Source: an uncultured Planctomycetaceae bacterium (GTDB lineage: Bacteria > Planctomycetota > Planctomycetia > Isosphaerales > Isosphaeraceae). From it: 64,000 nucleotides of DNA. Below, one piece after another: positions 1-64,000 of the stretch. The stretch lies in the NCBI GenBank assembly GCA_963833985.1, contig CAWIAD010000002.1, forward strand, positions 1,408,001-1,472,000, written 5' to 3'. The notes under the pieces are model-generated. The model was not told the origin of the DNA. It was given only the letters and a program-made list of their open reading frames with translations, and searched no databases. The translations under genes and the position numbers were made by a program. Position 1 is the stretch's first letter. Each line of letters begins with the position of its first letter.

Positions 1-78
1 AAAGGGTGGACGCTCCTGCTGCGGTTTCTCGCACCGATCACGATCCCCGGCGGCCTGCGAATCGAGGTCTCGCGATGA
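1..78 (+). CDS. 3' end of small hypothetical gene upstream of the transposase (partial)
   Basis: Frame 1 is open from the window edge: KGWTLLLRFLAPITIPGGLRIEVSR* (TGA 76-78), just upstream of the transposase RBS. Confidence 0.45.
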   Translation, partial: KGWTLLLRFLAPITIPGGLRIEVSR

Positions 79-1374
79 TCGCTTTCCACCCGCAGAAGAT
101 GCTCGTCGCCGATTTTGATCCGCCGATTTATAGAGGTTGTCACGGTCCCTTCACCCGACTTGTGAGGAGATGTGATGACTCAAAGACACCCCTGTTCAAC
201 CGCTGCCTTGTGGGCACGGTTTCGGTTCTCCGTGGTGGGCTCGCTCCTGAGCTCTCCCCCTGCGCGGATCGCTTCAGACAGCGATCTGCTCCCTTGCCGA
301 AAAGACCTGGTCGCATCCTGTGACGGGGCGCGATGTCCGCGTCGCGGCCGCCACCATCGCGCGCTGGTACTACACGGCGCTCCACCAGCCTGACGACCCG
401 GTCGCCGCCTTGCGTCGTGCCGTGCGGAAAGACTGCGGAAAGATCTCGCTGGCGGCGACCCTCGCCGAGCGACTCCATCTCCAGTATCGCGATCACACGG
501 ACTGGAGCTATCAACTGCACTACGACAACCTCGCCGCGCTCTTGAAGGCCGATCCCTCACTGGGGCGGCTCCCCTCCTATTCCACGATCAAGCGTTTCAT
601 GCAGGCTCACGGCCTGGTGCGCAGACCGAGGCTCCGGCCCGGCGGACGCCCTGGCGAAGTCCGCGCCCAAGAGAGGCGTCAGACACGGGAAATCCGCAGC
701 TACGAAGCCACCCATGTCGGAGCGCTCTGGCATCTCGATTTCCACCACGGATCGCTCAAGGTGCTCACTCCCGGCGGCCAGTGGCTGCGGCCAATCGCGC
801 TGGGCATCCTCGATGACCACTCACGACTGTGCTGCCACGTTCAGTGGTATCTCTCGGAGACCGCCGAGGACCTGGTGCACGGACTCTCCCAGGCGATCCA
901 GAAACGGGGCCTGCCGCGCGCGCTGTTGACCGATAACGGCTCCGCGATGGTGGCCGAGGAAGTCACCGAAGGGCTCTTGCGTCTGGGCATCGTCGCAGAG
1001 CGAACGCTCCCTTATAGCCCGTATCAAAACGGCAAGCAGGAGGCGTTCTGGGGCACGCTCGAGGGGCGGCTCATGAAGATGCTCGATGGTGTCAGGGAAT
1101 TGACCCTGGAATTGCTCAATGAGGCAACCCAGGCCTGGATGGAAATTGAGTACAACCGCGCCGTGCACCGCGAGACCGGCAGCTCGCCGGTCGACCGCTT
1201 CGCCAAGGCCCCCGATGTGCTTCGCTCGAGCCCTTCGAGTGTAGCGCTGCGTGCGGCATTCCGCCTGGAGACCAAGAGGAGCCAGCGTCAAAGCGACGGC
1301 ACCATCTCACTGGAGGGGAGGCGCTTCGAGATTCCGGCAAGGTACCGTCACTTCCGCGCAGTGACCGTCCGTTA

Positions 1375-2727
1375 GGCGACCGGCACGTCGAGATCTACCC
1401 GGAATTGAGCTTCCCCGTTCTGTGAGATGATGCAAGGCTAGAGCCTGGCCTGTTGCCGTCTGTACACCAGGGAGGGGAACCGTCATGGAAGGATCCACTG
1501 AGTGCCTCGACGCCTTGATCTGTTCGGGAGCCAGACGGCTGACCGGATACCAGCGCCGATTGTTCATGGCCGAGGTGGCCACGGAACTCTGTGAAGGCAG
1601 CGCCCGCCAAGCTGAACGACGCTTCGGCTGGGGACGAGAAACGGTCCTGAAAGGACTGCACGAGGCCCGTCAAGGGATACGCTGTCTCGAGAATTTCGTC
1701 GCGAGAGGTCGGCTGCGCAGCGAAGAGAAGGACCCGCAACTGGCTGCGGACATCCGTGCGATCGTCGAGCCCCATACCTACGCCGATCCGGAACTGAAGT
1801 CGTCGCGACGGTACATGAACCTGTCGGCGGCGGAGGTGCGAGGAGCCTTGATTGACAAGGGCTATCCCCGAGACGCGTTGCCCAGCGAGCGCACCATGCG
1901 GGACATCCTCAACCGCATGAACTTCCGCCTCAAGCGGATTCAGAAGGGCAGGCCGCTGAAGAAGACCAAGGAGACCGACGCGATCTTCGCCAACGTGAAG
2001 GAGGTGCAGCAACAGGCTCGGGACGATCCTGAGGCGCTGGAGATCTCCATGGACACCAAGGCGAAGGTGGGATTGGGCGATTACGCTCGTGGGGGGAAAA
2101 ACCAGGACCGCCGCCGACGGTCAAGTGGCCAAGGGATGGGATCACGATCCGCCAGCCAAGGAGAAGCTGGTCCCTTTCGGCATCGTGATGCGGGTGACCG
2201 GGGTATTGATGCTCCTGTTCGGATCGCGCGAGACCAGCGACGCTTGGGCCGATGCGCTCCGCATGTGGTGGCTGCAGGTCCGGTCAGGCTTCGGGCATGT
2301 CAAGCGCCTGGTGATCTATCTGGACAACGGCCCCAAGAACTCCGGTCGGCGGACCCAGTTCCTGAAACGGATGGTCCAGTTTGCCGACTGGTCGGGGTTG
2401 GAGATTCGGTTGGTGTACTATCCCCCCTACCACAGCAAATACAACCCGATTGAACGCTGCTGGTCGGCCCTGGAGAAGAAATGGAACGGCGTGTTACTGA
2501 ACTGCCTGAAGGTGGTCCTGCAATGCGCCCTACGAATGACCTGGAAGCGCCGGCACCCGATCGTGAAACGCCTCCACGGCGAGTATCCCGATGGCGTTCG
2601 AGTCGCCGCCAAGGAGATGAAGCAGTACGAAGCTCGATTGGAAAGATCGGCGACCCTGCCGAAGTATGACATCACTATCAAACCGAGAATCACCGAGCAG
2701 CAGGGAAACTAAGACCTGCCGCTCGCC
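1375..2727 (+). mobile_element. ISAzo13-family IS, copy 1 (1353 bp)
   Basis: Terminal IRs GGCGACCGGCACGTC / GACCTGCCGCTCGCC (13/15 match); TTA target duplication at 1372-1374 and 2728-2730. Confidence 0.95.
1485..2712 (+). CDS. ISAzo13-family transposase, two frames joined at G6A5 (2091-2101)
   Basis: Motifs ISMDTKAKV, IYLDNGPKNS, YYPPYHSKYNPIERCW. Confidence 0.9.
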
Positions 2728-3000
2728 TTACGCCCGCTGGGACCTCGGCCGGATCGATCTGGTCGACGAGCAAAGTGGAACCGTCCTGGCTCCCATTTAT
2801 CCCCTCGACAAAGCCGCCAACGCCGACGGCCGCCGGGCCGTGACCGGGTCCGGTGGCACCGAGGTGCCGTCCCCAGAGCAGCGGCGCGACGCCGGCGAAC
2901 TGCCACCCCTCCTGAAAAGGATCCTCCAGGAGTACTCGGCCACGGGCATGCCGCCGGCCTATTTGCCCAGGACATCCCCGAAAGACAACGGAGAACCCTC

Positions 3001-3825
3001 ATGAATAGCAAGAAACTGCTGGCACTCTATGGGCTGAAATGGAACCCGTTTTCACCCGAGCTTCCTCCCGAAGCACTGCTGGCGCCCCCCAGGATCGAGC
3101 AATTTGCCTGGCGCGTGGAACAATTGGTCCAGGAAGGAGGCTTCGCGCTGATCACGGGTGAGTCGGGCACCGGCAAATCGGTGGCGCTGCGGATTGTGGC
3201 CGGGCGGCTGGCGGCGCTGCGGGATGTCACCGTCGGTGTGATCGAGCGACCCCAGTCGAAGAGCCCCGACTTCTATCGGGAGCTGGGGGACATCTTCGCG
3301 GTGAAGCTGGCACCGCACAATCGCTGGTGCGGGTTCAAGGCGCTCCGCGAGCGGTGGAAAGCCCACGTGGCCTCCTCGCGGATCCGCCCGGTGCTGCTGA
3401 TCGACGAAGCCCAGGAGATGAGCCCTGAGGTCCTCTGCGAGCTGCGTATTCTCTCCAGCGCCGACTTCGATGCCACGTCGCTTTTGACCGTGATCCTCTC
3501 GGGAGATGAACGACTGCTGGAACTGTTGCGGCACGAAGATCTGGTGCCCCTGGGCACCCGGATTCGCACGCGACTGGTCACCGAGCCCGCCACCCGCGAA
3601 GAGCTCCTGGAGTTGCTTCAACACGCGCTGGCCAAGGCCGGCAATGCCGCGCTCATGACGCCCCAGCTCGCAGAGACACTGGTCGACCACAGCGCGGGGA
3701 ACTACCGTTTGCTCATGATTATGGGAGGTGAGCTCTTGGCCCATGGCATGGCGCACGAAATCGGGCAGCTTGACGAGAAGTGCTACCTCGAGGTCTATCA
3801 GCCGCGAGGCCCGCGCCCGCGCTGA
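3001..3825 (+). CDS. ExeA/TniB-like AAA+ ATPase (transposition helper)
   Basis: YGLKWNPF N-terminus, Walker A GESGTGKS, Walker B LLIDEAQ; ATGA overlap with the transposase stop. Confidence 0.9.
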   Translation: MNSKKLLALYGLKWNPFSPELPPEALLAPPRIEQFAWRVEQLVQEGGFALITGESGTGKSVALRIVAGRLAALRDVTVGVIERPQSKSPDFYRELGDIFAVKLAPHNRWCGFKALRERWKAHVASSRIRPVLLIDEAQEMSPEVLCELRILSSADFDATSLLTVILSGDERLLELLRHEDLVPLGTRIRTRLVTEPATREELLELLQHALAKAGNAALMTPQLAETLVDHSAGNYRLLMIMGGELLAHGMAHEIGQLDEKCYLEVYQPRGPRPR

Positions 3826-3847
3826 AGAAGAAAGCGAAGGTGTGACG

Positions 3848-4801
3848 ATGGCGACCAGTGGCGAGCAAGTGCTTCCGGTGGTGCGTGTGGCCGAGCTTCC
3901 CAGCGATGAGCTCGCGGAGCGATGGCTGGTGGAGCAGCTCTGGTGTGCCCACGCGGTGGGCGTCATCGGCGGCGCTCCGAAGTGCGCCAAGACGTGGCTG
4001 GGGCTGGACATGGCCCTCTCCGTAGCCACGGGCACACCATGCCTGGGCAAGTATGCCGTACCGGAGCCGGGACCGGTTCTGGTTTACCTGGCTGAGGATG
4101 CGCTGCGGGCTGTGCGCGAACGTATCGAGGGAATGGCCCGGCATCGCGGTCTGGATCTCGACGAGGTGTCGATCCACGTGATCACGGTCCCGGTGCTCCG
4201 GCTCGATCACGATCGAGACCGCACGCGGCTGTGGGAGACAGTGCGGGGGCTTCGGCCTCGGCTGCTGGTGCTGGATCCCCTGGTGCGACTTCACGGCATC
4301 GACGAGAATCATGCTGGCGACGTCGCCGAATTACTCGGGTATCTGCGGTCGTTGCAGCGTCAGCTTGGCCTGGCGGTTCTGCTGGTGCATCACACGCGGA
4401 AGAACGCCGCGGACGGTGTTGCCGCCGGTCAGGGCCTGCGTGGGTCGGGTGACATACATGCCTTCGGCGACTCGAACCTGTATCTCCAGCGCACGAAGGA
4501 GCACCTGATCCTCTCCAGCGAGCACCGGTCGGCGCCGGCAGTAGCGCCTGTTTATCTGGAGCTGGTCGCCACCGACGCGGGGACAGCTCACCTGGAGGTC
4601 ATCGCAGCGCCTGATGATCGGAACGGGCGCGACCTCGAAGGGCAAGTGCTGAATCTTCTGGCTCAAGGCCGAGTGCTTACGCGAGCGAGCCTGCGTGATT
4701 CGCTGGCGGTGAAGAACGAGCGTTTAGGGACGGTACTGGAGTCACTGGAGCGCGCCGGCAAGATCGGCCGCACAACTGGAGGCTGGCGACGTCTCCGCTG
4801 A
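3848..4801 (+). CDS. RecA-fold AAA_25 (RepA/helicase-like) ATPase
   Basis: WLVEQLW, GGAPKCAKT, VYLAED, LLVLDPL, LVHHTRK, LRGSG motifs; possible C-terminal winged helix. Confidence 0.85.
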   Translation: MATSGEQVLPVVRVAELPSDELAERWLVEQLWCAHAVGVIGGAPKCAKTWLGLDMALSVATGTPCLGKYAVPEPGPVLVYLAEDALRAVRERIEGMARHRGLDLDEVSIHVITVPVLRLDHDRDRTRLWETVRGLRPRLLVLDPLVRLHGIDENHAGDVAELLGYLRSLQRQLGLAVLLVHHTRKNAADGVAAGQGLRGSGDIHAFGDSNLYLQRTKEHLILSSEHRSAPAVAPVYLELVATDAGTAHLEVIAAPDDRNGRDLEGQVLNLLAQGRVLTRASLRDSLAVKNERLGTVLESLERAGKIGRTTGGWRRLR

Positions 4802-4816
4802 TCATCCGGAGCGGAC

Positions 4817-4851
4817 CGTTCCGTTCCCCTTCCGGAGAGGGGAACGGAACG
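4817..4851. repeat. Perfect 14-bp inverted repeat (hairpin) after the AAA_25 gene
   Basis: CGTTCCGTTCCCCT-TCCGGAG-AGGGGAACGGAACG; no U-tract. Confidence 0.85.
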
Positions 4852-4921
4852 ATCCTCCTGCAGTGAAATACACCACCGATTATCTTGCCCAGATGGCCAT
4901 CGATTATCGCGGCCACTCTCA

Positions 4922-5111
4922 CGTCGGCATCCAGATCAAGATCGAGGACCCCGGTCTGGGGGATCGTGCCCCGGATGAAGTCGAACAGCTCCCCGACCAT
5001 GATGTCCGGTGGCTCATTCTTCACGGCCATCGACCTGAGCCGATCGAGGCTTGGCCTTACACCGAAACGCCTTTCCAGTTGAGACCCTACCGAGAGTAGA
5101 TGAACTCCCAA
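4922..5111 (-). pseudogene. 5' part of ACP-like/Cys-rich gene truncated by the transposon
   Basis: TTG start with GGAGG RBS; 4922-5131 matches 49804-50013 (210 bp, 1 mismatch seen). Confidence 0.85.
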
Positions 5112-5133
5112 TGATGTCGTCCTCCCGCGTGCA

Positions 5134-5167
5134 CACGCCCCTACCGACTATAGACCCCGTTGTAATG
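5134..5167. repeat. Cassette-boundary site (weak copy, right arm shifted 2 nt)
   Basis: CCGAC-TATA-GACCC-CGTTGTAA. Confidence 0.4.
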
Positions 5168-5209
5168 TGGACGACGCGTAGGCGGCGAACCAATCGGCCT
5201 TCCCGGCCT

Positions 5210-5473
5210 TCAGATGTTATACAGAATTACCTGAAGGGCGACCAAGGCGAACACGCAGTAGCAGGCCTGCTGGGATCGCCGCAGCCACCGACGTTCATCG
5301 GCGTCGAGGTACTTCGTTGGCGGCACCGTTGCAATGGCGGTGGCCAATGATCCCCAATCTTGTCTCATTCTCTTCATCGAGCCCGGCGTCCGGACCCTTG
5401 GAATGCAGAGCAACGACCACATCCAGAGGAAGACGATGAGAACCCACAGCAGTCCTCGCAGAAAGACAAGCAT
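5210..5473 (-). CDS. Small membrane hypothetical protein
   Basis: ORF with two hydrophobic segments; ATG 5473 chosen because the TTG at 5506 lies inside the boundary site. Confidence 0.6.
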   Translation of the reverse strand: MLVFLRGLLWVLIVFLWMWSLLCIPRVRTPGSMKRMRQDWGSLATAIATVPPTKYLDADERRWLRRSQQACYCVFALVALQVILYNI

Positions 5474-5492
5474 CTGTAGTTCCCAGGGTTTG

Positions 5493-5526
5493 TTGGCTAA
5501 CTCCAACTATATATCAGCCGTTGCAC
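5493..5526. repeat. Cassette-boundary site
   Basis: TTGGCTAACTCCAAC-TATA-TATCAGC-CGTTGCAC. Confidence 0.75.
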
Positions 5527-5647
5527 TCCTCGCTCAAGAGGGACCGAAGGGGCCGCACAGAATCTCGGGTTGGAACCTGCTAGGAAACCGAACTGACTTC
5601 GCTCATTCTGACCTTGAGGACCTTCGCACGAGCATCGCCACTCAGCC

Positions 5648-7069
5648 CTACCTCTTCGTTTCGATTTGGATTAAAGAGGCGATGTCCCAGAGGACAACGC
5701 TACCCTCTTCGACCTGTTTCTCCTCCTGCGGCCGACAGATCCCTGCGAGCGTCCTACAATCCGGCGAAAAGACCATCTTCTCGACATATAGCCTGCGGCC
5801 CCCGAGTGAAAGCTCGCAGGTCGCCTTGAGTTCCCCCGTCGCCAGGTCCCGTATCCGGACTTTCATCTCGGACACGGAGAAGATCGCCCGGCCGCCGGGG
5901 GCGAACGCGGCATAGCACGATCGATCCGCCCATCCCGAGCCCATACCCTCCTGGTAATGAGCGACCTCATTCCCGGTCGCGCTGTCCCATAGTTTGATGT
6001 CGTTGTCCCTGCTCGCCGTGGCGAACCTCTTGCCATCCGGTGAGAAGGTGACGGAAGTGATTGCTCCTTTATGCCCACGGTGATTGGCTCGTGCTGTTTT
6101 GGTCGCAACGTCCCAGAGACCAACAGACCCCCGGTGATCGCCTGCGGCCAGGCTATTGCCGTCGGGCGCGAGGGCCAAGTTATTCACCACCCCTAAGCTC
6201 CCCTTTAGACTGAGGTTAGCCATCTCTCGTCCTGTGGAGAGGTCCCAGATGGTTGCACCGAAAGCATGACCGGAGGCGAACAACCTACCATCCTGAGTAA
6301 AGGCCGAACACAGACCCCCGTAGAGCCCGCAATGGAAGGAAGCCCGCACCCTGCCGGTCTCCCACTCCAGAATCCGGACGAGCCCATCGGGCCTCTTTGC
6401 TTCCTCATCTTTCCGACCCACGGCGAGTAGTTGACCGTCCGGAGAGAAAGCGACGGACCTGGAGGGTCCCTGTCCGTCGAGTAGGGAGCGAACAGTTCCC
6501 GTCGCCGTCCTCCATATCATGATGTCAGGATCGTCACCGACTGAGGCCAGATATTGGCCATCGGAGGAGAAGGCCAAGGCGACGATTCGGTCCTTGCGAC
6601 CGCGCAGAACGACTTTGGCGTTGGGGGGTCGTCCATCATCCAGGAAGCCGAACGCCGACTCGGCCGCCACTGCCACGTGCTTCCTGAGCGGGTCGAGATC
6701 TGCGACGAGGACACGGCCACCGCGCCGGACGTGTCCGAACGGCGAGAGCAAGTCGATCACCTCGCTCGCTCCGTCACCGTACTTCAGCTCCAGCGCACCC
6801 AGAGTGTTGCGATTCGAAGGGCCTTGCACATGTCTCGCCGAGGCCAGCGGCTGGAGGCACAGACGCTCAATGAGATGGGGATCGGTCAGAAGTAGTTCAA
6901 GCCTTCCGTCGGGCCCAGTGATGGAGATGCGCAATTCCGAGGGCTGCCGCTCCTTGTGCTCCGCTTGTGAAGCAGCTCCGGTTTGTGTACAGCCTCTGGG
7001 GGCGGATATCTCGCACGCCAGATGGAGGGCTAAGATGAAGAATAGACTGGGAAACGGTCGACATGCCAT
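5648..7069 (-). CDS. Secreted WD40-repeat protein
   Basis: Repeated AFSPDG...A...D..I.LWD units; signal-like N-terminus. Confidence 0.9.
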   Translation of the reverse strand: MACRPFPSLFFILALHLACEISAPRGCTQTGAASQAEHKERQPSELRISITGPDGRLELLLTDPHLIERLCLQPLASARHVQGPSNRNTLGALELKYGDGASEVIDLLSPFGHVRRGGRVLVADLDPLRKHVAVAAESAFGFLDDGRPPNAKVVLRGRKDRIVALAFSSDGQYLASVGDDPDIMIWRTATGTVRSLLDGQGPSRSVAFSPDGQLLAVGRKDEEAKRPDGLVRILEWETGRVRASFHCGLYGGLCSAFTQDGRLFASGHAFGATIWDLSTGREMANLSLKGSLGVVNNLALAPDGNSLAAGDHRGSVGLWDVATKTARANHRGHKGAITSVTFSPDGKRFATASRDNDIKLWDSATGNEVAHYQEGMGSGWADRSCYAAFAPGGRAIFSVSEMKVRIRDLATGELKATCELSLGGRRLYVEKMVFSPDCRTLAGICRPQEEKQVEEGSVVLWDIASLIQIETKR

Positions 7070-7117
7070 GTTACGCACCCCATCAGCTGAGGGGTTGGTC
7101 AGGAACTGAGTCTTGTA

Positions 7118-7151
7118 GCGCAACTGATGAATTATATTTCACCCGATGCGC
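7118..7151. repeat. Cassette-boundary site (clearly palindromic)
   Basis: GCGCAACTGATGAAT-TATA-TTTCACC-CGATGCGC; 11/15 dyad symmetry. Confidence 0.8.
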
Positions 7152-7214
7152 TCCGAGTGCCTTGCGACCGTAAGATCAGGAGCAGAACACCGGCTCCGAG
7201 GAAAGGAGATGACT

Positions 7215-7598
7215 CTAGGATGGCCTCAAGCACCACTCAGCGAGTGAGCGAGTGTCGGCGAACTCATTGACCGGAGGAAACCCAGAAAGCATGGGCACCC
7301 ACCTTCGGTAGGCGGAGTCGTATCGCTCGATAAGAGCCATGTGAAAGAGAGCCCTCTGATAGTCCCGCCACACTGCCAGACCCCGCTTTCGATAACTTGC
7401 GTCGATCGATTGCGGCGTTTCCCCGAGCTTGCAGACCGGCCCAGATCGATCGAGGCAAGCGTCGAGACGCTCGTGTTCTGCGATACAAACGCGAGTGAGC
7501 CGCTCACGACGTTGTCGAAACTCAGCCATCACGAGCGCGGACAAGGCCACTGTAAGCGTCACCATCCAAAGTCTGCACCGCGGATGGGCCAGTCGCAT
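7215..7598 (-). CDS. Hypothetical protein with planctomycete-type N-terminal leader
   Basis: GAGG RBS; MRLAHPRCRLWMVTLTVALSAL leader. Confidence 0.7.
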   Translation of the reverse strand: MRLAHPRCRLWMVTLTVALSALVMAEFRQRRERLTRVCIAEHERLDACLDRSGPVCKLGETPQSIDASYRKRGLAVWRDYQRALFHMALIERYDSAYRRWVPMLSGFPPVNEFADTRSLAEWCLRPS

Positions 7599-7700
7599 GC
7601 CACACCTCGTTCGGTTACCCAGGGAGAACTACACGCCATCGAGTCGATGCGCCCCATCTCTCAATCATGGGTGCAACACAATGCATCCTCGCGACCGCTG

Positions 7701-7734
7701 AATTGCTGCGTCAACTATACTCCACCACTTACAG
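7701..7734. repeat. Cassette-boundary site
   Basis: AATTGCTGCGTCAAC-TATA-CTCCACC-ACTTACAG. Confidence 0.75.
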
Positions 7735-7754
7735 GCCCGCCGATTGACCCGTCC

Positions 7755-8330
7755 CTACGGATCGACCAAGAGATAGAGAGCGGGAGATAGCACACCGAGG
7801 ACAACCCAGCAACTACCAAGCACCCAGCCCATCATCTCCAGCCAATCAAGGCTCCTCCTCTCTTCCGAGCGGATGATCCCAAGCAGCCAGACCGAAGCCA
7901 GCGATAACGCAACCTGCGTGGGCAGTAGAAGGCCGGTGCGAAACCAGATGCCAGTCAGGCTCCGCACTGATGAGGTGCCCTTAATGCACATCGCGATTAG
8001 GAGAAGTACCGCCCACATTATCAGCCCGGCGGAGACAACGATCCCCACGATCGCGGACGGTCGAGAAGCGAGCCTGGCCGAACGCGGTTGCCTCAGCGAC
8101 AGCACCAGGAGAGCGAGGGACCATGGAACAAGGACATCGACCGATCTGGTAATGTTGTACCAGAACCATCGGATATCACGCGGCCAGTAGCGATTCATCT
8201 CAAGCCACATAAGTTCGAGATGAGGCCGCCAAAGGGCAAGGCCGGTGGCGGTAGCGGCAAGGAACACCATCGCATCGAGTAGCGTGAAGCGGCGTAGTTC
8301 GCTGGTAGGCTTCATGCTGGATTCACGCAT
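7755..8330 (-). CDS. Multi-pass membrane hypothetical protein (RRFTLLDAMV family)
   Basis: RRFTLLDAMVFLAATA...LRQPR...DWLE..G..LG; paralog of the next gene. Confidence 0.8.
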   Translation of the reverse strand: MRESSMKPTSELRRFTLLDAMVFLAATATGLALWRPHLELMWLEMNRYWPRDIRWFWYNITRSVDVLVPWSLALLVLSLRQPRSARLASRPSAIVGIVVSAGLIMWAVLLLIAMCIKGTSSVRSLTGIWFRTGLLLPTQVALSLASVWLLGIIRSEERRSLDWLEMMGWVLGSCWVVLGVLSPALYLLVDP

Positions 8331-8384
8331 TTAGCTAGTCTTGATACAACTCGTGAACTCGCATTGCATGGATGAGTTCAGTGG

Positions 8385-8418
8385 AATGTCGAGACCTGTT
8401 ATAGGTCACCCGTACCAG
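8385..8418. repeat. Cassette-boundary site
   Basis: AATGTCGAGACCTGT-TATA-GGTCACC-CGTACCAG. Confidence 0.65.
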
Positions 8419-9159
8419 CTCACACCAAGAGCATCACGAGCAACGCTGCCGAGACACATGGCCGAGACGCCCGAACGCCAAACACTGGCCTTTGTTCACC
8501 GATAATACTGCATCTGACCACGCTTGACCGAGAACGCTAGTGATGGCTCACCGCGGCGTGTACGGGAAAGGGAATAGGTAGAATAGGAGAGGTACCAGCA
8601 AGATGTAATAGGCTCCGAGTATTCGACCCGTCCGATCAATCCATGTGGATTCAGGGTGGCAGCAGCCGCCCAGCCTCACAACGGCCCAAGAAACGCCGAC
8701 AGCGAGGCACATGTGCGGTACTAATTCATCCGTTTGTGTGAAAGCGATCAACCAGAAATCATCCAGCAGAGACCCTATCGGTAGTGTCCCTTCTGACATC
8801 CTTAAGGTCAAGTCTCGCCAGTCGTTCCCCGAGATGCAAGCCAAGGCCATCCCCGCGGCGAGTTGCACTATCCGGAACAGTGCAACGAACACGATCGCAA
8901 AGCAGGCGACGGTTCCAGGTTGTCTCATCATCCGCGTGAGCCGAGGGCGAGGTCGCATCGAACGGAGGATCAACAGTGATGAGGCGAGGGCGATATTGAT
9001 CGGTTGGAGAATGCAAACAAGACGGAACAGACTTCCCAGCATTCCCGTTAAACTTGGGTCGAACTGCCACCATTCTGATATGGCTCCCATGGTTTGACAG
9101 TAGATGCGAGCTAGGAAGATCGCAACACCGGTCGTCGCGACCAGAACCATGCCGTCTAG

Positions 9160-11403
9160 CCTACTTTCCGCACATCTCGCCTTGACTATCTCCTAATTTC
9201 CGTGTGCCGTCTTTCGGCCTGTCAGGCTCAAATCTCGTAGGCTTTGGGTATCCCCAGCAGGCGCAGGATCCTCTTCTGGAGCCGAGTTAACTCTGTGCTG
9301 AACACCTCAAGAGGGCGTTTCCCAGCCTTCAGGGAATGCTCTTGAACGTCCTCGTACAGGTCGATCACTTTTCGAGCCGTCGGGCGTCGGCAGGCCCGAC
9401 CTTCGGAATACAGTGGCAGGCTCTCGATTCCCGCTCGTTCCATCGCGCGGCGGAGTTCTCGCTCCAACAGCGCCTCGACCAGCAACACGAAGAAGTACAC
9501 GCAGAGCAAGGCCTGAATCCGACTCACCTCCTTCAGGTACATAGGCGCTACCACGAAGTCAGTCTTCAGGTGCTCGAACCGTCGTTCGATGGCCGGTTGC
9601 TGTTTGTAGGCCAAGAGCAGATCCTGCTCCGTCATCTTCGATTCGTTGCTCACCAGCGGGAAAATGCCATCACAGCGGGCCTCCTCATCCAGTCGCTCCA
9701 ACTCAATCCGATGCTTCAACGAGTAACGGAGCTTCTCCTCTCGGACGTACCGCGTGTCCTGTCCAGGCCGGCCGCGTCGCTCCTGGCGGAACTTTTCGGT
9801 GACCTGCTCCTCGATCTCGACCGAGATCCACTCGGTGACCTCACAGTCTCGGAGCAGCTCCTCGACCGCCTCGGCGACCTTGGCTCGACTGCGGTACCGG
9901 GTTCGGGACGAGGCGAGCTTGGCACGCAGTTCGTCCAGTCGTTTCAACGCCTTCTCCAGCCGGGTCAGCCGTACCTCCGCATCCAACTCGGCCTTGCGTG
10001 TGCTGTGATACCAGATCAGCCGGTAACCCTCGGTGGTCTGGCTCGCAGGTTTGCAGATCGAGAAGCGGTCGGTCAACTGTCCCTTGTCGTCGTACTTGTC
10101 GTGGGTCCATCGCCACTGGATCTCTCCCCGGAGTACGGCGCCGCGGAAGGCACCGTCCTCACTGCGAGTTCGCGGCAGCACGCTGAGGAACCGACCGCCG
10201 CGCTGATGCAGATAGGCCATGTTCTCGGTGGTGGCCAGCTTGCAGTCGGCGATGTAGAGAAAGTCTCGGCGTCCGGTCAGTTGACAGAGCAACTCCCAGG
10301 TCTCCTGGTGAGAGCGGTCGTCGGTGGCGTTGCCGCTCTCGACGCGAAAGTGCACCGGGACGGCACCGTCGCCGGTCACGGTGAGGATGTAGAGTAGCTG
10401 CTTGAGGTCGGGGCGGTGGTCTTTGTTATGACCCCAGGTCACCGCCAACCGCAATTGTCCCCGCAGGGTTCGCTCCGCCTCCGCCGACTCGTAGTCACCG
10501 TGGAAAGTGATGGTGGTCGAGTCGTTGTGTAACTGGTCGAGGCTGACGTCGAATTCGCGTACGGCATGGGCCGCGACCTTCAGGGCCAACCCCGAGAGAT
10601 TGGCGTCGAAGAGACGGTCGAGGGCCCGGCCAACTCGATCGTCGTTCATTGCGGCGACTTGGACATCGGACAACCCGAACAGTTTCGGCTCATGGCGGGC
10701 CACCCACTCACCGACACCATAGAGTGGCTCACGCGAGATCAGCAGGTTGCGCAGCAGGACGAGCAAGGCCGTGGCCGTGGGGACCCGAGTGCGGCCGTCC
10801 TCATGGGGCAGGTGGTCGCAGAGAAACTCGCGAAGGCGGAGCCGACTCAGGAAGTGTTCCAGGATGGGCACGGCGGCAATCCGCCGCGTGTTGAGCGTGC
10901 GCTTGCGTCCCTTCGAGCGTGCCGTCTCGCCGGGTTGGCGCGGTCGTTGAGGTTCGTTCATGCGGATCATCTCCGGAGGGTTTGCAGCGAGTTGGCCGGT
11001 GTCCGCCGCCGGGCCTTCCAGGGCCGTGAGGGGAGCAGGCCGACCGCCGCAGGGCTTGCCGCAATGATGGCGGAGGAGATCGGGACGTCAAGGACAAAAA
11101 ATCTTGTGATTCACTTATGACAATTTGCCTTGACGTAAGTTGTGAGCCGCTCAACTTACGCTCATAGCCCGTGTCACAAGTCGTCGCGGCGAGAATCGCG
11201 GCGCGCGGCTGGACATTGCCAAGTCATAAGACAAGGCGAAGAATGGCTCGAGTTCAGGAACGGTCCGGTTGGCGAACCATCTGAACCGAACAAGGTCCCC
11301 GTGCCGATCGACTTGTAGATGTTTACCGACCCTGGGGCCGCGTCTGAGAAGATGGCCTCAGGTCGAATTCGGGGAAATCAAAGGGAGATGTGCGGAAAGT
11401 AGG
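9160..11403 (-). mobile_element. IS1634-family IS (2244 bp)
   Basis: Perfect 19-bp IR CCTACTTTCCGCACATCTC; 6-bp target duplication GTCTAG at 9154-9159 and 11404-11409. Confidence 0.95.
9228..10970 (-). CDS. IS1634-family transposase
   Basis: MNDDRVGRALD, HNDSTT, GHNKDHRPDLKQ, IADCK, YKQQPAIERRF..LK. Confidence 0.95.
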   Translation of the reverse strand: MIRMNEPQRPRQPGETARSKGRKRTLNTRRIAAVPILEHFLSRLRLREFLCDHLPHEDGRTRVPTATALLVLLRNLLISREPLYGVGEWVARHEPKLFGLSDVQVAAMNDDRVGRALDRLFDANLSGLALKVAAHAVREFDVSLDQLHNDSTTITFHGDYESAEAERTLRGQLRLAVTWGHNKDHRPDLKQLLYILTVTGDGAVPVHFRVESGNATDDRSHQETWELLCQLTGRRDFLYIADCKLATTENMAYLHQRGGRFLSVLPRTRSEDGAFRGAVLRGEIQWRWTHDKYDDKGQLTDRFSICKPASQTTEGYRLIWYHSTRKAELDAEVRLTRLEKALKRLDELRAKLASSRTRYRSRAKVAEAVEELLRDCEVTEWISVEIEEQVTEKFRQERRGRPGQDTRYVREEKLRYSLKHRIELERLDEEARCDGIFPLVSNESKMTEQDLLLAYKQQPAIERRFEHLKTDFVVAPMYLKEVSRIQALLCVYFFVLLVEALLERELRRAMERAGIESLPLYSEGRACRRPTARKVIDLYEDVQEHSLKAGKRPLEVFSTELTRLQKRILRLLGIPKAYEI

Positions 11404-11497
11404 GTCTAGAATCGTGAAATGCCGCGTTGAATTCTGCATTGCGGGGCTTTTCCGAAGCGGGACCGTGTTCGTCATGCGTTCCTGCGCCCCCGCCTAG

Positions 11498-11531
11498 AAT
11501 GCTGCGTTCGACTATACTTCAGGATTTACGC
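11498..11531. repeat. Cassette-boundary site
   Basis: AATGCTGCGTTCGAC-TATA-CTTCAGG-ATTTACGC. Confidence 0.75.
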
Positions 11532-11547
11532 AACATGCGGTCGAAAC

Positions 11548-12504
11548 TCAACGAACGATTCTCGCCTGGGGAAGGGCCTCTCCAAGCTCTTTCACTCCGG
11601 CTTCAGTGATCCTGGTCCACTTGATGTCCAGTTCCCGCAGGCTGGTCAGTGCCTTGAGATTCGCTAGTCCGGCATCACTGATCCGGGTGTAACCGAGACC
11701 CAGCTCCCGCAGGCTGGTCAGCCCCTTTAGGTAGGACAATCCGGCATCGTTGACATAGGTGTGGTAGAGGAAGAGTCCCTTGAGGCCAGTCATGCCCTTC
11801 AGGTTCGCCAGCCCCTCTCCCGTGACCCTCGTGTTAATGAGGTCAAGCGATTGGAGGCCAGTCAATCCCTTCAGGTTGGCCAGTCCCTCGTCGGTGAACG
11901 CGGAAGAGTCGAGGGTCAGGTTTTCGAGGCGATTTAATCCCTTCAGGTGAGCCAGACCAGCGTCGCCGACACCCGTGTGGCAGAGATCTAAGGCCCTGAG
12001 CCCGGTCAGTCCTTTCAGGTTCGCGAGCCCAGTGTCAGTTACATAGATACAACCGATGAATGACAGTCGCTCAAGCCGGGTGAGTTGTGCGAGGTGGACC
12101 AATTCCGTATCTGATCCCCATTCACGAAGGCTAGCTGAGACGACGTTGCCGAAGTAATCGACTCCGATGTAATTAACCAACCAGCTCGGTGCCCAGGGCC
12201 CCGCATTCGGAATCGGTTTACCGTTCTTCCGCTCCCAATCGTACCGCACCGAGCCGCCGGCTTTCTTGATCACCGCCACCGCCTCACGCTGGACCCGCGC
12301 ATTGCGAACAATCCAGCCGAGTCCGCCTCCTACGACCAGGAGCAGGATCATCAGGGCCCGCACGCTCAGCCGGAGCCGATAGCGCCTGGATTTCGGTGAG
12401 GGCTGGTCTGGTATTTCACCCCACCGCGTGGCAAGTCTCATCTCTAGCTCACCCTTTACACCATCAATTTGACGTAAGTCCGTAATCAACGCCTCGAATT
12501 CCAT
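11548..12504 (-). CDS. Leucine-rich repeat protein with N-terminal membrane anchor (true start probably near 12414)
   Basis: 24-aa repeats TDAGLANLKGLTGLxxLDL; RLRLSVRALMILLLVVGGGLGW leader. Confidence 0.9.
   Translation of the reverse strand: MEFEALITDLRQIDGVKGELEMRLATRWGEIPDQPSPKSRRYRLRLSVRALMILLLVVGGGLGWIVRNARVQREAVAVIKKAGGSVRYDWERKNGKPIPNAGPWAPSWLVNYIGVDYFGNVVSASLREWGSDTELVHLAQLTRLERLSFIGCIYVTDTGLANLKGLTGLRALDLCHTGVGDAGLAHLKGLNRLENLTLDSSAFTDEGLANLKGLTGLQSLDLINTRVTGEGLANLKGMTGLKGLFLYHTYVNDAGLSYLKGLTSLRELGLGYTRISDAGLANLKALTSLRELDIKWTRITEAGVKELGEALPQARIVR
12428..12461. repeat. Cassette-boundary site (TCTA core)
   Basis: GTGGCAAGTCTCATC-TCTA-GCTCACC-CTTTACAC; 9/15 dyad symmetry; a second right arm ACC-CTTTACAC lies at 12524-12534. 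Confidence 0.7.
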
Positions 12505-12643
12505 TGATGCGACGGGGATATTGACCCTTTACACATTGGACCCCGCTGGAGCCCGCTTGAGGGCGGTTGCCATGCGTTCACAGGTGCACCCACCTCCACT
12601 CCGGCATATCACCGTCGGAGCGACTTCGCCAGTGCCATAAAAC

Positions 12644-12862
12644 TCACTCTTGCATGCTCTCATGATAAATGGCCAACCGCCGTCGTCTCATACGGACAGA
12701 GTGCCGCAGACCGGTGTTTGCAGCGACAGCGAACCAGCCGGCCTCGACCCCGGGATAGAATGTGATCAGCAGCCCCAGCAGGCCGAACACCGCCGCGAGC
12801 CCGACGCCAACCCGAGCCACAAACGTCCGTGGCCTCAGCAACCAGGTGCGGAAGGATGGCAT
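12644..12862 (-). CDS. Small membrane hypothetical protein (possibly degenerate)
   Basis: 72-aa ORF with one hydrophobic segment, co-oriented with the array. Confidence 0.4.
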   Translation of the reverse strand: MPSFRTWLLRPRTFVARVGVGLAAVFGLLGLLITFYPGVEAGWFAVAANTGLRHSVRMRRRRLAIYHESMQE

Positions 12863-12934
12863 CGCCGGGGGCTCCGGGTCACGAACTTGGCCATTTCTTG
12901 TTACGAGTGCACGAGGTGGGTCCAGCAGCCTGCC

Positions 12935-13159
12935 TCATCTCTGCTGTGCCTGACTTGCGGTCTGCTGAGCATCCGCCAGAGCCATCTGTAAGTGCCGCAT
13001 CACAGCTTCAGCTCGCATACGCTGCCGTCCCGCCTCGATCACCAGGAAAATCGCGGCGAAGACCAGCGCGGCAGAGACAGCCAGCGCCAGCGTCTTCCAC
13101 CGGCGGTTTGACCGCTTGAGTTGTTCAATGGCGAGGAGAAGGTCTTTTGGTTCCGTCAT
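12935..13159 (-). CDS. Small coiled-coil/membrane hypothetical protein
   Basis: MTEPKDLLLAIEQLKRSNRRWKTLALAVSAAL. Confidence 0.7.
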   Translation of the reverse strand: MTEPKDLLLAIEQLKRSNRRWKTLALAVSAALVFAAIFLVIEAGRQRMRAEAVMRHLQMALADAQQTASQAQQR

Positions 13160-13325
13160 GGGAGAAGCCCCGGGACGTTTGAAGCTGGACTGGAGGCCAA
13201 CTCGACACCATTTTACTGGGTCATTGCGGAATAAAGCGAACAAGAAAGACCCGAGGCGGGATTTGGTCCCGCGCGGTGTTGTTCCAGAATGTGGTACCTC
13301 GAACGTCGCTCTCCATCGCATGTTG

Positions 13326-13359
13326 CTGCTCGCGAAACTTTGTAACCCAGGCCATGCAC
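13326..13359. repeat. Cassette-boundary site at the head of array A (TGTA core)
   Basis: CTGCTCGCGAAACTT-TGTA-ACCCAGG-CCATGCAC. Confidence 0.55.
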
Positions 13360-13475
13360 GTGAAAGGGCACTCCTCCTGGTGTCGGACAGTCCGATGAGT
13401 CCCACAGGAGGCAAGCCCTCGTTCCATTCACGGGTCGTGCCTGGTGGAAAAGCCGCATCGCGCCCCACGATCTGC

Positions 13476-14264
13476 TCACGGAATGGCGGGAGGGAGGAAC
13501 TGGCGGGCCCACGCGAGGTCGTCAGGATCAAGGTCGGGAGAGGGCGTTCCTTCGTAGATGTAATACTGGTAACCGGCGGCATCGTAGATCCGGTGCAGGA
13601 GTGCCTGGAGATCGAGCCGGGCATCGGCGTGACCCGCGCGGAGCGGGATCGGGATCACGGGCAGGATGTCGCGCAGGCCGATGGACCAGAAGCCGGCCAG
13701 GGGGCGGTCGCCCGCGCGGCTGACCATGATCGAGTAGGTACAGGCGGGTCGGTCCTCCGATGGCATCGCCTCGCCTCCTCGGAGCAGGTCAATCTCCACC
13801 AGGTGCGCCGGGCTGCTCAGGAGCTGCCTTCGCTTGAAAAGGTACTGTTCGCGATTGGGCCCCGAACGCTTGTTGGAGGGACTCAACAACTCGATGACAC
13901 ACACCACCTCTCGCGATTTCCGATCGCGGATCTCGACGAAGGACTCGTGCTCGAGGTCCTCCGCGGGCAGACGCACATGCGCCGGGGCGTCCAGCAGGCC
14001 AACGCCCGCCCGCGTTTCAGCAGAAGGCCGGGTGGGTGTGACGCCCAGGTCTGCTCTACCGATCAATCGGCGTGGCGGAGAGAGAAGTTTGTGAACGTAG
14101 ACGTGCTCATCAATCTTGACGATGTAGTCGGGCTGAACCTGAAGTCCAAGCGCCTCCGCCGCGGCCGGCAGTGCACGCTTGTGGAAGTCGTGCCAGACGT
14201 CGTCCTGCTCCAGGTACGGGTTCATCCCCGGAAACGGTGATGGCACGAGTCTCCCTCCCGCCAT
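13476..14264 (-). CDS. DUF4058 family protein (PD-(D/E)XK-like)
   Basis: PSPFPGMNPYLE...W.DFH, IELLSPSNK, HLVEIDLLRGG. Confidence 0.9.
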   Translation of the reverse strand: MAGGRLVPSPFPGMNPYLEQDDVWHDFHKRALPAAAEALGLQVQPDYIVKIDEHVYVHKLLSPPRRLIGRADLGVTPTRPSAETRAGVGLLDAPAHVRLPAEDLEHESFVEIRDRKSREVVCVIELLSPSNKRSGPNREQYLFKRRQLLSSPAHLVEIDLLRGGEAMPSEDRPACTYSIMVSRAGDRPLAGFWSIGLRDILPVIPIPLRAGHADARLDLQALLHRIYDAAGYQYYIYEGTPSPDLDPDDLAWARQFLPPAIP

Positions 14265-14289
14265 GAAAACGGTGCGACGCGTCCCGTCC

Positions 14290-14300
14290 CATTCTATCAG
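14290..14300 (-). promoter_or_regulatory. Extended -10 (TG-A-TAGAAT) of the first DUF4058 gene
   Basis: CTGATAGAATG on the minus strand; the same 11-mer precedes the second DUF4058 gene. Confidence 0.6.
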
Positions 14301-14430
14301 ATCGTCCGGTCCTCTTTAAGCCGCGGTAACAGCCGGGTCGTTGCCCCCGTGCATCGGTCTGGGTTCCTGAGATAATGGCTCCTGGTGGACGACAACGAAG
14401 TCTCTCATTGAAAGTACAGGAGAATACCGC

Positions 14431-15138
14431 ATGCGCCATCACTTCGGACTGATTCCGGCACTGGTCGTAGCGATCGCGACCGCGTTTTCATTCCCCGCGC
14501 TGGGCGACGACTCCGGCTGGACGCCGCTCTTCGACGGCAAGTCGCTCGACGGCTGGTCGGTGCACGGCGGCTTCGCGACCTACAAGGTCGAGGATGGGAC
14601 GATCGTGGGGACCACGGCGGTAGGCAGCCCGAACACGTTCCTCTGCAAGGGGGACTTCACGGACTTCGCGCTCGAGCTGGACGTCCAGTGCGACCCGCGT
14701 CTGAACTCGGGGGTGCAGGTGCGCAGCCATGTGTACCAGCAGGATGGCCCCGACCCGCTCGACGCCTCGAAGCAGCGCAGGAAGGGCGTCGTGTACGGAC
14801 CACAGTGCGAGATCGCCCGCCACGAGACGGGCACCGCCGGGCGCTTCTACGACGAGAGCCGGCGCGACAAGTGGATCTGCGAGATTGGCTCGCAGGCGCA
14901 GGACGCGTTCAAGGACAGCGGTTGGAACCACTACAAGATTGTCGTTCAGGGCAATCGCTATCGTTCGTGGGTCAACGGCGTGCCCTGCTCGGACTTCCCC
15001 GACGACATCGATCGGCACGGTCTGATCGGTCTCCAGGTGCACGGAATTGGCCGCGGGGAAGGACCTTTCCAGGTGCGCTGGAGGAACATCCGGATCAAGG
15101 AGCTGAAGCCCGGCGAGAATCTCGACACGGGCAATTGA
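14431..15138 (+). CDS. DUF1080 (3-keto-disaccharide hydrolase) family protein
   Basis: LFDGKSLDGW, NSGVQVRS, WNHY, IGLQVH, WRNIRIKEL; AGGAG RBS. Confidence 0.9.
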   Translation: MRHHFGLIPALVVAIATAFSFPALGDDSGWTPLFDGKSLDGWSVHGGFATYKVEDGTIVGTTAVGSPNTFLCKGDFTDFALELDVQCDPRLNSGVQVRSHVYQQDGPDPLDASKQRRKGVVYGPQCEIARHETGTAGRFYDESRRDKWICEIGSQAQDAFKDSGWNHYKIVVQGNRYRSWVNGVPCSDFPDDIDRHGLIGLQVHGIGRGEGPFQVRWRNIRIKELKPGENLDTGN

Positions 15139-15437
15139 CCGCCGGAGATCCCTCGCCCGCTCGGTTCCTGGCTCGACGTACCGGCGATCTGGTTTGAATT
15201 TTTCAACACTGGCGGATAATCTGCACTAAGTGCCGGCTACATCTGTGGTAGCATTGCCAAGAGCCGAGCCGCGAGAACCCACCTGCGCGTGCCCCAGATT
15301 CCTTCCGGCGGGTGACAATCCAGAGATCATCGCCGTTTCCTTCCTTCCTTGCGCGTGAGCGACCATGGCTGAGGAGCACCCCGCGATGTGCATGCTGAGA
15401 AACCTGGGATCGCTTCAGGGAGCCGCGGCTCCTCATC

Positions 15438-18400
15438 GTGGCTCTGCTGCCCGCGACCGCCCTGGCTGGCGACCAGAAACCCGACTCCGGGAGCAAGGCC
15501 CCGGCCCGGGTGAGCTACGACAAGCAAGTGCGGCCCATCTTGCAGGCGCACTGCCAGGGCTGCCACCAGCCGGCGAAGGCGGGTGGGGCCTACGTGATGA
15601 CCGCCTTCGAGCGGATGCTCAAGGGGGGAGAATCGGGCGAGGCGGCGATCGTGCCGGGCAAGGCGGCCGAGAGCCATCTGATCGAGCTGGTCACGCCGCA
15701 TGACGGCAAGGCCGAGATGCCGCAGAACAAGCCCGCGCTGGCGGACTCGGAGATTGCGCTTCTCACCGACTGGATCAGCCAGGGCGCCCGCGATGACACG
15801 CCCACGAACCTGGGAAGGCGGTACGACGCCGAGCATCCCCCGGAGTACACGCGGCTGCCGGTGATTCCGGCCCTGGCGTTCTCGCCCGACGGCTCGCTCC
15901 TGGCGGTGGCCGGGTTCCACGAGGTGGTGCTCTGGAAGGCCAATGGCAGCGAACCGGCGGGCCGCCTGGTCGGGCTTTCCGAGCGCATCGAGTCGCTGGC
16001 GTTCAGCCCCGACGGCAAGAAGCTGGCCGTCACCGGCGGGCAGCCCTCGCGGATGGGCGAGGTGCAGGTCTGGGACGTGGCGAAGCGAAAGCTCACGCTC
16101 TCGGTCCCGGTCACATTCGACACGGTCTACGGAGCAAGCTGGTCGCCCGACGGCACCAAGATCGCGTTCGGGTGTACGGACAACACCGTCCGGGCGATCG
16201 ACGCCAGGACCGGCGAGCAGGTGCTCTTCCTGGGCGCGCACAGCGACTGGGCGCAGGACACGGTCTTCTCGGTCGACGGCTCGCACCTGATCTCGGTTGG
16301 CCGCGACATGGCGGCGAAGCTTACCGAGGTGGCCACCCAGCGGTTCGTGGACAACATCACCTCGATCACGCCCGGAGCCCTCAAGGGCGGACTGGCGACC
16401 GTGGCCCGGCACCCCCAGCGCGACGAGATCGTGATCGGCGGTTCCGACGGCGAGCCCAAGCTCTACCGCGTGTTTCGCAAGACCACGCGGGTGATCGGCG
16501 ACGATTCGAACCTGATCCGCGAGTTTCCCGCGCTCCCCGGGCGCATCTACAGCGTGGCCGTCAGCACCGATGGCAAGCGCGTCGCCGCCGGCAGCAGCCT
16601 TGACGGTTTCTCCGGAGAGGTGGCCGTCTACAATTTCGACTTCGACACCGCGCTGCCCGAGAACATCAAGGCCATCAACGAGAAGGTGGTGACCGCGCGA
16701 TCCGCCGCCGAGAGTGCGGCGCTGGACGCCTATCACAAGCAAGGGGTCAAGCTGGTCTCCCGCGTCAAGGTCCGCGCCGGTGGAGTCTACTCGGTGGTTT
16801 TCCGGCCCGACGGCAAGGTTCTGGCTGCCGCGGGCGGCGACGGCATCATCCGGCTGATTGACCCGGAGCAGGGAAAGATCCTCAAGGAATTCGCGCCGGT
16901 GGCTGTGAAGACCTCCTCCTCCGTGGCCAGCGCCCCGGTGACCGCCGTGCCGCCCAAGCTGGACGAGAGCGTCCCGACCGAGACCCTGCCGCGCGGTGCC
17001 TCGGTGGTGGCTCTGGACGTCCAGCCGAAGGAGATCCGGCTCTCGAACCGGTTCGCCTACACCCAGCTTGTCGTGACCGGCAGGCTATCGTCCGGCGAGA
17101 CGATCGACGCCACGCGGATGGTCGAGGCGAAGCTCTCGTCCGAGATCGTCGCGCTGGGCCGGTCCGGCCTGGTCCGGCCGCTGGCCGACGGCAAGGCGAG
17201 GCTGACCCTGAGCCTGGCCGGCAAGTCGGTCGACGTCTCGTTGTCGGTGCTCGGGCTGGCCACGCCGGTGCGGGTGGACTTCGTTCATGATGTCGCGCCG
17301 GTGCTCTCGCGGCTGGGCTGCAACCAGGGGACCTGCCACGGCTCGGCCCAGGGCAAGAACGGCTTCAAGCTCTCGCTCCGCGGCTACGATCCGCTCTTCG
17401 ACGTGCGGGCGCTGATCGACGACAACGCCGCGCGGCACGTCAATCTCTCGCAGCCGGAGACCAGCATGATGCTGGCCAAACCCACCGGCGCTCTGCCCCA
17501 CGTGGGCGGGGCCTTGATGCAGCCGGGAGAGCCCTACTACGAGGTCCTGCGCTCCTGGATCGCCGATGGCGGCCGGTTCGACGCAACGACCCCGCGGGTG
17601 GCGCGGATCCAGATCTTCCCGGCCGACCCGATCGTGCCGCGGATCGGCGGCAAGCAGCAGTTCCGCGTGCTGGCGACCGACGCCGGCGGCGAGGTGCGCG
17701 ACGTCACCCGCGAGGCGTTCATCGAGACCGGAAACATGGAAGTGGCCACGACCAGCCGCTCCGGCCTGGCGACGGCCCTGCGGCGCGGGGAGGCGCCGAT
17801 GCTGGCGCGCTACGAGGGTGCGTACGCCTCCACCACGCTCACCGTCATGGGCCAGCGCGACGGCTTCGCCTGGGCCCAACCGCCGTCCTACAGCCGCATC
17901 GACGAGCTGGTGGCGGCCAAGTGGAGGCGGATGAAGATCCTCCCCTCGGGCCTCTGCTCCAATACCGATTTCCTGCGCCGGGTGAAGCTCGACCTGACCG
18001 GCCTGCCGCCGACCAGCGACGACGTCCGCGCCTTCCTGGCCGATCCGCGCGACTCGCGTGAGAAGCGCGCGGCCCTGGTCGATCGCCTCATCGGCTCGCC
18101 CGACTACGTGGAATACTGGACCAACAAGTGGGCCGACTTGCTCCAGGTCAACCGCAAGTATCTCGACGTCGCCGGCGCCACCGCGCTGCGGAGCTGGATC
18201 CGCGGCCAGGTGGCCGCGAACACGCCCTACGACGTCTTCGTACGCTCGATCGTCACGGCCGCCGGCTCGAACAAGGACAACCCGCCGGCCGCGTATTTCA
18301 AGGTCCTGCGCGAGCCGGCGGCCATCATGGAGAACACCACCCAGCTCTTCCTGGCCGTACGGTTCAACTGCAACAAATGCCACGACCATCCTTTCGAGCG

Positions 18401-20522
18401 CTGGACGCAAGACCAGTATTACCAGACGGCCGCGTATTTCGCCCAGGTGGGCCTGAAGGCCGACCCGGCGAGCCACGGGCGGATGGTCGGGGGGACGGAC
18501 GTGGAGTCTCCCAAGCCGCTCTACGAAATGGTGGCGGACACGGGCTCCGGCGAGGTGGTGCACGACCGTACCAAGCAGGTGGCCGCGCCGAAGCTGCCGT
18601 TCAAGTGCGCCTACCCGAAACCGGCCGCGGGAACCCCCAGGCGGGTTGAGCTGGCCGCCTGGCTGACGTCCAGCGACAACCCTTACTTCGCCCGCAGCTA
18701 CGTCAACCGGCTCTGGGGTTACCTGTTCGGCGTGGGCATCATCGAGCCGCTCGACGACATCCGCGCCGGCAATCCGCCGACCAATCCCGAACTGCTGGAC
18801 TACCTGACCCAGGAGTTCATCAAGAGCGGGTTCAACGTCCGCCACGTGATCCGCCTCATCTGCACGTCGCGGACCTACCAGCTCGCCATCGACGCCGGGC
18901 CCTGGAACGCCGACGACAGGACCAACTACTCGCACGCAGTCGCCCGCCGGCTCCCCGCCGAGGTGCTGCTGGACGCGGTCTACCGGGTGACCGGCGCGCG
19001 TTCGAAGTTCCCGGGCTTGCCGGAAGGAACCCGGGCGGCGGCCTTGCCCGACTCCGGCGTGGAGCTTCCCAGCGGCTTCCTGACCACCTTCGGCCGCCCG
19101 CCCCGCGAGAGCGCCTGCGAGTGTGAGCGCAGCAGCGGTCTCCAGCTCGGGCCCATCATGGCCCTGGTGAGCGGACCGACTCTGGCCGACGCCATCGCCG
19201 ACCCGAGCAACGAGCTGACCAGGCTGCTCACGCGCGAGAACGATGACGCCAGTCTGGTCAACGAGCTCTTCCTGCGCATCCTCAACCGCCCCGCCACGCC
19301 GGAAGAGATTGCCACCTGCCGCAACGACCTGAAGTCCATCGATGATGATCACCGCAGGCTGGCCGAGAACCTCGGCAAGCGCGAGGTCGAGTACGCGCTG
19401 CGGCGTCCCCAGCTCGAGCGCGAACGGCTGGCGGCGATCGCCAGGGCGGAAGCGGCGCTGGCGGCCCACGAGAAGGAACTGGCGCCCCGCCTGGCCCAGA
19501 AGGAAAAGGAAAAGGCGGCGCGTACCGCGCAGCTCCAGGCCGAGCTGAAAACCTACGAATCGACCGTCCTCGCCAAAAAGATGGCCGAGTGGGAGAAAGC
19601 CCAGGCCCTGGCCGTGCGCTGGAAGACGATCGAGCCGAAGTCGCTGGAGGCGATCGGCGGGGCCGTCCTCTCCAGGCAGCCCGACGGTTCGATCCTTGCC
19701 GGAGCCAAGAGCCCGTATCAGTCGGTTTACACCATCACGACCGAGACCGAGCTGACCGACATCACCGGCCTGCGGCTTGAAGTCCTGCCGACCGACTCGC
19801 TGCCGAACCACGGCCCCGGCCGTGCTCCCGACGGCAACTTCGTGCTCACCGAGATCGAGGTGCTCGCGGCGCCCAAGGCCAATCCCGGGCAGGTCAAGCC
19901 GGTGAAGCTCCAGACCCCGCTGGCCGATTTCAACCAGGACGGATATTCCATCGGCCTGGCGATTGACGGCGACCGCACCAACCAGGGGACCGGCTGGGCG
20001 GTCTACCCGACGATCGGCGTGCCGCACTGGGCCACCTTCGAGACGGTGCAGCCGGTCGGCAAGCCCGGCGGGACGATCCTGACCATCAAGCTCCATCACC
20101 GGTTCAACGCGCCCTATTACACGATCGGCCGCTTCCGGCTGGCCGTGACCCGCGTGCCCCGTCCCGTGGGCCTGGGGACGAGCGACGCGCTCCGCGAGAT
20201 CCTCGCCACGGTGCCCGAACTGCGCACCGAGGCCCAGCGCCAGATGCTGCTGAGCTACCACCGCGTGATGGACCCCGACTGGCGAAGCAAGCAAGCGGCC
20301 ATCGGCGCCAGCCAGGCTCCCTTGCCCGTCGATGCGGAGCTCGCCGCGTTGCGGGTTCAGCTCGAGCAGGCCCGCAAACCGGTGCCCGTGGATGCGCAGC
20401 TCGTGCAGTTGCGCCACGACGTGGAGATGAGCATCCAGCAAGCCGCCACCCGCCGGCTCACCGCCGCCCAGGACATTGCCTGGGCCTTGATCAACAGCCC
20501 GGCATTCCTGTTCAATCACTAG
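15438..20522 (+). CDS. DUF1549/DUF1553 (PSD1) protein with planctomycete cytochrome c and WD40 domains
   Basis: CQGCH, CNQGTCHG, FLRRV.LDLTGLPP, CNKCHDHP, FARSYVNRLW, ALINSPAFLFNH; start probably upstream (~15387-15393) across a frameshift. Confidence 0.92.
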   Translation: MALLPATALAGDQKPDSGSKAPARVSYDKQVRPILQAHCQGCHQPAKAGGAYVMTAFERMLKGGESGEAAIVPGKAAESHLIELVTPHDGKAEMPQNKPALADSEIALLTDWISQGARDDTPTNLGRRYDAEHPPEYTRLPVIPALAFSPDGSLLAVAGFHEVVLWKANGSEPAGRLVGLSERIESLAFSPDGKKLAVTGGQPSRMGEVQVWDVAKRKLTLSVPVTFDTVYGASWSPDGTKIAFGCTDNTVRAIDARTGEQVLFLGAHSDWAQDTVFSVDGSHLISVGRDMAAKLTEVATQRFVDNITSITPGALKGGLATVARHPQRDEIVIGGSDGEPKLYRVFRKTTRVIGDDSNLIREFPALPGRIYSVAVSTDGKRVAAGSSLDGFSGEVAVYNFDFDTALPENIKAINEKVVTARSAAESAALDAYHKQGVKLVSRVKVRAGGVYSVVFRPDGKVLAAAGGDGIIRLIDPEQGKILKEFAPVAVKTSSSVASAPVTAVPPKLDESVPTETLPRGASVVALDVQPKEIRLSNRFAYTQLVVTGRLSSGETIDATRMVEAKLSSEIVALGRSGLVRPLADGKARLTLSLAGKSVDVSLSVLGLATPVRVDFVHDVAPVLSRLGCNQGTCHGSAQGKNGFKLSLRGYDPLFDVRALIDDNAARHVNLSQPETSMMLAKPTGALPHVGGALMQPGEPYYEVLRSWIADGGRFDATTPRVARIQIFPADPIVPRIGGKQQFRVLATDAGGEVRDVTREAFIETGNMEVATTSRSGLATALRRGEAPMLARYEGAYASTTLTVMGQRDGFAWAQPPSYSRIDELVAAKWRRMKILPSGLCSNTDFLRRVKLDLTGLPPTSDDVRAFLADPRDSREKRAALVDRLIGSPDYVEYWTNKWADLLQVNRKYLDVAGATALRSWIRGQVAANTPYDVFVRSIVTAAGSNKDNPPAAYFKVLREPAAIMENTTQLFLAVRFNCNKCHDHPFERWTQDQYYQTAAYFAQVGLKADPASHGRMVGGTDVESPKPLYEMVADTGSGEVVHDRTKQVAAPKLPFKCAYPKPAAGTPRRVELAAWLTSSDNPYFARSYVNRLWGYLFGVGIIEPLDDIRAGNPPTNPELLDYLTQEFIKSGFNVRHVIRLICTSRTYQLAIDAGPWNADDRTNYSHAVARRLPAEVLLDAVYRVTGARSKFPGLPEGTRAAALPDSGVELPSGFLTTFGRPPRESACECERSSGLQLGPIMALVSGPTLADAIADPSNELTRLLTRENDDASLVNELFLRILNRPATPEEIATCRNDLKSIDDDHRRLAENLGKREVEYALRRPQLERERLAAIARAEAALAAHEKELAPRLAQKEKEKAARTAQLQAELKTYESTVLAKKMAEWEKAQALAVRWKTIEPKSLEAIGGAVLSRQPDGSILAGAKSPYQSVYTITTETELTDITGLRLEVLPTDSLPNHGPGRAPDGNFVLTEIEVLAAPKANPGQVKPVKLQTPLADFNQDGYSIGLAIDGDRTNQGTGWAVYPTIGVPHWATFETVQPVGKPGGTILTIKLHHRFNAPYYTIGRFRLAVTRVPRPVGLGTSDALREILATVPELRTEAQRQMLLSYHRVMDPDWRSKQAAIGASQAPLPVDAELAALRVQLEQARKPVPVDAQLVQLRHDVEMSIQQAATRRLTAAQDIAWALINSPAFLFNH

Positions 20523-20552
20523 TGCATCGCTGAGCAACCTGGTCTTCCGGGC

Positions 20553-20969
20553 ATGGGTGTTCCATCATCAGTCGAGGCACGCCGGTTCTACCGATGTGCG
20601 ATTCAGAGGCTCGAAGAAGCACAGATCTTGCTCCGGGCGGATCGTACGACCGGAGCGGTCTACCTGGCCGGTTATGGAATCGAGTGTATTCTGAAATCTC
20701 TGATTCTTTCTGCCGTTGTCTCTGGGGCAGCCGTGTCGGTCCTGCAATCTTTCCGAGGGAGCCGCGCCCATGATTTTGAGTGGTTGAGACAGCAGTACAT
20801 CGACTCTCATGGTCCGGACTTTCCTCGTTCCATCAACATCCAGTTCACGTTTGTCAACGACTGGTCCACGGAGTTAAGGTACAATCCGGGGAACCTGAAA
20901 GCGGATGATGCCGTGGATTTCCTGGCTGCCGCCGAAGAGATCATTCGCTTTGGCAGTGAGAGACTTTGA
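20553..20969 (+). CDS. HEPN-domain protein (putative toxin)
   Basis: AVYLAGYGIECILKSL...HDF..L...W.TELRY pattern. Confidence 0.75.
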   Translation: MGVPSSVEARRFYRCAIQRLEEAQILLRADRTTGAVYLAGYGIECILKSLILSAVVSGAAVSVLQSFRGSRAHDFEWLRQQYIDSHGPDFPRSINIQFTFVNDWSTELRYNPGNLKADDAVDFLAAAEEIIRFGSERL

Positions 20970-20970
20970 A

Positions 20971-21294
20971 ATGTCGATCGAGATTTCACGGGGCAAGACC
21001 GATTCGATTCTCGAGGAGATACGGACAGCGCTGATCTCCTTTGAAACAGACCGTCCCGACGCGAGGATCGACCTTTATCGACACAGCTCGGCATCAGTTC
21101 GCGTGCGAATCATCGATCCTGGTTTCGACGGCATGAGCAAGAAGCAGCGGAATGACCTTGTGTGGAAATACCTGGAACCCGTTTCGGAAGATGCGCAGGG
21201 TGATATCAGCATGTTGGTACTCCTGACCCCGGATGAGGTTGAGAAGTCGATGGGAAACCTGGAGTTTGAGGACCCCGTTCCAACGCGACTCTGA
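20971..21294 (+). CDS. Hypothetical protein, putative partner of the HEPN protein
   Basis: Translationally coupled; SVRVRIIDPGFDGMS..QR.D.VW.YL. Confidence 0.7.
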   Translation: MSIEISRGKTDSILEEIRTALISFETDRPDARIDLYRHSSASVRVRIIDPGFDGMSKKQRNDLVWKYLEPVSEDAQGDISMLVLLTPDEVEKSMGNLEFEDPVPTRL

Positions 21295-21385
21295 TGGTGA
21301 CATCATGCGCATTTGCCGAGATCACGTTTCGAAGCATTCTGAGCCTTACCTCTCCTGATCGTTCTGCCATTCAAGGAGCCACCCG

Positions 21386-22872
21386 ATGATCATCGTCCCC
21401 GGAGGAGCAGGCAAGGACCTGTGTGATCCGCAGCTTGGCATGACCCGGCGCGACATTCTCCGCGTCGGCGGTTCGGGGCTCCTGGGTCTGAGCCTGGGCT
21501 CGATGCTCCAGCTTCAGGCCGCATCGGCGCGGGCCGCCGACGTCCCGGGCGGCAAGACCGCCGGCCCTCCGGGATGGGGCAGGGCCAAGAGCATCATCAT
21601 GCTCTATCTCCAGGGCGGGCCCAGCCACCTCGACCTCTGGGACCCGAAGGACAACGTCCCGGACAACGTGAAGAGCGCGTTCAAGAAGATCGCCACCAGG
21701 GTACCGGGCATGGACGTCACCGAGAACCTGCCCCGGCTGGCACAGCTCACCGATAAGTTCACCTTCATCCGCTCGATGAGCTACACGCCCAACGGCCTGT
21801 TCAACCACACCGCGGCCATCTACCAGATGATGACCGGCTACACCACCGACAAGGTCAGCCCCTCGGGCCAGCTCGAGCCTCCTAGCCCCAAGGACTTTCC
21901 CAACTTCGGCTCGCAGATCATCCGCCTGCGGCCACAGAACGTCCCCATGCTGCCGTTCGTCATGCTGCCCAGGCCCTTGCAGGAAAGCGGCGTCGTGGGC
22001 AAGGGCGGCACGGCCGGCTTCCTGGGCAAGGCGTTCGATCCCTACACCCTCTACCCGGAGGGTGATGATATGGACATGACGAAGATGGATCGCATCAAGG
22101 TTGACGACCTCCAGCTTCGGCCCGAGGTCTTCGCGCTGCGGCTGGAGCGGCGGGCCCGCCTGCGCGACGCCCTCAGTGCGGGCATGAAATCGATCGATTC
22201 GGCCGTTTCGGACTACAAGCTCAACGAGTACTACGACCGGGCGCTCAGCCTGGTGGCTTCCGGCCGCGCCCGCGAGGCGTTCAACCTCCAGGCCGAGCCG
22301 GCCGCGATCCGCGACATGTATGGCCGCAATACCTTCGGCCAGAGCTGTCTGCTGGCCAGGCGGCTCATCGAGGCCGGCACGAAGGTGGTTGAGGTCATCT
22401 GGCCCAAGGTCGCCAACTCCGACAATCACTCGTGGGACCACCATGTTGACCTGACCAACCGGATGCGCGATCGCTCCGGACCCATGCTGGACCAGGGACT
22501 CTCGGGCCTGCTCACCGACTTGGAGCAGCGCGGGATGCTCAAGGACACGCTCCTTGTGGCCGTCGGCGAGTTCGGCCGCAGCCCCCAGAAGGGCGTGAGC
22601 ACCTCCGGCAACGGCAACAGTGCCGATGGCCGCGACCACTGGCCGTACTGCTACACGGCCGTGATTGCCGGCGCGGGCATCCGCCGCGGGCATGTCCACG
22701 GCAGCTCCGACAAGACTGGCTCCGCGCCCTGACCGACCCGGTGCATCCCGGCGAGCTGCTGGCCACGATCTACCACGCGTTCGGCATCGACCCGGCCACC
22801 ATGGTGCTCAACCACCTGAACCAGCCGCGCGAGCTGGTCAAGGCCGAGGCCGTGACCCGGCTCTTTGGATGA
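21386..22872 (+). CDS. DUF1501 family protein (frameshift near 22728)
   Basis: Tat-like [43 protein letters not shown]-terminus [19 protein letters not shown] in the shifted frame. Confidence 0.92.
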
Positions 22873-22889
22873 GGGTCGGTCTTCCCGCC

Positions 22890-23363
22890 ATGCCGTCACG
22901 AGCCAACCTGCCGGCAATCCTTGCCGTGTGCCTCTGTGCCACCCTGGTGAATGCTCAGGAGCCCGCGCAGGACGAGCTCCGGCAGCACCAGGGCACCTGG
23001 GCCGCCGTGTCGTTCCGGCGTGACGGTCAGGACACGCCCGCCGACATCGTCCGGTCGATCACGCGAACCGTCGAGGGGAAGCATGTCGTCTGGAAGCGCA
23101 ACGGCAAGAACTTCGCCGGGACAGCCCTGGAGCTTGACCCCGCGCAGCATCCCAGAGCCATCGACGTCAGCGCCGACGGCGGCCCGATGCGCGGCAGGCG
23201 CGTGCTGGGCATCTACAAGCTCGAGGGCGACCGGCTCACGCTCTGCATGGCTGACCCCGACAGGCCCCGGCCGCGAGAGTTCCGGGCGGATCAGGGCTCC
23301 GGTCAAACGCTCATGGTTTTTCAGCGGAAGGGGAAAGGAGAAGCCAGGTCTTCGAGGCCATGA
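22890..23363 (+). CDS. TIGR03067 planctomycete domain protein
   Basis: Signal peptide, QGTW, LDP...PRAID, GIYKLEGDRLTLC, RPREF. Confidence 0.88.
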   Translation: MPSRANLPAILAVCLCATLVNAQEPAQDELRQHQGTWAAVSFRRDGQDTPADIVRSITRTVEGKHVVWKRNGKNFAGTALELDPAQHPRAIDVSADGGPMRGRRVLGIYKLEGDRLTLCMADPDRPRPREFRADQGSGQTLMVFQRKGKGEARSSRP

Positions 23364-23379
23364 GCCCTGCGCCACGCGC

Positions 23380-23455
23380 TTTTCTCACCGCGCAAGATTG
23401 CAATGCGTCGATCCGCCGGAAACCGCTCGATTGCATGGCGGAGCATGCCGAGGGC
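23380..23455 (-). pseudogene. Remnant of a DNA alkylation repair gene 3' end
   Basis: Translates MLRHAIERFPADRRIAILRGE versus [21 protein letters not shown] in the intact gene. Confidence 0.7.
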
Positions 23456-23494
23456 ATGATGGAGATCGACTCACCGTCATGGCGTTCAGGGCAA

Positions 23495-23710
23495 TCACGA
23501 TGTTCGACCCCGGCTTCGCGTCAGCGCCTTGCGGGCGTCGGCCGTGGCGTCGGCGAGGTCGTCCAGTTTGCCGCGTGCCTGGAGATGGTCGTCCAGGCTC
23601 CTCGACCTCTCCCGGGTCCAGGCCTGGAAGGCGAGCACAAGCGGCTTCGGACCGATGATCCCCGTTTGGAGCGCGAGCAATCCGAAGTGAGGATGGCGGT
23701 CGGCGGCGAT
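23495..23710 (-). pseudogene. Remnant of a planctomycete Ser/Thr kinase N-terminus
   Basis: IAADRHPHFGLLALQTGII...LVLAFQAWTRERSRSLDDHLQARG. Confidence 0.65.
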
Positions 23711-23777
23711 CAGTCTCCTGACCTGGTGTCCGGCCCGGCTTCGGCCCCCGGCTCCGCAAGCAGCTTCCTGTACCGAC

Positions 23778-24518
23778 TCAGCCCACTTGCAGGGCGCGGC
23801 ACGTTTGTTCGTAAGCGGCTTCCAGGTCCAGCGACACGACCAGGGTTTCCGTCAGCCAGATGTACAAAGGCGGCAACGATTCACCGACGACGAGCGGCAG
23901 GGCCCACGTGTCCAGCTTTGTCTTTCGGCCCGCCTGGCGCTTGCGACAGGTCGCCGCATAGATCGGTGGCGGGTCGGGGGACATCAACGGGTCCACCTGT
24001 CCCAGGAGGGTGAGCAACTCCGTGTACAGGTTGAACCGGCGTACGGTCACCAGATCGACCACGGAGACGCAGACGTCGTTTCGCAGCAGGTTTGCACACT
24101 TCGCGATGAACAGTTGGCGACTCTCCGCACGGTCCTTGTTGGCCGGGCTGACGATCTCCACGGCCGCCACCAGCTTGCGGTCGCGCGTCTGATCAAAGAT
24201 CAGGACTTCGTAAACATGCTGATCCGGGAAATCGACGTCGACCGTGAGATTTGGAGTGGGCAGCGCCAGGGTGGCCATGGCCGCGCCGTCATGCCTCACC
24301 GGATCCGGATCGGAGTGCCAATCCCTCTCACTACCCTTATCGAACGTGCATACGTCGATCTCGAAGTACGTGCCCACATGAACGCGCGGCTCGGCCGCGA
24401 AGCCCTTTGGTAATTTGGGTGCGAGATCGAGGACCATCATCATCGGCCAACCGCCATGGAAGCCTTCCCAGGAAGCCTGGTTCCACACCGGCGGCCGGAA
24501 GTGGTCTCTGAGCGGCAT
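23778..24518 (-). CDS. DUF4058-like protein
   Basis: [10 protein letters not shown]...[41 protein letters not shown]. Confidence 0.85.
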
Positions 24519-24536
24519 GAGGATGCTCCTTTGACG

Positions 24537-24547
24537 CATTCTATCAG
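24537..24547 (-). promoter_or_regulatory. Extended -10 (TG-A-TAGAAT) of the second DUF4058 gene
   Basis: Identical 11-mer to 14290-14300. Confidence 0.6.
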
Positions 24548-24566
24548 GATCGGCCAGGTCCAGCGA

Positions 24567-24705
24567 GCCGGCTTCCTGGGCAAGGCGTTCGATCCCTACA
24601 CCCTCTACCCGGAGGGTGATGATATGGACATGACGAAGATGGACCGGATCAAGGTTGATCACCTCCAGCTCCGGCCCAGGTCAGACGCTCATGGTTTTTC
24701 AGCGG
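24567..24705 (+). repeat. Chimeric duplicate of a DUF1501 internal segment and the TIGR03067 3' segment
   Basis: 24567-24677 matches 22013-22123 (5 mismatches seen); 24679-24705 matches 23301-23327 (1 mismatch). Confidence 0.9.
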
Positions 24706-24743
24706 CAGAGGCAGGGAAGAACTTCCGCACCATAGACTTGCCT

Positions 24744-25454
24744 TTATGTACCGCTCTCGCCGCGCAGGATCGCCTTGCGCATGGGCTCCGGAAACCGCTC
24801 GATCGCGTAGCGCAGCATCGTCCGGGGCATGGCCCCGGAGTGCTGCCGGACGAAGGCCTCGAGCGCGGGATGATCGCGCTTGCCGACCTCCCGGAGCATC
24901 CAGCCGGCGGCCTTGTGAATCAGGTCTTCGCGGTCGCCGATGAGTCGCTCGGCGACCCGTAGCGTGTCGGCGAATTCGTGCCGGCGAATGAAATGGAGGG
25001 TAGCGACGATACTGATGCGCCTTTCCCAGAGGCTGCGGGAAGCAGCCAGGCGGTCGAGCGGCCGGCGGTCGCGATCGGCCAGGTAGCCCCCCACGATGGC
25101 AGGCGCCGAGCAATCGACGAGATCCCAGTTGTTGATGTAGAGCGTATGATCGAGGTAAAGCCTGTAGATCTGCTTTTGCAGTGAGGGCTCCGCTCTGGCT
25201 GCCCTTCGGACCAGGATCAAAAGCGCCAGCAAGCGGTCCTCGTGGACCTTCGAACGCAGCAGCAGCAGGACCTGGTCGAGATCCAGAGCCTGGAATTCCT
25301 TCGCAAGACTGCGGAGTACGGGAACGCGGAGACCGAGGAAGATGTCGCCCTCGCCGTACTGGCCCGGACCCGTCTTGAAGTAGCGAGCCGCGAAAACCGC
25401 TGCCTCAGGGTTGCCGAGCGCGCGTAAGCGGTCCTGAACCTCGTCTGCCATCAT
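24744..25454 (-). CDS. DNA alkylation repair protein (AlkD-like)
   Basis: [51 protein letters not shown]. Confidence 0.9.
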
Positions 25455-25541
25455 GAGTTTTCGATCCGAATTCGATGGCGTGGCGCACCGGGTCCGGGAT
25501 ATGGTTGAAGAATCACACTCACCGGTCTCGGGGCGAACGCC

Positions 25542-26591
25542 ATGTCCGACGTTGCCGGCCGCGGTCCTCATTTTGGCCTTCGCACTCAGCTCTTCGAAGA
25601 GCAGGTGCGGGAATTCCTCAAGATTCAGGATGGCAACGTGCCGGGCCCGCTTGCGGCCGAAGCACACGCACGCCTGGGCCAGTCGCTGCTGCTCCGTGGC
25701 CACAGGGTCGAGGCGATGGAGCAAGCCACACAGGCGCTGGAGCTTGACCCAGGCGAGCCGCTGGCCCATCACGTGCTCTCGCTGGCGCTCATGCGGCCTT
25801 CGTGGCCGCGCACCCGGCAATGGGACGCCGCGATCGTGCACGCCGAGGCCGCGATCCAGTCGGAGCCGTCGAATTCCGTGTACCGTTTTCAGCTCGGTTT
25901 GCTGTACCTCAATCACCCCAGAGCCGCTGCCGGAAGGAAACGGCAGATGGCCGCGAAGGCACTTGAGGTGGCCGAGGCCGGGCTGGCGATTCATCCCGAC
26001 TGCTCGTATTGCCAGCAGATTCGCGCGCAGGCTCTTGCAACGCTGAACCGCCGCGTTGAGGCAGAGCAGGCTTTTCTGGGAGCCCTACGCGAATCTCCAG
26101 ACGACGCCTACCTGCTTGTGCTTTTCGGCCGCTTCCTGATCGAGAGCGGCAGACTGCAAGAGGCAGAGCGCGTCCTCGACAAGGCCGTTCGATTGCAGCC
26201 GGGCAGCCGGTACTTCCGCTTTCATCGGAACCTCGCGCGGCTCGCCGGCGAGTGTCTGGCGGGGGGGGCCAGGCTTGCACTCTTGCTGGGGCTGGTCCGG
26301 CCGCGTCCACAGCTCGCGCAAAGGGGCGGCCCGGCAGTCGCGGAGGAGCTGATCCCGAACTGGCCCATCGGCATGGTTCTGGCAGTTACGGTTCTGGCGC
26401 TCACGCGGGTCTTCCTGGATCTGGTCGGCGACCGGGAACCTCTGCTGTTTTGCATCCCGGCCAGTATGCTGGCCATCTCGGCCTGCGCGATCTTCGGTAG
26501 GTACGGCCGCCGGCTCGGCGATCACGGCCGGTTGACCACCGGCGCCGTGATGGGTTCGCGTCGCTCATGTGGCTCTGGGGCTCGTTCCTGA
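25542..26591 (+). CDS. Tetratricopeptide-repeat membrane protein (may extend to 26788 across a frameshift)
   Basis: ALELDP, GLAIHPD, ALRESPDD, AVRLQP repeats followed by hydrophobic segments. Confidence 0.75.
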   Translation: MSDVAGRGPHFGLRTQLFEEQVREFLKIQDGNVPGPLAAEAHARLGQSLLLRGHRVEAMEQATQALELDPGEPLAHHVLSLALMRPSWPRTRQWDAAIVHAEAAIQSEPSNSVYRFQLGLLYLNHPRAAAGRKRQMAAKALEVAEAGLAIHPDCSYCQQIRAQALATLNRRVEAEQAFLGALRESPDDAYLLVLFGRFLIESGRLQEAERVLDKAVRLQPGSRYFRFHRNLARLAGECLAGGARLALLLGLVRPRPQLAQRGGPAVAEELIPNWPIGMVLAVTVLALTRVFLDLVGDREPLLFCIPASMLAISACAIFGRYGRRLGDHGRLTTGAVMGSRRSCGSGARS

Positions 26592-26784
26592 TGTTCCAGT
26601 GGCCCGCGCACATCTCGGTCGCGGTCAGGCAGTCGTGGCCCGGGCGCCATCTGGGCCTGGAATTCGAGCTGATGCGCGGACTTGGCCGGCTGTCGATTGC
26701 TGGCATGGTGCTCTTCGTGCTGGCCGTGCTTTGCCTCGGCTTGATCAATGCCAATTCGTCTTCGCGACTGGAAAGAGAAGAGCA

Positions 26785-27075
26785 GTGAGCCTGACCTTGG
26801 ACGTCGAGAAGACAGGCAACCTGGTCGAGGCCGGTTTCTGGATCAGCTTCGGGCTCGTCGTCCTGCTCGGTCTCTGCAAGCGAGCCCGGCGGGTCACGGC
26901 TTTCACCATCATCACGGCAGCGATCATTGTTCTTTTCGGAGTCTCCGACCTTGTCGAAGCCCAGACAGGCGCGTGGTGGCGTCCCTGGTGGCTTCTGGTC
27001 TGGAAGGCGGATTGCCTGGCGGGGATGGCGCTCTGTTTGTGGACGTTCCTGCGTGTCAGATCAGAGCCGGGATGA
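26785..27075 (+). CDS. Small membrane protein
   Basis: GNLVEAGFW...FGVSDLVEAQTGAWWRPWWLLVWK. Confidence 0.7.
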   Translation: MSLTLDVEKTGNLVEAGFWISFGLVVLLGLCKRARRVTAFTIITAAIIVLFGVSDLVEAQTGAWWRPWWLLVWKADCLAGMALCLWTFLRVRSEPG

Positions 27076-27092
27076 AGCAATTCGAATCCGCT

Positions 27093-27390
27093 TCAGCCCG
27101 CCTCGTCTTCCATGTGAAACCCCGCAGCCACGAGGTCGGACAGGGCCGAAATGGCTGCCTCCGCGTCCGGGCCGCGCAGCTTCGAGCTCGAGCGTCTGCC
27201 CGCGCTGCGCTGCCAGGCTGAGCATGTCCATCACGCTTTTACCGTTGGCCTTTCGTCCGTCGTGCAAGACGGACACGTCGCCCTGAAACGTGCTTGCCAG
27301 CTTCACGAACCGGGTCGACGGGCGCATGTGCAGCCCGTAGGTATTCACGATCGTCACCTGCCGGCGTGCGACGTCAGCGTCGCTGTTCAT
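27093..27390 (-). CDS. ptsH: HPr family phosphocarrier protein (frameshift near 27177)
   Basis: IVNTYGLHMRP, ANGKSVMDMLSL; GPDAEAAISAL in the shifted frame. Confidence 0.85.
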
Positions 27391-27405
27391 GTTCCGTCCC
27401 CTGGC

Positions 27406-29900
27406 TCACGGGCCTTGAGTTGCTCTCAACTGACCATCGATCTCGTATTGCCTTCCAGGCCCCGTGGCGAGCTTCACGGTCCTGTCGCCGTACCGCACGG
27501 TCGCCTCGCGGCCCAGCAGCGAGTGGATCGTTGCCGATGCAAGCTGGCCGTCCTTCCACGCCAGGTCGACCTCGAATCCGCCCCGGCGCGCAGGCCTTGC
27601 ACCGATCCGCTGGGCCAGGCCTTGGGCAGGGCAGGCAGGAGGTGAATCTCGCCAGGGGCGGCGTGGCTTTGCAGCAGCATCTCGGCGATGCCGGCCGGGA
27701 AGGCAAAGTTGCCGTCCATCTGGAACGGCGGGTGGCTGCCGAACAGGTTGACATAGACGCCACCCGGCCCGAGCCGGAGGGTCCGTTCGATGAGCCGGAA
27801 GGCGTGGTCGCCGTCTCCCAGCCGGGCCCAGAGACTGATCTTCCAGCCAGAGGACCAGCCCGTCCCCTCGTCACTGCGCACCTCGAGCGACTTGCGAGCG
27901 GCCGCCAGCCATCCGGGCGTCTCCCGCGTGATCTGGTTCCCGGGATAAACGGCCCAGAGATGCGAGAGGTGCCGGTGGTGCACCTCGGCCTCGCGGAACG
28001 GACGGAACCATTCCTGGAGCCGTCCGTCCGGGCCGATCTGAAGTGGGTACAGCTTCGCCAGCGCCGCCGCGAGCCGGCCGCGGAAGGGCTCGTCGGTGTT
28101 CAGAAGCTTCGACGCCTCGATACAGTGCGTGAACAGGTCATGAATCAACTCCAGGTCCATCGTGCTGGCCATGCTTACGGCGGAGTGAGTGCCGTCCTGC
28201 GTGACGAAGACGTTTTCGGGCGAGGTCGAGGGCGCGGACACCAGATGGCCCTTGCCGTCGTCAATCAGGAAGTCGAGGCAGAACTCGGCCGCCCCTTTCA
28301 TGAGCGGGTACGCGGTCGCCTTCAGAAAGGCCTCGTCCCCGCCGAACTCGTAGTGCTGCCAGAGATGCTGGCAGAGCCAGGGACCGGACATCGGCCAGAG
28401 CACCAGGTGGCATCGCCCGCGCCGTAGTCTCCCACCGGAGCGGACTGCCGCCAGACGTCGGTGTTGTGGTGTGCCACCCAGCCGTTGCAACCGTAATTGA
28501 TGCGCGCCGTCTTGCGGCCGTTCTCGGCGAGGCCGCGGATCAGTTCGAAGAGGGGCTCGTGGCACTCGGCCAGGTTCATGGCCTCGACCGGCCACATATT
28601 CATTTGAGTGTTGATATTGATCGTGTAATTGCTGCTCCAGGGGCGCGCGCAGCTCGTCGTTCCAGATGCCCTGAAGGTTGGGCGGCTGCGTGCCAGGCCG
28701 TGCACTGGCAATCAGCAGGTAGCGGCCGTACTGAGCGTGCAGGACCACGAGCCCCGGATCGCGGGCGCCGAACTGCCGGACGCGTTCGTCGGTGGGCAGC
28801 TTCCGCGCCGCTTCGGGCGACGGCCCGAGATCCAGAGCGACGCGCCGGAAGAGACGCTGATGATCGGCGAGGTGAGCCTCCAGCAGCGCGGGATAGGTTT
28901 TGCCGGCGGCAGCGGCCAGCGCCTTGCCGGCGATCATGGCGGGATCGTTGCCCTGGAGCCCCGGCGATCGGTCGTAGCCGCTGAAGCTGGTGGCCGCCGA
29001 GAGCAAGAGCGTGACCTCGGTGGCGTGCACCACCTTGAGCTCGTGGTCGGAGGCCTCGACGGAACCGGACCTGGCCAGGGCGCGGAGCTGGCACTCGAAG
29101 GTCATGCCCTCACCGTCGTCCTTCTCGGAATAGACGATCGGGTTGGAGCGATCATAGTAGTTCGGATCGACGTGCGCGGGGGCCTTGCCGTGCAGCACCA
29201 GGTTCCCGTCCCGGGCCTGGGTCCGGAAGTGGAGCTTGCTGGCCAGGCGCGCCTTGAAGCTGAGGGCACCGGGCCGGCTCGCCGTCAAACGCACCACCAT
29301 GACCTGGTCGGGATGGGACACGAAGAGCGTGCGCCGGTAGTCCACACCGTCCCTGGTGTACGAGACTTCCGCCAGGCCCCGGTCGAGATCGAGGGTGCGG
29401 CGGTAGCGGCTCACGTCCCCGGCAGCCTGCGCGGCCGGGCGCGCCGGTTCAAATTCCAGGATCAGCTCTCCCATGGGGAGGTAGGTCTGGGTGTAGGGGC
29501 CCATCATCCTCTTCCCCAGCCGATGGGCTTCGGCGAACTTGCCCGCGAAGATGAGCCGGCGGATCTCGGGCAGGGATTTCAGGGCCTGGGGATTGTCGCA
29601 ATCCTTCGGGCCGCCCGACCAGAGGGTGTCCTCGTTCAGGGTGATTCGCTCGGTATTCACGCCGCCGTGCACCATGCCGCCCATGCGCCCGTTACCTACC
29701 GGCAAGGCTTCGAGCCACTCCCGGGCGGGTTTCGCATACCAGAGGACGAGCGGTTCCACGAGCTCGTCCGTCGGTACGGAAGCCGCTCGATCAGAGGCTT
29801 GAATCGAGCCCGTTGCCAGGAATAGAATCCAGTAGACCGCACTTCCGAGAACGCGTATCGGTCGCGGAGCTGAATTTCCCATCACGGAGTTCCTGCTCAT
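27406..29900 (-). CDS. GH95 alpha-L-fucosidase (several frameshifts)
   Basis: [57 protein letters not shown]. Confidence 0.92.
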
Positions 29901-30250
29901 GCGTCATGAACGGTACCGGACACGTCCTGCAAACGCCGCCCGCATGCAGTGCTCAGTGAAGACGCTGCAATGCTTACAAAACGAGCGTGTCCCTGGATGC
30001 GACGAGCGCCTTGGTTCGCGCTCGGGCCCGCTGGCAAGACAGCTCTGACGCTGAGCCTGATCTGCCAGTCTCCAGGTATTTTACGGCGATCTTCTCGGGC
30101 AACGCCATGAGGCTGCGGCAGGATCTGGCGCGGTTTCTCAATGCTTTTGATTTGCGGTATCGGTCTTGCTTCAGGTTTCTGTGGATGCGGCAAGCAACGC
30201 CCACATCCTCATGTCCAGAGTTCTCGTTTTCTTTCCCCACGGAGGCGACC

Positions 30251-30400
30251 ATGAGTGCAAAGAAGCGTCGCAAGATCTACGGTGTCCGTCGGGAGACGCG
30301 CCGGACCAGAGGCTGGACGAGGTGGTTCCAGGAAGGCTTGTTCGATTCCGATTCGGCTGGCGGCATTCGCCTGCGGACGGTCCTGTGGGGACAGAGATAG
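30251..30400 (+). CDS. Small basic hypothetical protein
   Basis: GGAGG RBS 5 nt before ATG; 49-aa Arg/Lys-rich ORF. Confidence 0.4.
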   Translation: MSAKKRRKIYGVRRETRRTRGWTRWFQEGLFDSDSAGGIRLRTVLWGQR

Positions 30401-30566
30401 GTCCGCCGCCGATCAGGCAGGACCGGTGAGCCGGCATTCCAGACCCATGCCAGCGATCGATGACCCTCGATCCAGCGGGTTCGGCTCACCTCAATCTGGC
30501 TCCCATCCGTCGGTCGGGTCACGGCCGGTCCAGTCATACCGGCCGTGACGCGACACAACGCGATGC

Positions 30567-33500
30567 TCACCGGGTTTTCAGGCTGGCCAGGAACTCGATG
30601 AGGTCTCGCACCTCGGACTTGCTGAGCTTCGTGATGAGGTCGGCCGGCATCGCCGAGGGCCCGCGCTTGCGTTCCTCGATCTCGGTCTTGGCCACAGTCA
30701 CCGGTTGACCCTCGGCGGTGATCAGATGGACGTCCCGGTCCGTCTCCGACCGGAGCACCCCGGTCACCACCTTGCCGTCGCTGGTGGCCAGGACCACCGA
30801 TTCAAAGCCCTGAGCGATCTTCTGATTGGGGTCGACCAGCGATTCAAGCAGATACTCGCGGTTCTGCCGGCTGCCAATGCCCGACAGTTCCGGCCCGACC
30901 TCTCCTCCGGTGACCTTGCGGTCGAATCCCGGGGCCTTGTGACAGCGCAGGCATGACACTTCGGCCTTCGAGAAGAAGATTCTCCGTCCTCGTCGCGCAT
31001 CGCCTCCCGCCAGGGTTTCCCGGAAGGGCCCGAGCGGATCGTTTTTCGACTTCGAGGCCTCGTACCGTTGCAGCCGGGAACGCATGGCGTCCGAGGGTTG
31101 ACGCTCGGCCGCCGTGATCAGATCAAGCCGGATCTCGGCGGGTACCTTGCCGGCGGCCAGGCGATCGAGCCATTCCAGCAGCACCGTCTCGGCCGCCGGG
31201 TAGGGACGATCGCCGAGGATCGCGAAGACGCCCTGACGCTCGTACGCGGTGCCCGACTGGAGCATCCGGTCCACCGCGGCGCGGGCGGCCGCGGGATCGG
31301 CCTGAAAGAGAACCCGGACTGCCTCCACACGCGCCCGCGGAGCACCCGACTTGACGACTCGCCGAGCCAGATCGGCCCGCGCCGGATGATGGAGGGCCTC
31401 GAGGGCCTTGAGGATCTCCACGAGCGTCTCGGCGGATGTCTTGCCGTCCGCGGCCAGCCGGGCGAGTGCTGGTCCTGCTTCCTGAATTGCCAGCAATCCG
31501 CTGGCGCGGATGGCTTCCTGGCCGATCTCCTCCGGTCCCCTGGTCAGCAGGTTCTCGATCTCCGTCCGGAGGGCCGTGGCGGCCGGATCCGCGGACCGGG
31601 GAGCGATCGGCCTCCAGAGCCCCATGACCTTGTCACGGCCCGCCGGATGTGCCCACTCCCCAAGCATCTCCAGCGCCAGCAGTCGTACCGCCTCGGGAAG
31701 ATCGGCGCGCCCCGCGGCGCTGGCCAGCGACCGTGCATCTTGCTCGCGACCGAGCCGGAAACAGGCGTTGGCAATCCGGCGCAGCAAGGGAACCGGTGCG
31801 CTCGCCGTGAAGGGCAGGGCGGCCAGCGCCGGCATGGCCTTCGGGATGGGGACGTCGTTGATGGCACGCGCGGCTTCCATTACCAGGCTGGGATCGGCAT
31901 CGCTCAGGAACTCCGCGACCGCCGGAGCCTCGTGTCTCCTCAGCGCCAGCAGCACACCCACTCGAACCGAGGGAGACGGATCGTGACATGCCTGCTTGAG
32001 CAAGTTCTGGTTTTTCAGCCCCGCCAGCCCCATCACGGCGGCGTGCCGCAGGTAGGGGTCTTGATCGTGGTTCTCGCGCAGCAAGCTCAGCAGTGGCTGG
32101 AACGATTCCTCGCGGCCCAGCTTGCCCAGGGCAATCGCCGCATGCAACCGCACCCGGGCCTCGGGGTCGTGCAGCAGCGGGATCAAGCTTTGTACCGCCT
32201 CGGGCCGGCGTGCATCGCCGAGCACCCGCGCTGCCTGGGCACGTAATTCCGGATCGGCCTGCGTGAGCACGGGCTCAAGGACGGGCCGGAGGTCTTCGGA
32301 GCCAGCGCTCTGACCGTGACCGCGGGCCAGTTGACCGAGCCCCCAGAGGGCATGAATCCGCGCCATTCGGTTCTCGGAGGATCGGACCACGGCCGCCAGG
32401 GCGTCCCGCTGCTTCCGGCTCACCAGCTCGAACTGGGCTTCCTGCCGGACCAGCAAGGCAGCATGGCCCAGGAGGCGGCAGAGCTCGTCCGTCGTCCGCT
32501 GCTCCATCCCCTCGGCGCAGCCTCTGCGCCTCGCGAACCGCGGCATCGTGCTTCCTTGCCGGGTCGAGCACGCGGTACAGACGCCCTTTCCCGGTCTTGC
32601 CCCACCCCTCGACCCAGTCCGTGAAATAGAGCGCTCCGTCGGGCCCGAAATCGGCATCGGTCGCCAGGGTGCTCCAGACGAACTGCTGCGAATCGACCAG
32701 CTCGAACGAGGCTCCCCTCGGTTTGAGAGCGAAGCTGCGGATGCCGCTCTGGCCGCTGGCACCCCGGAAATCGACCAGGAAGAAATGGTCCTTGTAGCGC
32801 TCCGGGAGCAGGCTCACGCCGGGGTCGTAGGTCAGTCCCGACGGGCCGTCGGAGATGTTCGCGACCGGCGGTACCAGGTAGGCGGCTCGGGGCGCAGTCT
32901 TCGGGTCCCACAGCCGCTCCTCGTTCCAGGGGCCCCGGCTGATGGGCTCCTCGATGAACTGGTAGCCGATCCGCCAGCCGCTGTCGCCCCCCTCGACCAC
33001 GTGCACCCAGCGGGCCCGGTCGCCGCTGTCGGAGTTATTGTCGCAAGTGAACAGGTTGCCGAACTGGTCGAAGATCAGCTCCTGCGGATTGCGCAGGCCG
33101 GTGGCGAAGACCTCGAGCTCCGTTCCATCCGGGTTGCACCGCAGCACCGAGCCAGACTCGATTGCGACCAGCGTCTTGCCCTCGCGCGTGGTGACGTTGA
33201 AGCCCCGGTCTCCAATGCTGAAATAGAGCATCCCGTCGGGACCCATGCGCAGGCCGTGCAAGTCGTGGCCCAGGAACCCCACGTGCACGCCGTAGCCCTG
33301 GTGCAGGAGGGTTCGTTCCGACGCCTTGCCCGATCCCGTGGCGTCGCGCAGCTTCCAGAGCCAGGGGATGCAGGTGTACCAGACCTCACCCTTGCGCGCC
33401 AGCAGCCCCGCACCGATGCCCGCGGCCGGGTCGTTGAAGCCATCGGCGAAGACCGTCGCGGCATCAGCCTTGCCGTCGTGATCGCGATCGACGACCTGCC

Positions 33501-33951
33501 GGACGCGCTCGTGCTCAACCTTGTAAGCCTCGAACTCCTCGCCCAGGAACTTCTGGTACATGGCCACGCGATCGGCGACCGTGCGGCAGGCCAGGTCGTC
33601 GTCGAGCCAGTTCATGTGCCCGCGCGTGTCGGTCACCCCCGCGCCCAGGCGGAAGGTCTCGGCGACGTAGAACCGCCCCTGCTCGTCCGTGCAAAAGGCG
33701 ACCGGGTTGGCCAGCAATGGCTCGGCCGCGAATAGCTCCACCTTCAGGCCGGCAGCGACGCGGAACGTCCGGATCGCCTGCTCGCCTTCGCTGGAAGCCG
33801 GCGCGATCGAAGGGTTGTAAGTGGACTGTCCTGGCCGTTGATCCTCTCCGCCGGCTCGTGCCGGCGCATCGGAAATCCATGAGAGGAGAAGGAGGGCTTG
33901 CGCGATGGACCAGGCAGCCCGGCGAACAGATGTCGGCTGATGCATGAGCAA
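30567..33951 (-). CDS. PVC-type heme-binding CxxCH protein (beta-propeller dehydrogenase, HEAT repeats, cytochrome c); frameshift near 32525
   Basis: VELFAAEP, HDLHG...GPDG.LYFSIGD, GLRNP, HEAT repeats, CLRCH...VGPEL...SAMP. Confidence 0.92.
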
Positions 33952-34155
33952 ATCCAGAACGGGGGTAAGCGGCCGTGAGGGCGGGTTGGTCAGGTGGAGT
34001 CGAAGGAGAGATCCCGCGACTTTTGATAAAATCAGGATATACCGCGTGTGACCGATTGGGAAGCCAGGTTATCAGGCCCGGTGCGCGGCAAGGCAAGCGA
34101 GGATCAGCCATTGCTGATTGCGCAGTTCCGGTTCCCCTATTCCGCCGAGACGACG

Positions 34156-35034
34156 ATGAAACGCGAAGAGGACGAAAAGAATCCTGAAGCGCATCCTGAG
34201 GTCACACTCGACCGTGCCGTCAGGGCGATCACCCGGGCCGAAGCAATACTTGTGGGCGCCGGGGCGGGAATGGGCGTTGATAGCGGGCTTCCCGACTTTC
34301 GCGGTAGCCACGGATTCTGGAAGGCTTACCCGCCTTACGCCAGGCTGGGACTCGATTTCGTGGCGCTGGCCAGCCCGCGGTGGTTCCAGGAGGACCCCGA
34401 GCTGGCCTGGGGCTTCTACGGACACCGGCTGATGCTTTACCGCGAGACGGAACCCCACGAGGGATTTGCCATCCTGCACCGCTGGATGAGCAGGATGCCG
34501 TCAGGCGGGTTCGTCTACACCTCGAACGTGGACGGGCACTTCCAGAAGGCAGGCTTCGCTCCCGAGCGTATCTACGAGGTGCACGGGTCCATCGGGGCGA
34601 TGCAGTGCCTCTCGGAATGCAGCGCGGGGATCTTCTCCTCGGACTCCCATGTCATCGACATCGACCACGAGACCATGCGCGCACGCGGGGAATTGCCGCG
34701 TTGCCCGCAGTGCGGTGGCCTGGCCCGGCCCAACATCCTCATGTTCGGTGACTGGAGATGGAACCCATCACAGGCGGAAGCCCAGCAAGCGCGGTTGATG
34801 TCCTGGCTGAGTTCCGTCGCGGGATCACGGCTCGTGGTCATCGAATGCGGCGCGGGAACCGCCGTTCCCACCGTGCGCCTGGCCTGCCAGGATATTGCCG
34901 GGCGGTACCACGCCACGCTGATCCGCATCAATCCCCGTGAGCCGGAAGTTCCCGACGGGCAGATCTCGCTGCCGATGGGTGCCTTCGATGCGCTCTGGGC
35001 GCTCGATGAGCGCATCGGTTCGTGGAAGCCCTGA
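34156..35034 (+). CDS. Sir2-family NAD-dependent deacylase
   Basis: GAGAGMGVDSGLPDFRG, TSNVDG, EVHGS, CPQCG.LARPNILMFGD, INP. Confidence 0.92.
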   Translation: MKREEDEKNPEAHPEVTLDRAVRAITRAEAILVGAGAGMGVDSGLPDFRGSHGFWKAYPPYARLGLDFVALASPRWFQEDPELAWGFYGHRLMLYRETEPHEGFAILHRWMSRMPSGGFVYTSNVDGHFQKAGFAPERIYEVHGSIGAMQCLSECSAGIFSSDSHVIDIDHETMRARGELPRCPQCGGLARPNILMFGDWRWNPSQAEAQQARLMSWLSSVAGSRLVVIECGAGTAVPTVRLACQDIAGRYHATLIRINPREPEVPDGQISLPMGAFDALWALDERIGSWKP

Positions 35035-35059
35035 CCGGAGACCGGGCCACCGCATGTCG

Positions 35060-35833
35060 TCAGCGCTTCTTGAGCGAGACTCCCAGGCCCTGGTCGTGCA
35101 TGTTGATGAACAGCGTTTCGAGTTCGGGGTTGGTGGTGAGGGCCTTCACGAACGCGGGGTCCGGCGGCGGGCTTGCCATGTTGTGGGCGACGATCAGTCC
35201 GCCTGGACGGACCAGGGGGAGCAGCTTGGTGAAGTAGTCGAGATATCCCTGCTTGTCGGCATCAATGAAGAGCAGATCGATCGGGTCTTTGAGCTGGGTG
35301 ACGTTCTTGTGTGCATCGCCCAGGACCTGGGTGATGAGGCTGGCGACGCCGGCCTTGTGGAAGTTGGCCCGCGCCATCTCGAAGCGGCTGCGGTCGATGT
35401 CGAACGTGGTCAGGTGGCCGCCGGTCTTGCCGAGCGCGAGGCTGAACCAGATCCCGGAATAACCGTTGGAAGTGCCAATCTCGACCACGTTCCTGGCACC
35501 GGTCGCCTCGGTCAGCAGCCGGAGCATCCGGCCGTCCTCGCGCGGCACGTTGGACGTCCCCTGGCGGTAATGGTCCAGCGTATCGAGGACTTCCAGGACC
35601 CTGGCCTCGGCCTCGTCGCGGGGCAGGGGCGGCTGGACACTGGCGGCTTCGGTTGCGCCGGGGACCGAGCTGGCCGATGAGATGGAGACAGGCGGTGCGG
35701 CCGTTTTCGCACCAGTCTCCTGGGCCGGCGTGGTCTGAGCCCCGCTCAGCGTCGCGGAGCCCTCGATCAGGAGCGAACCAGCAAACAGACCTCCGCCCAG
35801 CAGGGCGCAGATCCCCAGGGCACGTTGCGTCAT
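35060..35833 (-). CDS. Class I SAM-dependent O-methyltransferase
   Basis: VEIGTSNGYS, DLLFIDADK..Y, VRPGGLIVAHN. Confidence 0.9.
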   Translation of the reverse strand: MTQRALGICALLGGGLFAGSLLIEGSATLSGAQTTPAQETGAKTAAPPVSISSASSVPGATEAASVQPPLPRDEAEARVLEVLDTLDHYRQGTSNVPREDGRMLRLLTEATGARNVVEIGTSNGYSGIWFSLALGKTGGHLTTFDIDRSRFEMARANFHKAGVASLITQVLGDAHKNVTQLKDPIDLLFIDADKQGYLDYFTKLLPLVRPGGLIVAHNMASPPPDPAFVKALTTNPELETLFINMHDQGLGVSLKKR

Positions 35834-36001
35834 CGCGTCGTCCTTTCGGAGTGATTGGTGATTCCCGGCTGGCGTCGCGATGACCACCGTGCGTGGCCCG
35901 CGCGCCGTGCGTGGCGGGAGCTCTCCTGCCATTCCTTATAACGCTTCCCAAGGGCTGCCGCCATGGGCCAGTTCGCTCGTTTGCCAGGCCCCACACCAGG
36001 C

Positions 36002-36454
36002 TCAACCGGAAAGGAGTTCCAGGAGCCGACCGATCAGCCAGACGAGCACACCCACACTCAGGAGGGCGAGCCCGATCAGTGTCGGTGCAAGCATGAGCCA
36101 GGCGACGATCCTCATGACGCGGCGTCGCCGCTCGAAGGGCGCTTCATGGTCCAGTCCCGCCCAGTCGTCCTCGTCGTCGCTCTCCGGAATGGTGCGATCT
36201 TGCGCAAGCAGCACGCGCGCATCGGCCAGATGCTCCTGCGGAACCCGGATGCGGATGCCTTCCGTGGCAATCTGGAACATCGACGCGCTTCCCATGTGCT
36301 CGTTCTCGAGGATCGTCGGTATGCCTTCGGCCTCGAGCAGCAGGCGTTTCGCCTCGGCGTCGGTGTCGGTGCCGTGGGTCGCAACCACGACCCAGTTCGT
36401 AGGGATGTCGCCTGCGGCTGCCTGGCCGGGGCGTTCGTCCGATAGGCTTGTCAT
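36002..36454 (-). CDS. DUF2007 domain membrane protein
   Basis: AE....LLEAEGIP....E......GIRIRVP. Confidence 0.75.
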   Translation of the reverse strand: MTSLSDERPGQAAAGDIPTNWVVVATHGTDTDAEAKRLLLEAEGIPTILENEHMGSASMFQIATEGIRIRVPQEHLADARVLLAQDRTIPESDDEDDWAGLDHEAPFERRRRVMRIVAWLMLAPTLIGLALLSVGVLVWLIGRLLELLSG

Positions 36455-37549
36455 CGCCGAGTTCCCCGGTAAAGGATGTGTTCCTGCGCCGAAATGCAAC
36501 CCTGGGACTCGAATGCTGATTGTAATCGAACTGGCCTCCCAGGTGTAGCCATGGTAGCCAGAACGCCGCCGATGCCGCTCAGGACTGGAAAACTCAAAAA
36601 TCATATGACTATTCGAATTCTTAATGATCGTGACTATCTATTAAATTCTTATTTGCTGGTATGACCGGGTGTTCTCAGCCGGGCGTGCCATACGGCCGGA
36701 GCCGCATGCACTGCACCAGTCGTGGCGGGAAGGACAAACACGATCGCGCTCTCATTCACCGTGAGAGTCTGCGGCGCTGTTCCATCGAGCGTCAGCTCGA
36801 CCCGGCCATTCATTGTCCCGGGCAGGATTGCGCCGGCCCGGTTGCCCGCGGCTGCAAGGAACCAGGCATCAACCTGGCCGTCCAGCTCTTCCGTGACAAA
36901 CGATGCCCCCGCGCGGCCGAAGTCGTGTCCGGCAACCGTGTGCAGGCATCCGGCAACGAGGCCCGGAGCCCGCGCCAGGAAGCCGAAGCCGGCAAGGGCG
37001 CCTGCGCGGGCGTCAGCGGACGGCCGCGGTTCCGGGCCCAGGTTCGCGACGACCCGCACGGGCCCATAGGTGGCCCGGATCAGCCCATCGTCGCCGGCGG
37101 CCGGCCCGGGTTCGTGCTCGAACGCGGTGACCGGTGTTCCGGTATATCGGGCAGCGATGGATCGCTGGATCCGCGCCAGCCAGCGCAGCCACTCCCGGCG
37201 CGCGGGCTGGCTCAAGGAACGCAGGGTGATCTCCTCGCTCATGCCAAAGCCCAGACCCAGTGTCCAGCTCAGCGTGCGCTGGTCGCTCACGAACTTGCCC
37301 AGGTCGTGGTGCAGCAGCGCGGCCTTGTCGTGCGCCAGCACCTGGGCCACGGGGAAGATTTCCCAGGTACCCGGAGGATAGCGGCTCTGAAACGGCTGCG
37401 CCCACTCGGGATTGCGCCCGGGAACCAGCCCGAACGTGAAGCCGCAAAGCTGCACCTCGGCGTCAAGCACGCGGTCGTGACCGTCCTCGGTGGCCAGCGG
37501 CCGTACCTTTGCGTCTTCGTGGGCCTGGGAGAGCAGGCCCTCGACGTAA

Positions 37550-38902
37550 GGCGACCGGCACGTCGAGATCTACCCGGAATTGAGCTTCCCCGTTCTGTGA
37601 GATGATGCAAGGCTAGAGCCTGGCCTGTTGCCGTCTGTACACCAGGGAGGGGAACCGTCATGGAAGGATCCACTGAGTGCCTCGACGCCTTGATCTGTTC
37701 GGGAGCCAGACGGCTGACCGGATACCAGCGCCGATTGTTCATGGCCGAGGTGGCCACGGAACTCTGTGAAGGCAGCGCCCGCCAAGCTGAACGACGCTTC
37801 GGCTGGGGACGAGAAACGGTCCTGAAAGGACTGCACGAGGCCCGTCAAGGGATACGCTGTCTCGAGAATTTCGTCGCGAGAGGTCGGCTGCGCAGCGAAG
37901 AGAAGGACCCGCAACTGGCTGCGGACATCCGTGCGATCGTCGAGCCCCATACCTACGCCGATCCGGAACTGAAGTCGTCGCGACGGTACATGAACCTGTC
38001 GGCGGCGGAGGTGCGAGGAGCCTTGATTGACAAGGGCTATCCCCGAGACGCGTTGCCCAGCGAGCGCACCATGCGGGACATCCTCAACCGCATGAACTTC
38101 CGCCTCAAGCGGATTCAGAAGGGCAGGCCGCTGAAGAAGACCAAGGAGACCGACGCGATCTTCGCCAACGTGAAGGAGGTGCAGCAACAGGCTCGGGACG
38201 ATCCTGAGGCGCTGGAGATCTCCATGGACACCAAGGCGAAGGTGGGATTGGGCGATTACGCTCGTGGGGGGAAAAACCAGGACCGCCGCCGACGGTCAAG
38301 TGGCCAAGGGATGGGATCACGATCCGCCAGCCAAGGAGAAGCTGGTCCCTTTCGGCATCGTGATGCGGGTGACCGGGGTATTGATGCTCCTGTTCGGATC
38401 GCGCGAGACCAGCGACGCTTGGGCCGATGCGCTCCGCATGTGGTGGCTGCAGGTCCGGTCAGGCTTCGGGCATGTCAAGCGCCTGGTGATCTATCTGGAC
38501 AACGGCCCCAAGAACTCCGGTCGGCGGACCCAGTTCCTGAAACGGATGGTCCAGTTTGCCGACTGGTCGGGGTTGGAGATTCGGTTGGTGTACTATCCCC
38601 CCTACCACAGCAAATACAACCCGATTGAACGCTGCTGGTCGGCCCTGGAGAAGAAATGGAACGGCGTGTTACTGAACTGCCTGAAGGTGGTCCTGCAATG
38701 CGCCCTACGAATGACCTGGAAGCGCCGGCACCCGATCGTGAAACGCCTCCACGGCGAGTATCCCGATGGCGTTCGAGTCGCCGCCAAGGAGATGAAGCAG
38801 TACGAAGCTCGATTGGAAAGATCGGCGACCCTGCCGAAGTATGACATCACTATCAAACCGAGAATCACCGAGCAGCAGGGAAACTAAGACCTGCCGCTCG
38901 CC
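37550..38902 (+). mobile_element. ISAzo13-family IS, copy 2 (1353 bp)
   Basis: Same IRs and ORFs as copy 1; TAA duplication at 37547-37549 and 38903-38905. Confidence 0.95.
37660..38887 (+). CDS. ISAzo13-family transposase (G6A5 frameshift)
   Basis: Translation identical to copy 1. Confidence 0.9.
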
Positions 38903-41169
38903 TAAGCATGGGGCGATGGCGATGCCGGGTTGCGGTCGTAGACCGGGCCGCGTGCGCCGACCTGGTCCTGAAACAGGATGTCCACCGGGTAATCCTTGAC
39001 GAACTGGAGCCGGAGCGCGGTATTGGCCGCGCGCACGGCGGGATGCCAGGGAGTTGTCGTCCACCCCACGCTCCGCGGTCCGTAGCGCTCGTGATACGGC
39101 CGGCCGTCGAGCCCGCGCGCAGGGGAGCGTCGCCAGCCTTCAGGAAGGTCGGTCCGCGCGGCTCGTCGCACCACCAGGTGGGGTTCGTGTAGGGCATCAC
39201 CAGGTGGCCAAGCTGGTGAGCCCGCTCGATCACGGCGCGCAGGTCCGCCTCGGTGCCGAAGCCGGCACGCGGAGGCAGGTGGTCCGGGTACTGCTTGTCA
39301 AAACCGCCGTGCAGGTAATCGGCGAAATGGATCAAGGTCGGGACCGGCAAGGTCGGCAGACTTTCGAGCAGGTCATGCGCCGACCCGTTGAACTTCACGA
39401 GCACCGTCTTGCGAAACCGGTCGAACCGCTCCGGGGGCAGCTTTTCCTCCAGGGTCCGGCCCAGTGCGTTCGCCCGAGCGTAGCGATGCAGGTCTTCCCA
39501 CACCGAGTGCCCGGCCGAGAGACGCACGATCGGGGACTGCCAGGGACGGCCGGGCGGCAGGTACACCACAAAGCCGCGCGTGGACCAGCCTCCCTGCTCG
39601 TCGCCTCCGAATTGCAGCTTGCCGGGAGTGAAAAGCGCCGCCGGGTCGTTCCGGCCCTGCCAGGGTTGCCAGGTACGCGGCTGGACGCGGTAGACCGCCA
39701 GGCTGCCCGAGTTGCTGGCAAGGTGGACGAAGTCCGCGAACGCCGGCGGATACTCGGCCTCGTAGCCGAGATAGCGCCGGGGCACAAGAGCGGCGTAAAA
39801 CGGGTATCCGCCCGTCTCGATCCAGTGCCCACCCTGGCGGACGAACCGGCCCACGGCGTCGATCAGTTCGCGCACGCCTTCCGGCGCTGCGGCGGGCAGC
39901 CATTCGCCGTAGGGGTTGATGATCGCCAGGTCGCTTGCGGCACGCAGGCCGCGGAGCAGCTCCTCGACCGTGGCGATGAGCTCGACCCGGCACCCCGCCT
40001 CTGCCGCCAGGCGGTCGAGACGTGGTTTCCAGGACGCGACAGGGATCGCATTGCCGCCTCCGGTTTCCGGCCCGTTTTCGAGCTGGATCAGGCCGATGGT
40101 GGTGCGGCGCCCATGCCCTGTGGCAAGGTTCCGGACCAGCCCGAGGAAGGCCGCATGGGCCAGTTCTGCCTCGGCCGGCCGCACGAACCCGCCCCAGCGC
40201 CAGAACCTGCCGGTGCCTCCCAGGCGGCTGGCGCTCAGTACGGGTCCGCTGGCGGAATCAAGCAGCACGAGGTCCGCGGACGATCGCGTGGGCGGCCGGC
40301 ACACATCCACGCGGGCGCCCTGGAGCCGAGCGGCCAGGGCGTCGCCCAGCCAGGCCTTTCCCGCCGAGGTCACCGCGATCGGTTCGGAGGCGCTCTCCAT
40401 GGCGCGCATCACGATCCCATCAGGGACCAGCCTGGAAAGATTCTCCGGGCCCATGTTCCAGGGCAGCCAGCCCGCGGCATGGGCCTGCTTCCGGAAGAAA
40501 GACGCCCGCAGTGCCACCCCGACGCCGTCATGAGGCGCCAGCGGGGCGACGAAGCGCTTCAGCTTCGAGGGATCGAAACGCAGCCGCCCGGGAAGCTCGA
40601 ACGCGAGGATGGCTCGTGCGTACGGTTCCACCGTCGCGTGGATGTCGACACCCTCTTCAACACCCTCCACGACCACCCGCACGCGAGCCTCGGCCGAGCG
40701 AAAATCGAGCTCGATCCTGTCTGATCCGGGCTGGTGCTGGACGTTCAGGCTGCGCCCGGATACGCCGGGCGAGAACTCGCGGGCCGCGAGCGCCGAACCA
40801 TCCTCGAACGTGATCCGCCAGAGCCCATGCTCGCTCCCGCGGACGACCGTTTCGGACTGGCCGGCCATGCCCGCCCGGAGAAGGGACCCCGTCACAGGGT
40901 CCAGCACGACCTCGCACGCGCCTCCGCGGATCTGGATCGGTTCCGCGGCCGACGCACTCAGGCAGGTGAAGGCCAGCCAGCAGGCCGCAAGCGGGCCGAT
41001 TCGTCGTTTCATCGCGATGCTCCTCATCGAGCCGGGTTCTTTCATCATTCATTCGTGAACGAAGCGTGCAGCACCCTCATCGGAGCAACCCGGGCCGGTC
41101 CAGTCAAGCATTCAGAGGACCCATCGATATCGCGCGGAATCTCTGTTCCGGCTGCGTGAGCGCTGCGAG

Positions 41170-41569
41170 AATGTCTGGATCATCGCTTGTTTACCCCGTC
41201 GAATGGCTCGGGGCTCAGGAGCGTGAAAGCCTGCCCCTCGGTCGATATTCTGCTGATCAGCGGGCTGCACGCGAACGAGCGCTGCGCCCCGCTCCTGCGC
41301 GCGAAGTCTACCGGATGCTGCGCCAGGGCGCGTTCGGGGTATGCCTGGTCGAGATCCCCTTCGCACACACGCTCCTGGCTCTCCTGGACGATCCCGCGGC
41401 CGCCGTGCCGGTCTACTCGCTGCCGGCGGGTACGCGGCGTCTGGACATGGATCTGGATGCGCTCGACCTGGAGCTTCGGCGGCGTTTTCCCGGAGCACTG
41501 GCCGTCGAAACACTTTGCCGAGCTCGGCATAAGGATTCTCATGCCCAGCGACCTCAGGGCTCGAGGTAA
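41170..41569 (+). pseudogene. Frameshifted fragment with an M14/desuccinylase-like Zn motif
   Basis: Joining frames gives ...VDILLISGLHANERCAPLL-AREVYRML...; HxxE motif. Confidence 0.35.
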
Positions 41570-41601
41570 GCGAGCGCGTAGAGAAGGTGACACGGTGGAC
41601 T

Positions 41602-41696
41602 AAAACGGGGCCACCCACAATCTGCAACTAAAACGGTGATAAAACGGGGCCACCCAGAGTCTGAGATCTCAGCCAATGGGTGGCGCTTCTGCCATC
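41602..41696. repeat. GGGGCCACCC REP-like repeat cluster (related copy at 44752-44817)
   Basis: AAAACGGGGCCACCCA twice, then TGAGATMTCAGCCARTGGGTGGCSCTTCTGCCATC shared with the second cluster. Confidence 0.8.
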
Positions 41697-41729
41697 GCCG
41701 CGAAATACCGGCCCAGCAGCCGACCGCCA

Positions 41730-41905
41730 TCCCTTCAGAGACTTTCGAGCCCGCCACCCTGCCGTCCTCGGTAACCTTCAGGTCCTCCGCCCGGTCTTGC
41801 TCCCGGACGTGTTCGACCCGCTGCTTGATCGACGTGTGCGTGCTGGTCTCGGACGCCTGGGCAATCCCCGCGGGCACCGGATTCATTTGGAGATGGGCGT
41901 AGGAC
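41730..41905 (-). pseudogene. RAYT-like (Y1 HUH) transposase fragment
   Basis: MNPVPAGIAQASETSTHTSIKQRVEHV...EDLK, resembling the region after YxDLNP. Confidence 0.65.
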
Positions 41906-41923
41906 ACCAGCCGGGAATCCGGA

Positions 41924-42077
41924 ACTCCTGGGGCCATCGGCATTCCCCCCCCGACCCGCACCGAGCTTCAAGCGGCCCGGCACACCAAGCCGAGCCGTCA
42001 GGCCAACTTGCGAGCTTGAATCCTGCGCGGGCGGAACGGATGCCACCCCGAATTATGGATGGCCCCTTCCCCCTGCA
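41924..42077. repeat. MITE/REPIN-like element, copy 1
   Basis: Near-identical to 52472-52626; inverted termini GGGGCCATC...GATGGCCCC. Confidence 0.85.
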
Positions 42078-43008
42078 CCGGCCCGCCCGGGCCAAGCCAT
42101 CGGACGTTACTCATTGCACAGATGCCAGTTAAGTTTGAGTTTCCCGTTGGCTTCGTTCCGTGACTTGTGCGTGCGGAAGACCCTGGCAACGTGCTGGAAG
42201 GGCGGGACATCGCTGTCTCCATGGAGCCGTCCCACGACCCCGGGGCGCTGCGCCGGCAGGAACCACCGCGCCGTTTTCCTGCTCGACCTCCTCGCCGCAT
42301 CACTGCCCCGCGACGGGCCCATTTTGGGTTCGTTCCCGGGCCCGCCCGGGCGAAGCCATCGGACTTTAACCCTTTCGCGTACAGGATTTAGGTTTGCATT
42401 TTCGATTGGGTTCGATCCCCGACTTGTGCGCTGTAAAATTCCTGCGGACCGCCTCAACCGCCTGGTCAACGAGGGGAGCCGCGCGCCGCCGGCCCGGCGC
42501 TGGTCCAATCCATCCACCGCATTGTCAAAGAGCCGTGGGCACGCTCTGCCTGCGGGCCGATGCGTACGCGGCCTGCCAGAGCACCCGCGGCCTGGTTCCG
42601 CAGGGCACGCTCTCCTTGCGGGCCGAGGCCAATCCGGGATGCCATCGCAGGCTCTCCCGTCCTACTCAGTCTACGGCGGAAATGCCGGCGATCGTGCGAA
42701 TTCGCCGCCGAGTGACATCCTCCCGCCAACACCGGGCCGGTTGCCACTCGCGCACCCGACAGGCCAGACCGCGTAGCCACAGGCCCGATCACCCCGAAGT
42801 GCGTGGGCACCCTGGTGGAGGTGGCGGATGGCCATCTGCGCAAGCGCCCCGGGGTGCACGAGCGCCCCGAGTCCGAGCCGGATGCCCCTGGACGCTAGCA
42901 CCCTGGTGCCCTGGCCGACGGCCTCGGCCGCGAGCGCCCGGAGTCCGGGCCGGAGGGCCTCGTGCTTGAGTGCCCGGAGCACGCGAGCGCTCCGGAGTCC
43001 CGAGGCGG

Positions 43009-43510
43009 ATGGCCACGTGCGTCAGCACGTGGTTTTCACGGGCGCAGCCCCCAGCCTCGGGCGTGAGCCCGACCTGCACCGCGCCGCATCGCACGCATGG
43101 CTCCGGCGCTGGTCTGCCGGTCCCGGCGTTCGCGGCACATGGCCACGTGCGTCAGCACGTGGTTTTCACGGGCGCAGCCCCCAGCCTCGGGCGTGAGCCC
43201 GACACGTTCGCCGCCACCAGCCCGACACGTTCGCCGCCACCAGCCCGACACGCATGTCGCCGCATCGCATACATCGCCACAGCGACGACCTACACGTCCC
43301 GGGGTTCGCGGCACATGGCCACGTGCGTCAGCACGTGGTTTTCACGGGCGCAGCCCCCAACCTCGGGCGTGAGCCCGACCTGCACCGCGCCGCATCGCAC
43401 GCATGGGCTCCGGCGCTGGTCTGCCGGTCCCGGCGTTCGCGGCGCATGGCCACGTGCGTAAGCACGTGGTTTTCACGGGCGCAGCCCCCAACCTCGGGCG
43501 TGAGCCCGAC
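43009..43510. repeat. Array of four 65-bp palindromic repeats
   Basis: Units at 43009-43073, 43139-43203, 43315-43379, 43446-43510; hairpin CCACGTGC-GTCA-GCACGTGG. Confidence 0.92.
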
Positions 43511-43575
43511 CAGTACCTCGCCTCGTCACCCGCATCGTCACGGCGACGCCGTCGTCACGTCACCGCGCCGCGCAT

Positions 43576-43655
43576 CCACGCTCTGGAACCGCCCCTCGAA
43601 GACGCCCCGCGAGTGTTCTCCTCGCTGTTGGACATCCGCGACAGCGCCTCCTTGA
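43576..43655 (-). pseudogene. RAYT-like transposase fragment
   Basis: LKEALSRMSNSEENTRGA(F)FEGRFQSV with one frameshift. Confidence 0.6.
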
Positions 43656-43658
43656 GGG

Positions 43659-43685
43659 GCAAGACTGCAATGCCTGCCCTCTCTT
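43659..43685. repeat. 27-bp direct repeat (other copy 45067-45093)
   Basis: GCAAGACTGCAATGCCTGYCCTCTCTT. Confidence 0.85.
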
Positions 43686-43900
43686 ATCCTCCTCTCTTTC
43701 GTCTCTCTTTCGTCACGGATGACTCCGGTGACCGAAACTCTTCTCCGAGCAGGCAGCGCCTCGCAGGCAAGCGTCAGGTCCGGGAGCGACAGGCTGGGAT
43801 TTCACGCCACTGGCGTGTTTCTTGCCATCTTCGGCGACATGCCTGCACAAGAGGCAACGGGGAGGAGCTACCATCAGTAAGCGCTGGAAATCAGCGGGTT

Positions 43901-44461
43901 TTACGGGAGCAGCTCCACCACGGGGATCCGGCCGACGACCTGCCCGTCGATCACGAGATCGACCGATTCCGTTTCTCCCAGCATCGTGGGAGCCGGGTAC
44001 TGTCCACCGACCGGGTTCGCGTAGACCTCCAGCCGGCGCTTGGGAACGATGATGATCCAGTAGACCGGAATGCCGCCTGCCCCGTAGTCACGGGCAAGCT
44101 TCCGGTCCTTGGCCACGCTCGAACGTGTGGCCTCAACGACCAGTGCGACGTCGGCCGGTCCGGGATGATGGTCCTTGTAGTCGCGGATATGGCCCCGGAC
44201 CACGGATACGTCAGGCTCCGGCTCGCTCCTGCGGTTCGGGATCGATACCGGCTGTTCGGCGAGGGTGTGCCAGCCAGGCGGAAGCAACCGCTCGATGGCT
44301 TGCATGGTGAGCTGAGTGGCCGTCGTGTGGGGCGGATTCTTCACTTCCTTCTCCACGATGCGGCCGTTGATCAGCTCGAAGCGGTTCGTCTCCGGCAGGA
44401 TTCCGTGGCGAATCAGCTTGTCATACCCCGCGACGCTGAGTCGCTTTGTCGCCGTGCTCAC
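43901..44461 (-). CDS. Uma2-family endonuclease
   Basis: RFELINGRIV, SEPEPDV, LVVEA, GIPVYWII. Confidence 0.9.
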   Translation of the reverse strand: MSTATKRLSVAGYDKLIRHGILPETNRFELINGRIVEKEVKNPPHTTATQLTMQAIERLLPPGWHTLAEQPVSIPNRRSEPEPDVSVVRGHIRDYKDHHPGPADVALVVEATRSSVAKDRKLARDYGAGGIPVYWIIIVPKRRLEVYANPVGGQYPAPTMLGETESVDLVIDGQVVGRIPVVELLP

Positions 44462-44751
44462 TTCCCGCCCCCCTCTTCCGAATCCGGGCCAGGCACTCTT
44501 CAACGGCTACCCTGGCGGGAGCCGACATGCGGGTGTCTCGTCTGGCCGCCTCGATCCGCAATTCACGATGAGCACCGAGAGGCCACCCGGAACAGCATAA
44601 CTCGATCCACTGAGTATACGGCTGCACTGTGGAGCGAGCCAACGCCATAATCTCGATCACAGTGTTGGCTTTGTTTACGGTGTTCGTATGACAACCGAGT
44701 CGGGTCAACAGTCGACCCGCACAGCGGGTTTGCTCGCGATAAAGCGGCGAT

Positions 44752-44903
44752 AAAACGGGGCCACCCACAGTTTGAGATATCAGCCAGTGGGTGGCCCTTC
44801 TGCCATCCCTGCCGATAAGAGGCTGAATGCGACGATTGAGCCGACCGTGAGCCAGAATGTGGGTGGCCCCATCTGCCTCAGAATGTGGGTGGCCCCATCT
44901 GCC
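44752..44903. repeat. GGGGCCACCC REP-like cluster with tandem AGAATGTGGGTGGCCCCATCTGCC
   Basis: Direct and inverted copies of the GGGCCACCC core. Confidence 0.8.
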
Positions 44904-44934
44904 CTCCATCTGCCCTGCCATCTGCCCGAGTCTG

Positions 44935-45062
44935 AGTCCAGCCTCCGGCGGTCCTCGATCGGGCACAGCCACAGGCCTTCTTCCAGTCCCGCGGCCGCCT
45001 GCGACCCCGCCACGCTGCCAGCCTCGGCAGCCTTCAGTTCCTCGGCTCGACCCTGTTCCTGA
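44935..45062 (-). pseudogene. RAYT-like transposase fragment
   Basis: VQEQGRAEELKAAEAGSVAGSQAAAGLEEGLWLCPIEDRRRLDS; homologous to the fragment at 41730-41905. Confidence 0.65.
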
Positions 45063-45114
45063 ACGAGCAAGACTGCAATGCCTGTCCTCTCTTTCTTTTG
45101 AACGAGGACGGACC

Positions 45115-45374
45115 GTGAACATCAGCTTTGAGATACCCCACGACATCGAAGAGCAGATTCGCGCCGAGGGGACGGACCTCAACCGAAAGGCGAGGGAAGC
45201 CTTCCTGCTCGAACTGTACCGCGAGGAGCGTATCTCCCATGCTCAGCTCCGGTGGCGTTGGGCTTGAGCTTCCATGCAACGGAGGTGCTCATCAAGCAAC
45301 GAAGGGTCGGGCAGGACATCGAACTCGATGAGTTCGAGTCAGGGCGCGAGTTTCTGAGGAAGGCCAGGCCCTGA
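45115..45374 (+). CDS. UPF0175-family putative antitoxin (frameshift near 45252)
   Basis: ISFEIP.DIE...AREAFLLELYRE.RISHAQL..ALGLS. Confidence 0.75.
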
Positions 45375-45658
45375 TGACGGTCGTCTGCGACATGGGGCCT
45401 CTGCACTACCTGATCCTCATCGAGGCCGAGCACATCCTGTCCCAGCTTTTCGACCGCGTGCATATTCCCCAGGCCGTGCATGCCGAACTGAGCCATCCCC
45501 ATACCCCCGAGCCGGTCCGACGCTGGGCCGTCGCTCTTCCTTCCTGGGTCGAGGTGAAGGAGCCTACCAAGATCGAGGACATTCCATTGCTCGGCAGAAG
45601 GGGCTTGAAAGGAGCAGGCGAGCCTCGCCGAGCGTCGTTCCAGCTCATTCAGGAATGA
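45374..45658 (+). pseudogene. DUF3368/PIN-like toxin, truncated after GAGE
   Basis: VVCDMGPLHYLILI...IPQAVHAEL...TPEPVRRW; the C-terminal half is missing. Confidence 0.75.
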
Positions 45659-45981
45659 AGCTCGCCGCTCCAGTAACGGAACTCGATCGTCTCGTCCCCG
45701 CGCTGGTACCGTAGCTCAGAGGCCGGAACTTCGGTGACCCACACGTCTTTTGCCACCCAATTGGTCCGGCTGACCGCGATGATCGCCCGGTCGTTGAGTA
45801 CGTCGTCGATGAATCGCCGTATCGCGGCGGGCTCGCCCAGGCCTGAAGACGAGGCCAGGATATCTGCGTGAGTATGCCACGGGAAGCCCGCAAAACCAAT
45901 GGCCGTATCGCCATCGGCCGCGCGGCAGACCACGAGTTTCAGCAAGCCATCGTTGCTCGTGTGCGCCTCGACGATACTCAA
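45649..45981 (-). CDS. Hypothetical protein
   Basis: TTG start after GGGAG; IVEAHTSNDGLL...GFAGFPWHTHADIL...FRYWSG. Confidence 0.65.
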   Translation of the reverse strand: MSIVEAHTSNDGLLKLVVCRAADGDTAIGFAGFPWHTHADILASSSGLGEPAAIRRFIDDVLNDRAIIAVSRTNWVAKDVWVTEVPASELRYQRGDETIEFRYWSGELHS

Positions 45982-46043
45982 CGGCACCGGCTCCCGGAGG
46001 TCTCCCGAGACCGCCTCGCCTCGCCACGCAGGAAGGAAAGAGG

Positions 46044-46283
46044 TCAAGGGGCTTGCTGCTGGGACGGCAGAGCCAGCCATTCGGGCTGCTGGCTCAACCA
46101 CGCTCGATACTGCCTTCCCCGGATAAATCCGCCCCATGCGAACCCAGCGAGCAGGATTGCCAGGACCACGGCGACAAGCCGAAGCTGCCGGGTTGGGGAG
46201 ACTAACCCGGCCAGGGCGACGACGGCAGCTGTGTGTGCCCCACTTGGCGGACGCCGGCGCAACGAGGGGCCAGGGGGTTGCAT
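46044..46283 (-). CDS. Small membrane hypothetical protein
   Basis: 79-aa ORF with a hydrophobic segment, downstream of a boundary site. Confidence 0.45.
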   Translation of the reverse strand: MQPPGPSLRRRPPSGAHTAAVVALAGLVSPTRQLRLVAVVLAILLAGFAWGGFIRGRQYRAWLSQQPEWLALPSQQQAP

Positions 46284-46306
46284 CGGATAAGCGAAGCGTG
46301 CCTTGA

Positions 46307-46340
46307 GTGTAAAGATTCAACTACAGTTCAGACGTTACAC
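46307..46340. repeat. Cassette-boundary site (clearly palindromic, TACA core)
   Basis: GTGTAAAGATTCAAC-TACA-GTTCAGA-CGTTACAC; 11/15 dyad symmetry. Confidence 0.8.
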
Positions 46341-46582
46341 ATTTCGATCAGTGTTCTGAGGGTCGCTCAAGGCTAAAACGGTGAGTCGTTTGTCCAGTTC
46401 GGCTCTCTGCCTTGCGATGAAGATGCAGCGTGATTGGTGGTGGGCTGGCGTCATCGTGAAACCGATGGTCTTCCGTCAATTCCGTCAATGCTATGCGTAC
46501 TGTCGCATACCCCACTGCCTCGACATCCACCTGCCAGCAGCAATATAAGACACATCGTGACTTTCTGAAGAGCGTTGAGTTA

Positions 46583-47935
46583 GGCGAGCGGCAGGTCTTA
46601 GTTTCCCTGCTGCTCGGTGATTCTCGGTTTGATAGTGATGTCATACTTCGGCAGGGTCGCCGATCTTTCCAATCGAGCTTCGTACTGCTTCATCTCCTTG
46701 GCGGCGACTCGAACGCCATCGGGATACTCGCCGTGGAGGCGTTTCACGATCGGGTGCCGGCGCTTCCAGGTCATTCGTAGGGCGCATTGCAGGACCACCT
46801 TCAGGCAGTTCAGTAACACGCCGTTCCATTTCTTCTCCAGGGCCGACCAGCAGCGTTCAATCGGGTTGTATTTGCTGTGGTAGGGGGGATAGTACACCAA
46901 CCGAATCTCCAACCCCGACCAGTCGGCAAACTGGACCATCCGTTTCAGGAACTGGGTCCGCCGACCGGAGTTCTTGGGGCCGTTGTCCAGATAGATCACC
47001 AGGCGCTTGACATGCCCGAAGCCTGACCGGACCTGCAGCCACCACATGCGGAGCGCATCGGCCCAAGCGTCGCTGGTCTCGCGCGATCCGAACAGGAGCA
47101 TCAATACCCCGGTCACCCGCATCACGATGCCGAAAGGGACCAGCTTCTCCTTGGCTGGCGGATCGTGATCCCATCCCTTGGCCACTTGACCGTCGGCGGC
47201 GGTCCTGGTTTTTCCCCCCACGAGCGTAATCGCCCAATCCCACCTTCGCCTTGGTGTCCATGGAGATCTCCAGCGCCTCAGGATCGTCCCGAGCCTGTTG
47301 CTGCACCTCCTTCACGTTGGCGAAGATCGCGTCGGTCTCCTTGGTCTTCTTCAGCGGCCTGCCCTTCTGAATCCGCTTGAGGCGGAAGTTCATGCGGTTG
47401 AGGATGTCCCGCATGGTGCGCTCGCTGGGCAACGCGTCTCGGGGATAGCCCTTGTCAATCAAGGCTCCTCGCACCTCCGCCGCCGACAGGTTCATGTACC
47501 GTCGCGACGACTTCAGTTCCGGATCGGCGTAGGTATGGGGCTCGACGATCGCACGGATGTCCGCAGCCAGTTGCGGGTCCTTCTCTTCGCTGCGCAGCCG
47601 ACCTCTCGCGACGAAATTCTCGAGACAGCGTATCCCTTGACGGGCCTCGTGCAGTCCTTTCAGGACCGTTTCTCGTCCCCAGCCGAAGCGTCGTTCAGCT
47701 TGGCGGGCGCTGCCTTCACAGAGTTCCGTGGCCACCTCGGCCATGAACAATCGGCGCTGGTATCCGGTCAGCCGTCTGGCTCCCGAACAGATCAAGGCGT
47801 CGAGGCACTCAGTGGATCCTTCCATGACGGTTCCCCTCCCTGGTGTACAGACGGCAACAGGCCAGGCTCTAGCCTTGCATCATCTCACAGAACGGGGAAG
47901 CTCAATTCCGGGTAGATCTCGACGTGCCGGTCGCC
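46583..47935 (-). mobile_element. ISAzo13-family IS, copy 3 (1353 bp)
   Basis: Reverse-complement copy; TTA duplication at 46580-46582 and 47936-47938. Confidence 0.95.
46598..47825 (-). CDS. ISAzo13-family transposase (G6A5 frameshift)
   Basis: Translation identical to copies 1 and 2. Confidence 0.9.
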
Positions 47936-48249
47936 TTAGAGCAGCAATTGAACCCGAGGCTGATGGTCGTCTGACCATCCAGACCGGTGGTCGGAGCACG
48001 GTATTCGGCGCGATTGAATTCCGTAAACTTCACCTGGGCTGCTGAGATCGGACGCCCGGAGTCCGCATCGAGGACCGTGAACCTGAGCGGTACATCGGCT
48101 CTTTCGAACGACTGATTGATCGCAGGTGAAGCCAAAAAGACGAGGAGAGCCGTCGCACCACCCATCGCCAACAGCACCGCAGTCCCTTTGAAGATTCGAT
48201 GCAATGGCATGTTCCACCTGGCGGTCCAAGGACGCTCACTTAACCCCGA

Positions 48250-48283
48250 TCTGTCAACACCGTTTATAGTTCCGGCGATACAC
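48250..48283. repeat. Cassette-boundary site
   Basis: TCTGTCAACACCGTT-TATA-GTTCCGG-CGATACAC. Confidence 0.7.
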
Positions 48284-48311
48284 AGTATCTCGGATTCCCA
48301 GGTATGCCGAC

Positions 48312-48758
48312 CTAATCTCGAAGTCCTTCGAGCAAGTCAAATCCTTCAAGCAAGATGTCGATGTCACTGGCCAATACTTGCTCCCAGGCGTAAGAAACTC
48401 GATGCACCAATTCCTCCAGCTGGTCTCGGAACGCTTGGGTGAACGTCGCTCCGCGTGACCAGCGACGATGATATTCCAGTCCTTCATCAATGATACAAGC
48501 AACCGGGTAGGCGACTTCCGCGATAGCCGTCGAGTCTTCCCTCGGGCCTCTCCGCTCCGAGGGCACGGGGCCGTTGAGCCGACCGTTGACGGCCTCCAGG
48601 CAATCGAGGATGTCGCCGCACAGCGGCTGAACGTCGGGGGCCACCCGGTTTCGTTCCGCGTCCCACAATACCCATCCGAAGCTCTCCGTCTCCGGGAGTT
48701 GTCCCCCGGGGAGGTTTGCGTGGTTACAAAGGCGAGCGATCGCTTCCTCAAAAGTCAT
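48312..48758 (-). CDS. Hypothetical acidic protein
   Basis: 148-aa ORF with GGGAG RBS. Confidence 0.7.
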   Translation of the reverse strand: MTFEEAIARLCNHANLPGGQLPETESFGWVLWDAERNRVAPDVQPLCGDILDCLEAVNGRLNGPVPSERRGPREDSTAIAEVAYPVACIIDEGLEYHRRWSRGATFTQAFRDQLEELVHRVSYAWEQVLASDIDILLEGFDLLEGLRD

Positions 48759-48790
48759 TCACGTGGCTCCCGGCGGTCAGTCATAACCCC

Positions 48791-49099
48791 TTACTCATTG
48801 CTTTTATGGAAGAGGCGCATAGCCATCCGTATATCGCCCAGAGCATCCTCCGCGTGGGTAAGCTCGTGAAGCGCCTCACCGAACTTCTCCCATCCGCCGA
48901 GCCTGAGCAGCTCCTCGCGGACGTATGACAACGCCCTCTCGGCGTCGCTGATGCTGCTCTCGGCGTTTACTCGCCACCATGAAGTGAAGTGGTCTGCGAT
49001 CCAGGCTGCTGGCTCGGTGCCCTCTGGCAATCGGCCCATGGGCGACAGGGCCTGCTCGATCCAGTTCACCAGGGCTTCCCTCACCTCATCGCTCGCCAT
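48791..49099 (-). CDS. Hypothetical protein
   Basis: 102-aa ORF with AGGA RBS, co-oriented with the array. Confidence 0.65.
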   Translation of the reverse strand: MASDEVREALVNWIEQALSPMGRLPEGTEPAAWIADHFTSWWRVNAESSISDAERALSYVREELLRLGGWEKFGEALHELTHAEDALGDIRMAMRLFHKSNE

Positions 49100-49174
49100 T
49101 TCGATTCATCCTGGAAGATGAAGGGTCTCGCTCTACTCGAACCGTACAGATAATGCATGGTTGCGTTTAGTGGA

Positions 49175-49208
49175 GCTGCTGCGTCGAACTATATACCACC
49201 CGATGCGG
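49175..49208. repeat. Cassette-boundary site inside a longer hairpin
   Basis: GCTGCTGCGTCGAAC-TATA-TACCACC-CGATGCGG. Confidence 0.8.
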
Positions 49209-49267
49209 CAGCAGCCAACGCGACGCATGCTTCTCCTGGCAGGAATGGCCATGCAGGAACGGTAGGT

Positions 49268-49993
49268 TTAAGGAAGAGGTAACAGCCTGAAAATGCGTGC
49301 CAGCATTCTGACTGATAGCGGCGGGCGCATCTCCTGGCGGGAGGCCCGGAGTCGATCGTTATAAGCTTGCATGTTCTCCCCTGTCTCGACCCATTCCAGC
49401 TCCCGGCACCTTACATGCTTCCGGCAGCCGACGCAGTAGGATCGATCTACCATGTATGTGTGCGGATTCTCGAGATACGTCCGGATGATCTCCTCCGGCA
49501 TGACGGTACGTTGGCCGCAACGCCAATGGCGGTAAACGCGCGGCACGCCTTCCAGCGAACCTTGATATCGGTCGTCGGGAGGCAAAGTGACATACTCGCT
49601 GAGCCGGCCGTCGGGGCGAAGCCGGGTGTGCTCAAGCCGATGTGCCTCATCCTGTTCCGGATCGACCCATTCATGACAGTAGCGGCAACGTGACCAGGGC
49701 CTATCGACCCCGAGGTCACGAATGAGCCATTTCTCCTTGCTGACCACCTCAGCCTCGACGCTCAGGGCGTCGGACATCGCACGCTGATACACGGGCCAGA
49801 GAGCGTCGGCATCCAGATCAAGATCGAGGACCCCGGTCTGGGGGATCGTGCCCCGGATGAAGTCGAACAGCTCCCCGACCATGATGTCCGGTGGCTCATT
49901 CTTCACGGCCATCGACCTGAGCCGATCGAGGCTTGGCCTTACACCGAAACGCCTTTCCAGTTGAGACGCTACCGAGAGTAGATGAACTCCCAA
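49268..49993 (-). CDS. ACP-like (permuted) domain fused to a Cys/His-rich domain
   Basis: TTG start with GGAGG; LERRFGV...VGELFDFI then LW....DAL.V...V....LIRDLGVD; CRYC, HWRC and CVGC motifs. Confidence 0.7.
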   Translation of the reverse strand: MGVHLLSVASQLERRFGVRPSLDRLRSMAVKNEPPDIMVGELFDFIRGTIPQTGVLDLDLDADALWPVYQRAMSDALSVEAEVVSKEKWLIRDLGVDRPWSRCRYCHEWVDPEQDEAHRLEHTRLRPDGRLSEYVTLPPDDRYQGSLEGVPRVYRHWRCGQRTVMPEEIIRTYLENPHTYMVDRSYCVGCRKHVRCRELEWVETGENMQAYNDRLRASRQEMRPPLSVRMLARIFRLLPLP

Positions 49994-50013
49994 TGATGTC
50001 GTCCTCCCGCGTG

Positions 50014-51608
50014 TGTAATGGTTCAGCGTGAAATGGAGAAACCGGGGCCGAAAGATAAGGTAGAGTGAACATTCACACAGATGGACCGATTTACCGCTTT
50101 CGTACCAATCCCGAAGGAGAAGACGGGGCGGCATCGTGCCGCCCCCTTCGGTCTTGGTCCCTGGGTCGGCGCTCAGGTCGTGTCGCCACGTTGCCCTACC
50201 TTCCGCCCAGGCCATCTCTCATCGTAGCCGCACCGAGCTGCACGAGACAATCGCCTCCCTGTGATCAACCCGTCGCTCGGGTCGTCACACGCACCTGTTC
50301 CCTCCTTTCACGGGCAGTCTCCAGCTTACGGTCGCGGTCGGCGAAGATCGCTGGACCACGGCCGGCCAGCTTGTCGGCCGGGGCGATGTAACCGATCGCA
50401 GAATGAAGACGCACTTGATTGTAGTGATCAACATAACGTTCCACGAGACGACGGGCATCCTCCAGCGACAGCGGCACGCCGGGCCGGATGCACTCGGATT
50501 TCAGCGAGCGGTGCCAGCGCTCGATCTTGCCGTTGCTTTGCGGATAATATGGCGATGTTCTCACATGTGTCATACCGCAAATCCGAATGAACTCCTTGAA
50601 ATCCCTGGCGATGAACTGGGGCCCGTTGTCAGAGATGATCCGCGGGCGGGCGTCAGGGTATCGCTCGCGTGCGCGCTGGATGATCGTCTCGACTTCAGCC
50701 TCGGTCATGCTCGCGCGGATCTCCCAGTGGACGATGAACCGGCTGCAGCCGTCGAGCAGGCTGCAAAGCGAGTAGAACGTGCCGGCGACGTTGATGTGCG
50801 ACATGTCAACGTGCCAGTGCTCGTGGGGCAAAAGTGGCTGCTGGAAGCCTTTGCCTTTGAGTGAAGGTTTGCTGTTATGATGCTTTATCAACCCCGCATC
50901 ACGGAGCACGCGATAGACGCTGGAAGGGCTGACCGCGACGACATCGCCGTCGAGCATCATGAACGCCAGTCGCCGGTAGCCGTCGACGGGATGGTCCTTG
51001 TGGAACTCGATGATGGCTCGCTTTTCCCACGGCTCCAGCCACCAGTCGCGTGGAACCAAGGCATTGTGCTCGTTGGCCAGTCCATAGCCAGTCTTCCAGT
51101 TCTGGAACTTGCTGGCTGCGATCCCCAGCCAGGTGATGAACCTGGCGACGGGGATCTCGGTTCGCTGCGACCAGCGCCTGACGAAGTCAACGATGCCGTC
51201 GCGGGTATCGTGGGGAACCCATGCCTTGGTCAGAGCTCCCCAAGCTCTTTTTTTAGCTGGATGTGTTCCTCCATGAGCTCGGCGACGACTTCATTCTTGC
51301 GCTGGAGCTTGTCGCGGAGGGCTGCGATGGTGCGAAGGTGCTGGCTCTCAGAGGGTCCGTTCTTGCGCTGGAAGGCCGCCGTGCCCCCCTCGAAGAACTG
51401 CTTCTGCCAGAGGTAGAACAACGTGGGCGACAGCTGGTGCTCGTCGCAGAGATCGGAGACGGCGATGCGGTCGATGAGGTGACGCCGGAGGATGGCGACC
51501 TTCTCGACAGGCGTATAGTTCTTGCGGGGCTTTCGCATGGTGAGACTCCTGCCGAGTTGTCGTATAACTCGGGTGCGACGTCTCTCCATTTCCGGCTGAA
51601 GCAAGACA
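50014..51608 (-). mobile_element. IS3-family IS (1595 bp), no target duplication
   Basis: IRs TGTAATGGTTCAGCGTGAAATGGAGA and rc TGTCTTGCTTCAGCCGGAAATGGAGA. Confidence 0.92.
50265..51538 (-). CDS. IS3-family transposase OrfAB (-1 frameshift at A7G, 51247-51254)
   Basis: OrfA HTH 51230-51538; Orf[34 protein letters not shown]. Confidence 0.93.
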
Positions 51609-52303
51609 CTCCAGGGAGCGCGCCAGCTCGGCCAGCTTGGCGGCGACCTCACGCGTGACCTTCGCCGTGCGCCGGCTGGGGTCGAGGGCGAGCGGCTCTG
51701 TCCACACCTGCTTCAGCCGGGCGCGAACCTCGTCCTCCGCGAGGTCCCGAAGCTTGACGCGGTGCGTTCGAGGCTCGGGGAAGGGAATATACGTGCGGCC
51801 TGGCGGGAAAAATCAGAGAACAGCTCAATCGAGTGGCCAACATCCACCACGATGACGAAAGGTGGGTTGTGCTCCGAGGCCGGCAGGTTCCGGACGTAGA
51901 GCTCGGCCTGGCCCTTCGCCTCGTACATGGCCGCGTCCCAGCCGGCCGTGCCCCGGACGGCCGTGCCCCGGCGCATCCGCCTGGGCGGTGTCAAGGAGCT
52001 GGGCGAAGGCGTTGCCACACGATCGCTCCCTTGCTTCGCCTCCAGCACGAAGCAATCGCGCTTGTAGAGATCAATCCGCTTGATCGTTGTCGAGCCATCC
52101 GGGTTCGGGAACGGGACCGTGCGCTCGAAGACGTACGCGTTCTGCTCATCGTCCGGTCCGGCGGGATCGGGGCGGGGTACCTCGATCACGTCGCATAGCT
52201 CATTCAAGAACATGGAATAGTTGGCGCGCTCCGCCGCACCCGAGCCTTCCCAGCGCAGGAAGAACGCGTCCATCGTGGAATCGCAGAGAGCCAACTCAGT
52301 CAT
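51609..52303 (-). pseudogene. N-terminus of an MmeI-like type IIL restriction-modification enzyme, truncated by IS3
   Basis: [59 protein letters not shown] then the IS end. Confidence 0.85.
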
Positions 52304-52471
52304 CGTGTCATCTCAACGGTCTGCCATGACCTGAACAAAATGGAGCTTACCATCCTGACATGCTCCATGCAAGCAGCCGAAGGGAGGATTTACAGATGAA
52401 ACGCAGTCGAACTGGTGACGAATCAAAAGCGGAGGGGCGATCGCAGAGCCAAGAGCACTATGCGAGAGGGG

Positions 52472-52626
52472 ACTCCTGGGGCCATCGGCATTCCCCCCCC
52501 CGACCCGCACCGAGCTTCAAGCGGCCCGGCACACCAAGCCGAGCCGTCAGGCCAACTTGCGAGCTTGAATCCTGCGCGGGCGGAACGGATGCCACCCCAA
52601 ATTATGGATGGCCCCTTCCCCCTGCA
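52472..52626. repeat. MITE/REPIN-like element, copy 2
   Basis: Matches 41924-42077 with one substitution and one extra C seen. Confidence 0.85.
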
Positions 52627-52723
52627 TTGATGGCCCCTTCTCCCTCCCCTTGCATCGACGAGTTCGACACCGAACGCTATGGTATTCTCGTGTTTCAAGA
52701 TCCGAGTGACCGGAAATGCCGCG

Positions 52724-53077
52724 ATGCTGCACAAGCTGATTGACAGGCTCCTGATTGCGTGGAGATCTCCCCGCTGGCGCTGGGCGCTCCTGATCGCTGT
52801 TCTGTCGGATGCCCTGGGGTTCGCCGCGGTGCTGGTGCCACCGTTGCAGTGGGTGCTGGACGCTCTGACTGCCGGAATGCTCTTCGTGATCCTGGGTTTT
52901 CCATGGGCGCTCCTGACTGCCCTGGCTGTCGAGGTGATCCCGGCACTCGAACTCTTCCCATTCTGGACACTGGCCGTTCTGGCCCTGGCGTCCACCACAA
53001 CTGGCAAATTGCCTCACGGCCAGGATGCCAGCCTTCCGGCCCAGTCCGGCGACGGCAGCACGACTCAGGAGAGATGA
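52724..53077 (+). CDS. Small membrane protein
   Basis: ALLIAVLSDAL...LDALTA...EVIPALELFPFWTLAV. Confidence 0.75.
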   Translation: MLHKLIDRLLIAWRSPRWRWALLIAVLSDALGFAAVLVPPLQWVLDALTAGMLFVILGFPWALLTALAVEVIPALELFPFWTLAVLALASTTTGKLPHGQDASLPAQSGDGSTTQER

Positions 53078-53252
53078 CGATCATGCGCTGCTCCGGAGCG
53101 GAGCAGGGCCACGCCTGGGGTCCCCCATACTCCGACATATGCCCGAATTGCAATGACAAGTCGCCCGCGGCGTGTCCCGAGATTCCTGACCTGAATGACA
53201 GTGGAGGCGAATCCTGGGGCCATCCCCATTCCCCGCCAATTCCAGTTGCCAG

Positions 53253-55118
53253 TCACACCGGGGCGGGCTCAGGCGCTCCGGCGGTGAGCTTGAAAAGCTG
53301 AGGATCGAGCCGATTCAAGAGTCGGCGGATCTTCGGGAGCTGTTCGATCGCGGCCGCCTCTCCGATCGCGGCAAGCTCCTTCGCCTTCATGAACTCCGCG
53401 GAGTCGACGCCGGTCACGTCCGGCTCGATCACGACGTCCGCCGGCTGGACACCGAAGGCGTTCAGGTTGTGGTTTTGAACCAACAGGCTGCGCAAGATCG
53501 TCGGCCCGATGCCCGGCTTGTTCCTCGACAGAATGGGCTGCTCAGGTTCGATGTCGCAGAAACGGGTCTCCAGCTTCGCCGTCACGCTGATGGCGATGAC
53601 GAAATTGCAGCCCATCGACACCAGCACATCCGCCGGGATGTTGTTGACCAGCCCGCCGTCGATCAGCGCCTGGCCATTGCGGATGATCGGGACCGAGAGC
53701 ACGGGCAGGTTGATGCTCTCGAGGATCGCATGGACGGCATCGCCTCGTTCGCGGACGACCGATGTGCCGCTCACCAGGTCGACCGTGACGGAGAGACAGG
53801 GGAGGGCAAGCTGTTCGAGTCTCCAGTCGTGCAGGTACTTGCGTAGCATCGGGTCGAATTTCCCGCGACGGTACTTGTGGATGAGGTACCAGTAGTTGCC
53901 TTGCGGCAGGCGGCGAAAAAACCACGAAGGGCGAAGGTCCGTGGCGAATTGATCGGCGTTGTAGTCGGGATCCAGGCCGGCGGAGTACAGAATACCGGTC
54001 ATGGCCCCGGCGCTGGTGCCCGCGATCATGTCCACGACGATGCCACCGCGCTCGAGGGCCTTGAGCACGCCGAGGTGCGACATGCCTCGGGCGGCCCCAC
54101 CGCCGAGGGCCACGCCCACACGCACGCCGCGCAGGTCGTGCACCAGCCGCTCCAGCCCGTTGGCCAGCGACAGGCCTGACGGGAGTCCCGGGGGCGTTTC
54201 GTGGATCTTGAAATCACGGGAGGCAAGCACGGGGAGGTTCGGAATGGCGGGGACCACGGGACGATCGCCCTGAAGCAACCAGGCGACACTGATCTTGTCG
54301 CGCCAGCCCCGGGCAGCCACGTCGATCGCCTGGAGCCGGCGCATTGCGCTTTCTGCCGCATCTGCCGCGATGAAATAGACGGCGCGATCGACGAGTTCCA
54401 TGAGCCGCGCCGTCCGTTCCGGCGTCAGGTAGGTGTGGACGTCGAAGATGATTCGATTGGCGTCCTGCCACCGAGCGGCCTGCTCGCGGATTTCTTCCGA
54501 CGTCAAATCTCGTCCGTTTTCATGAAGTGGCCGAAACCGTACGCTTGGTGAAACCGGCCTCCGGTCCCAATCGCTGAAGACGGCGATTTGCTCGCCGATG
54601 TCGCTCAGTCGCTGGATGAGCCGTTCCGCCGCCGGCCGCGTCGCGGGTGAATCGTGAATCAGCGCCAGCATCATGGTCGAGCGCTTGGGGGCGTCGCCCA
54701 GGAACAATTTCCTCTGGTTTCGTGCGAAGCTCTTCAACCACAGACGGCGCAGGTCCGGCCTGGCGAAAGTCAACTCCATCGCCTCTTCGTAGTCCAGCCT
54801 GAGGATCGTCGAGGGCTCCAGCGCGACGATGCGGATCGGCACGGGTTCGCTGAGTGCGCCGACCATGAGCCCGAATTGTTCGCCGCGCTCGATCATGCGG
54901 AAGAGCGACTCGGATCCGCTGGTGCCGATCCGGACGGCCTTGAGCCGCCCGCGCAAGACGAAGCCCACCGTGGTGAGCACGACGTCGGCCTCGTGGACGA
55001 CGCTGCCGGCGGGATAGTGCGCGACGCGTCCGAGCCGCTCGACTTCCTCCAGGCTCTCATCGGACGCACCCTGAAAGTACTCGTGCACCTTCAAGAGCGG
55101 AATGAGCTCATTGTTCAT
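53253..55118 (-). CDS. cNMP-binding plus patatin-like phospholipase
   Basis: cNMP domain; LGGGAARG, GTSAG, DGG motifs. Confidence 0.92.
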   Translation of the reverse strand: MNNELIPLLKVHEYFQGASDESLEEVERLGRVAHYPAGSVVHEADVVLTTVGFVLRGRLKAVRIGTSGSESLFRMIERGEQFGLMVGALSEPVPIRIVALEPSTILRLDYEEAMELTFARPDLRRLWLKSFARNQRKLFLGDAPKRSTMMLALIHDSPATRPAAERLIQRLSDIGEQIAVFSDWDRRPVSPSVRFRPLHENGRDLTSEEIREQAARWQDANRIIFDVHTYLTPERTARLMELVDRAVYFIAADAAESAMRRLQAIDVAARGWRDKISVAWLLQGDRPVVPAIPNLPVLASRDFKIHETPPGLPSGLSLANGLERLVHDLRGVRVGVALGGGAARGMSHLGVLKALERGGIVVDMIAGTSAGAMTGILYSAGLDPDYNADQFATDLRPSWFFRRLPQGNYWYLIHKYRRGKFDPMLRKYLHDWRLEQLALPCLSVTVDLVSGTSVVRERGDAVHAILESINLPVLSVPIIRNGQALIDGGLVNNIPADVLVSMGCNFVIAISVTAKLETRFCDIEPEQPILSRNKPGIGPTILRSLLVQNHNLNAFGVQPADVVIEPDVTGVDSAEFMKAKELAAIGEAAAIEQLPKIRRLLNRLDPQLFKLTAGAPEPAPV

Positions 55119-56100
55119 GGCGGCGCCTTTCGAGTTCGCGGCGGATATGATCACCGAATCCCGCCGACGGGGCTGTGTTCGCAATGTCGTTCAGGTAGGC
55201 GAGCCGGCGGAGTTCCTTGAAGGGTAAAGTCCGGTCCAATCGACCGTCCTTGTAGAGGGCCCGATCCAGTCGGGCGTTGGCAATAACGCGCCAGTCCCAG
55301 CGGACTCGTGTGCTGGGAAGCTTGTAGAAGGACGTCGTGCAATTGGTGAACAGGACGTGGTACCAGCGCGGACTCTCGTACAACTCGTTGAGCATATTCA
55401 CGTAGTCGAGAAACACTCTTTTGAGTTCCTCCACACTCGAATTGAGGTGGTAGAGGTACGCGGATTGACCCCGGCTGTATTTCGTGCGCCGCAGAATGAC
55501 GTCGCGTTCGTCCGCGGCGACGAAGATCAGCTCTTGCTGTCGATACAGACTGCGAAAGACCGAGTATTTCTGACCCTTCGTGATTCGCGCCTCGATCGAC
55601 ATGCAGATGCGGCCATCGGGTCCGAAGTCGAAGACCAGGGCCGGGTGGCCCCTGAGCCCATCTCCCCAGTCGAAAAAAACGGCGTCCACTCCCTTGATAT
55701 TCGAGAGATGATATGTGCGGGTTTCCCAGTGCGGGGTGAAATCGTTGAGCGAACGGTATTCCAGGTTGCGGACGTTTTCGATGGTCACCGCATCGCCGGC
55801 GATGACAGCCCGCGGCAGCACCGCGGCGCTCGGGTCCCAATCGCGATCGTTGCTCGGTTTTTGCCGGTACCACCAGGCAAGGAAGAGCAACTCCGCCCCG
55901 AGCAAGGCTACGATCGGCTGCCAGAGCGGCCGCCATGTCCCGAACAGCGCGATGATGCCAACGGCCCAGGCCAGCGCGACCCAACGGCCCCACCCGGCTC
56001 CGCCACACGCGTCGTAGTAAATCGCGCCGATCATCCAAACCGCAACCAGGCCACACGCCAGCAGCGATGTTCCCGTGATGATTCCCAGTATGGGGCCCAT
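55108..56100 (-). CDS. DUF4105 domain membrane protein
   Basis: PSNDRDW, IENVRN, SIEAR, ADERDVI..RT, NCTT. Confidence 0.88.
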   Translation of the reverse strand: MGPILGIITGTSLLACGLVAVWMIGAIYYDACGGAGWGRWVALAWAVGIIALFGTWRPLWQPIVALLGAELLFLAWWYRQKPSNDRDWDPSAAVLPRAVIAGDAVTIENVRNLEYRSLNDFTPHWETRTYHLSNIKGVDAVFFDWGDGLRGHPALVFDFGPDGRICMSIEARITKGQKYSVFRSLYRQQELIFVAADERDVILRRTKYSRGQSAYLYHLNSSVEELKRVFLDYVNMLNELYESPRWYHVLFTNCTTSFYKLPSTRVRWDWRVIANARLDRALYKDGRLDRTLPFKELRRLAYLNDIANTAPSAGFGDHIRRELERRRHEQ

Positions 56101-56480
56101 GACGTATTCTCTTGCGGTTGACGCAGCGCATTGCGAGAGCGAGTTGATGCACCTGCCGGAGCCGGTTTCAGGACTGGTGTTTACGAAGTCTACCACACGG
56201 GCTTTTCGACCGCTCGTCATTACAACTGCCGGCAAGAGTCGGCCAGGTCTGCTCTCTGCTCGCCAGGTTCCGATCCTGACGAGGAGGCACTCGTTTCCGC
56301 CCATTCGGGGCGTAACGAGCCTGCCGGAGTGTGCGATTTGCCAGGGCCCGCCTTGGAAAAGCAGGAGAATCGCTGGAATCGCAGGAGCCGAAGCGACCCG
56401 GCGAGTTATACTGAACTGGCGCAAATCCACTTCTCGGATCTTCCCTTCGACGGTCTCGGCGAGAGACAGAGCAGACACCG

Positions 56481-59306
<2,826 letters not shown>

Positions 59307-59593
59307 TCCTGGCCTACGGGTCGTTGGCGCCGGTAAGATTAGAACCTTCGGAGGCATCATCCTCCAGATTTCGAGCGAGCAGGACTCTCTGTTCCCACAC
59401 TTCAAAAGGGCACGCTCCTGGGTCTTCAAAGACGATGCGGGGAAGAGCCCGCACGCCAACCATGGCCGGTGCGTGTTTCTTGGCACTGGGATATCGCCTG
59501 TGCCGGCCATGGCGAACTCGAACTCGATGTCCTGATGAATGTAGTGCGCGCACGCATGTCAGAAATTCTCATCGGAACGGCATTACGAAGACA

Positions 59594-60505
59594 ATGATGA
59601 CTGCCGCGTTGGTCAAGATCCTTGTCTCGATCACGCTCATGGCAATGATGGGCGCGATCGGACTGGAGTTGAATCTTGCCGAACTGGCCACCGCGGCCCG
59701 GAGCTGGCGGCTGACCACGAAGGCCGCGCTGGCAAACTACCTGTGCGTGCCCGCGGTTACCGTAAGCTTGTTGCTCTTATTCCATCCCGCCGACCCTACG
59801 GTCGCGGCGGGGTTTCTCATCCTAGCCGTCTGCCCGGGCGCACCCTTCGGCCCTGCTTGCACGCGGCTCGCAAAGGGGAATGTGGCAACTGCGCTGGGGA
59901 TGATGGTGCTGCTGGCTGGCTCATCGGCCGTCGCCGCACCATTGCTATTGCACCTGCTTTTGCCACTTCTGTCGAGTCGCGGATCGCTCCAAGTCGATTC
60001 GGGCCAGATCGTCGTCACGCTGCTGGCGACCCAGCTGGCGCCGCTGTGCCTGGGGGTGGGGGTACGCCGCTGGTCACCGTGGCTCGCCAACAGGGTGCAG
60101 AGACCGGCAAACCTCCTGAGTGCGATGCTCAATCTGACAACACTCGTCGTCGTTCTCGCCGTCTACTTTCCTCTTTTGGCGGCGATTCGGCTGCGCGGGT
60201 ACGTGGGCATGGTGGGCTTACTCTTGGCGAGCTGGGCGACAGGCTGGCTGCTGGGCGGTCCGGGAGCCGGCAACCGCAAGGCTTTGGCGCTCACCACCTC
60301 GCTGCGCAACGTCGGCGTCGGCCTGGTCATCGCGACCACCAATTTCGGCGGCACGGCGGCCGTCACGGCGGTCCTGGCCTATGGGATCTTCGAGATTGTC
60401 GGATCCGTATTACTGGCCCTGGCATGGGGCCGGGCGCCGTTGGCCTTGGATGAACGAGCTGAACGGCCGACCGGCATCGCGTTCCCGCTCGATGATTCAA
60501 ACTGA
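59594..60505 (+). CDS. Bile acid:sodium symporter family protein
   Basis: ALLANY..VP, CPGAP, LAKGN, TSLRNVGVGLVIA. Confidence 0.88.
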   Translation: MMTAALVKILVSITLMAMMGAIGLELNLAELATAARSWRLTTKAALANYLCVPAVTVSLLLLFHPADPTVAAGFLILAVCPGAPFGPACTRLAKGNVATALGMMVLLAGSSAVAAPLLLHLLLPLLSSRGSLQVDSGQIVVTLLATQLAPLCLGVGVRRWSPWLANRVQRPANLLSAMLNLTTLVVVLAVYFPLLAAIRLRGYVGMVGLLLASWATGWLLGGPGAGNRKALALTTSLRNVGVGLVIATTNFGGTAAVTAVLAYGIFEIVGSVLLALAWGRAPLALDERAERPTGIAFPLDDSN

Positions 60506-60856
60506 ATCGCCGGTGACCTGGCTGCTACGCTATCAGCAGGAGGGGCGGGCTCGCCGCTCGCTCTGGCTCCTTCCTGTGCCGAATGTGCCGGGAAGGCAAG
60601 GGAGACAGGTCGTACCAAAGAATCGTTCTGGGCAGAGTTCCCGGGCGAGGCGATGCCACATTTTCGGCATATTGCCCAGCACAAAGCGATTCAGTTCAAC
60701 CAACTGAAGAATTGCCACTTCCAGTCCGAAGACTGGTTACAATCTCGCGCCGAGGCAGCCCGGATCCGCCCGCCGTCGCCAGAAACGGGCGAGTTGCGTC
60801 GATGCTGGCTCCCGTCACTTTCCCCCCAATCGGGAAACTCCATAAGGACAGGCCCC

Positions 60857-61975
60857 ATGGCAGGATGCCAAGGAACTCAACAAGGCCCACGGGTCCTGAT
60901 CATCGCGATAGCGCTGAGCACGGCGATCACCGCTTCGGTTCAGGCCCAGACTCCCGCGTTGCCGAGCCCGACCGCCCCGGCGGATTTCTCCTCGACCGTC
61001 GGTGGGCCGGAGACGTTCGTCGAGCCGACCTTCACCCAGCCGGCCGGTGCTGTTCCGTCCTACTATGCCGGAGAAGGCTATGCGTCGACCGCTCCCATCG
61101 TCCAGTTGGGGCTCTTCGACACGATCACCGAGTCGATCTTCGGCCAGCCCGATCCGAACACCTGGCGGCCGCTGCCGCTCTCGACGTTCTTCAGCGAGGG
61201 CTGGAACGAAGCCTGGGTGCCGTCTCCCAACGGTTCGGGCGGCGCGCCCCGTCAAGGCTGGATCAACGCCATGGACGGCAACATGTACCGGCTCTGGTTC
61301 TTCACGTTCGCTCAGGCATTCAACAACGCCCCGAGGGGCAACGCTTACCTCGGTTCGTACACGCTCCTGGCGCCCCTGAGCCGTCGCATGGAGCTGATCA
61401 TCAACGTCCCGTTCATTATCCGGAACAATGCCTCCACCGGCTTGCCCATCATCGACCCGAGCCGGCCGGTGCTGCCGTCGACGAAGAGCCACTCGGGATT
61501 TGGCGATATCTCGTTCACTCCCCGCTTCTTACTGCACGAGACGAAGGACTTCTCGCTCACGGCCGAGATGGCGGTGGTGACCCCGACCGGGAATCAGCCC
61601 CTTGCGGGCAATACCACCACCCTGGTCCCGGCCTTCGGCTTCTGGAATAACCCAGTGGGCGGGTGGGTGGTGCGGGGCGGCCTCGGTCTCGGTGTTCCAA
61701 TGAATGGCAGTGGGGATTACCTGATCAACCAGCTTGCCATCGGTAACACATTCACGGATCATGACGTACCGCTGTTTGGAGACTTCACCCTCTACCTGTC
61801 GGCCGTGGTGAACACCTCCCTCGCCTACTCGAATAATACCAGCATGACGCTGACCCCCGGCATGCGAACCCACCTGGGAAACGACTGGTATTTCCTGGCC
61901 GGTCTACCAACGCCCGTCACCAAGGACCGAGTCGGCGAGATCGGTATGATCTTCTGGTTCATGAAAGCGTGGTGA
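60857..61975 (+). CDS. Putative outer-membrane beta-barrel protein
   Basis: Signal peptide, SGFGD, PTGN, alternating aromatic strands, terminal W. Confidence 0.7.
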   Translation: MAGCQGTQQGPRVLIIAIALSTAITASVQAQTPALPSPTAPADFSSTVGGPETFVEPTFTQPAGAVPSYYAGEGYASTAPIVQLGLFDTITESIFGQPDPNTWRPLPLSTFFSEGWNEAWVPSPNGSGGAPRQGWINAMDGNMYRLWFFTFAQAFNNAPRGNAYLGSYTLLAPLSRRMELIINVPFIIRNNASTGLPIIDPSRPVLPSTKSHSGFGDISFTPRFLLHETKDFSLTAEMAVVTPTGNQPLAGNTTTLVPAFGFWNNPVGGWVVRGGLGLGVPMNGSGDYLINQLAIGNTFTDHDVPLFGDFTLYLSAVVNTSLAYSNNTSMTLTPGMRTHLGNDWYFLAGLPTPVTKDRVGEIGMIFWFMKAW

Positions 61976-62238
61976 GCCAGCCGAGGCGGGTCTGGCGCAA
62001 GCCGCAGGCCGAGGTCACTTCCTGTCCTCTGAGCTTCCTTGTGCGGGAACCGAGCCCCGGGGATGGTAACAAGTCGAAGCATGCTTGGTGCCAGAAATAT
62101 CGATGCTTTGCGGCGATTGCCTAGATTTTGTGGATGGGGCAGATTAGGTTGACGCCTGCGGGACGTATGCTACCTCGCGTTGCACAGGGAGTGTGTGCTT
62201 TCTGAGCGAACGCACGCGGTCCCGTGGGAGAACACATC

Positions 62239-62643
62239 ATGACGCGCAGCTTGAAGGTCAGTCTTTTGCTCGCCTCGATGCTGGTCGTCCTGTGGACGAC
62301 GTCGTCGGAGGCGTGCCACCGGCGCCGCCGGGCGTGCCAGCCCACCCAGAGCTACTGCTGCCAATCGGGGTACACGTACGGGAGCTCCACGGGCTACTAC
62401 GCTTCTGGCCAGGGCGGCTACACCACGGCTCAAGGCGGTTACTATGGCGGTGAGTCCGGCTACGCCCAGCCCGGTTACGCCCAGCCCGGCTACGCTCAGC
62501 CTGGCTACGGTCAGCCCGGCTACGCCCAGCCCGGCTACGATTTCGGCCGGCCCGGCTACAATCCGGGCGGCCTTGGTGGGCCGGCGTCCGGGATAGGCGT
62601 GCGGCCCGGTCTGGGCGCCGGCGGCTTTGGCCCTGGGCGCTGA
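62239..62643 (+). CDS. Secreted Gly/Tyr/Pro-rich protein with (PGYAQ)n repeats
   Basis: GGGAG RBS, signal peptide, 15-bp tandem repeat at about 62456-62538. Confidence 0.8.
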   Translation: MTRSLKVSLLLASMLVVLWTTSSEACHRRRRACQPTQSYCCQSGYTYGSSTGYYASGQGGYTTAQGGYYGGESGYAQPGYAQPGYAQPGYGQPGYAQPGYDFGRPGYNPGGLGGPASGIGVRPGLGAGGFGPGR

Positions 62644-62749
62644 ACGTCCGCAGGCTGTCCGATCACCCTGCGTGGGCGCGCCGGCCGGGACCTACGGGCT
62701 CACTCAGTGCAGTGTCAGCGGCGGCCAGCTGTGAAGGGGCCAATCATTC

Positions 62750-63436
62750 ATGCGACACGTCGGCCGGCTTCTCCTGGTCACTCTCGTGCAAGGCATGCTT
62801 TTTCTGGTCCCTCTCGTGCTCGTCGCCGTGCTGGCACGGGAGGGCTACCAGATGCTCCGCCGCCTCTCCCAGCCGGTCTCCCGGCTGCTCCCCGCGGACC
62901 GTTTCTTCGGCATCCTGGCTGAGGACCTGGTCTCGATCCTGGCGATCATCGTGCTCTTCCTGATCGCGGGCCTCTTCGTCGGCACGCGGCCGGGTCGTGT
63001 GCTCAGCGACCGCCTGGAGCGCTCAGTTCTCTACCGGGTGCCGGGGTATCTCCTGGTGCGGGGGGCGGTGGGTAGCTTCCCGGGTCTGAGCACGGAAATG
63101 CGGCCGGAACCTTCGCTGGTGGAGACCGATGACGGCTGGGCGTTCGCCCTGCTGGTCGAACGGAAGCCCCCGGGGTTCTGCACGGTCTTCTTGCCCGACT
63201 CGCCCACGCCCACGACCGGCTCCGTTCGCATTGTCGAGGCCACGCGGGTGAGGCCCCTCGACGTCTCGATGCTGAACCTGCTGGCCTGCCTGACCCGGTC
63301 CGGTACCGGCGCAGGTGCGCTCGCCGAGCGGGTCCTGGGCGGCGGGACGGCATTTGACGGAACCAAGGGTGCGACGACCGAGATGCTCTCGCGAGGTGGC
63401 GAGTCTGAGGTCCGGGATGCCACCGAATCGCTCTGA
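62750..63436 (+). CDS. DUF502 domain membrane protein
   Basis: G.LFLVP, RVPGY, TVFLPDSPTPTTG. Confidence 0.8.
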   Translation: MRHVGRLLLVTLVQGMLFLVPLVLVAVLAREGYQMLRRLSQPVSRLLPADRFFGILAEDLVSILAIIVLFLIAGLFVGTRPGRVLSDRLERSVLYRVPGYLLVRGAVGSFPGLSTEMRPEPSLVETDDGWAFALLVERKPPGFCTVFLPDSPTPTTGSVRIVEATRVRPLDVSMLNLLACLTRSGTGAGALAERVLGGGTAFDGTKGATTEMLSRGGESEVRDATESL

Positions 63437-63452
63437 AGCGAGGGCGGCCCGC

Positions 63453-64000
63453 CTACAACGACGTTCCCTCCAGAAACGGTTCGCCGGCGGTGAGCCGTTT
63501 GACGTTCTCCACGGTGGTGCTGGCGATATCGTGCAGGGCCTCGCGGGTCAAGAACGCCTGGTGCGCCGTGATGAGTACGTTGGGGAACGTCAACAGTCGC
63601 GACAGGACGTCGTCCTCAACGACCTGGCCGGAGAGATCCTCGAAGAAGAGACCTTCCTCTTCCTCGTAGACGTCCAGGGCCACCCCGCCCAGGCGGCGAC
63701 TCTTCAGGGCGTGGATCAAGGCCTTGGTGTCGACGAGTTGCCCGCGGCTGACGTTGACGAGGATCGCCCCCGGCTTCATCAGCTCCAGGCTCTCCTGGCA
63801 CACCACGTACTTCGTCTCGGGGGTCAGCGGCACATGCAGCGTCACCACATCGCTCTCTCGCGCCAGCGTCCGCGGGTCCGTGTAGGCGACCCCGTGCCCG
63901 GCCGCCCACTGCGGGTCGGGATAGGCGTCGTAGCCCAGCACCCGCATCCCGAAGCCCTTCAGGATCTCGGCCACGATCCGCCCGATGCGTCCCGTGCCGA
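63453..64000 (-). CDS. ldhA: D-lactate / 2-hydroxyacid dehydrogenase (5' part outside window)
   Basis: GTGRIG, LHVPLT, NVSRG, LDVYEEE, RLLTFPNVLITAHQAFLT. Confidence 0.85.
   Translation of the reverse strand, partial: GTGRIGRIVAEILKGFGMRVLGYDAYPDPQWAAGHGVAYTDPRTLARESDVVTLHVPLTPETKYVVCQESLELMKPGAILVNVSRGQLVDTKALIHALKSRRLGGVALDVYEEEEGLFFEDLSGQVVEDDVLSRLLTFPNVLITAHQAFLTREALHDIASTTVENVKRLTAGEPFLEGTSL

Follow-up and report, generated by a model that had tools for sequence, protein, structure and literature searches.

Integrons are the textbook platform for gene cassettes and combine a tyrosine enzyme with folded single-stranded sites. The res sites of small serine resolvases and the sites of invertases are crossover dyads centred on 2 bp, their accessory arms being set at a constant distance, and pdif/Xer modules and lox-type tyrosine sites are short dyads that flank accessory gene modules. 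The accessible part of PMC8618304 describes sedentary chromosomal integrons and CALINs in terms of IntI, attI, Pc and attC, and swappable dinucleotide cores are reported for large serine recombinases (LSRs) in that of PMC10083194. The window analyzed here, a 64-kb stretch of DNA, holds two minus-strand arrays, A and B, of a repeated motif. Sequence comparison indicates that this motif is a genuine cassette joint, part of a system by which a group of soil planctomycetes stockpiles genes; the same system was not found in the literature searched. We consider it rather more probable than even that the system works like an integron through double-stranded, serine-type site-specific recombination.

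The 36-bp site and the anatomy of array A

The site was a dyad of 36 bp and not of the ~34 bp given by an earlier, sequence-only reading of the locus. Both arms carried the same motifs in inverted order, as expected of a protein dimer. The core read YA(T/G)W, with AT or AG as the central dinucleotide, and the commonest cores among 330 sites were TAGA, TATA, CATA and CAGA, so that the description of the site as TATA-centred is valid for array A only. All eight array-A cores quoted in that reading, together with their right halves, were found in place. They were scored with a weight matrix built from 304 sites of other genomes, which had first been located with a model seeded here. The matrix recovered five of the eight (5508, 7133, 7716, 11513 and 12443) and all three array-B sites, and the window held no further match of at least 12 bits (Table 1); as background, the shuffled 10-Mb genome gave 32 matches at this threshold. 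At 8400 one arm was recognized, and at 13341 a weak upstream arm alone; 5149 was unsupported, neither arm being significant in the matrix and arm-by-arm scans. Three copies had been called clear palindromes. The 7133 site, which carries two upstream-type arms, folded better than shuffles (z -3.2/-4.8), and the other two did not.

Table 1. Features of arrays A and B in the window, with site scores from the weight matrix
Feature	Position	Strand	Evidence and remarks
Array head	12444..12623	-	head profile, nhmmer, E=3e-39 in window; conserved ~180-bp non-coding element
Primary site	12427..12462 (core 12443-12446)	-	TAGA in gene sense, AG dinucleotide; 41.8 bits
Cassette 1, leucine-rich-repeat protein	11548..12363	-	Pfam LRR; start possibly up to ~60 bp further 5'
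Site, AT core (11513)	11497..11532	-	16.1 bits
IS1634-family element	9160..11403	-	26-bp inverted repeats; NF033559; multi-copy in genome; not a cassette
Cassette 2, hydrophobic protein, body of IS-split gene	8548..9150	-	no Pfam match
Site, AT core (8400), upstream arm intact	8384..8419	-	5.0 bits; p=1e-4 per position for the upstream arm; register lost in the downstream arm
Cassette 3, hydrophobic protein	7755..8330	-	distant homologues are site-bounded cassettes in L051, L179
Site, AT core (7716)	7700..7735	-	14.2 bits
Cassette 4, 127-aa protein	7215..7598	-	ORF; no Pfam match
Site, AT core (7133), near-perfect dyad	7117..7152	-	23.6 bits; left-left joint
Cassette 5, WD40 beta-propeller protein	5648..7069	-	Pfam WD40; translation
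Site, AT core (5508)	5492..5527	-	28.1 bits
Cassette 6, short ORF	5210..5506	-	ORF; no Pfam match
Weak site 5149 of the sequence-only reading	5133..5168	-	-9.9 bits, unsupported; just 5' of gene start
5' piece of gene broken at 4921	4922..5118	-	interrupted by block of insertion sequences
Site 13341 of the sequence-only reading	13325..13360	-	-16.3 bits; upstream arm p=1.3e-3; 5' of head
Array B	45097..50013	-	99% copy of distal array A (blastn); head absent
Array-B sites (46322, 48265, 49190)	46306-46341, 48249-48284, 49174-49209	-	35.4, 13.6, 14.0 bits; all three identical to sites in array A's far end

The nine genes of array A had been read as unrelated members of the array. The IS1634-family element is inserted in the 5' end of cassette gene 2 and splits its reading frame, the genes at 12644-12862 and 12935-13159 precede the head on its upstream side, and 4922-5118 is a gene fragment; cassettes 2 and 3 showed slight similarity to each other (23% over 190 aa, E=0.016). 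ORFs related to cassette 1 were present in many other array loci. The homologues of cassette 3 (28-32% identity, E 1e-7 to 3e-9, tblastn) had adjoining sites, and in L052 and L371 a cassette bounded by sites contains a homologue of the 4922-5118 piece, with homology beginning near 5118. Array A continues ~7.9 kb leftward beyond the window; array B matches window positions -7867 to -660 plus 4922-5131, minus the IS elements, and the head scan of the window found no head for it. With its head kept, no linked LSR, no 57-bp spacers and interruptions by IS elements, array A may be a worn example of its kind.

Array layout and exchange at the core

Among 121 genomes labelled Isosphaeraceae, 24 carried 8-48 site copies in co-oriented arrays, which bears out the clustering anticipated by the sequence-only reading; in 150 genomes from the rest of the phylum, site matches were at chance level only. 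Adjacent sites were co-oriented in 260 of 281 neighbours, and the longest ORF lay on the sense strand in 137 of 153 intervals. Comparison of the arrays showed that the dyad bounds single co-oriented genes in tandem; toxin-antitoxin pairs occurred among them, and 122 of 148 sampled cassette proteins had no Pfam match.

The comparison also placed a conserved head at the start of the arrays; its primary site was almost always AG (97 of 111 heads). From an alignment of 36 heads, the element combines a promoter-like 5' part (degenerate in the window copy) with a ACTTACGTCAAA box, likewise conserved, and with the primary site's upstream arm. The promoter signal was a conserved -10-like box; a consensus scan of the window copy instead gave a single weak site lying 5' of the head. 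An accessory upstream arm preceded the primary arm by 73 bp in 33 of 42 heads, and among 72 pattern-found heads, 70 had no same-strand site upstream and 58 had sites downstream. A head encoding a guide RNA would be expected if the cassettes were non-autonomous IS110/IS1111-type units with passenger genes, inserted in tandem at their own junction. Recombination of that type is compatible with a 2-bp core, and IS110 transposases were present in 5 of 5 site-rich genomes. This origin is nevertheless very unlikely, as the 36 heads yielded 0 consensus RNA pairs (sense strand only) and no Rfam match, an IS110-like ORF, recognised by eye, lay upstream of only 1 of 42 heads (L041), and the inverted arms are of the kind expected for a protein dimer.

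Intervals of ~57 bp ran from AT to AG in 93 of 128 cases, and the gene-size intervals (n=279) were AG-to-AT in 130, AT-to-AT in 49, AG-to-AG in 32 and AT-to-AG in 14. The usual array order, as the comparison showed, was head-AG, gene, AT, conserved 57-bp spacer, AG, gene. The head element, the 57-bp spacer and the AT/AG alternation had not been visible to the sequence-only reading.

Breakpoints were located in disjoint pairs from observed versus expected identical bases in each site column. For 16 pairs with a common downstream flank, columns 8-17 were near expectation (column 15, 5 vs 7; column 17, 9 vs 7), and columns 19-21 reached 13, 14 and 14 vs 7, 8 and 8 expected. For 31 head pairs with differing first cassettes, identity was high at columns 17 (27 vs 13) and 19 (30 vs 14) and then fell to 18 vs 15 at column 20 and 16 vs 15 at column 21; the drop was blurred in 19 non-head upstream pairs (column 19, 16 vs 9; columns 20-22, 11, 12 and 12 vs 9, 9 and 8). 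By this comparison, column 19 was tied to both flanks and columns 16-17 and 20-21 to one side only. Column 18 was almost invariably A and hence uninformative, so that the evidence for a 2-bp overlap comes from column 19 and the dyad axis. In three cases a cassette that followed a head in one array followed a spacer in a second (L341/L049, L163/L348, L171/L044). These comparisons showed that cassettes swap neighbours at the dyad centre, inside the 4-bp core, where a break in homology had been suspected, and that the central AG or AT, common to both flanks, matches the prediction of a 2-bp serine-type overlap.

Such exchange bears directly on the promoter or operator, shared by accessory genes and without a role in recombination, that the first reading had raised as an alternative. 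A TATA core in 5 of 6 supported array-A sites would suit it. It is the least probable of the explanations considered here and is largely refuted by the flank exchange, by the 57-bp doublets, which contain no gene, and by site-to-start-codon offsets of ~0 to 107 bp; in addition, TAGA or CAGA cores were as frequent as TATA or CATA. Of the 30 genome matches of at least 16 bits, 22 belonged to arrays or to a cassette pair or adjoined an LSR remnant, and the other 8 scored 16-19 bits, vs 3 in shuffles.

The layout, with its sense-strand ORFs and toxin-antitoxin pairs, would also be expected of an atypical integron or CALIN with very short attC-like hairpins and an IntI-like enzyme in trans, and one site-rich genome, G046, encodes a true IntI. 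We regard this as slightly less credible than an IS110-type origin. RYYYAAC...GTTRRRY enclosed 2 of 303 sites and none of the 8 cores in the window, the 93-bp doublets folded like shuffles (median z 0.19 and -0.14, n=40; 3/40 below -2 per strand), covariation was absent in 24 sites, and IntI (TIGR02249) stayed below cut-off in 4 of 5 site-rich genomes (G000, G010, G033 and G042), the present one included. The main proposal of the sequence-only reading, recombination joints of a non-integron gene-stockpiling system, is thus upheld by the change of flanks at the core, the family-wide co-oriented arrays and the absence of integron features.

A large serine recombinase as candidate enzyme

We give an LSR, the best candidate for the cassette enzyme, a chance slightly above even. 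Its gene, nearly always broken, was the immediate upstream neighbour of roughly one in eight heads, and no head had it downstream. In scans with an LSR profile, 10 of 111 heads had a match in the 3 kb upstream (7 separate genes in the same orientation and one distant gene on the opposite strand), 0 of 111 had one downstream, and 2 of 400 random windows gave a match. At the DNA level, 14 of 105 heads, a sample enriched by targeted retrieval, had remnants of the LSR gene or its left end, and 5 more had the gene-to-head spacer; 72 unselected heads had LSR remnants at 8 and the spacer alone at 1. The present genome has two heads with remnants (C1:1189113-1190559 and C2:236164-235193). No LSR trace was found at ~85-90% of heads, and every head-linked copy observed was deleted or frameshifted. 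The location of the recombinase elsewhere, as first proposed, agrees with array A, which has no linked LSR. Of the serine or tyrosine recombinase sought at array heads, the serine type was found at a minority, and the hint at a serine resolvase or invertase was probably right in kind, with the LSR in place of a small resolvase.

The linked LSR had Resolvase, Recombinase and zinc-ribbon domains (Pfam), with the YxRxS catalytic serine motif visible in the G000 frame. It matched the structures of the SPbeta and TP901-1 integrases in sequence; its best NCBIfam matches, XisF and CcrA/B/C, were all far below cut-off, and DUF4368 gave no match. Intact close relatives exist (P0001, 714 aa, 91%), multi-copy relatives had GAG at both ends (G107, 4 copies; G111, 6 copies), and AG lay near the matching place in 15 of 16 close left ends.

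It is possible, though doubtful, that the same cassette system is served by another enzyme, a lox-like tyrosine or another serine recombinase, and that the head is no more than a passenger of the LSR element or was captured by it in the past. LSRs 79-82% identical (L181-L183, L212) and all scored ~50% relatives had no head, and the head label requires two changes on the LSR tree. The LSR left end did not match a site arm (p 0.035-0.78), with only AG in common, and the left flanks did not resemble upstream arms. Site-rich genomes contain many further recombinases, and in two of them, G042 and G087, no close LSR piece was present among the 4-8 candidates scored per genome. Against another enzyme, close LSR pieces occurred, among the candidates listed and with kin not independent, in 13 of 24 site-rich genomes vs 1 of the other 97, and no other recombinase, tyrosine type included, recurred beside heads. 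A small resolvase adjoined a head in 2 of 30 resolvase loci and, in a second set, in 1 of 30 (a locus already counted among the two); the small resolvases of 30 loci carry a different upstream motif. Lox-like tyrosine recombination requires a 6-bp homologous spacer, which columns 16-17 and 20-21, not common across breakpoints, do not provide.

Proposed mechanism and comparison with known systems

In the proposed mechanism, a recombinase dimer would bind both arms and cut around the 2-bp centre, so that AG and AT sites would form two separate channels. A gene and its spacer may exit as a circle via AG x AG or AT x AT, and the circle could re-enter at the head, behind the head promoter, or at any like site; AT-to-AT cassettes, the window's type, could move alone. 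Site scores did not drop with distance from the head, so there was no sign of ordered accretion. The enzyme may be the ~715-aa LSR encoded by an IS-like element, with the head derived from the 3' end of that element, and most heads may since have lost the LSR gene and now be served in trans or frozen. The full scenario is a 'serine integron', in which the 3' end of an IS-like LSR element evolved into an entry site with a promoter and the element now shuffles cassettes via orthogonal AG/AT channels with a 57-bp adaptor, as a second, independent origin of integron-like capture; we hold it to be evenly balanced between true and false.

If true, the same layout with double-stranded sites and a 2-bp core would mean that gene stockpiling arose twice, and that integron-finding tools overlook a pool of mobile genes, most of those sampled being without a Pfam match. 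The hundreds of natural site variants would be a ready-made specificity map, and the 57-bp unit and head bring cassette excision, and perhaps the making of cassettes, within reach of simple plasmid assays with a single enzyme. The natural AT/AG alternation parallels the orthogonal-dinucleotide trick of engineered serine integrases described in the accessible part of PMC10083194.

As far as the same part of PMC8618304 describes them, integrons and CALINs share with these arrays the tandem co-oriented single-gene cassettes, some toxin-antitoxin pairs, some units without ORF, mostly unassigned functions, a distinct head with promoter-like element and primary site, and many arrays without enzyme gene. 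Unlike them, the present system has no IntI in the present genome, no attC boxes and no hairpin; it has a 36-bp dyad with exchange at its centre, two dinucleotide classes, alternation with a 57-bp spacer and, as linked gene, a co-oriented serine recombinase. LSR elements, including multi-targeting and TndX-like ones, have the same Resolvase, Recombinase and zinc-ribbon domains, a short dyad with dinucleotide core and sharp-ended IS-like relatives; those covered in that part of PMC10083194 move their own element in and out, whereas here dozens of degenerate sites bound separate cargo genes outside an intact element. Res and invertase sites resemble the dyad in its 2-bp centre and fixed-distance arms (here 73 bp in heads, 57 bp in doublets), but the present site is longer than resolvase crossover sites and has no consistently linked small resolvase. 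Pdif/Xer and lox-type sites are likewise short dyads at the edges of accessory gene modules; here the sites are co-oriented and no 6-8-bp spacer is common across breakpoints. By its sequence, the system appears to be an integron analogue assembled from other parts, and these parts point to a serine recombinase in a candidate role.

Sites and arrays in the window and the family

The window corresponds to positions 1408001-1472000 of contig C2 in the 10.2-Mb source genome, G000, and its gene content is of planctomycete type. A matrix built from eight window sites found independent site clusters elsewhere in G000. A core-masked model was contaminated by a repeat family and the seed sites were therefore re-chosen by hand, excluding C1:1401536 and 1401861, both inside a coding gene. 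In its final form, the model describes a dyad of 36 bp (gene-sense consensus nSYGnAAMSSSTGAWY, YAKW, RWYSRnnSKKnMMRnn), and its matrix was trained on 304 sites, all from genomes other than G000. The cores in array A quoted by the sequence-only reading were all present; this matrix recovered five of them and three array-B sites, but the remaining array-A cores had deficient arms (see table). No further match of at least 12 bits was found in the 64-kb window. To the left of the window, array A runs on across several IS elements, and array B copies this distal part at 99% identity.

The family was surveyed with a covariance model made from 24 sites, scoring 57 candidates per genome. Matches at E<=1 were present in 68/120 other family genomes, and 24 genomes including G000 had 8-48 matches each; G001 and G002, from the same genus as G000, had none in this survey. 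Across the phylum, 40 of 150 genomes matched at E<=0.3, with at most three matches each, which is about chance level. In 40 stretches chosen for containing matches, 313 sites scored at least 14 bits compared with one in shuffled sequence, and neighboring sites were co-oriented in 260 of 281 cases, so that the clustering into co-oriented arrays sought by the sequence-only reading is borne out. The longest open reading frame lay on the sense strand in 137/153 gene-size intervals (median interval 604 bp). Pfam matches were obtained for 26 of 148 cassette proteins and were largely to repeat proteins and DUFs. The arrays of G000 include toxin-antitoxin pairs.

Coordinates of arrays, sites and associated features (C1 and C2, contigs of G000; L, fetched loci; L007 lies in G000)
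Feature	Location	Strand	Remarks
Array A	window 4922..13359	minus	
Array B	window 45097..50013	minus	
Recovered array-A cores	window 5508, 7133, 7716, 11513, 12443		
Array-A cores with deficient arms	window 8400, 13341, 5149		one arm; one weak arm; no arm
Head	window 12444-12623		
Nested insertion-sequence block	window 320-4801		interrupts array A; IS481/IS21-like integrase-core gene, ISAzo13-type transposase, two AAA ATPases
Cassette gene	window 48312-48758		relatives sought, none found
Three further headed arrays	C2:232626-235121, C2:3066002-3069263, C2:6464317-6465240		57-bp doublets in two of them; a HicAB pair in one
Duplicated phasin-like gene (L007)	C2:755408-757080		copies flank a ParE-type toxin-antitoxin pair that has a good site at one boundary and a weak site at the other; in L040 and L041 this pair forms a cassette
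Possibly a decayed array	C2:5798453-5803669		window genes 12935-13159, 45649-46320 and 49268-50215 have diverged paralogues grouped here; sites only weak
2.0-kb serine recombinase element	C1:775205-777222		further copies; 11 resolvase domains of identical score
Small resolvase gene	L063:9554-10089		truncated at an inverted site that has a head on either side

Exchange point and order of cores

Breakpoints were located in disjoint pairs of homologous flanks standing in different contexts. When the downstream side was shared (16 pairs), agreement was near expectation up to column 17 of the site and clearly exceeded it from column 19 onward. When the upstream side was shared (31 head pairs), agreement held through column 19 and dropped to expectation at column 20; 19 non-head upstream pairs showed a similar but less sharp trend. 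Column 18 hardly varies, and the axis of the dyad falls between columns 18 and 19. Because downstream-sharing and head pairs both agree at column 19, this column is tied to both sides. Judged from these alignments, the exchange point fits a 2-bp overlap, not a 6-8-bp spacer, and the counts speak against a lox-like 11-6-11 layout of the site. The flanks of homologous cassettes thus change at the core (columns 17-20), where the sequence-only reading had proposed to look for a break. Three DNA sequencing runs containing the organism at a small share were listed, but no RNA run; no site joint appeared in contigs from the three, which carry no information either way.

A cassette that directly follows a head in one array was found after a spacer in a different array. 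The 40 stretches contained 66 doublets, pairs of sites at exactly 57-bp spacing, in which the inner arms and the linker are conserved and the outer arms differ according to the adjoining genes. The central dinucleotide of the sites is AG or AT, and intervals of the 57-bp type ran from AT to AG in 93/128 cases among all loci then in the set. The order in 279 gene intervals was AG-to-AT in 130, AT-to-AT in 49, AG-to-AG in 32 and AT-to-AG in 14. Array A has mostly AT-to-AT intervals and no doublet. Two sequence types of the 57-bp unit were observed in L038-L077, and in one of them a small inverted repeat rich in GC makes up the linker.

Array heads and the candidate recombinase

A non-coding head of ∼180 bp precedes the first site of arrays, and it contains a -10-like box and a second upstream arm, located 73 bp ahead of the primary one. 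An exact pattern in two forms, which matches 17-19 of 42 known heads, retrieved 72 head loci among 185,579 genomes, 69 of them titled Isosphaeraceae or other Planctomycetota. Within the up to 4 kb fetched, 70 of these 72 heads had no same-strand site upstream, and 58 had sites downstream. The primary core was AG in 97/111 heads. Neither a consensus RNA structure nor an Rfam match was found, and the head was not detected in viral contigs, plasmids or 152 genomes from other families of the class. Three bins titled proteobacteria (L132, L134, L155) contained heads whose primary sites were intact; misbinning is likely, because the flanks of L155 resemble a planctomycete locus. The truncated resolvase of L063 may show arm attachment to captured DNA. 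A small resolvase, suggested by L063/L078 and L090, was dropped as the enzyme.

No recombinase gene adjoins array A or array B. The sequence-only reading had suggested a search for such a gene at array heads, and a large serine recombinase (LSR) or its remnants were found at a minority of them. An LSR lies directly 5' of the head and co-oriented with it at one locus, L054, and deletion remnants lie 5' of other heads, two of them in G000. LSR profile matches occurred upstream of 10/111 heads, downstream of 0/111 and in 2/400 random windows. Remnants at the DNA level were present at 14 of 105 heads, with five more having the spacer only, in a set enriched by fetching; the 72 unselected heads yielded eight and one, respectively. 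Head-linked copies fall into one clade of 13 rows, which also includes four copies without a head, and close relatives with an intact gene exist. The family as a whole is broad and IS-like (matches in 72/121 genomes), and multi-copy relatives have GAG at both ends. Against the link, the left end of the LSR element fails to score as a site arm, all head-linked copies seen are broken and most heads have no LSR trace. Furthermore, relatives 79-82% and ∼50% identical are headless, many of their metagenome contigs stopping shortly after the gene. No array tails were found with a 3'-end model of headless elements, a word resembling the left arm was no more frequent after headless LSRs than in the background, and the LSR was absent from the viral contigs searched.

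The 11-copy 2-kb LSR element of G000 was also rejected as the enzyme; it is unconnected to the arrays and has near-perfect terminal inverted repeats of ∼21 bp, unusual for a large serine recombinase. Most copies occupy one position within a larger element, itself multi-copy, whose open reading frame resembling a reverse transcriptase was recognized by eye; two stand alone.

The site with its two cores and its exchange point was established by sequence comparison, as were the head and the order of cores. The feature is very probably a cassette system and its chemistry is probably of the serine type; on balance, we lean slightly towards an LSR of the head-linked clade as the enzyme. A serine recombinase dimer would cut the site, with AG and AT sites acting as separate channels. 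Gene and spacer would form circles, which would enter at the head, from where the cassette may be expressed.

Relation to integrons and LSR systems

No description of the system was found in the literature searched, most subscription papers being outside its reach. The planctomycete arrays work like the sedentary integrons and CALINs described in PMC8618304. However, the arrays are not members of these groups, because IntI, attC boxes and folding all fail, which upholds the designation 'non-integron' of the sequence-only reading. The feature is genuine, confined to the family and distinct from integrons. According to PMC10083194, LSR systems have the dinucleotide core in common with the arrays but lead a single-element life style that the arrays do not share. 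If the candidate enzyme holds, the cassette system would be new in kind.
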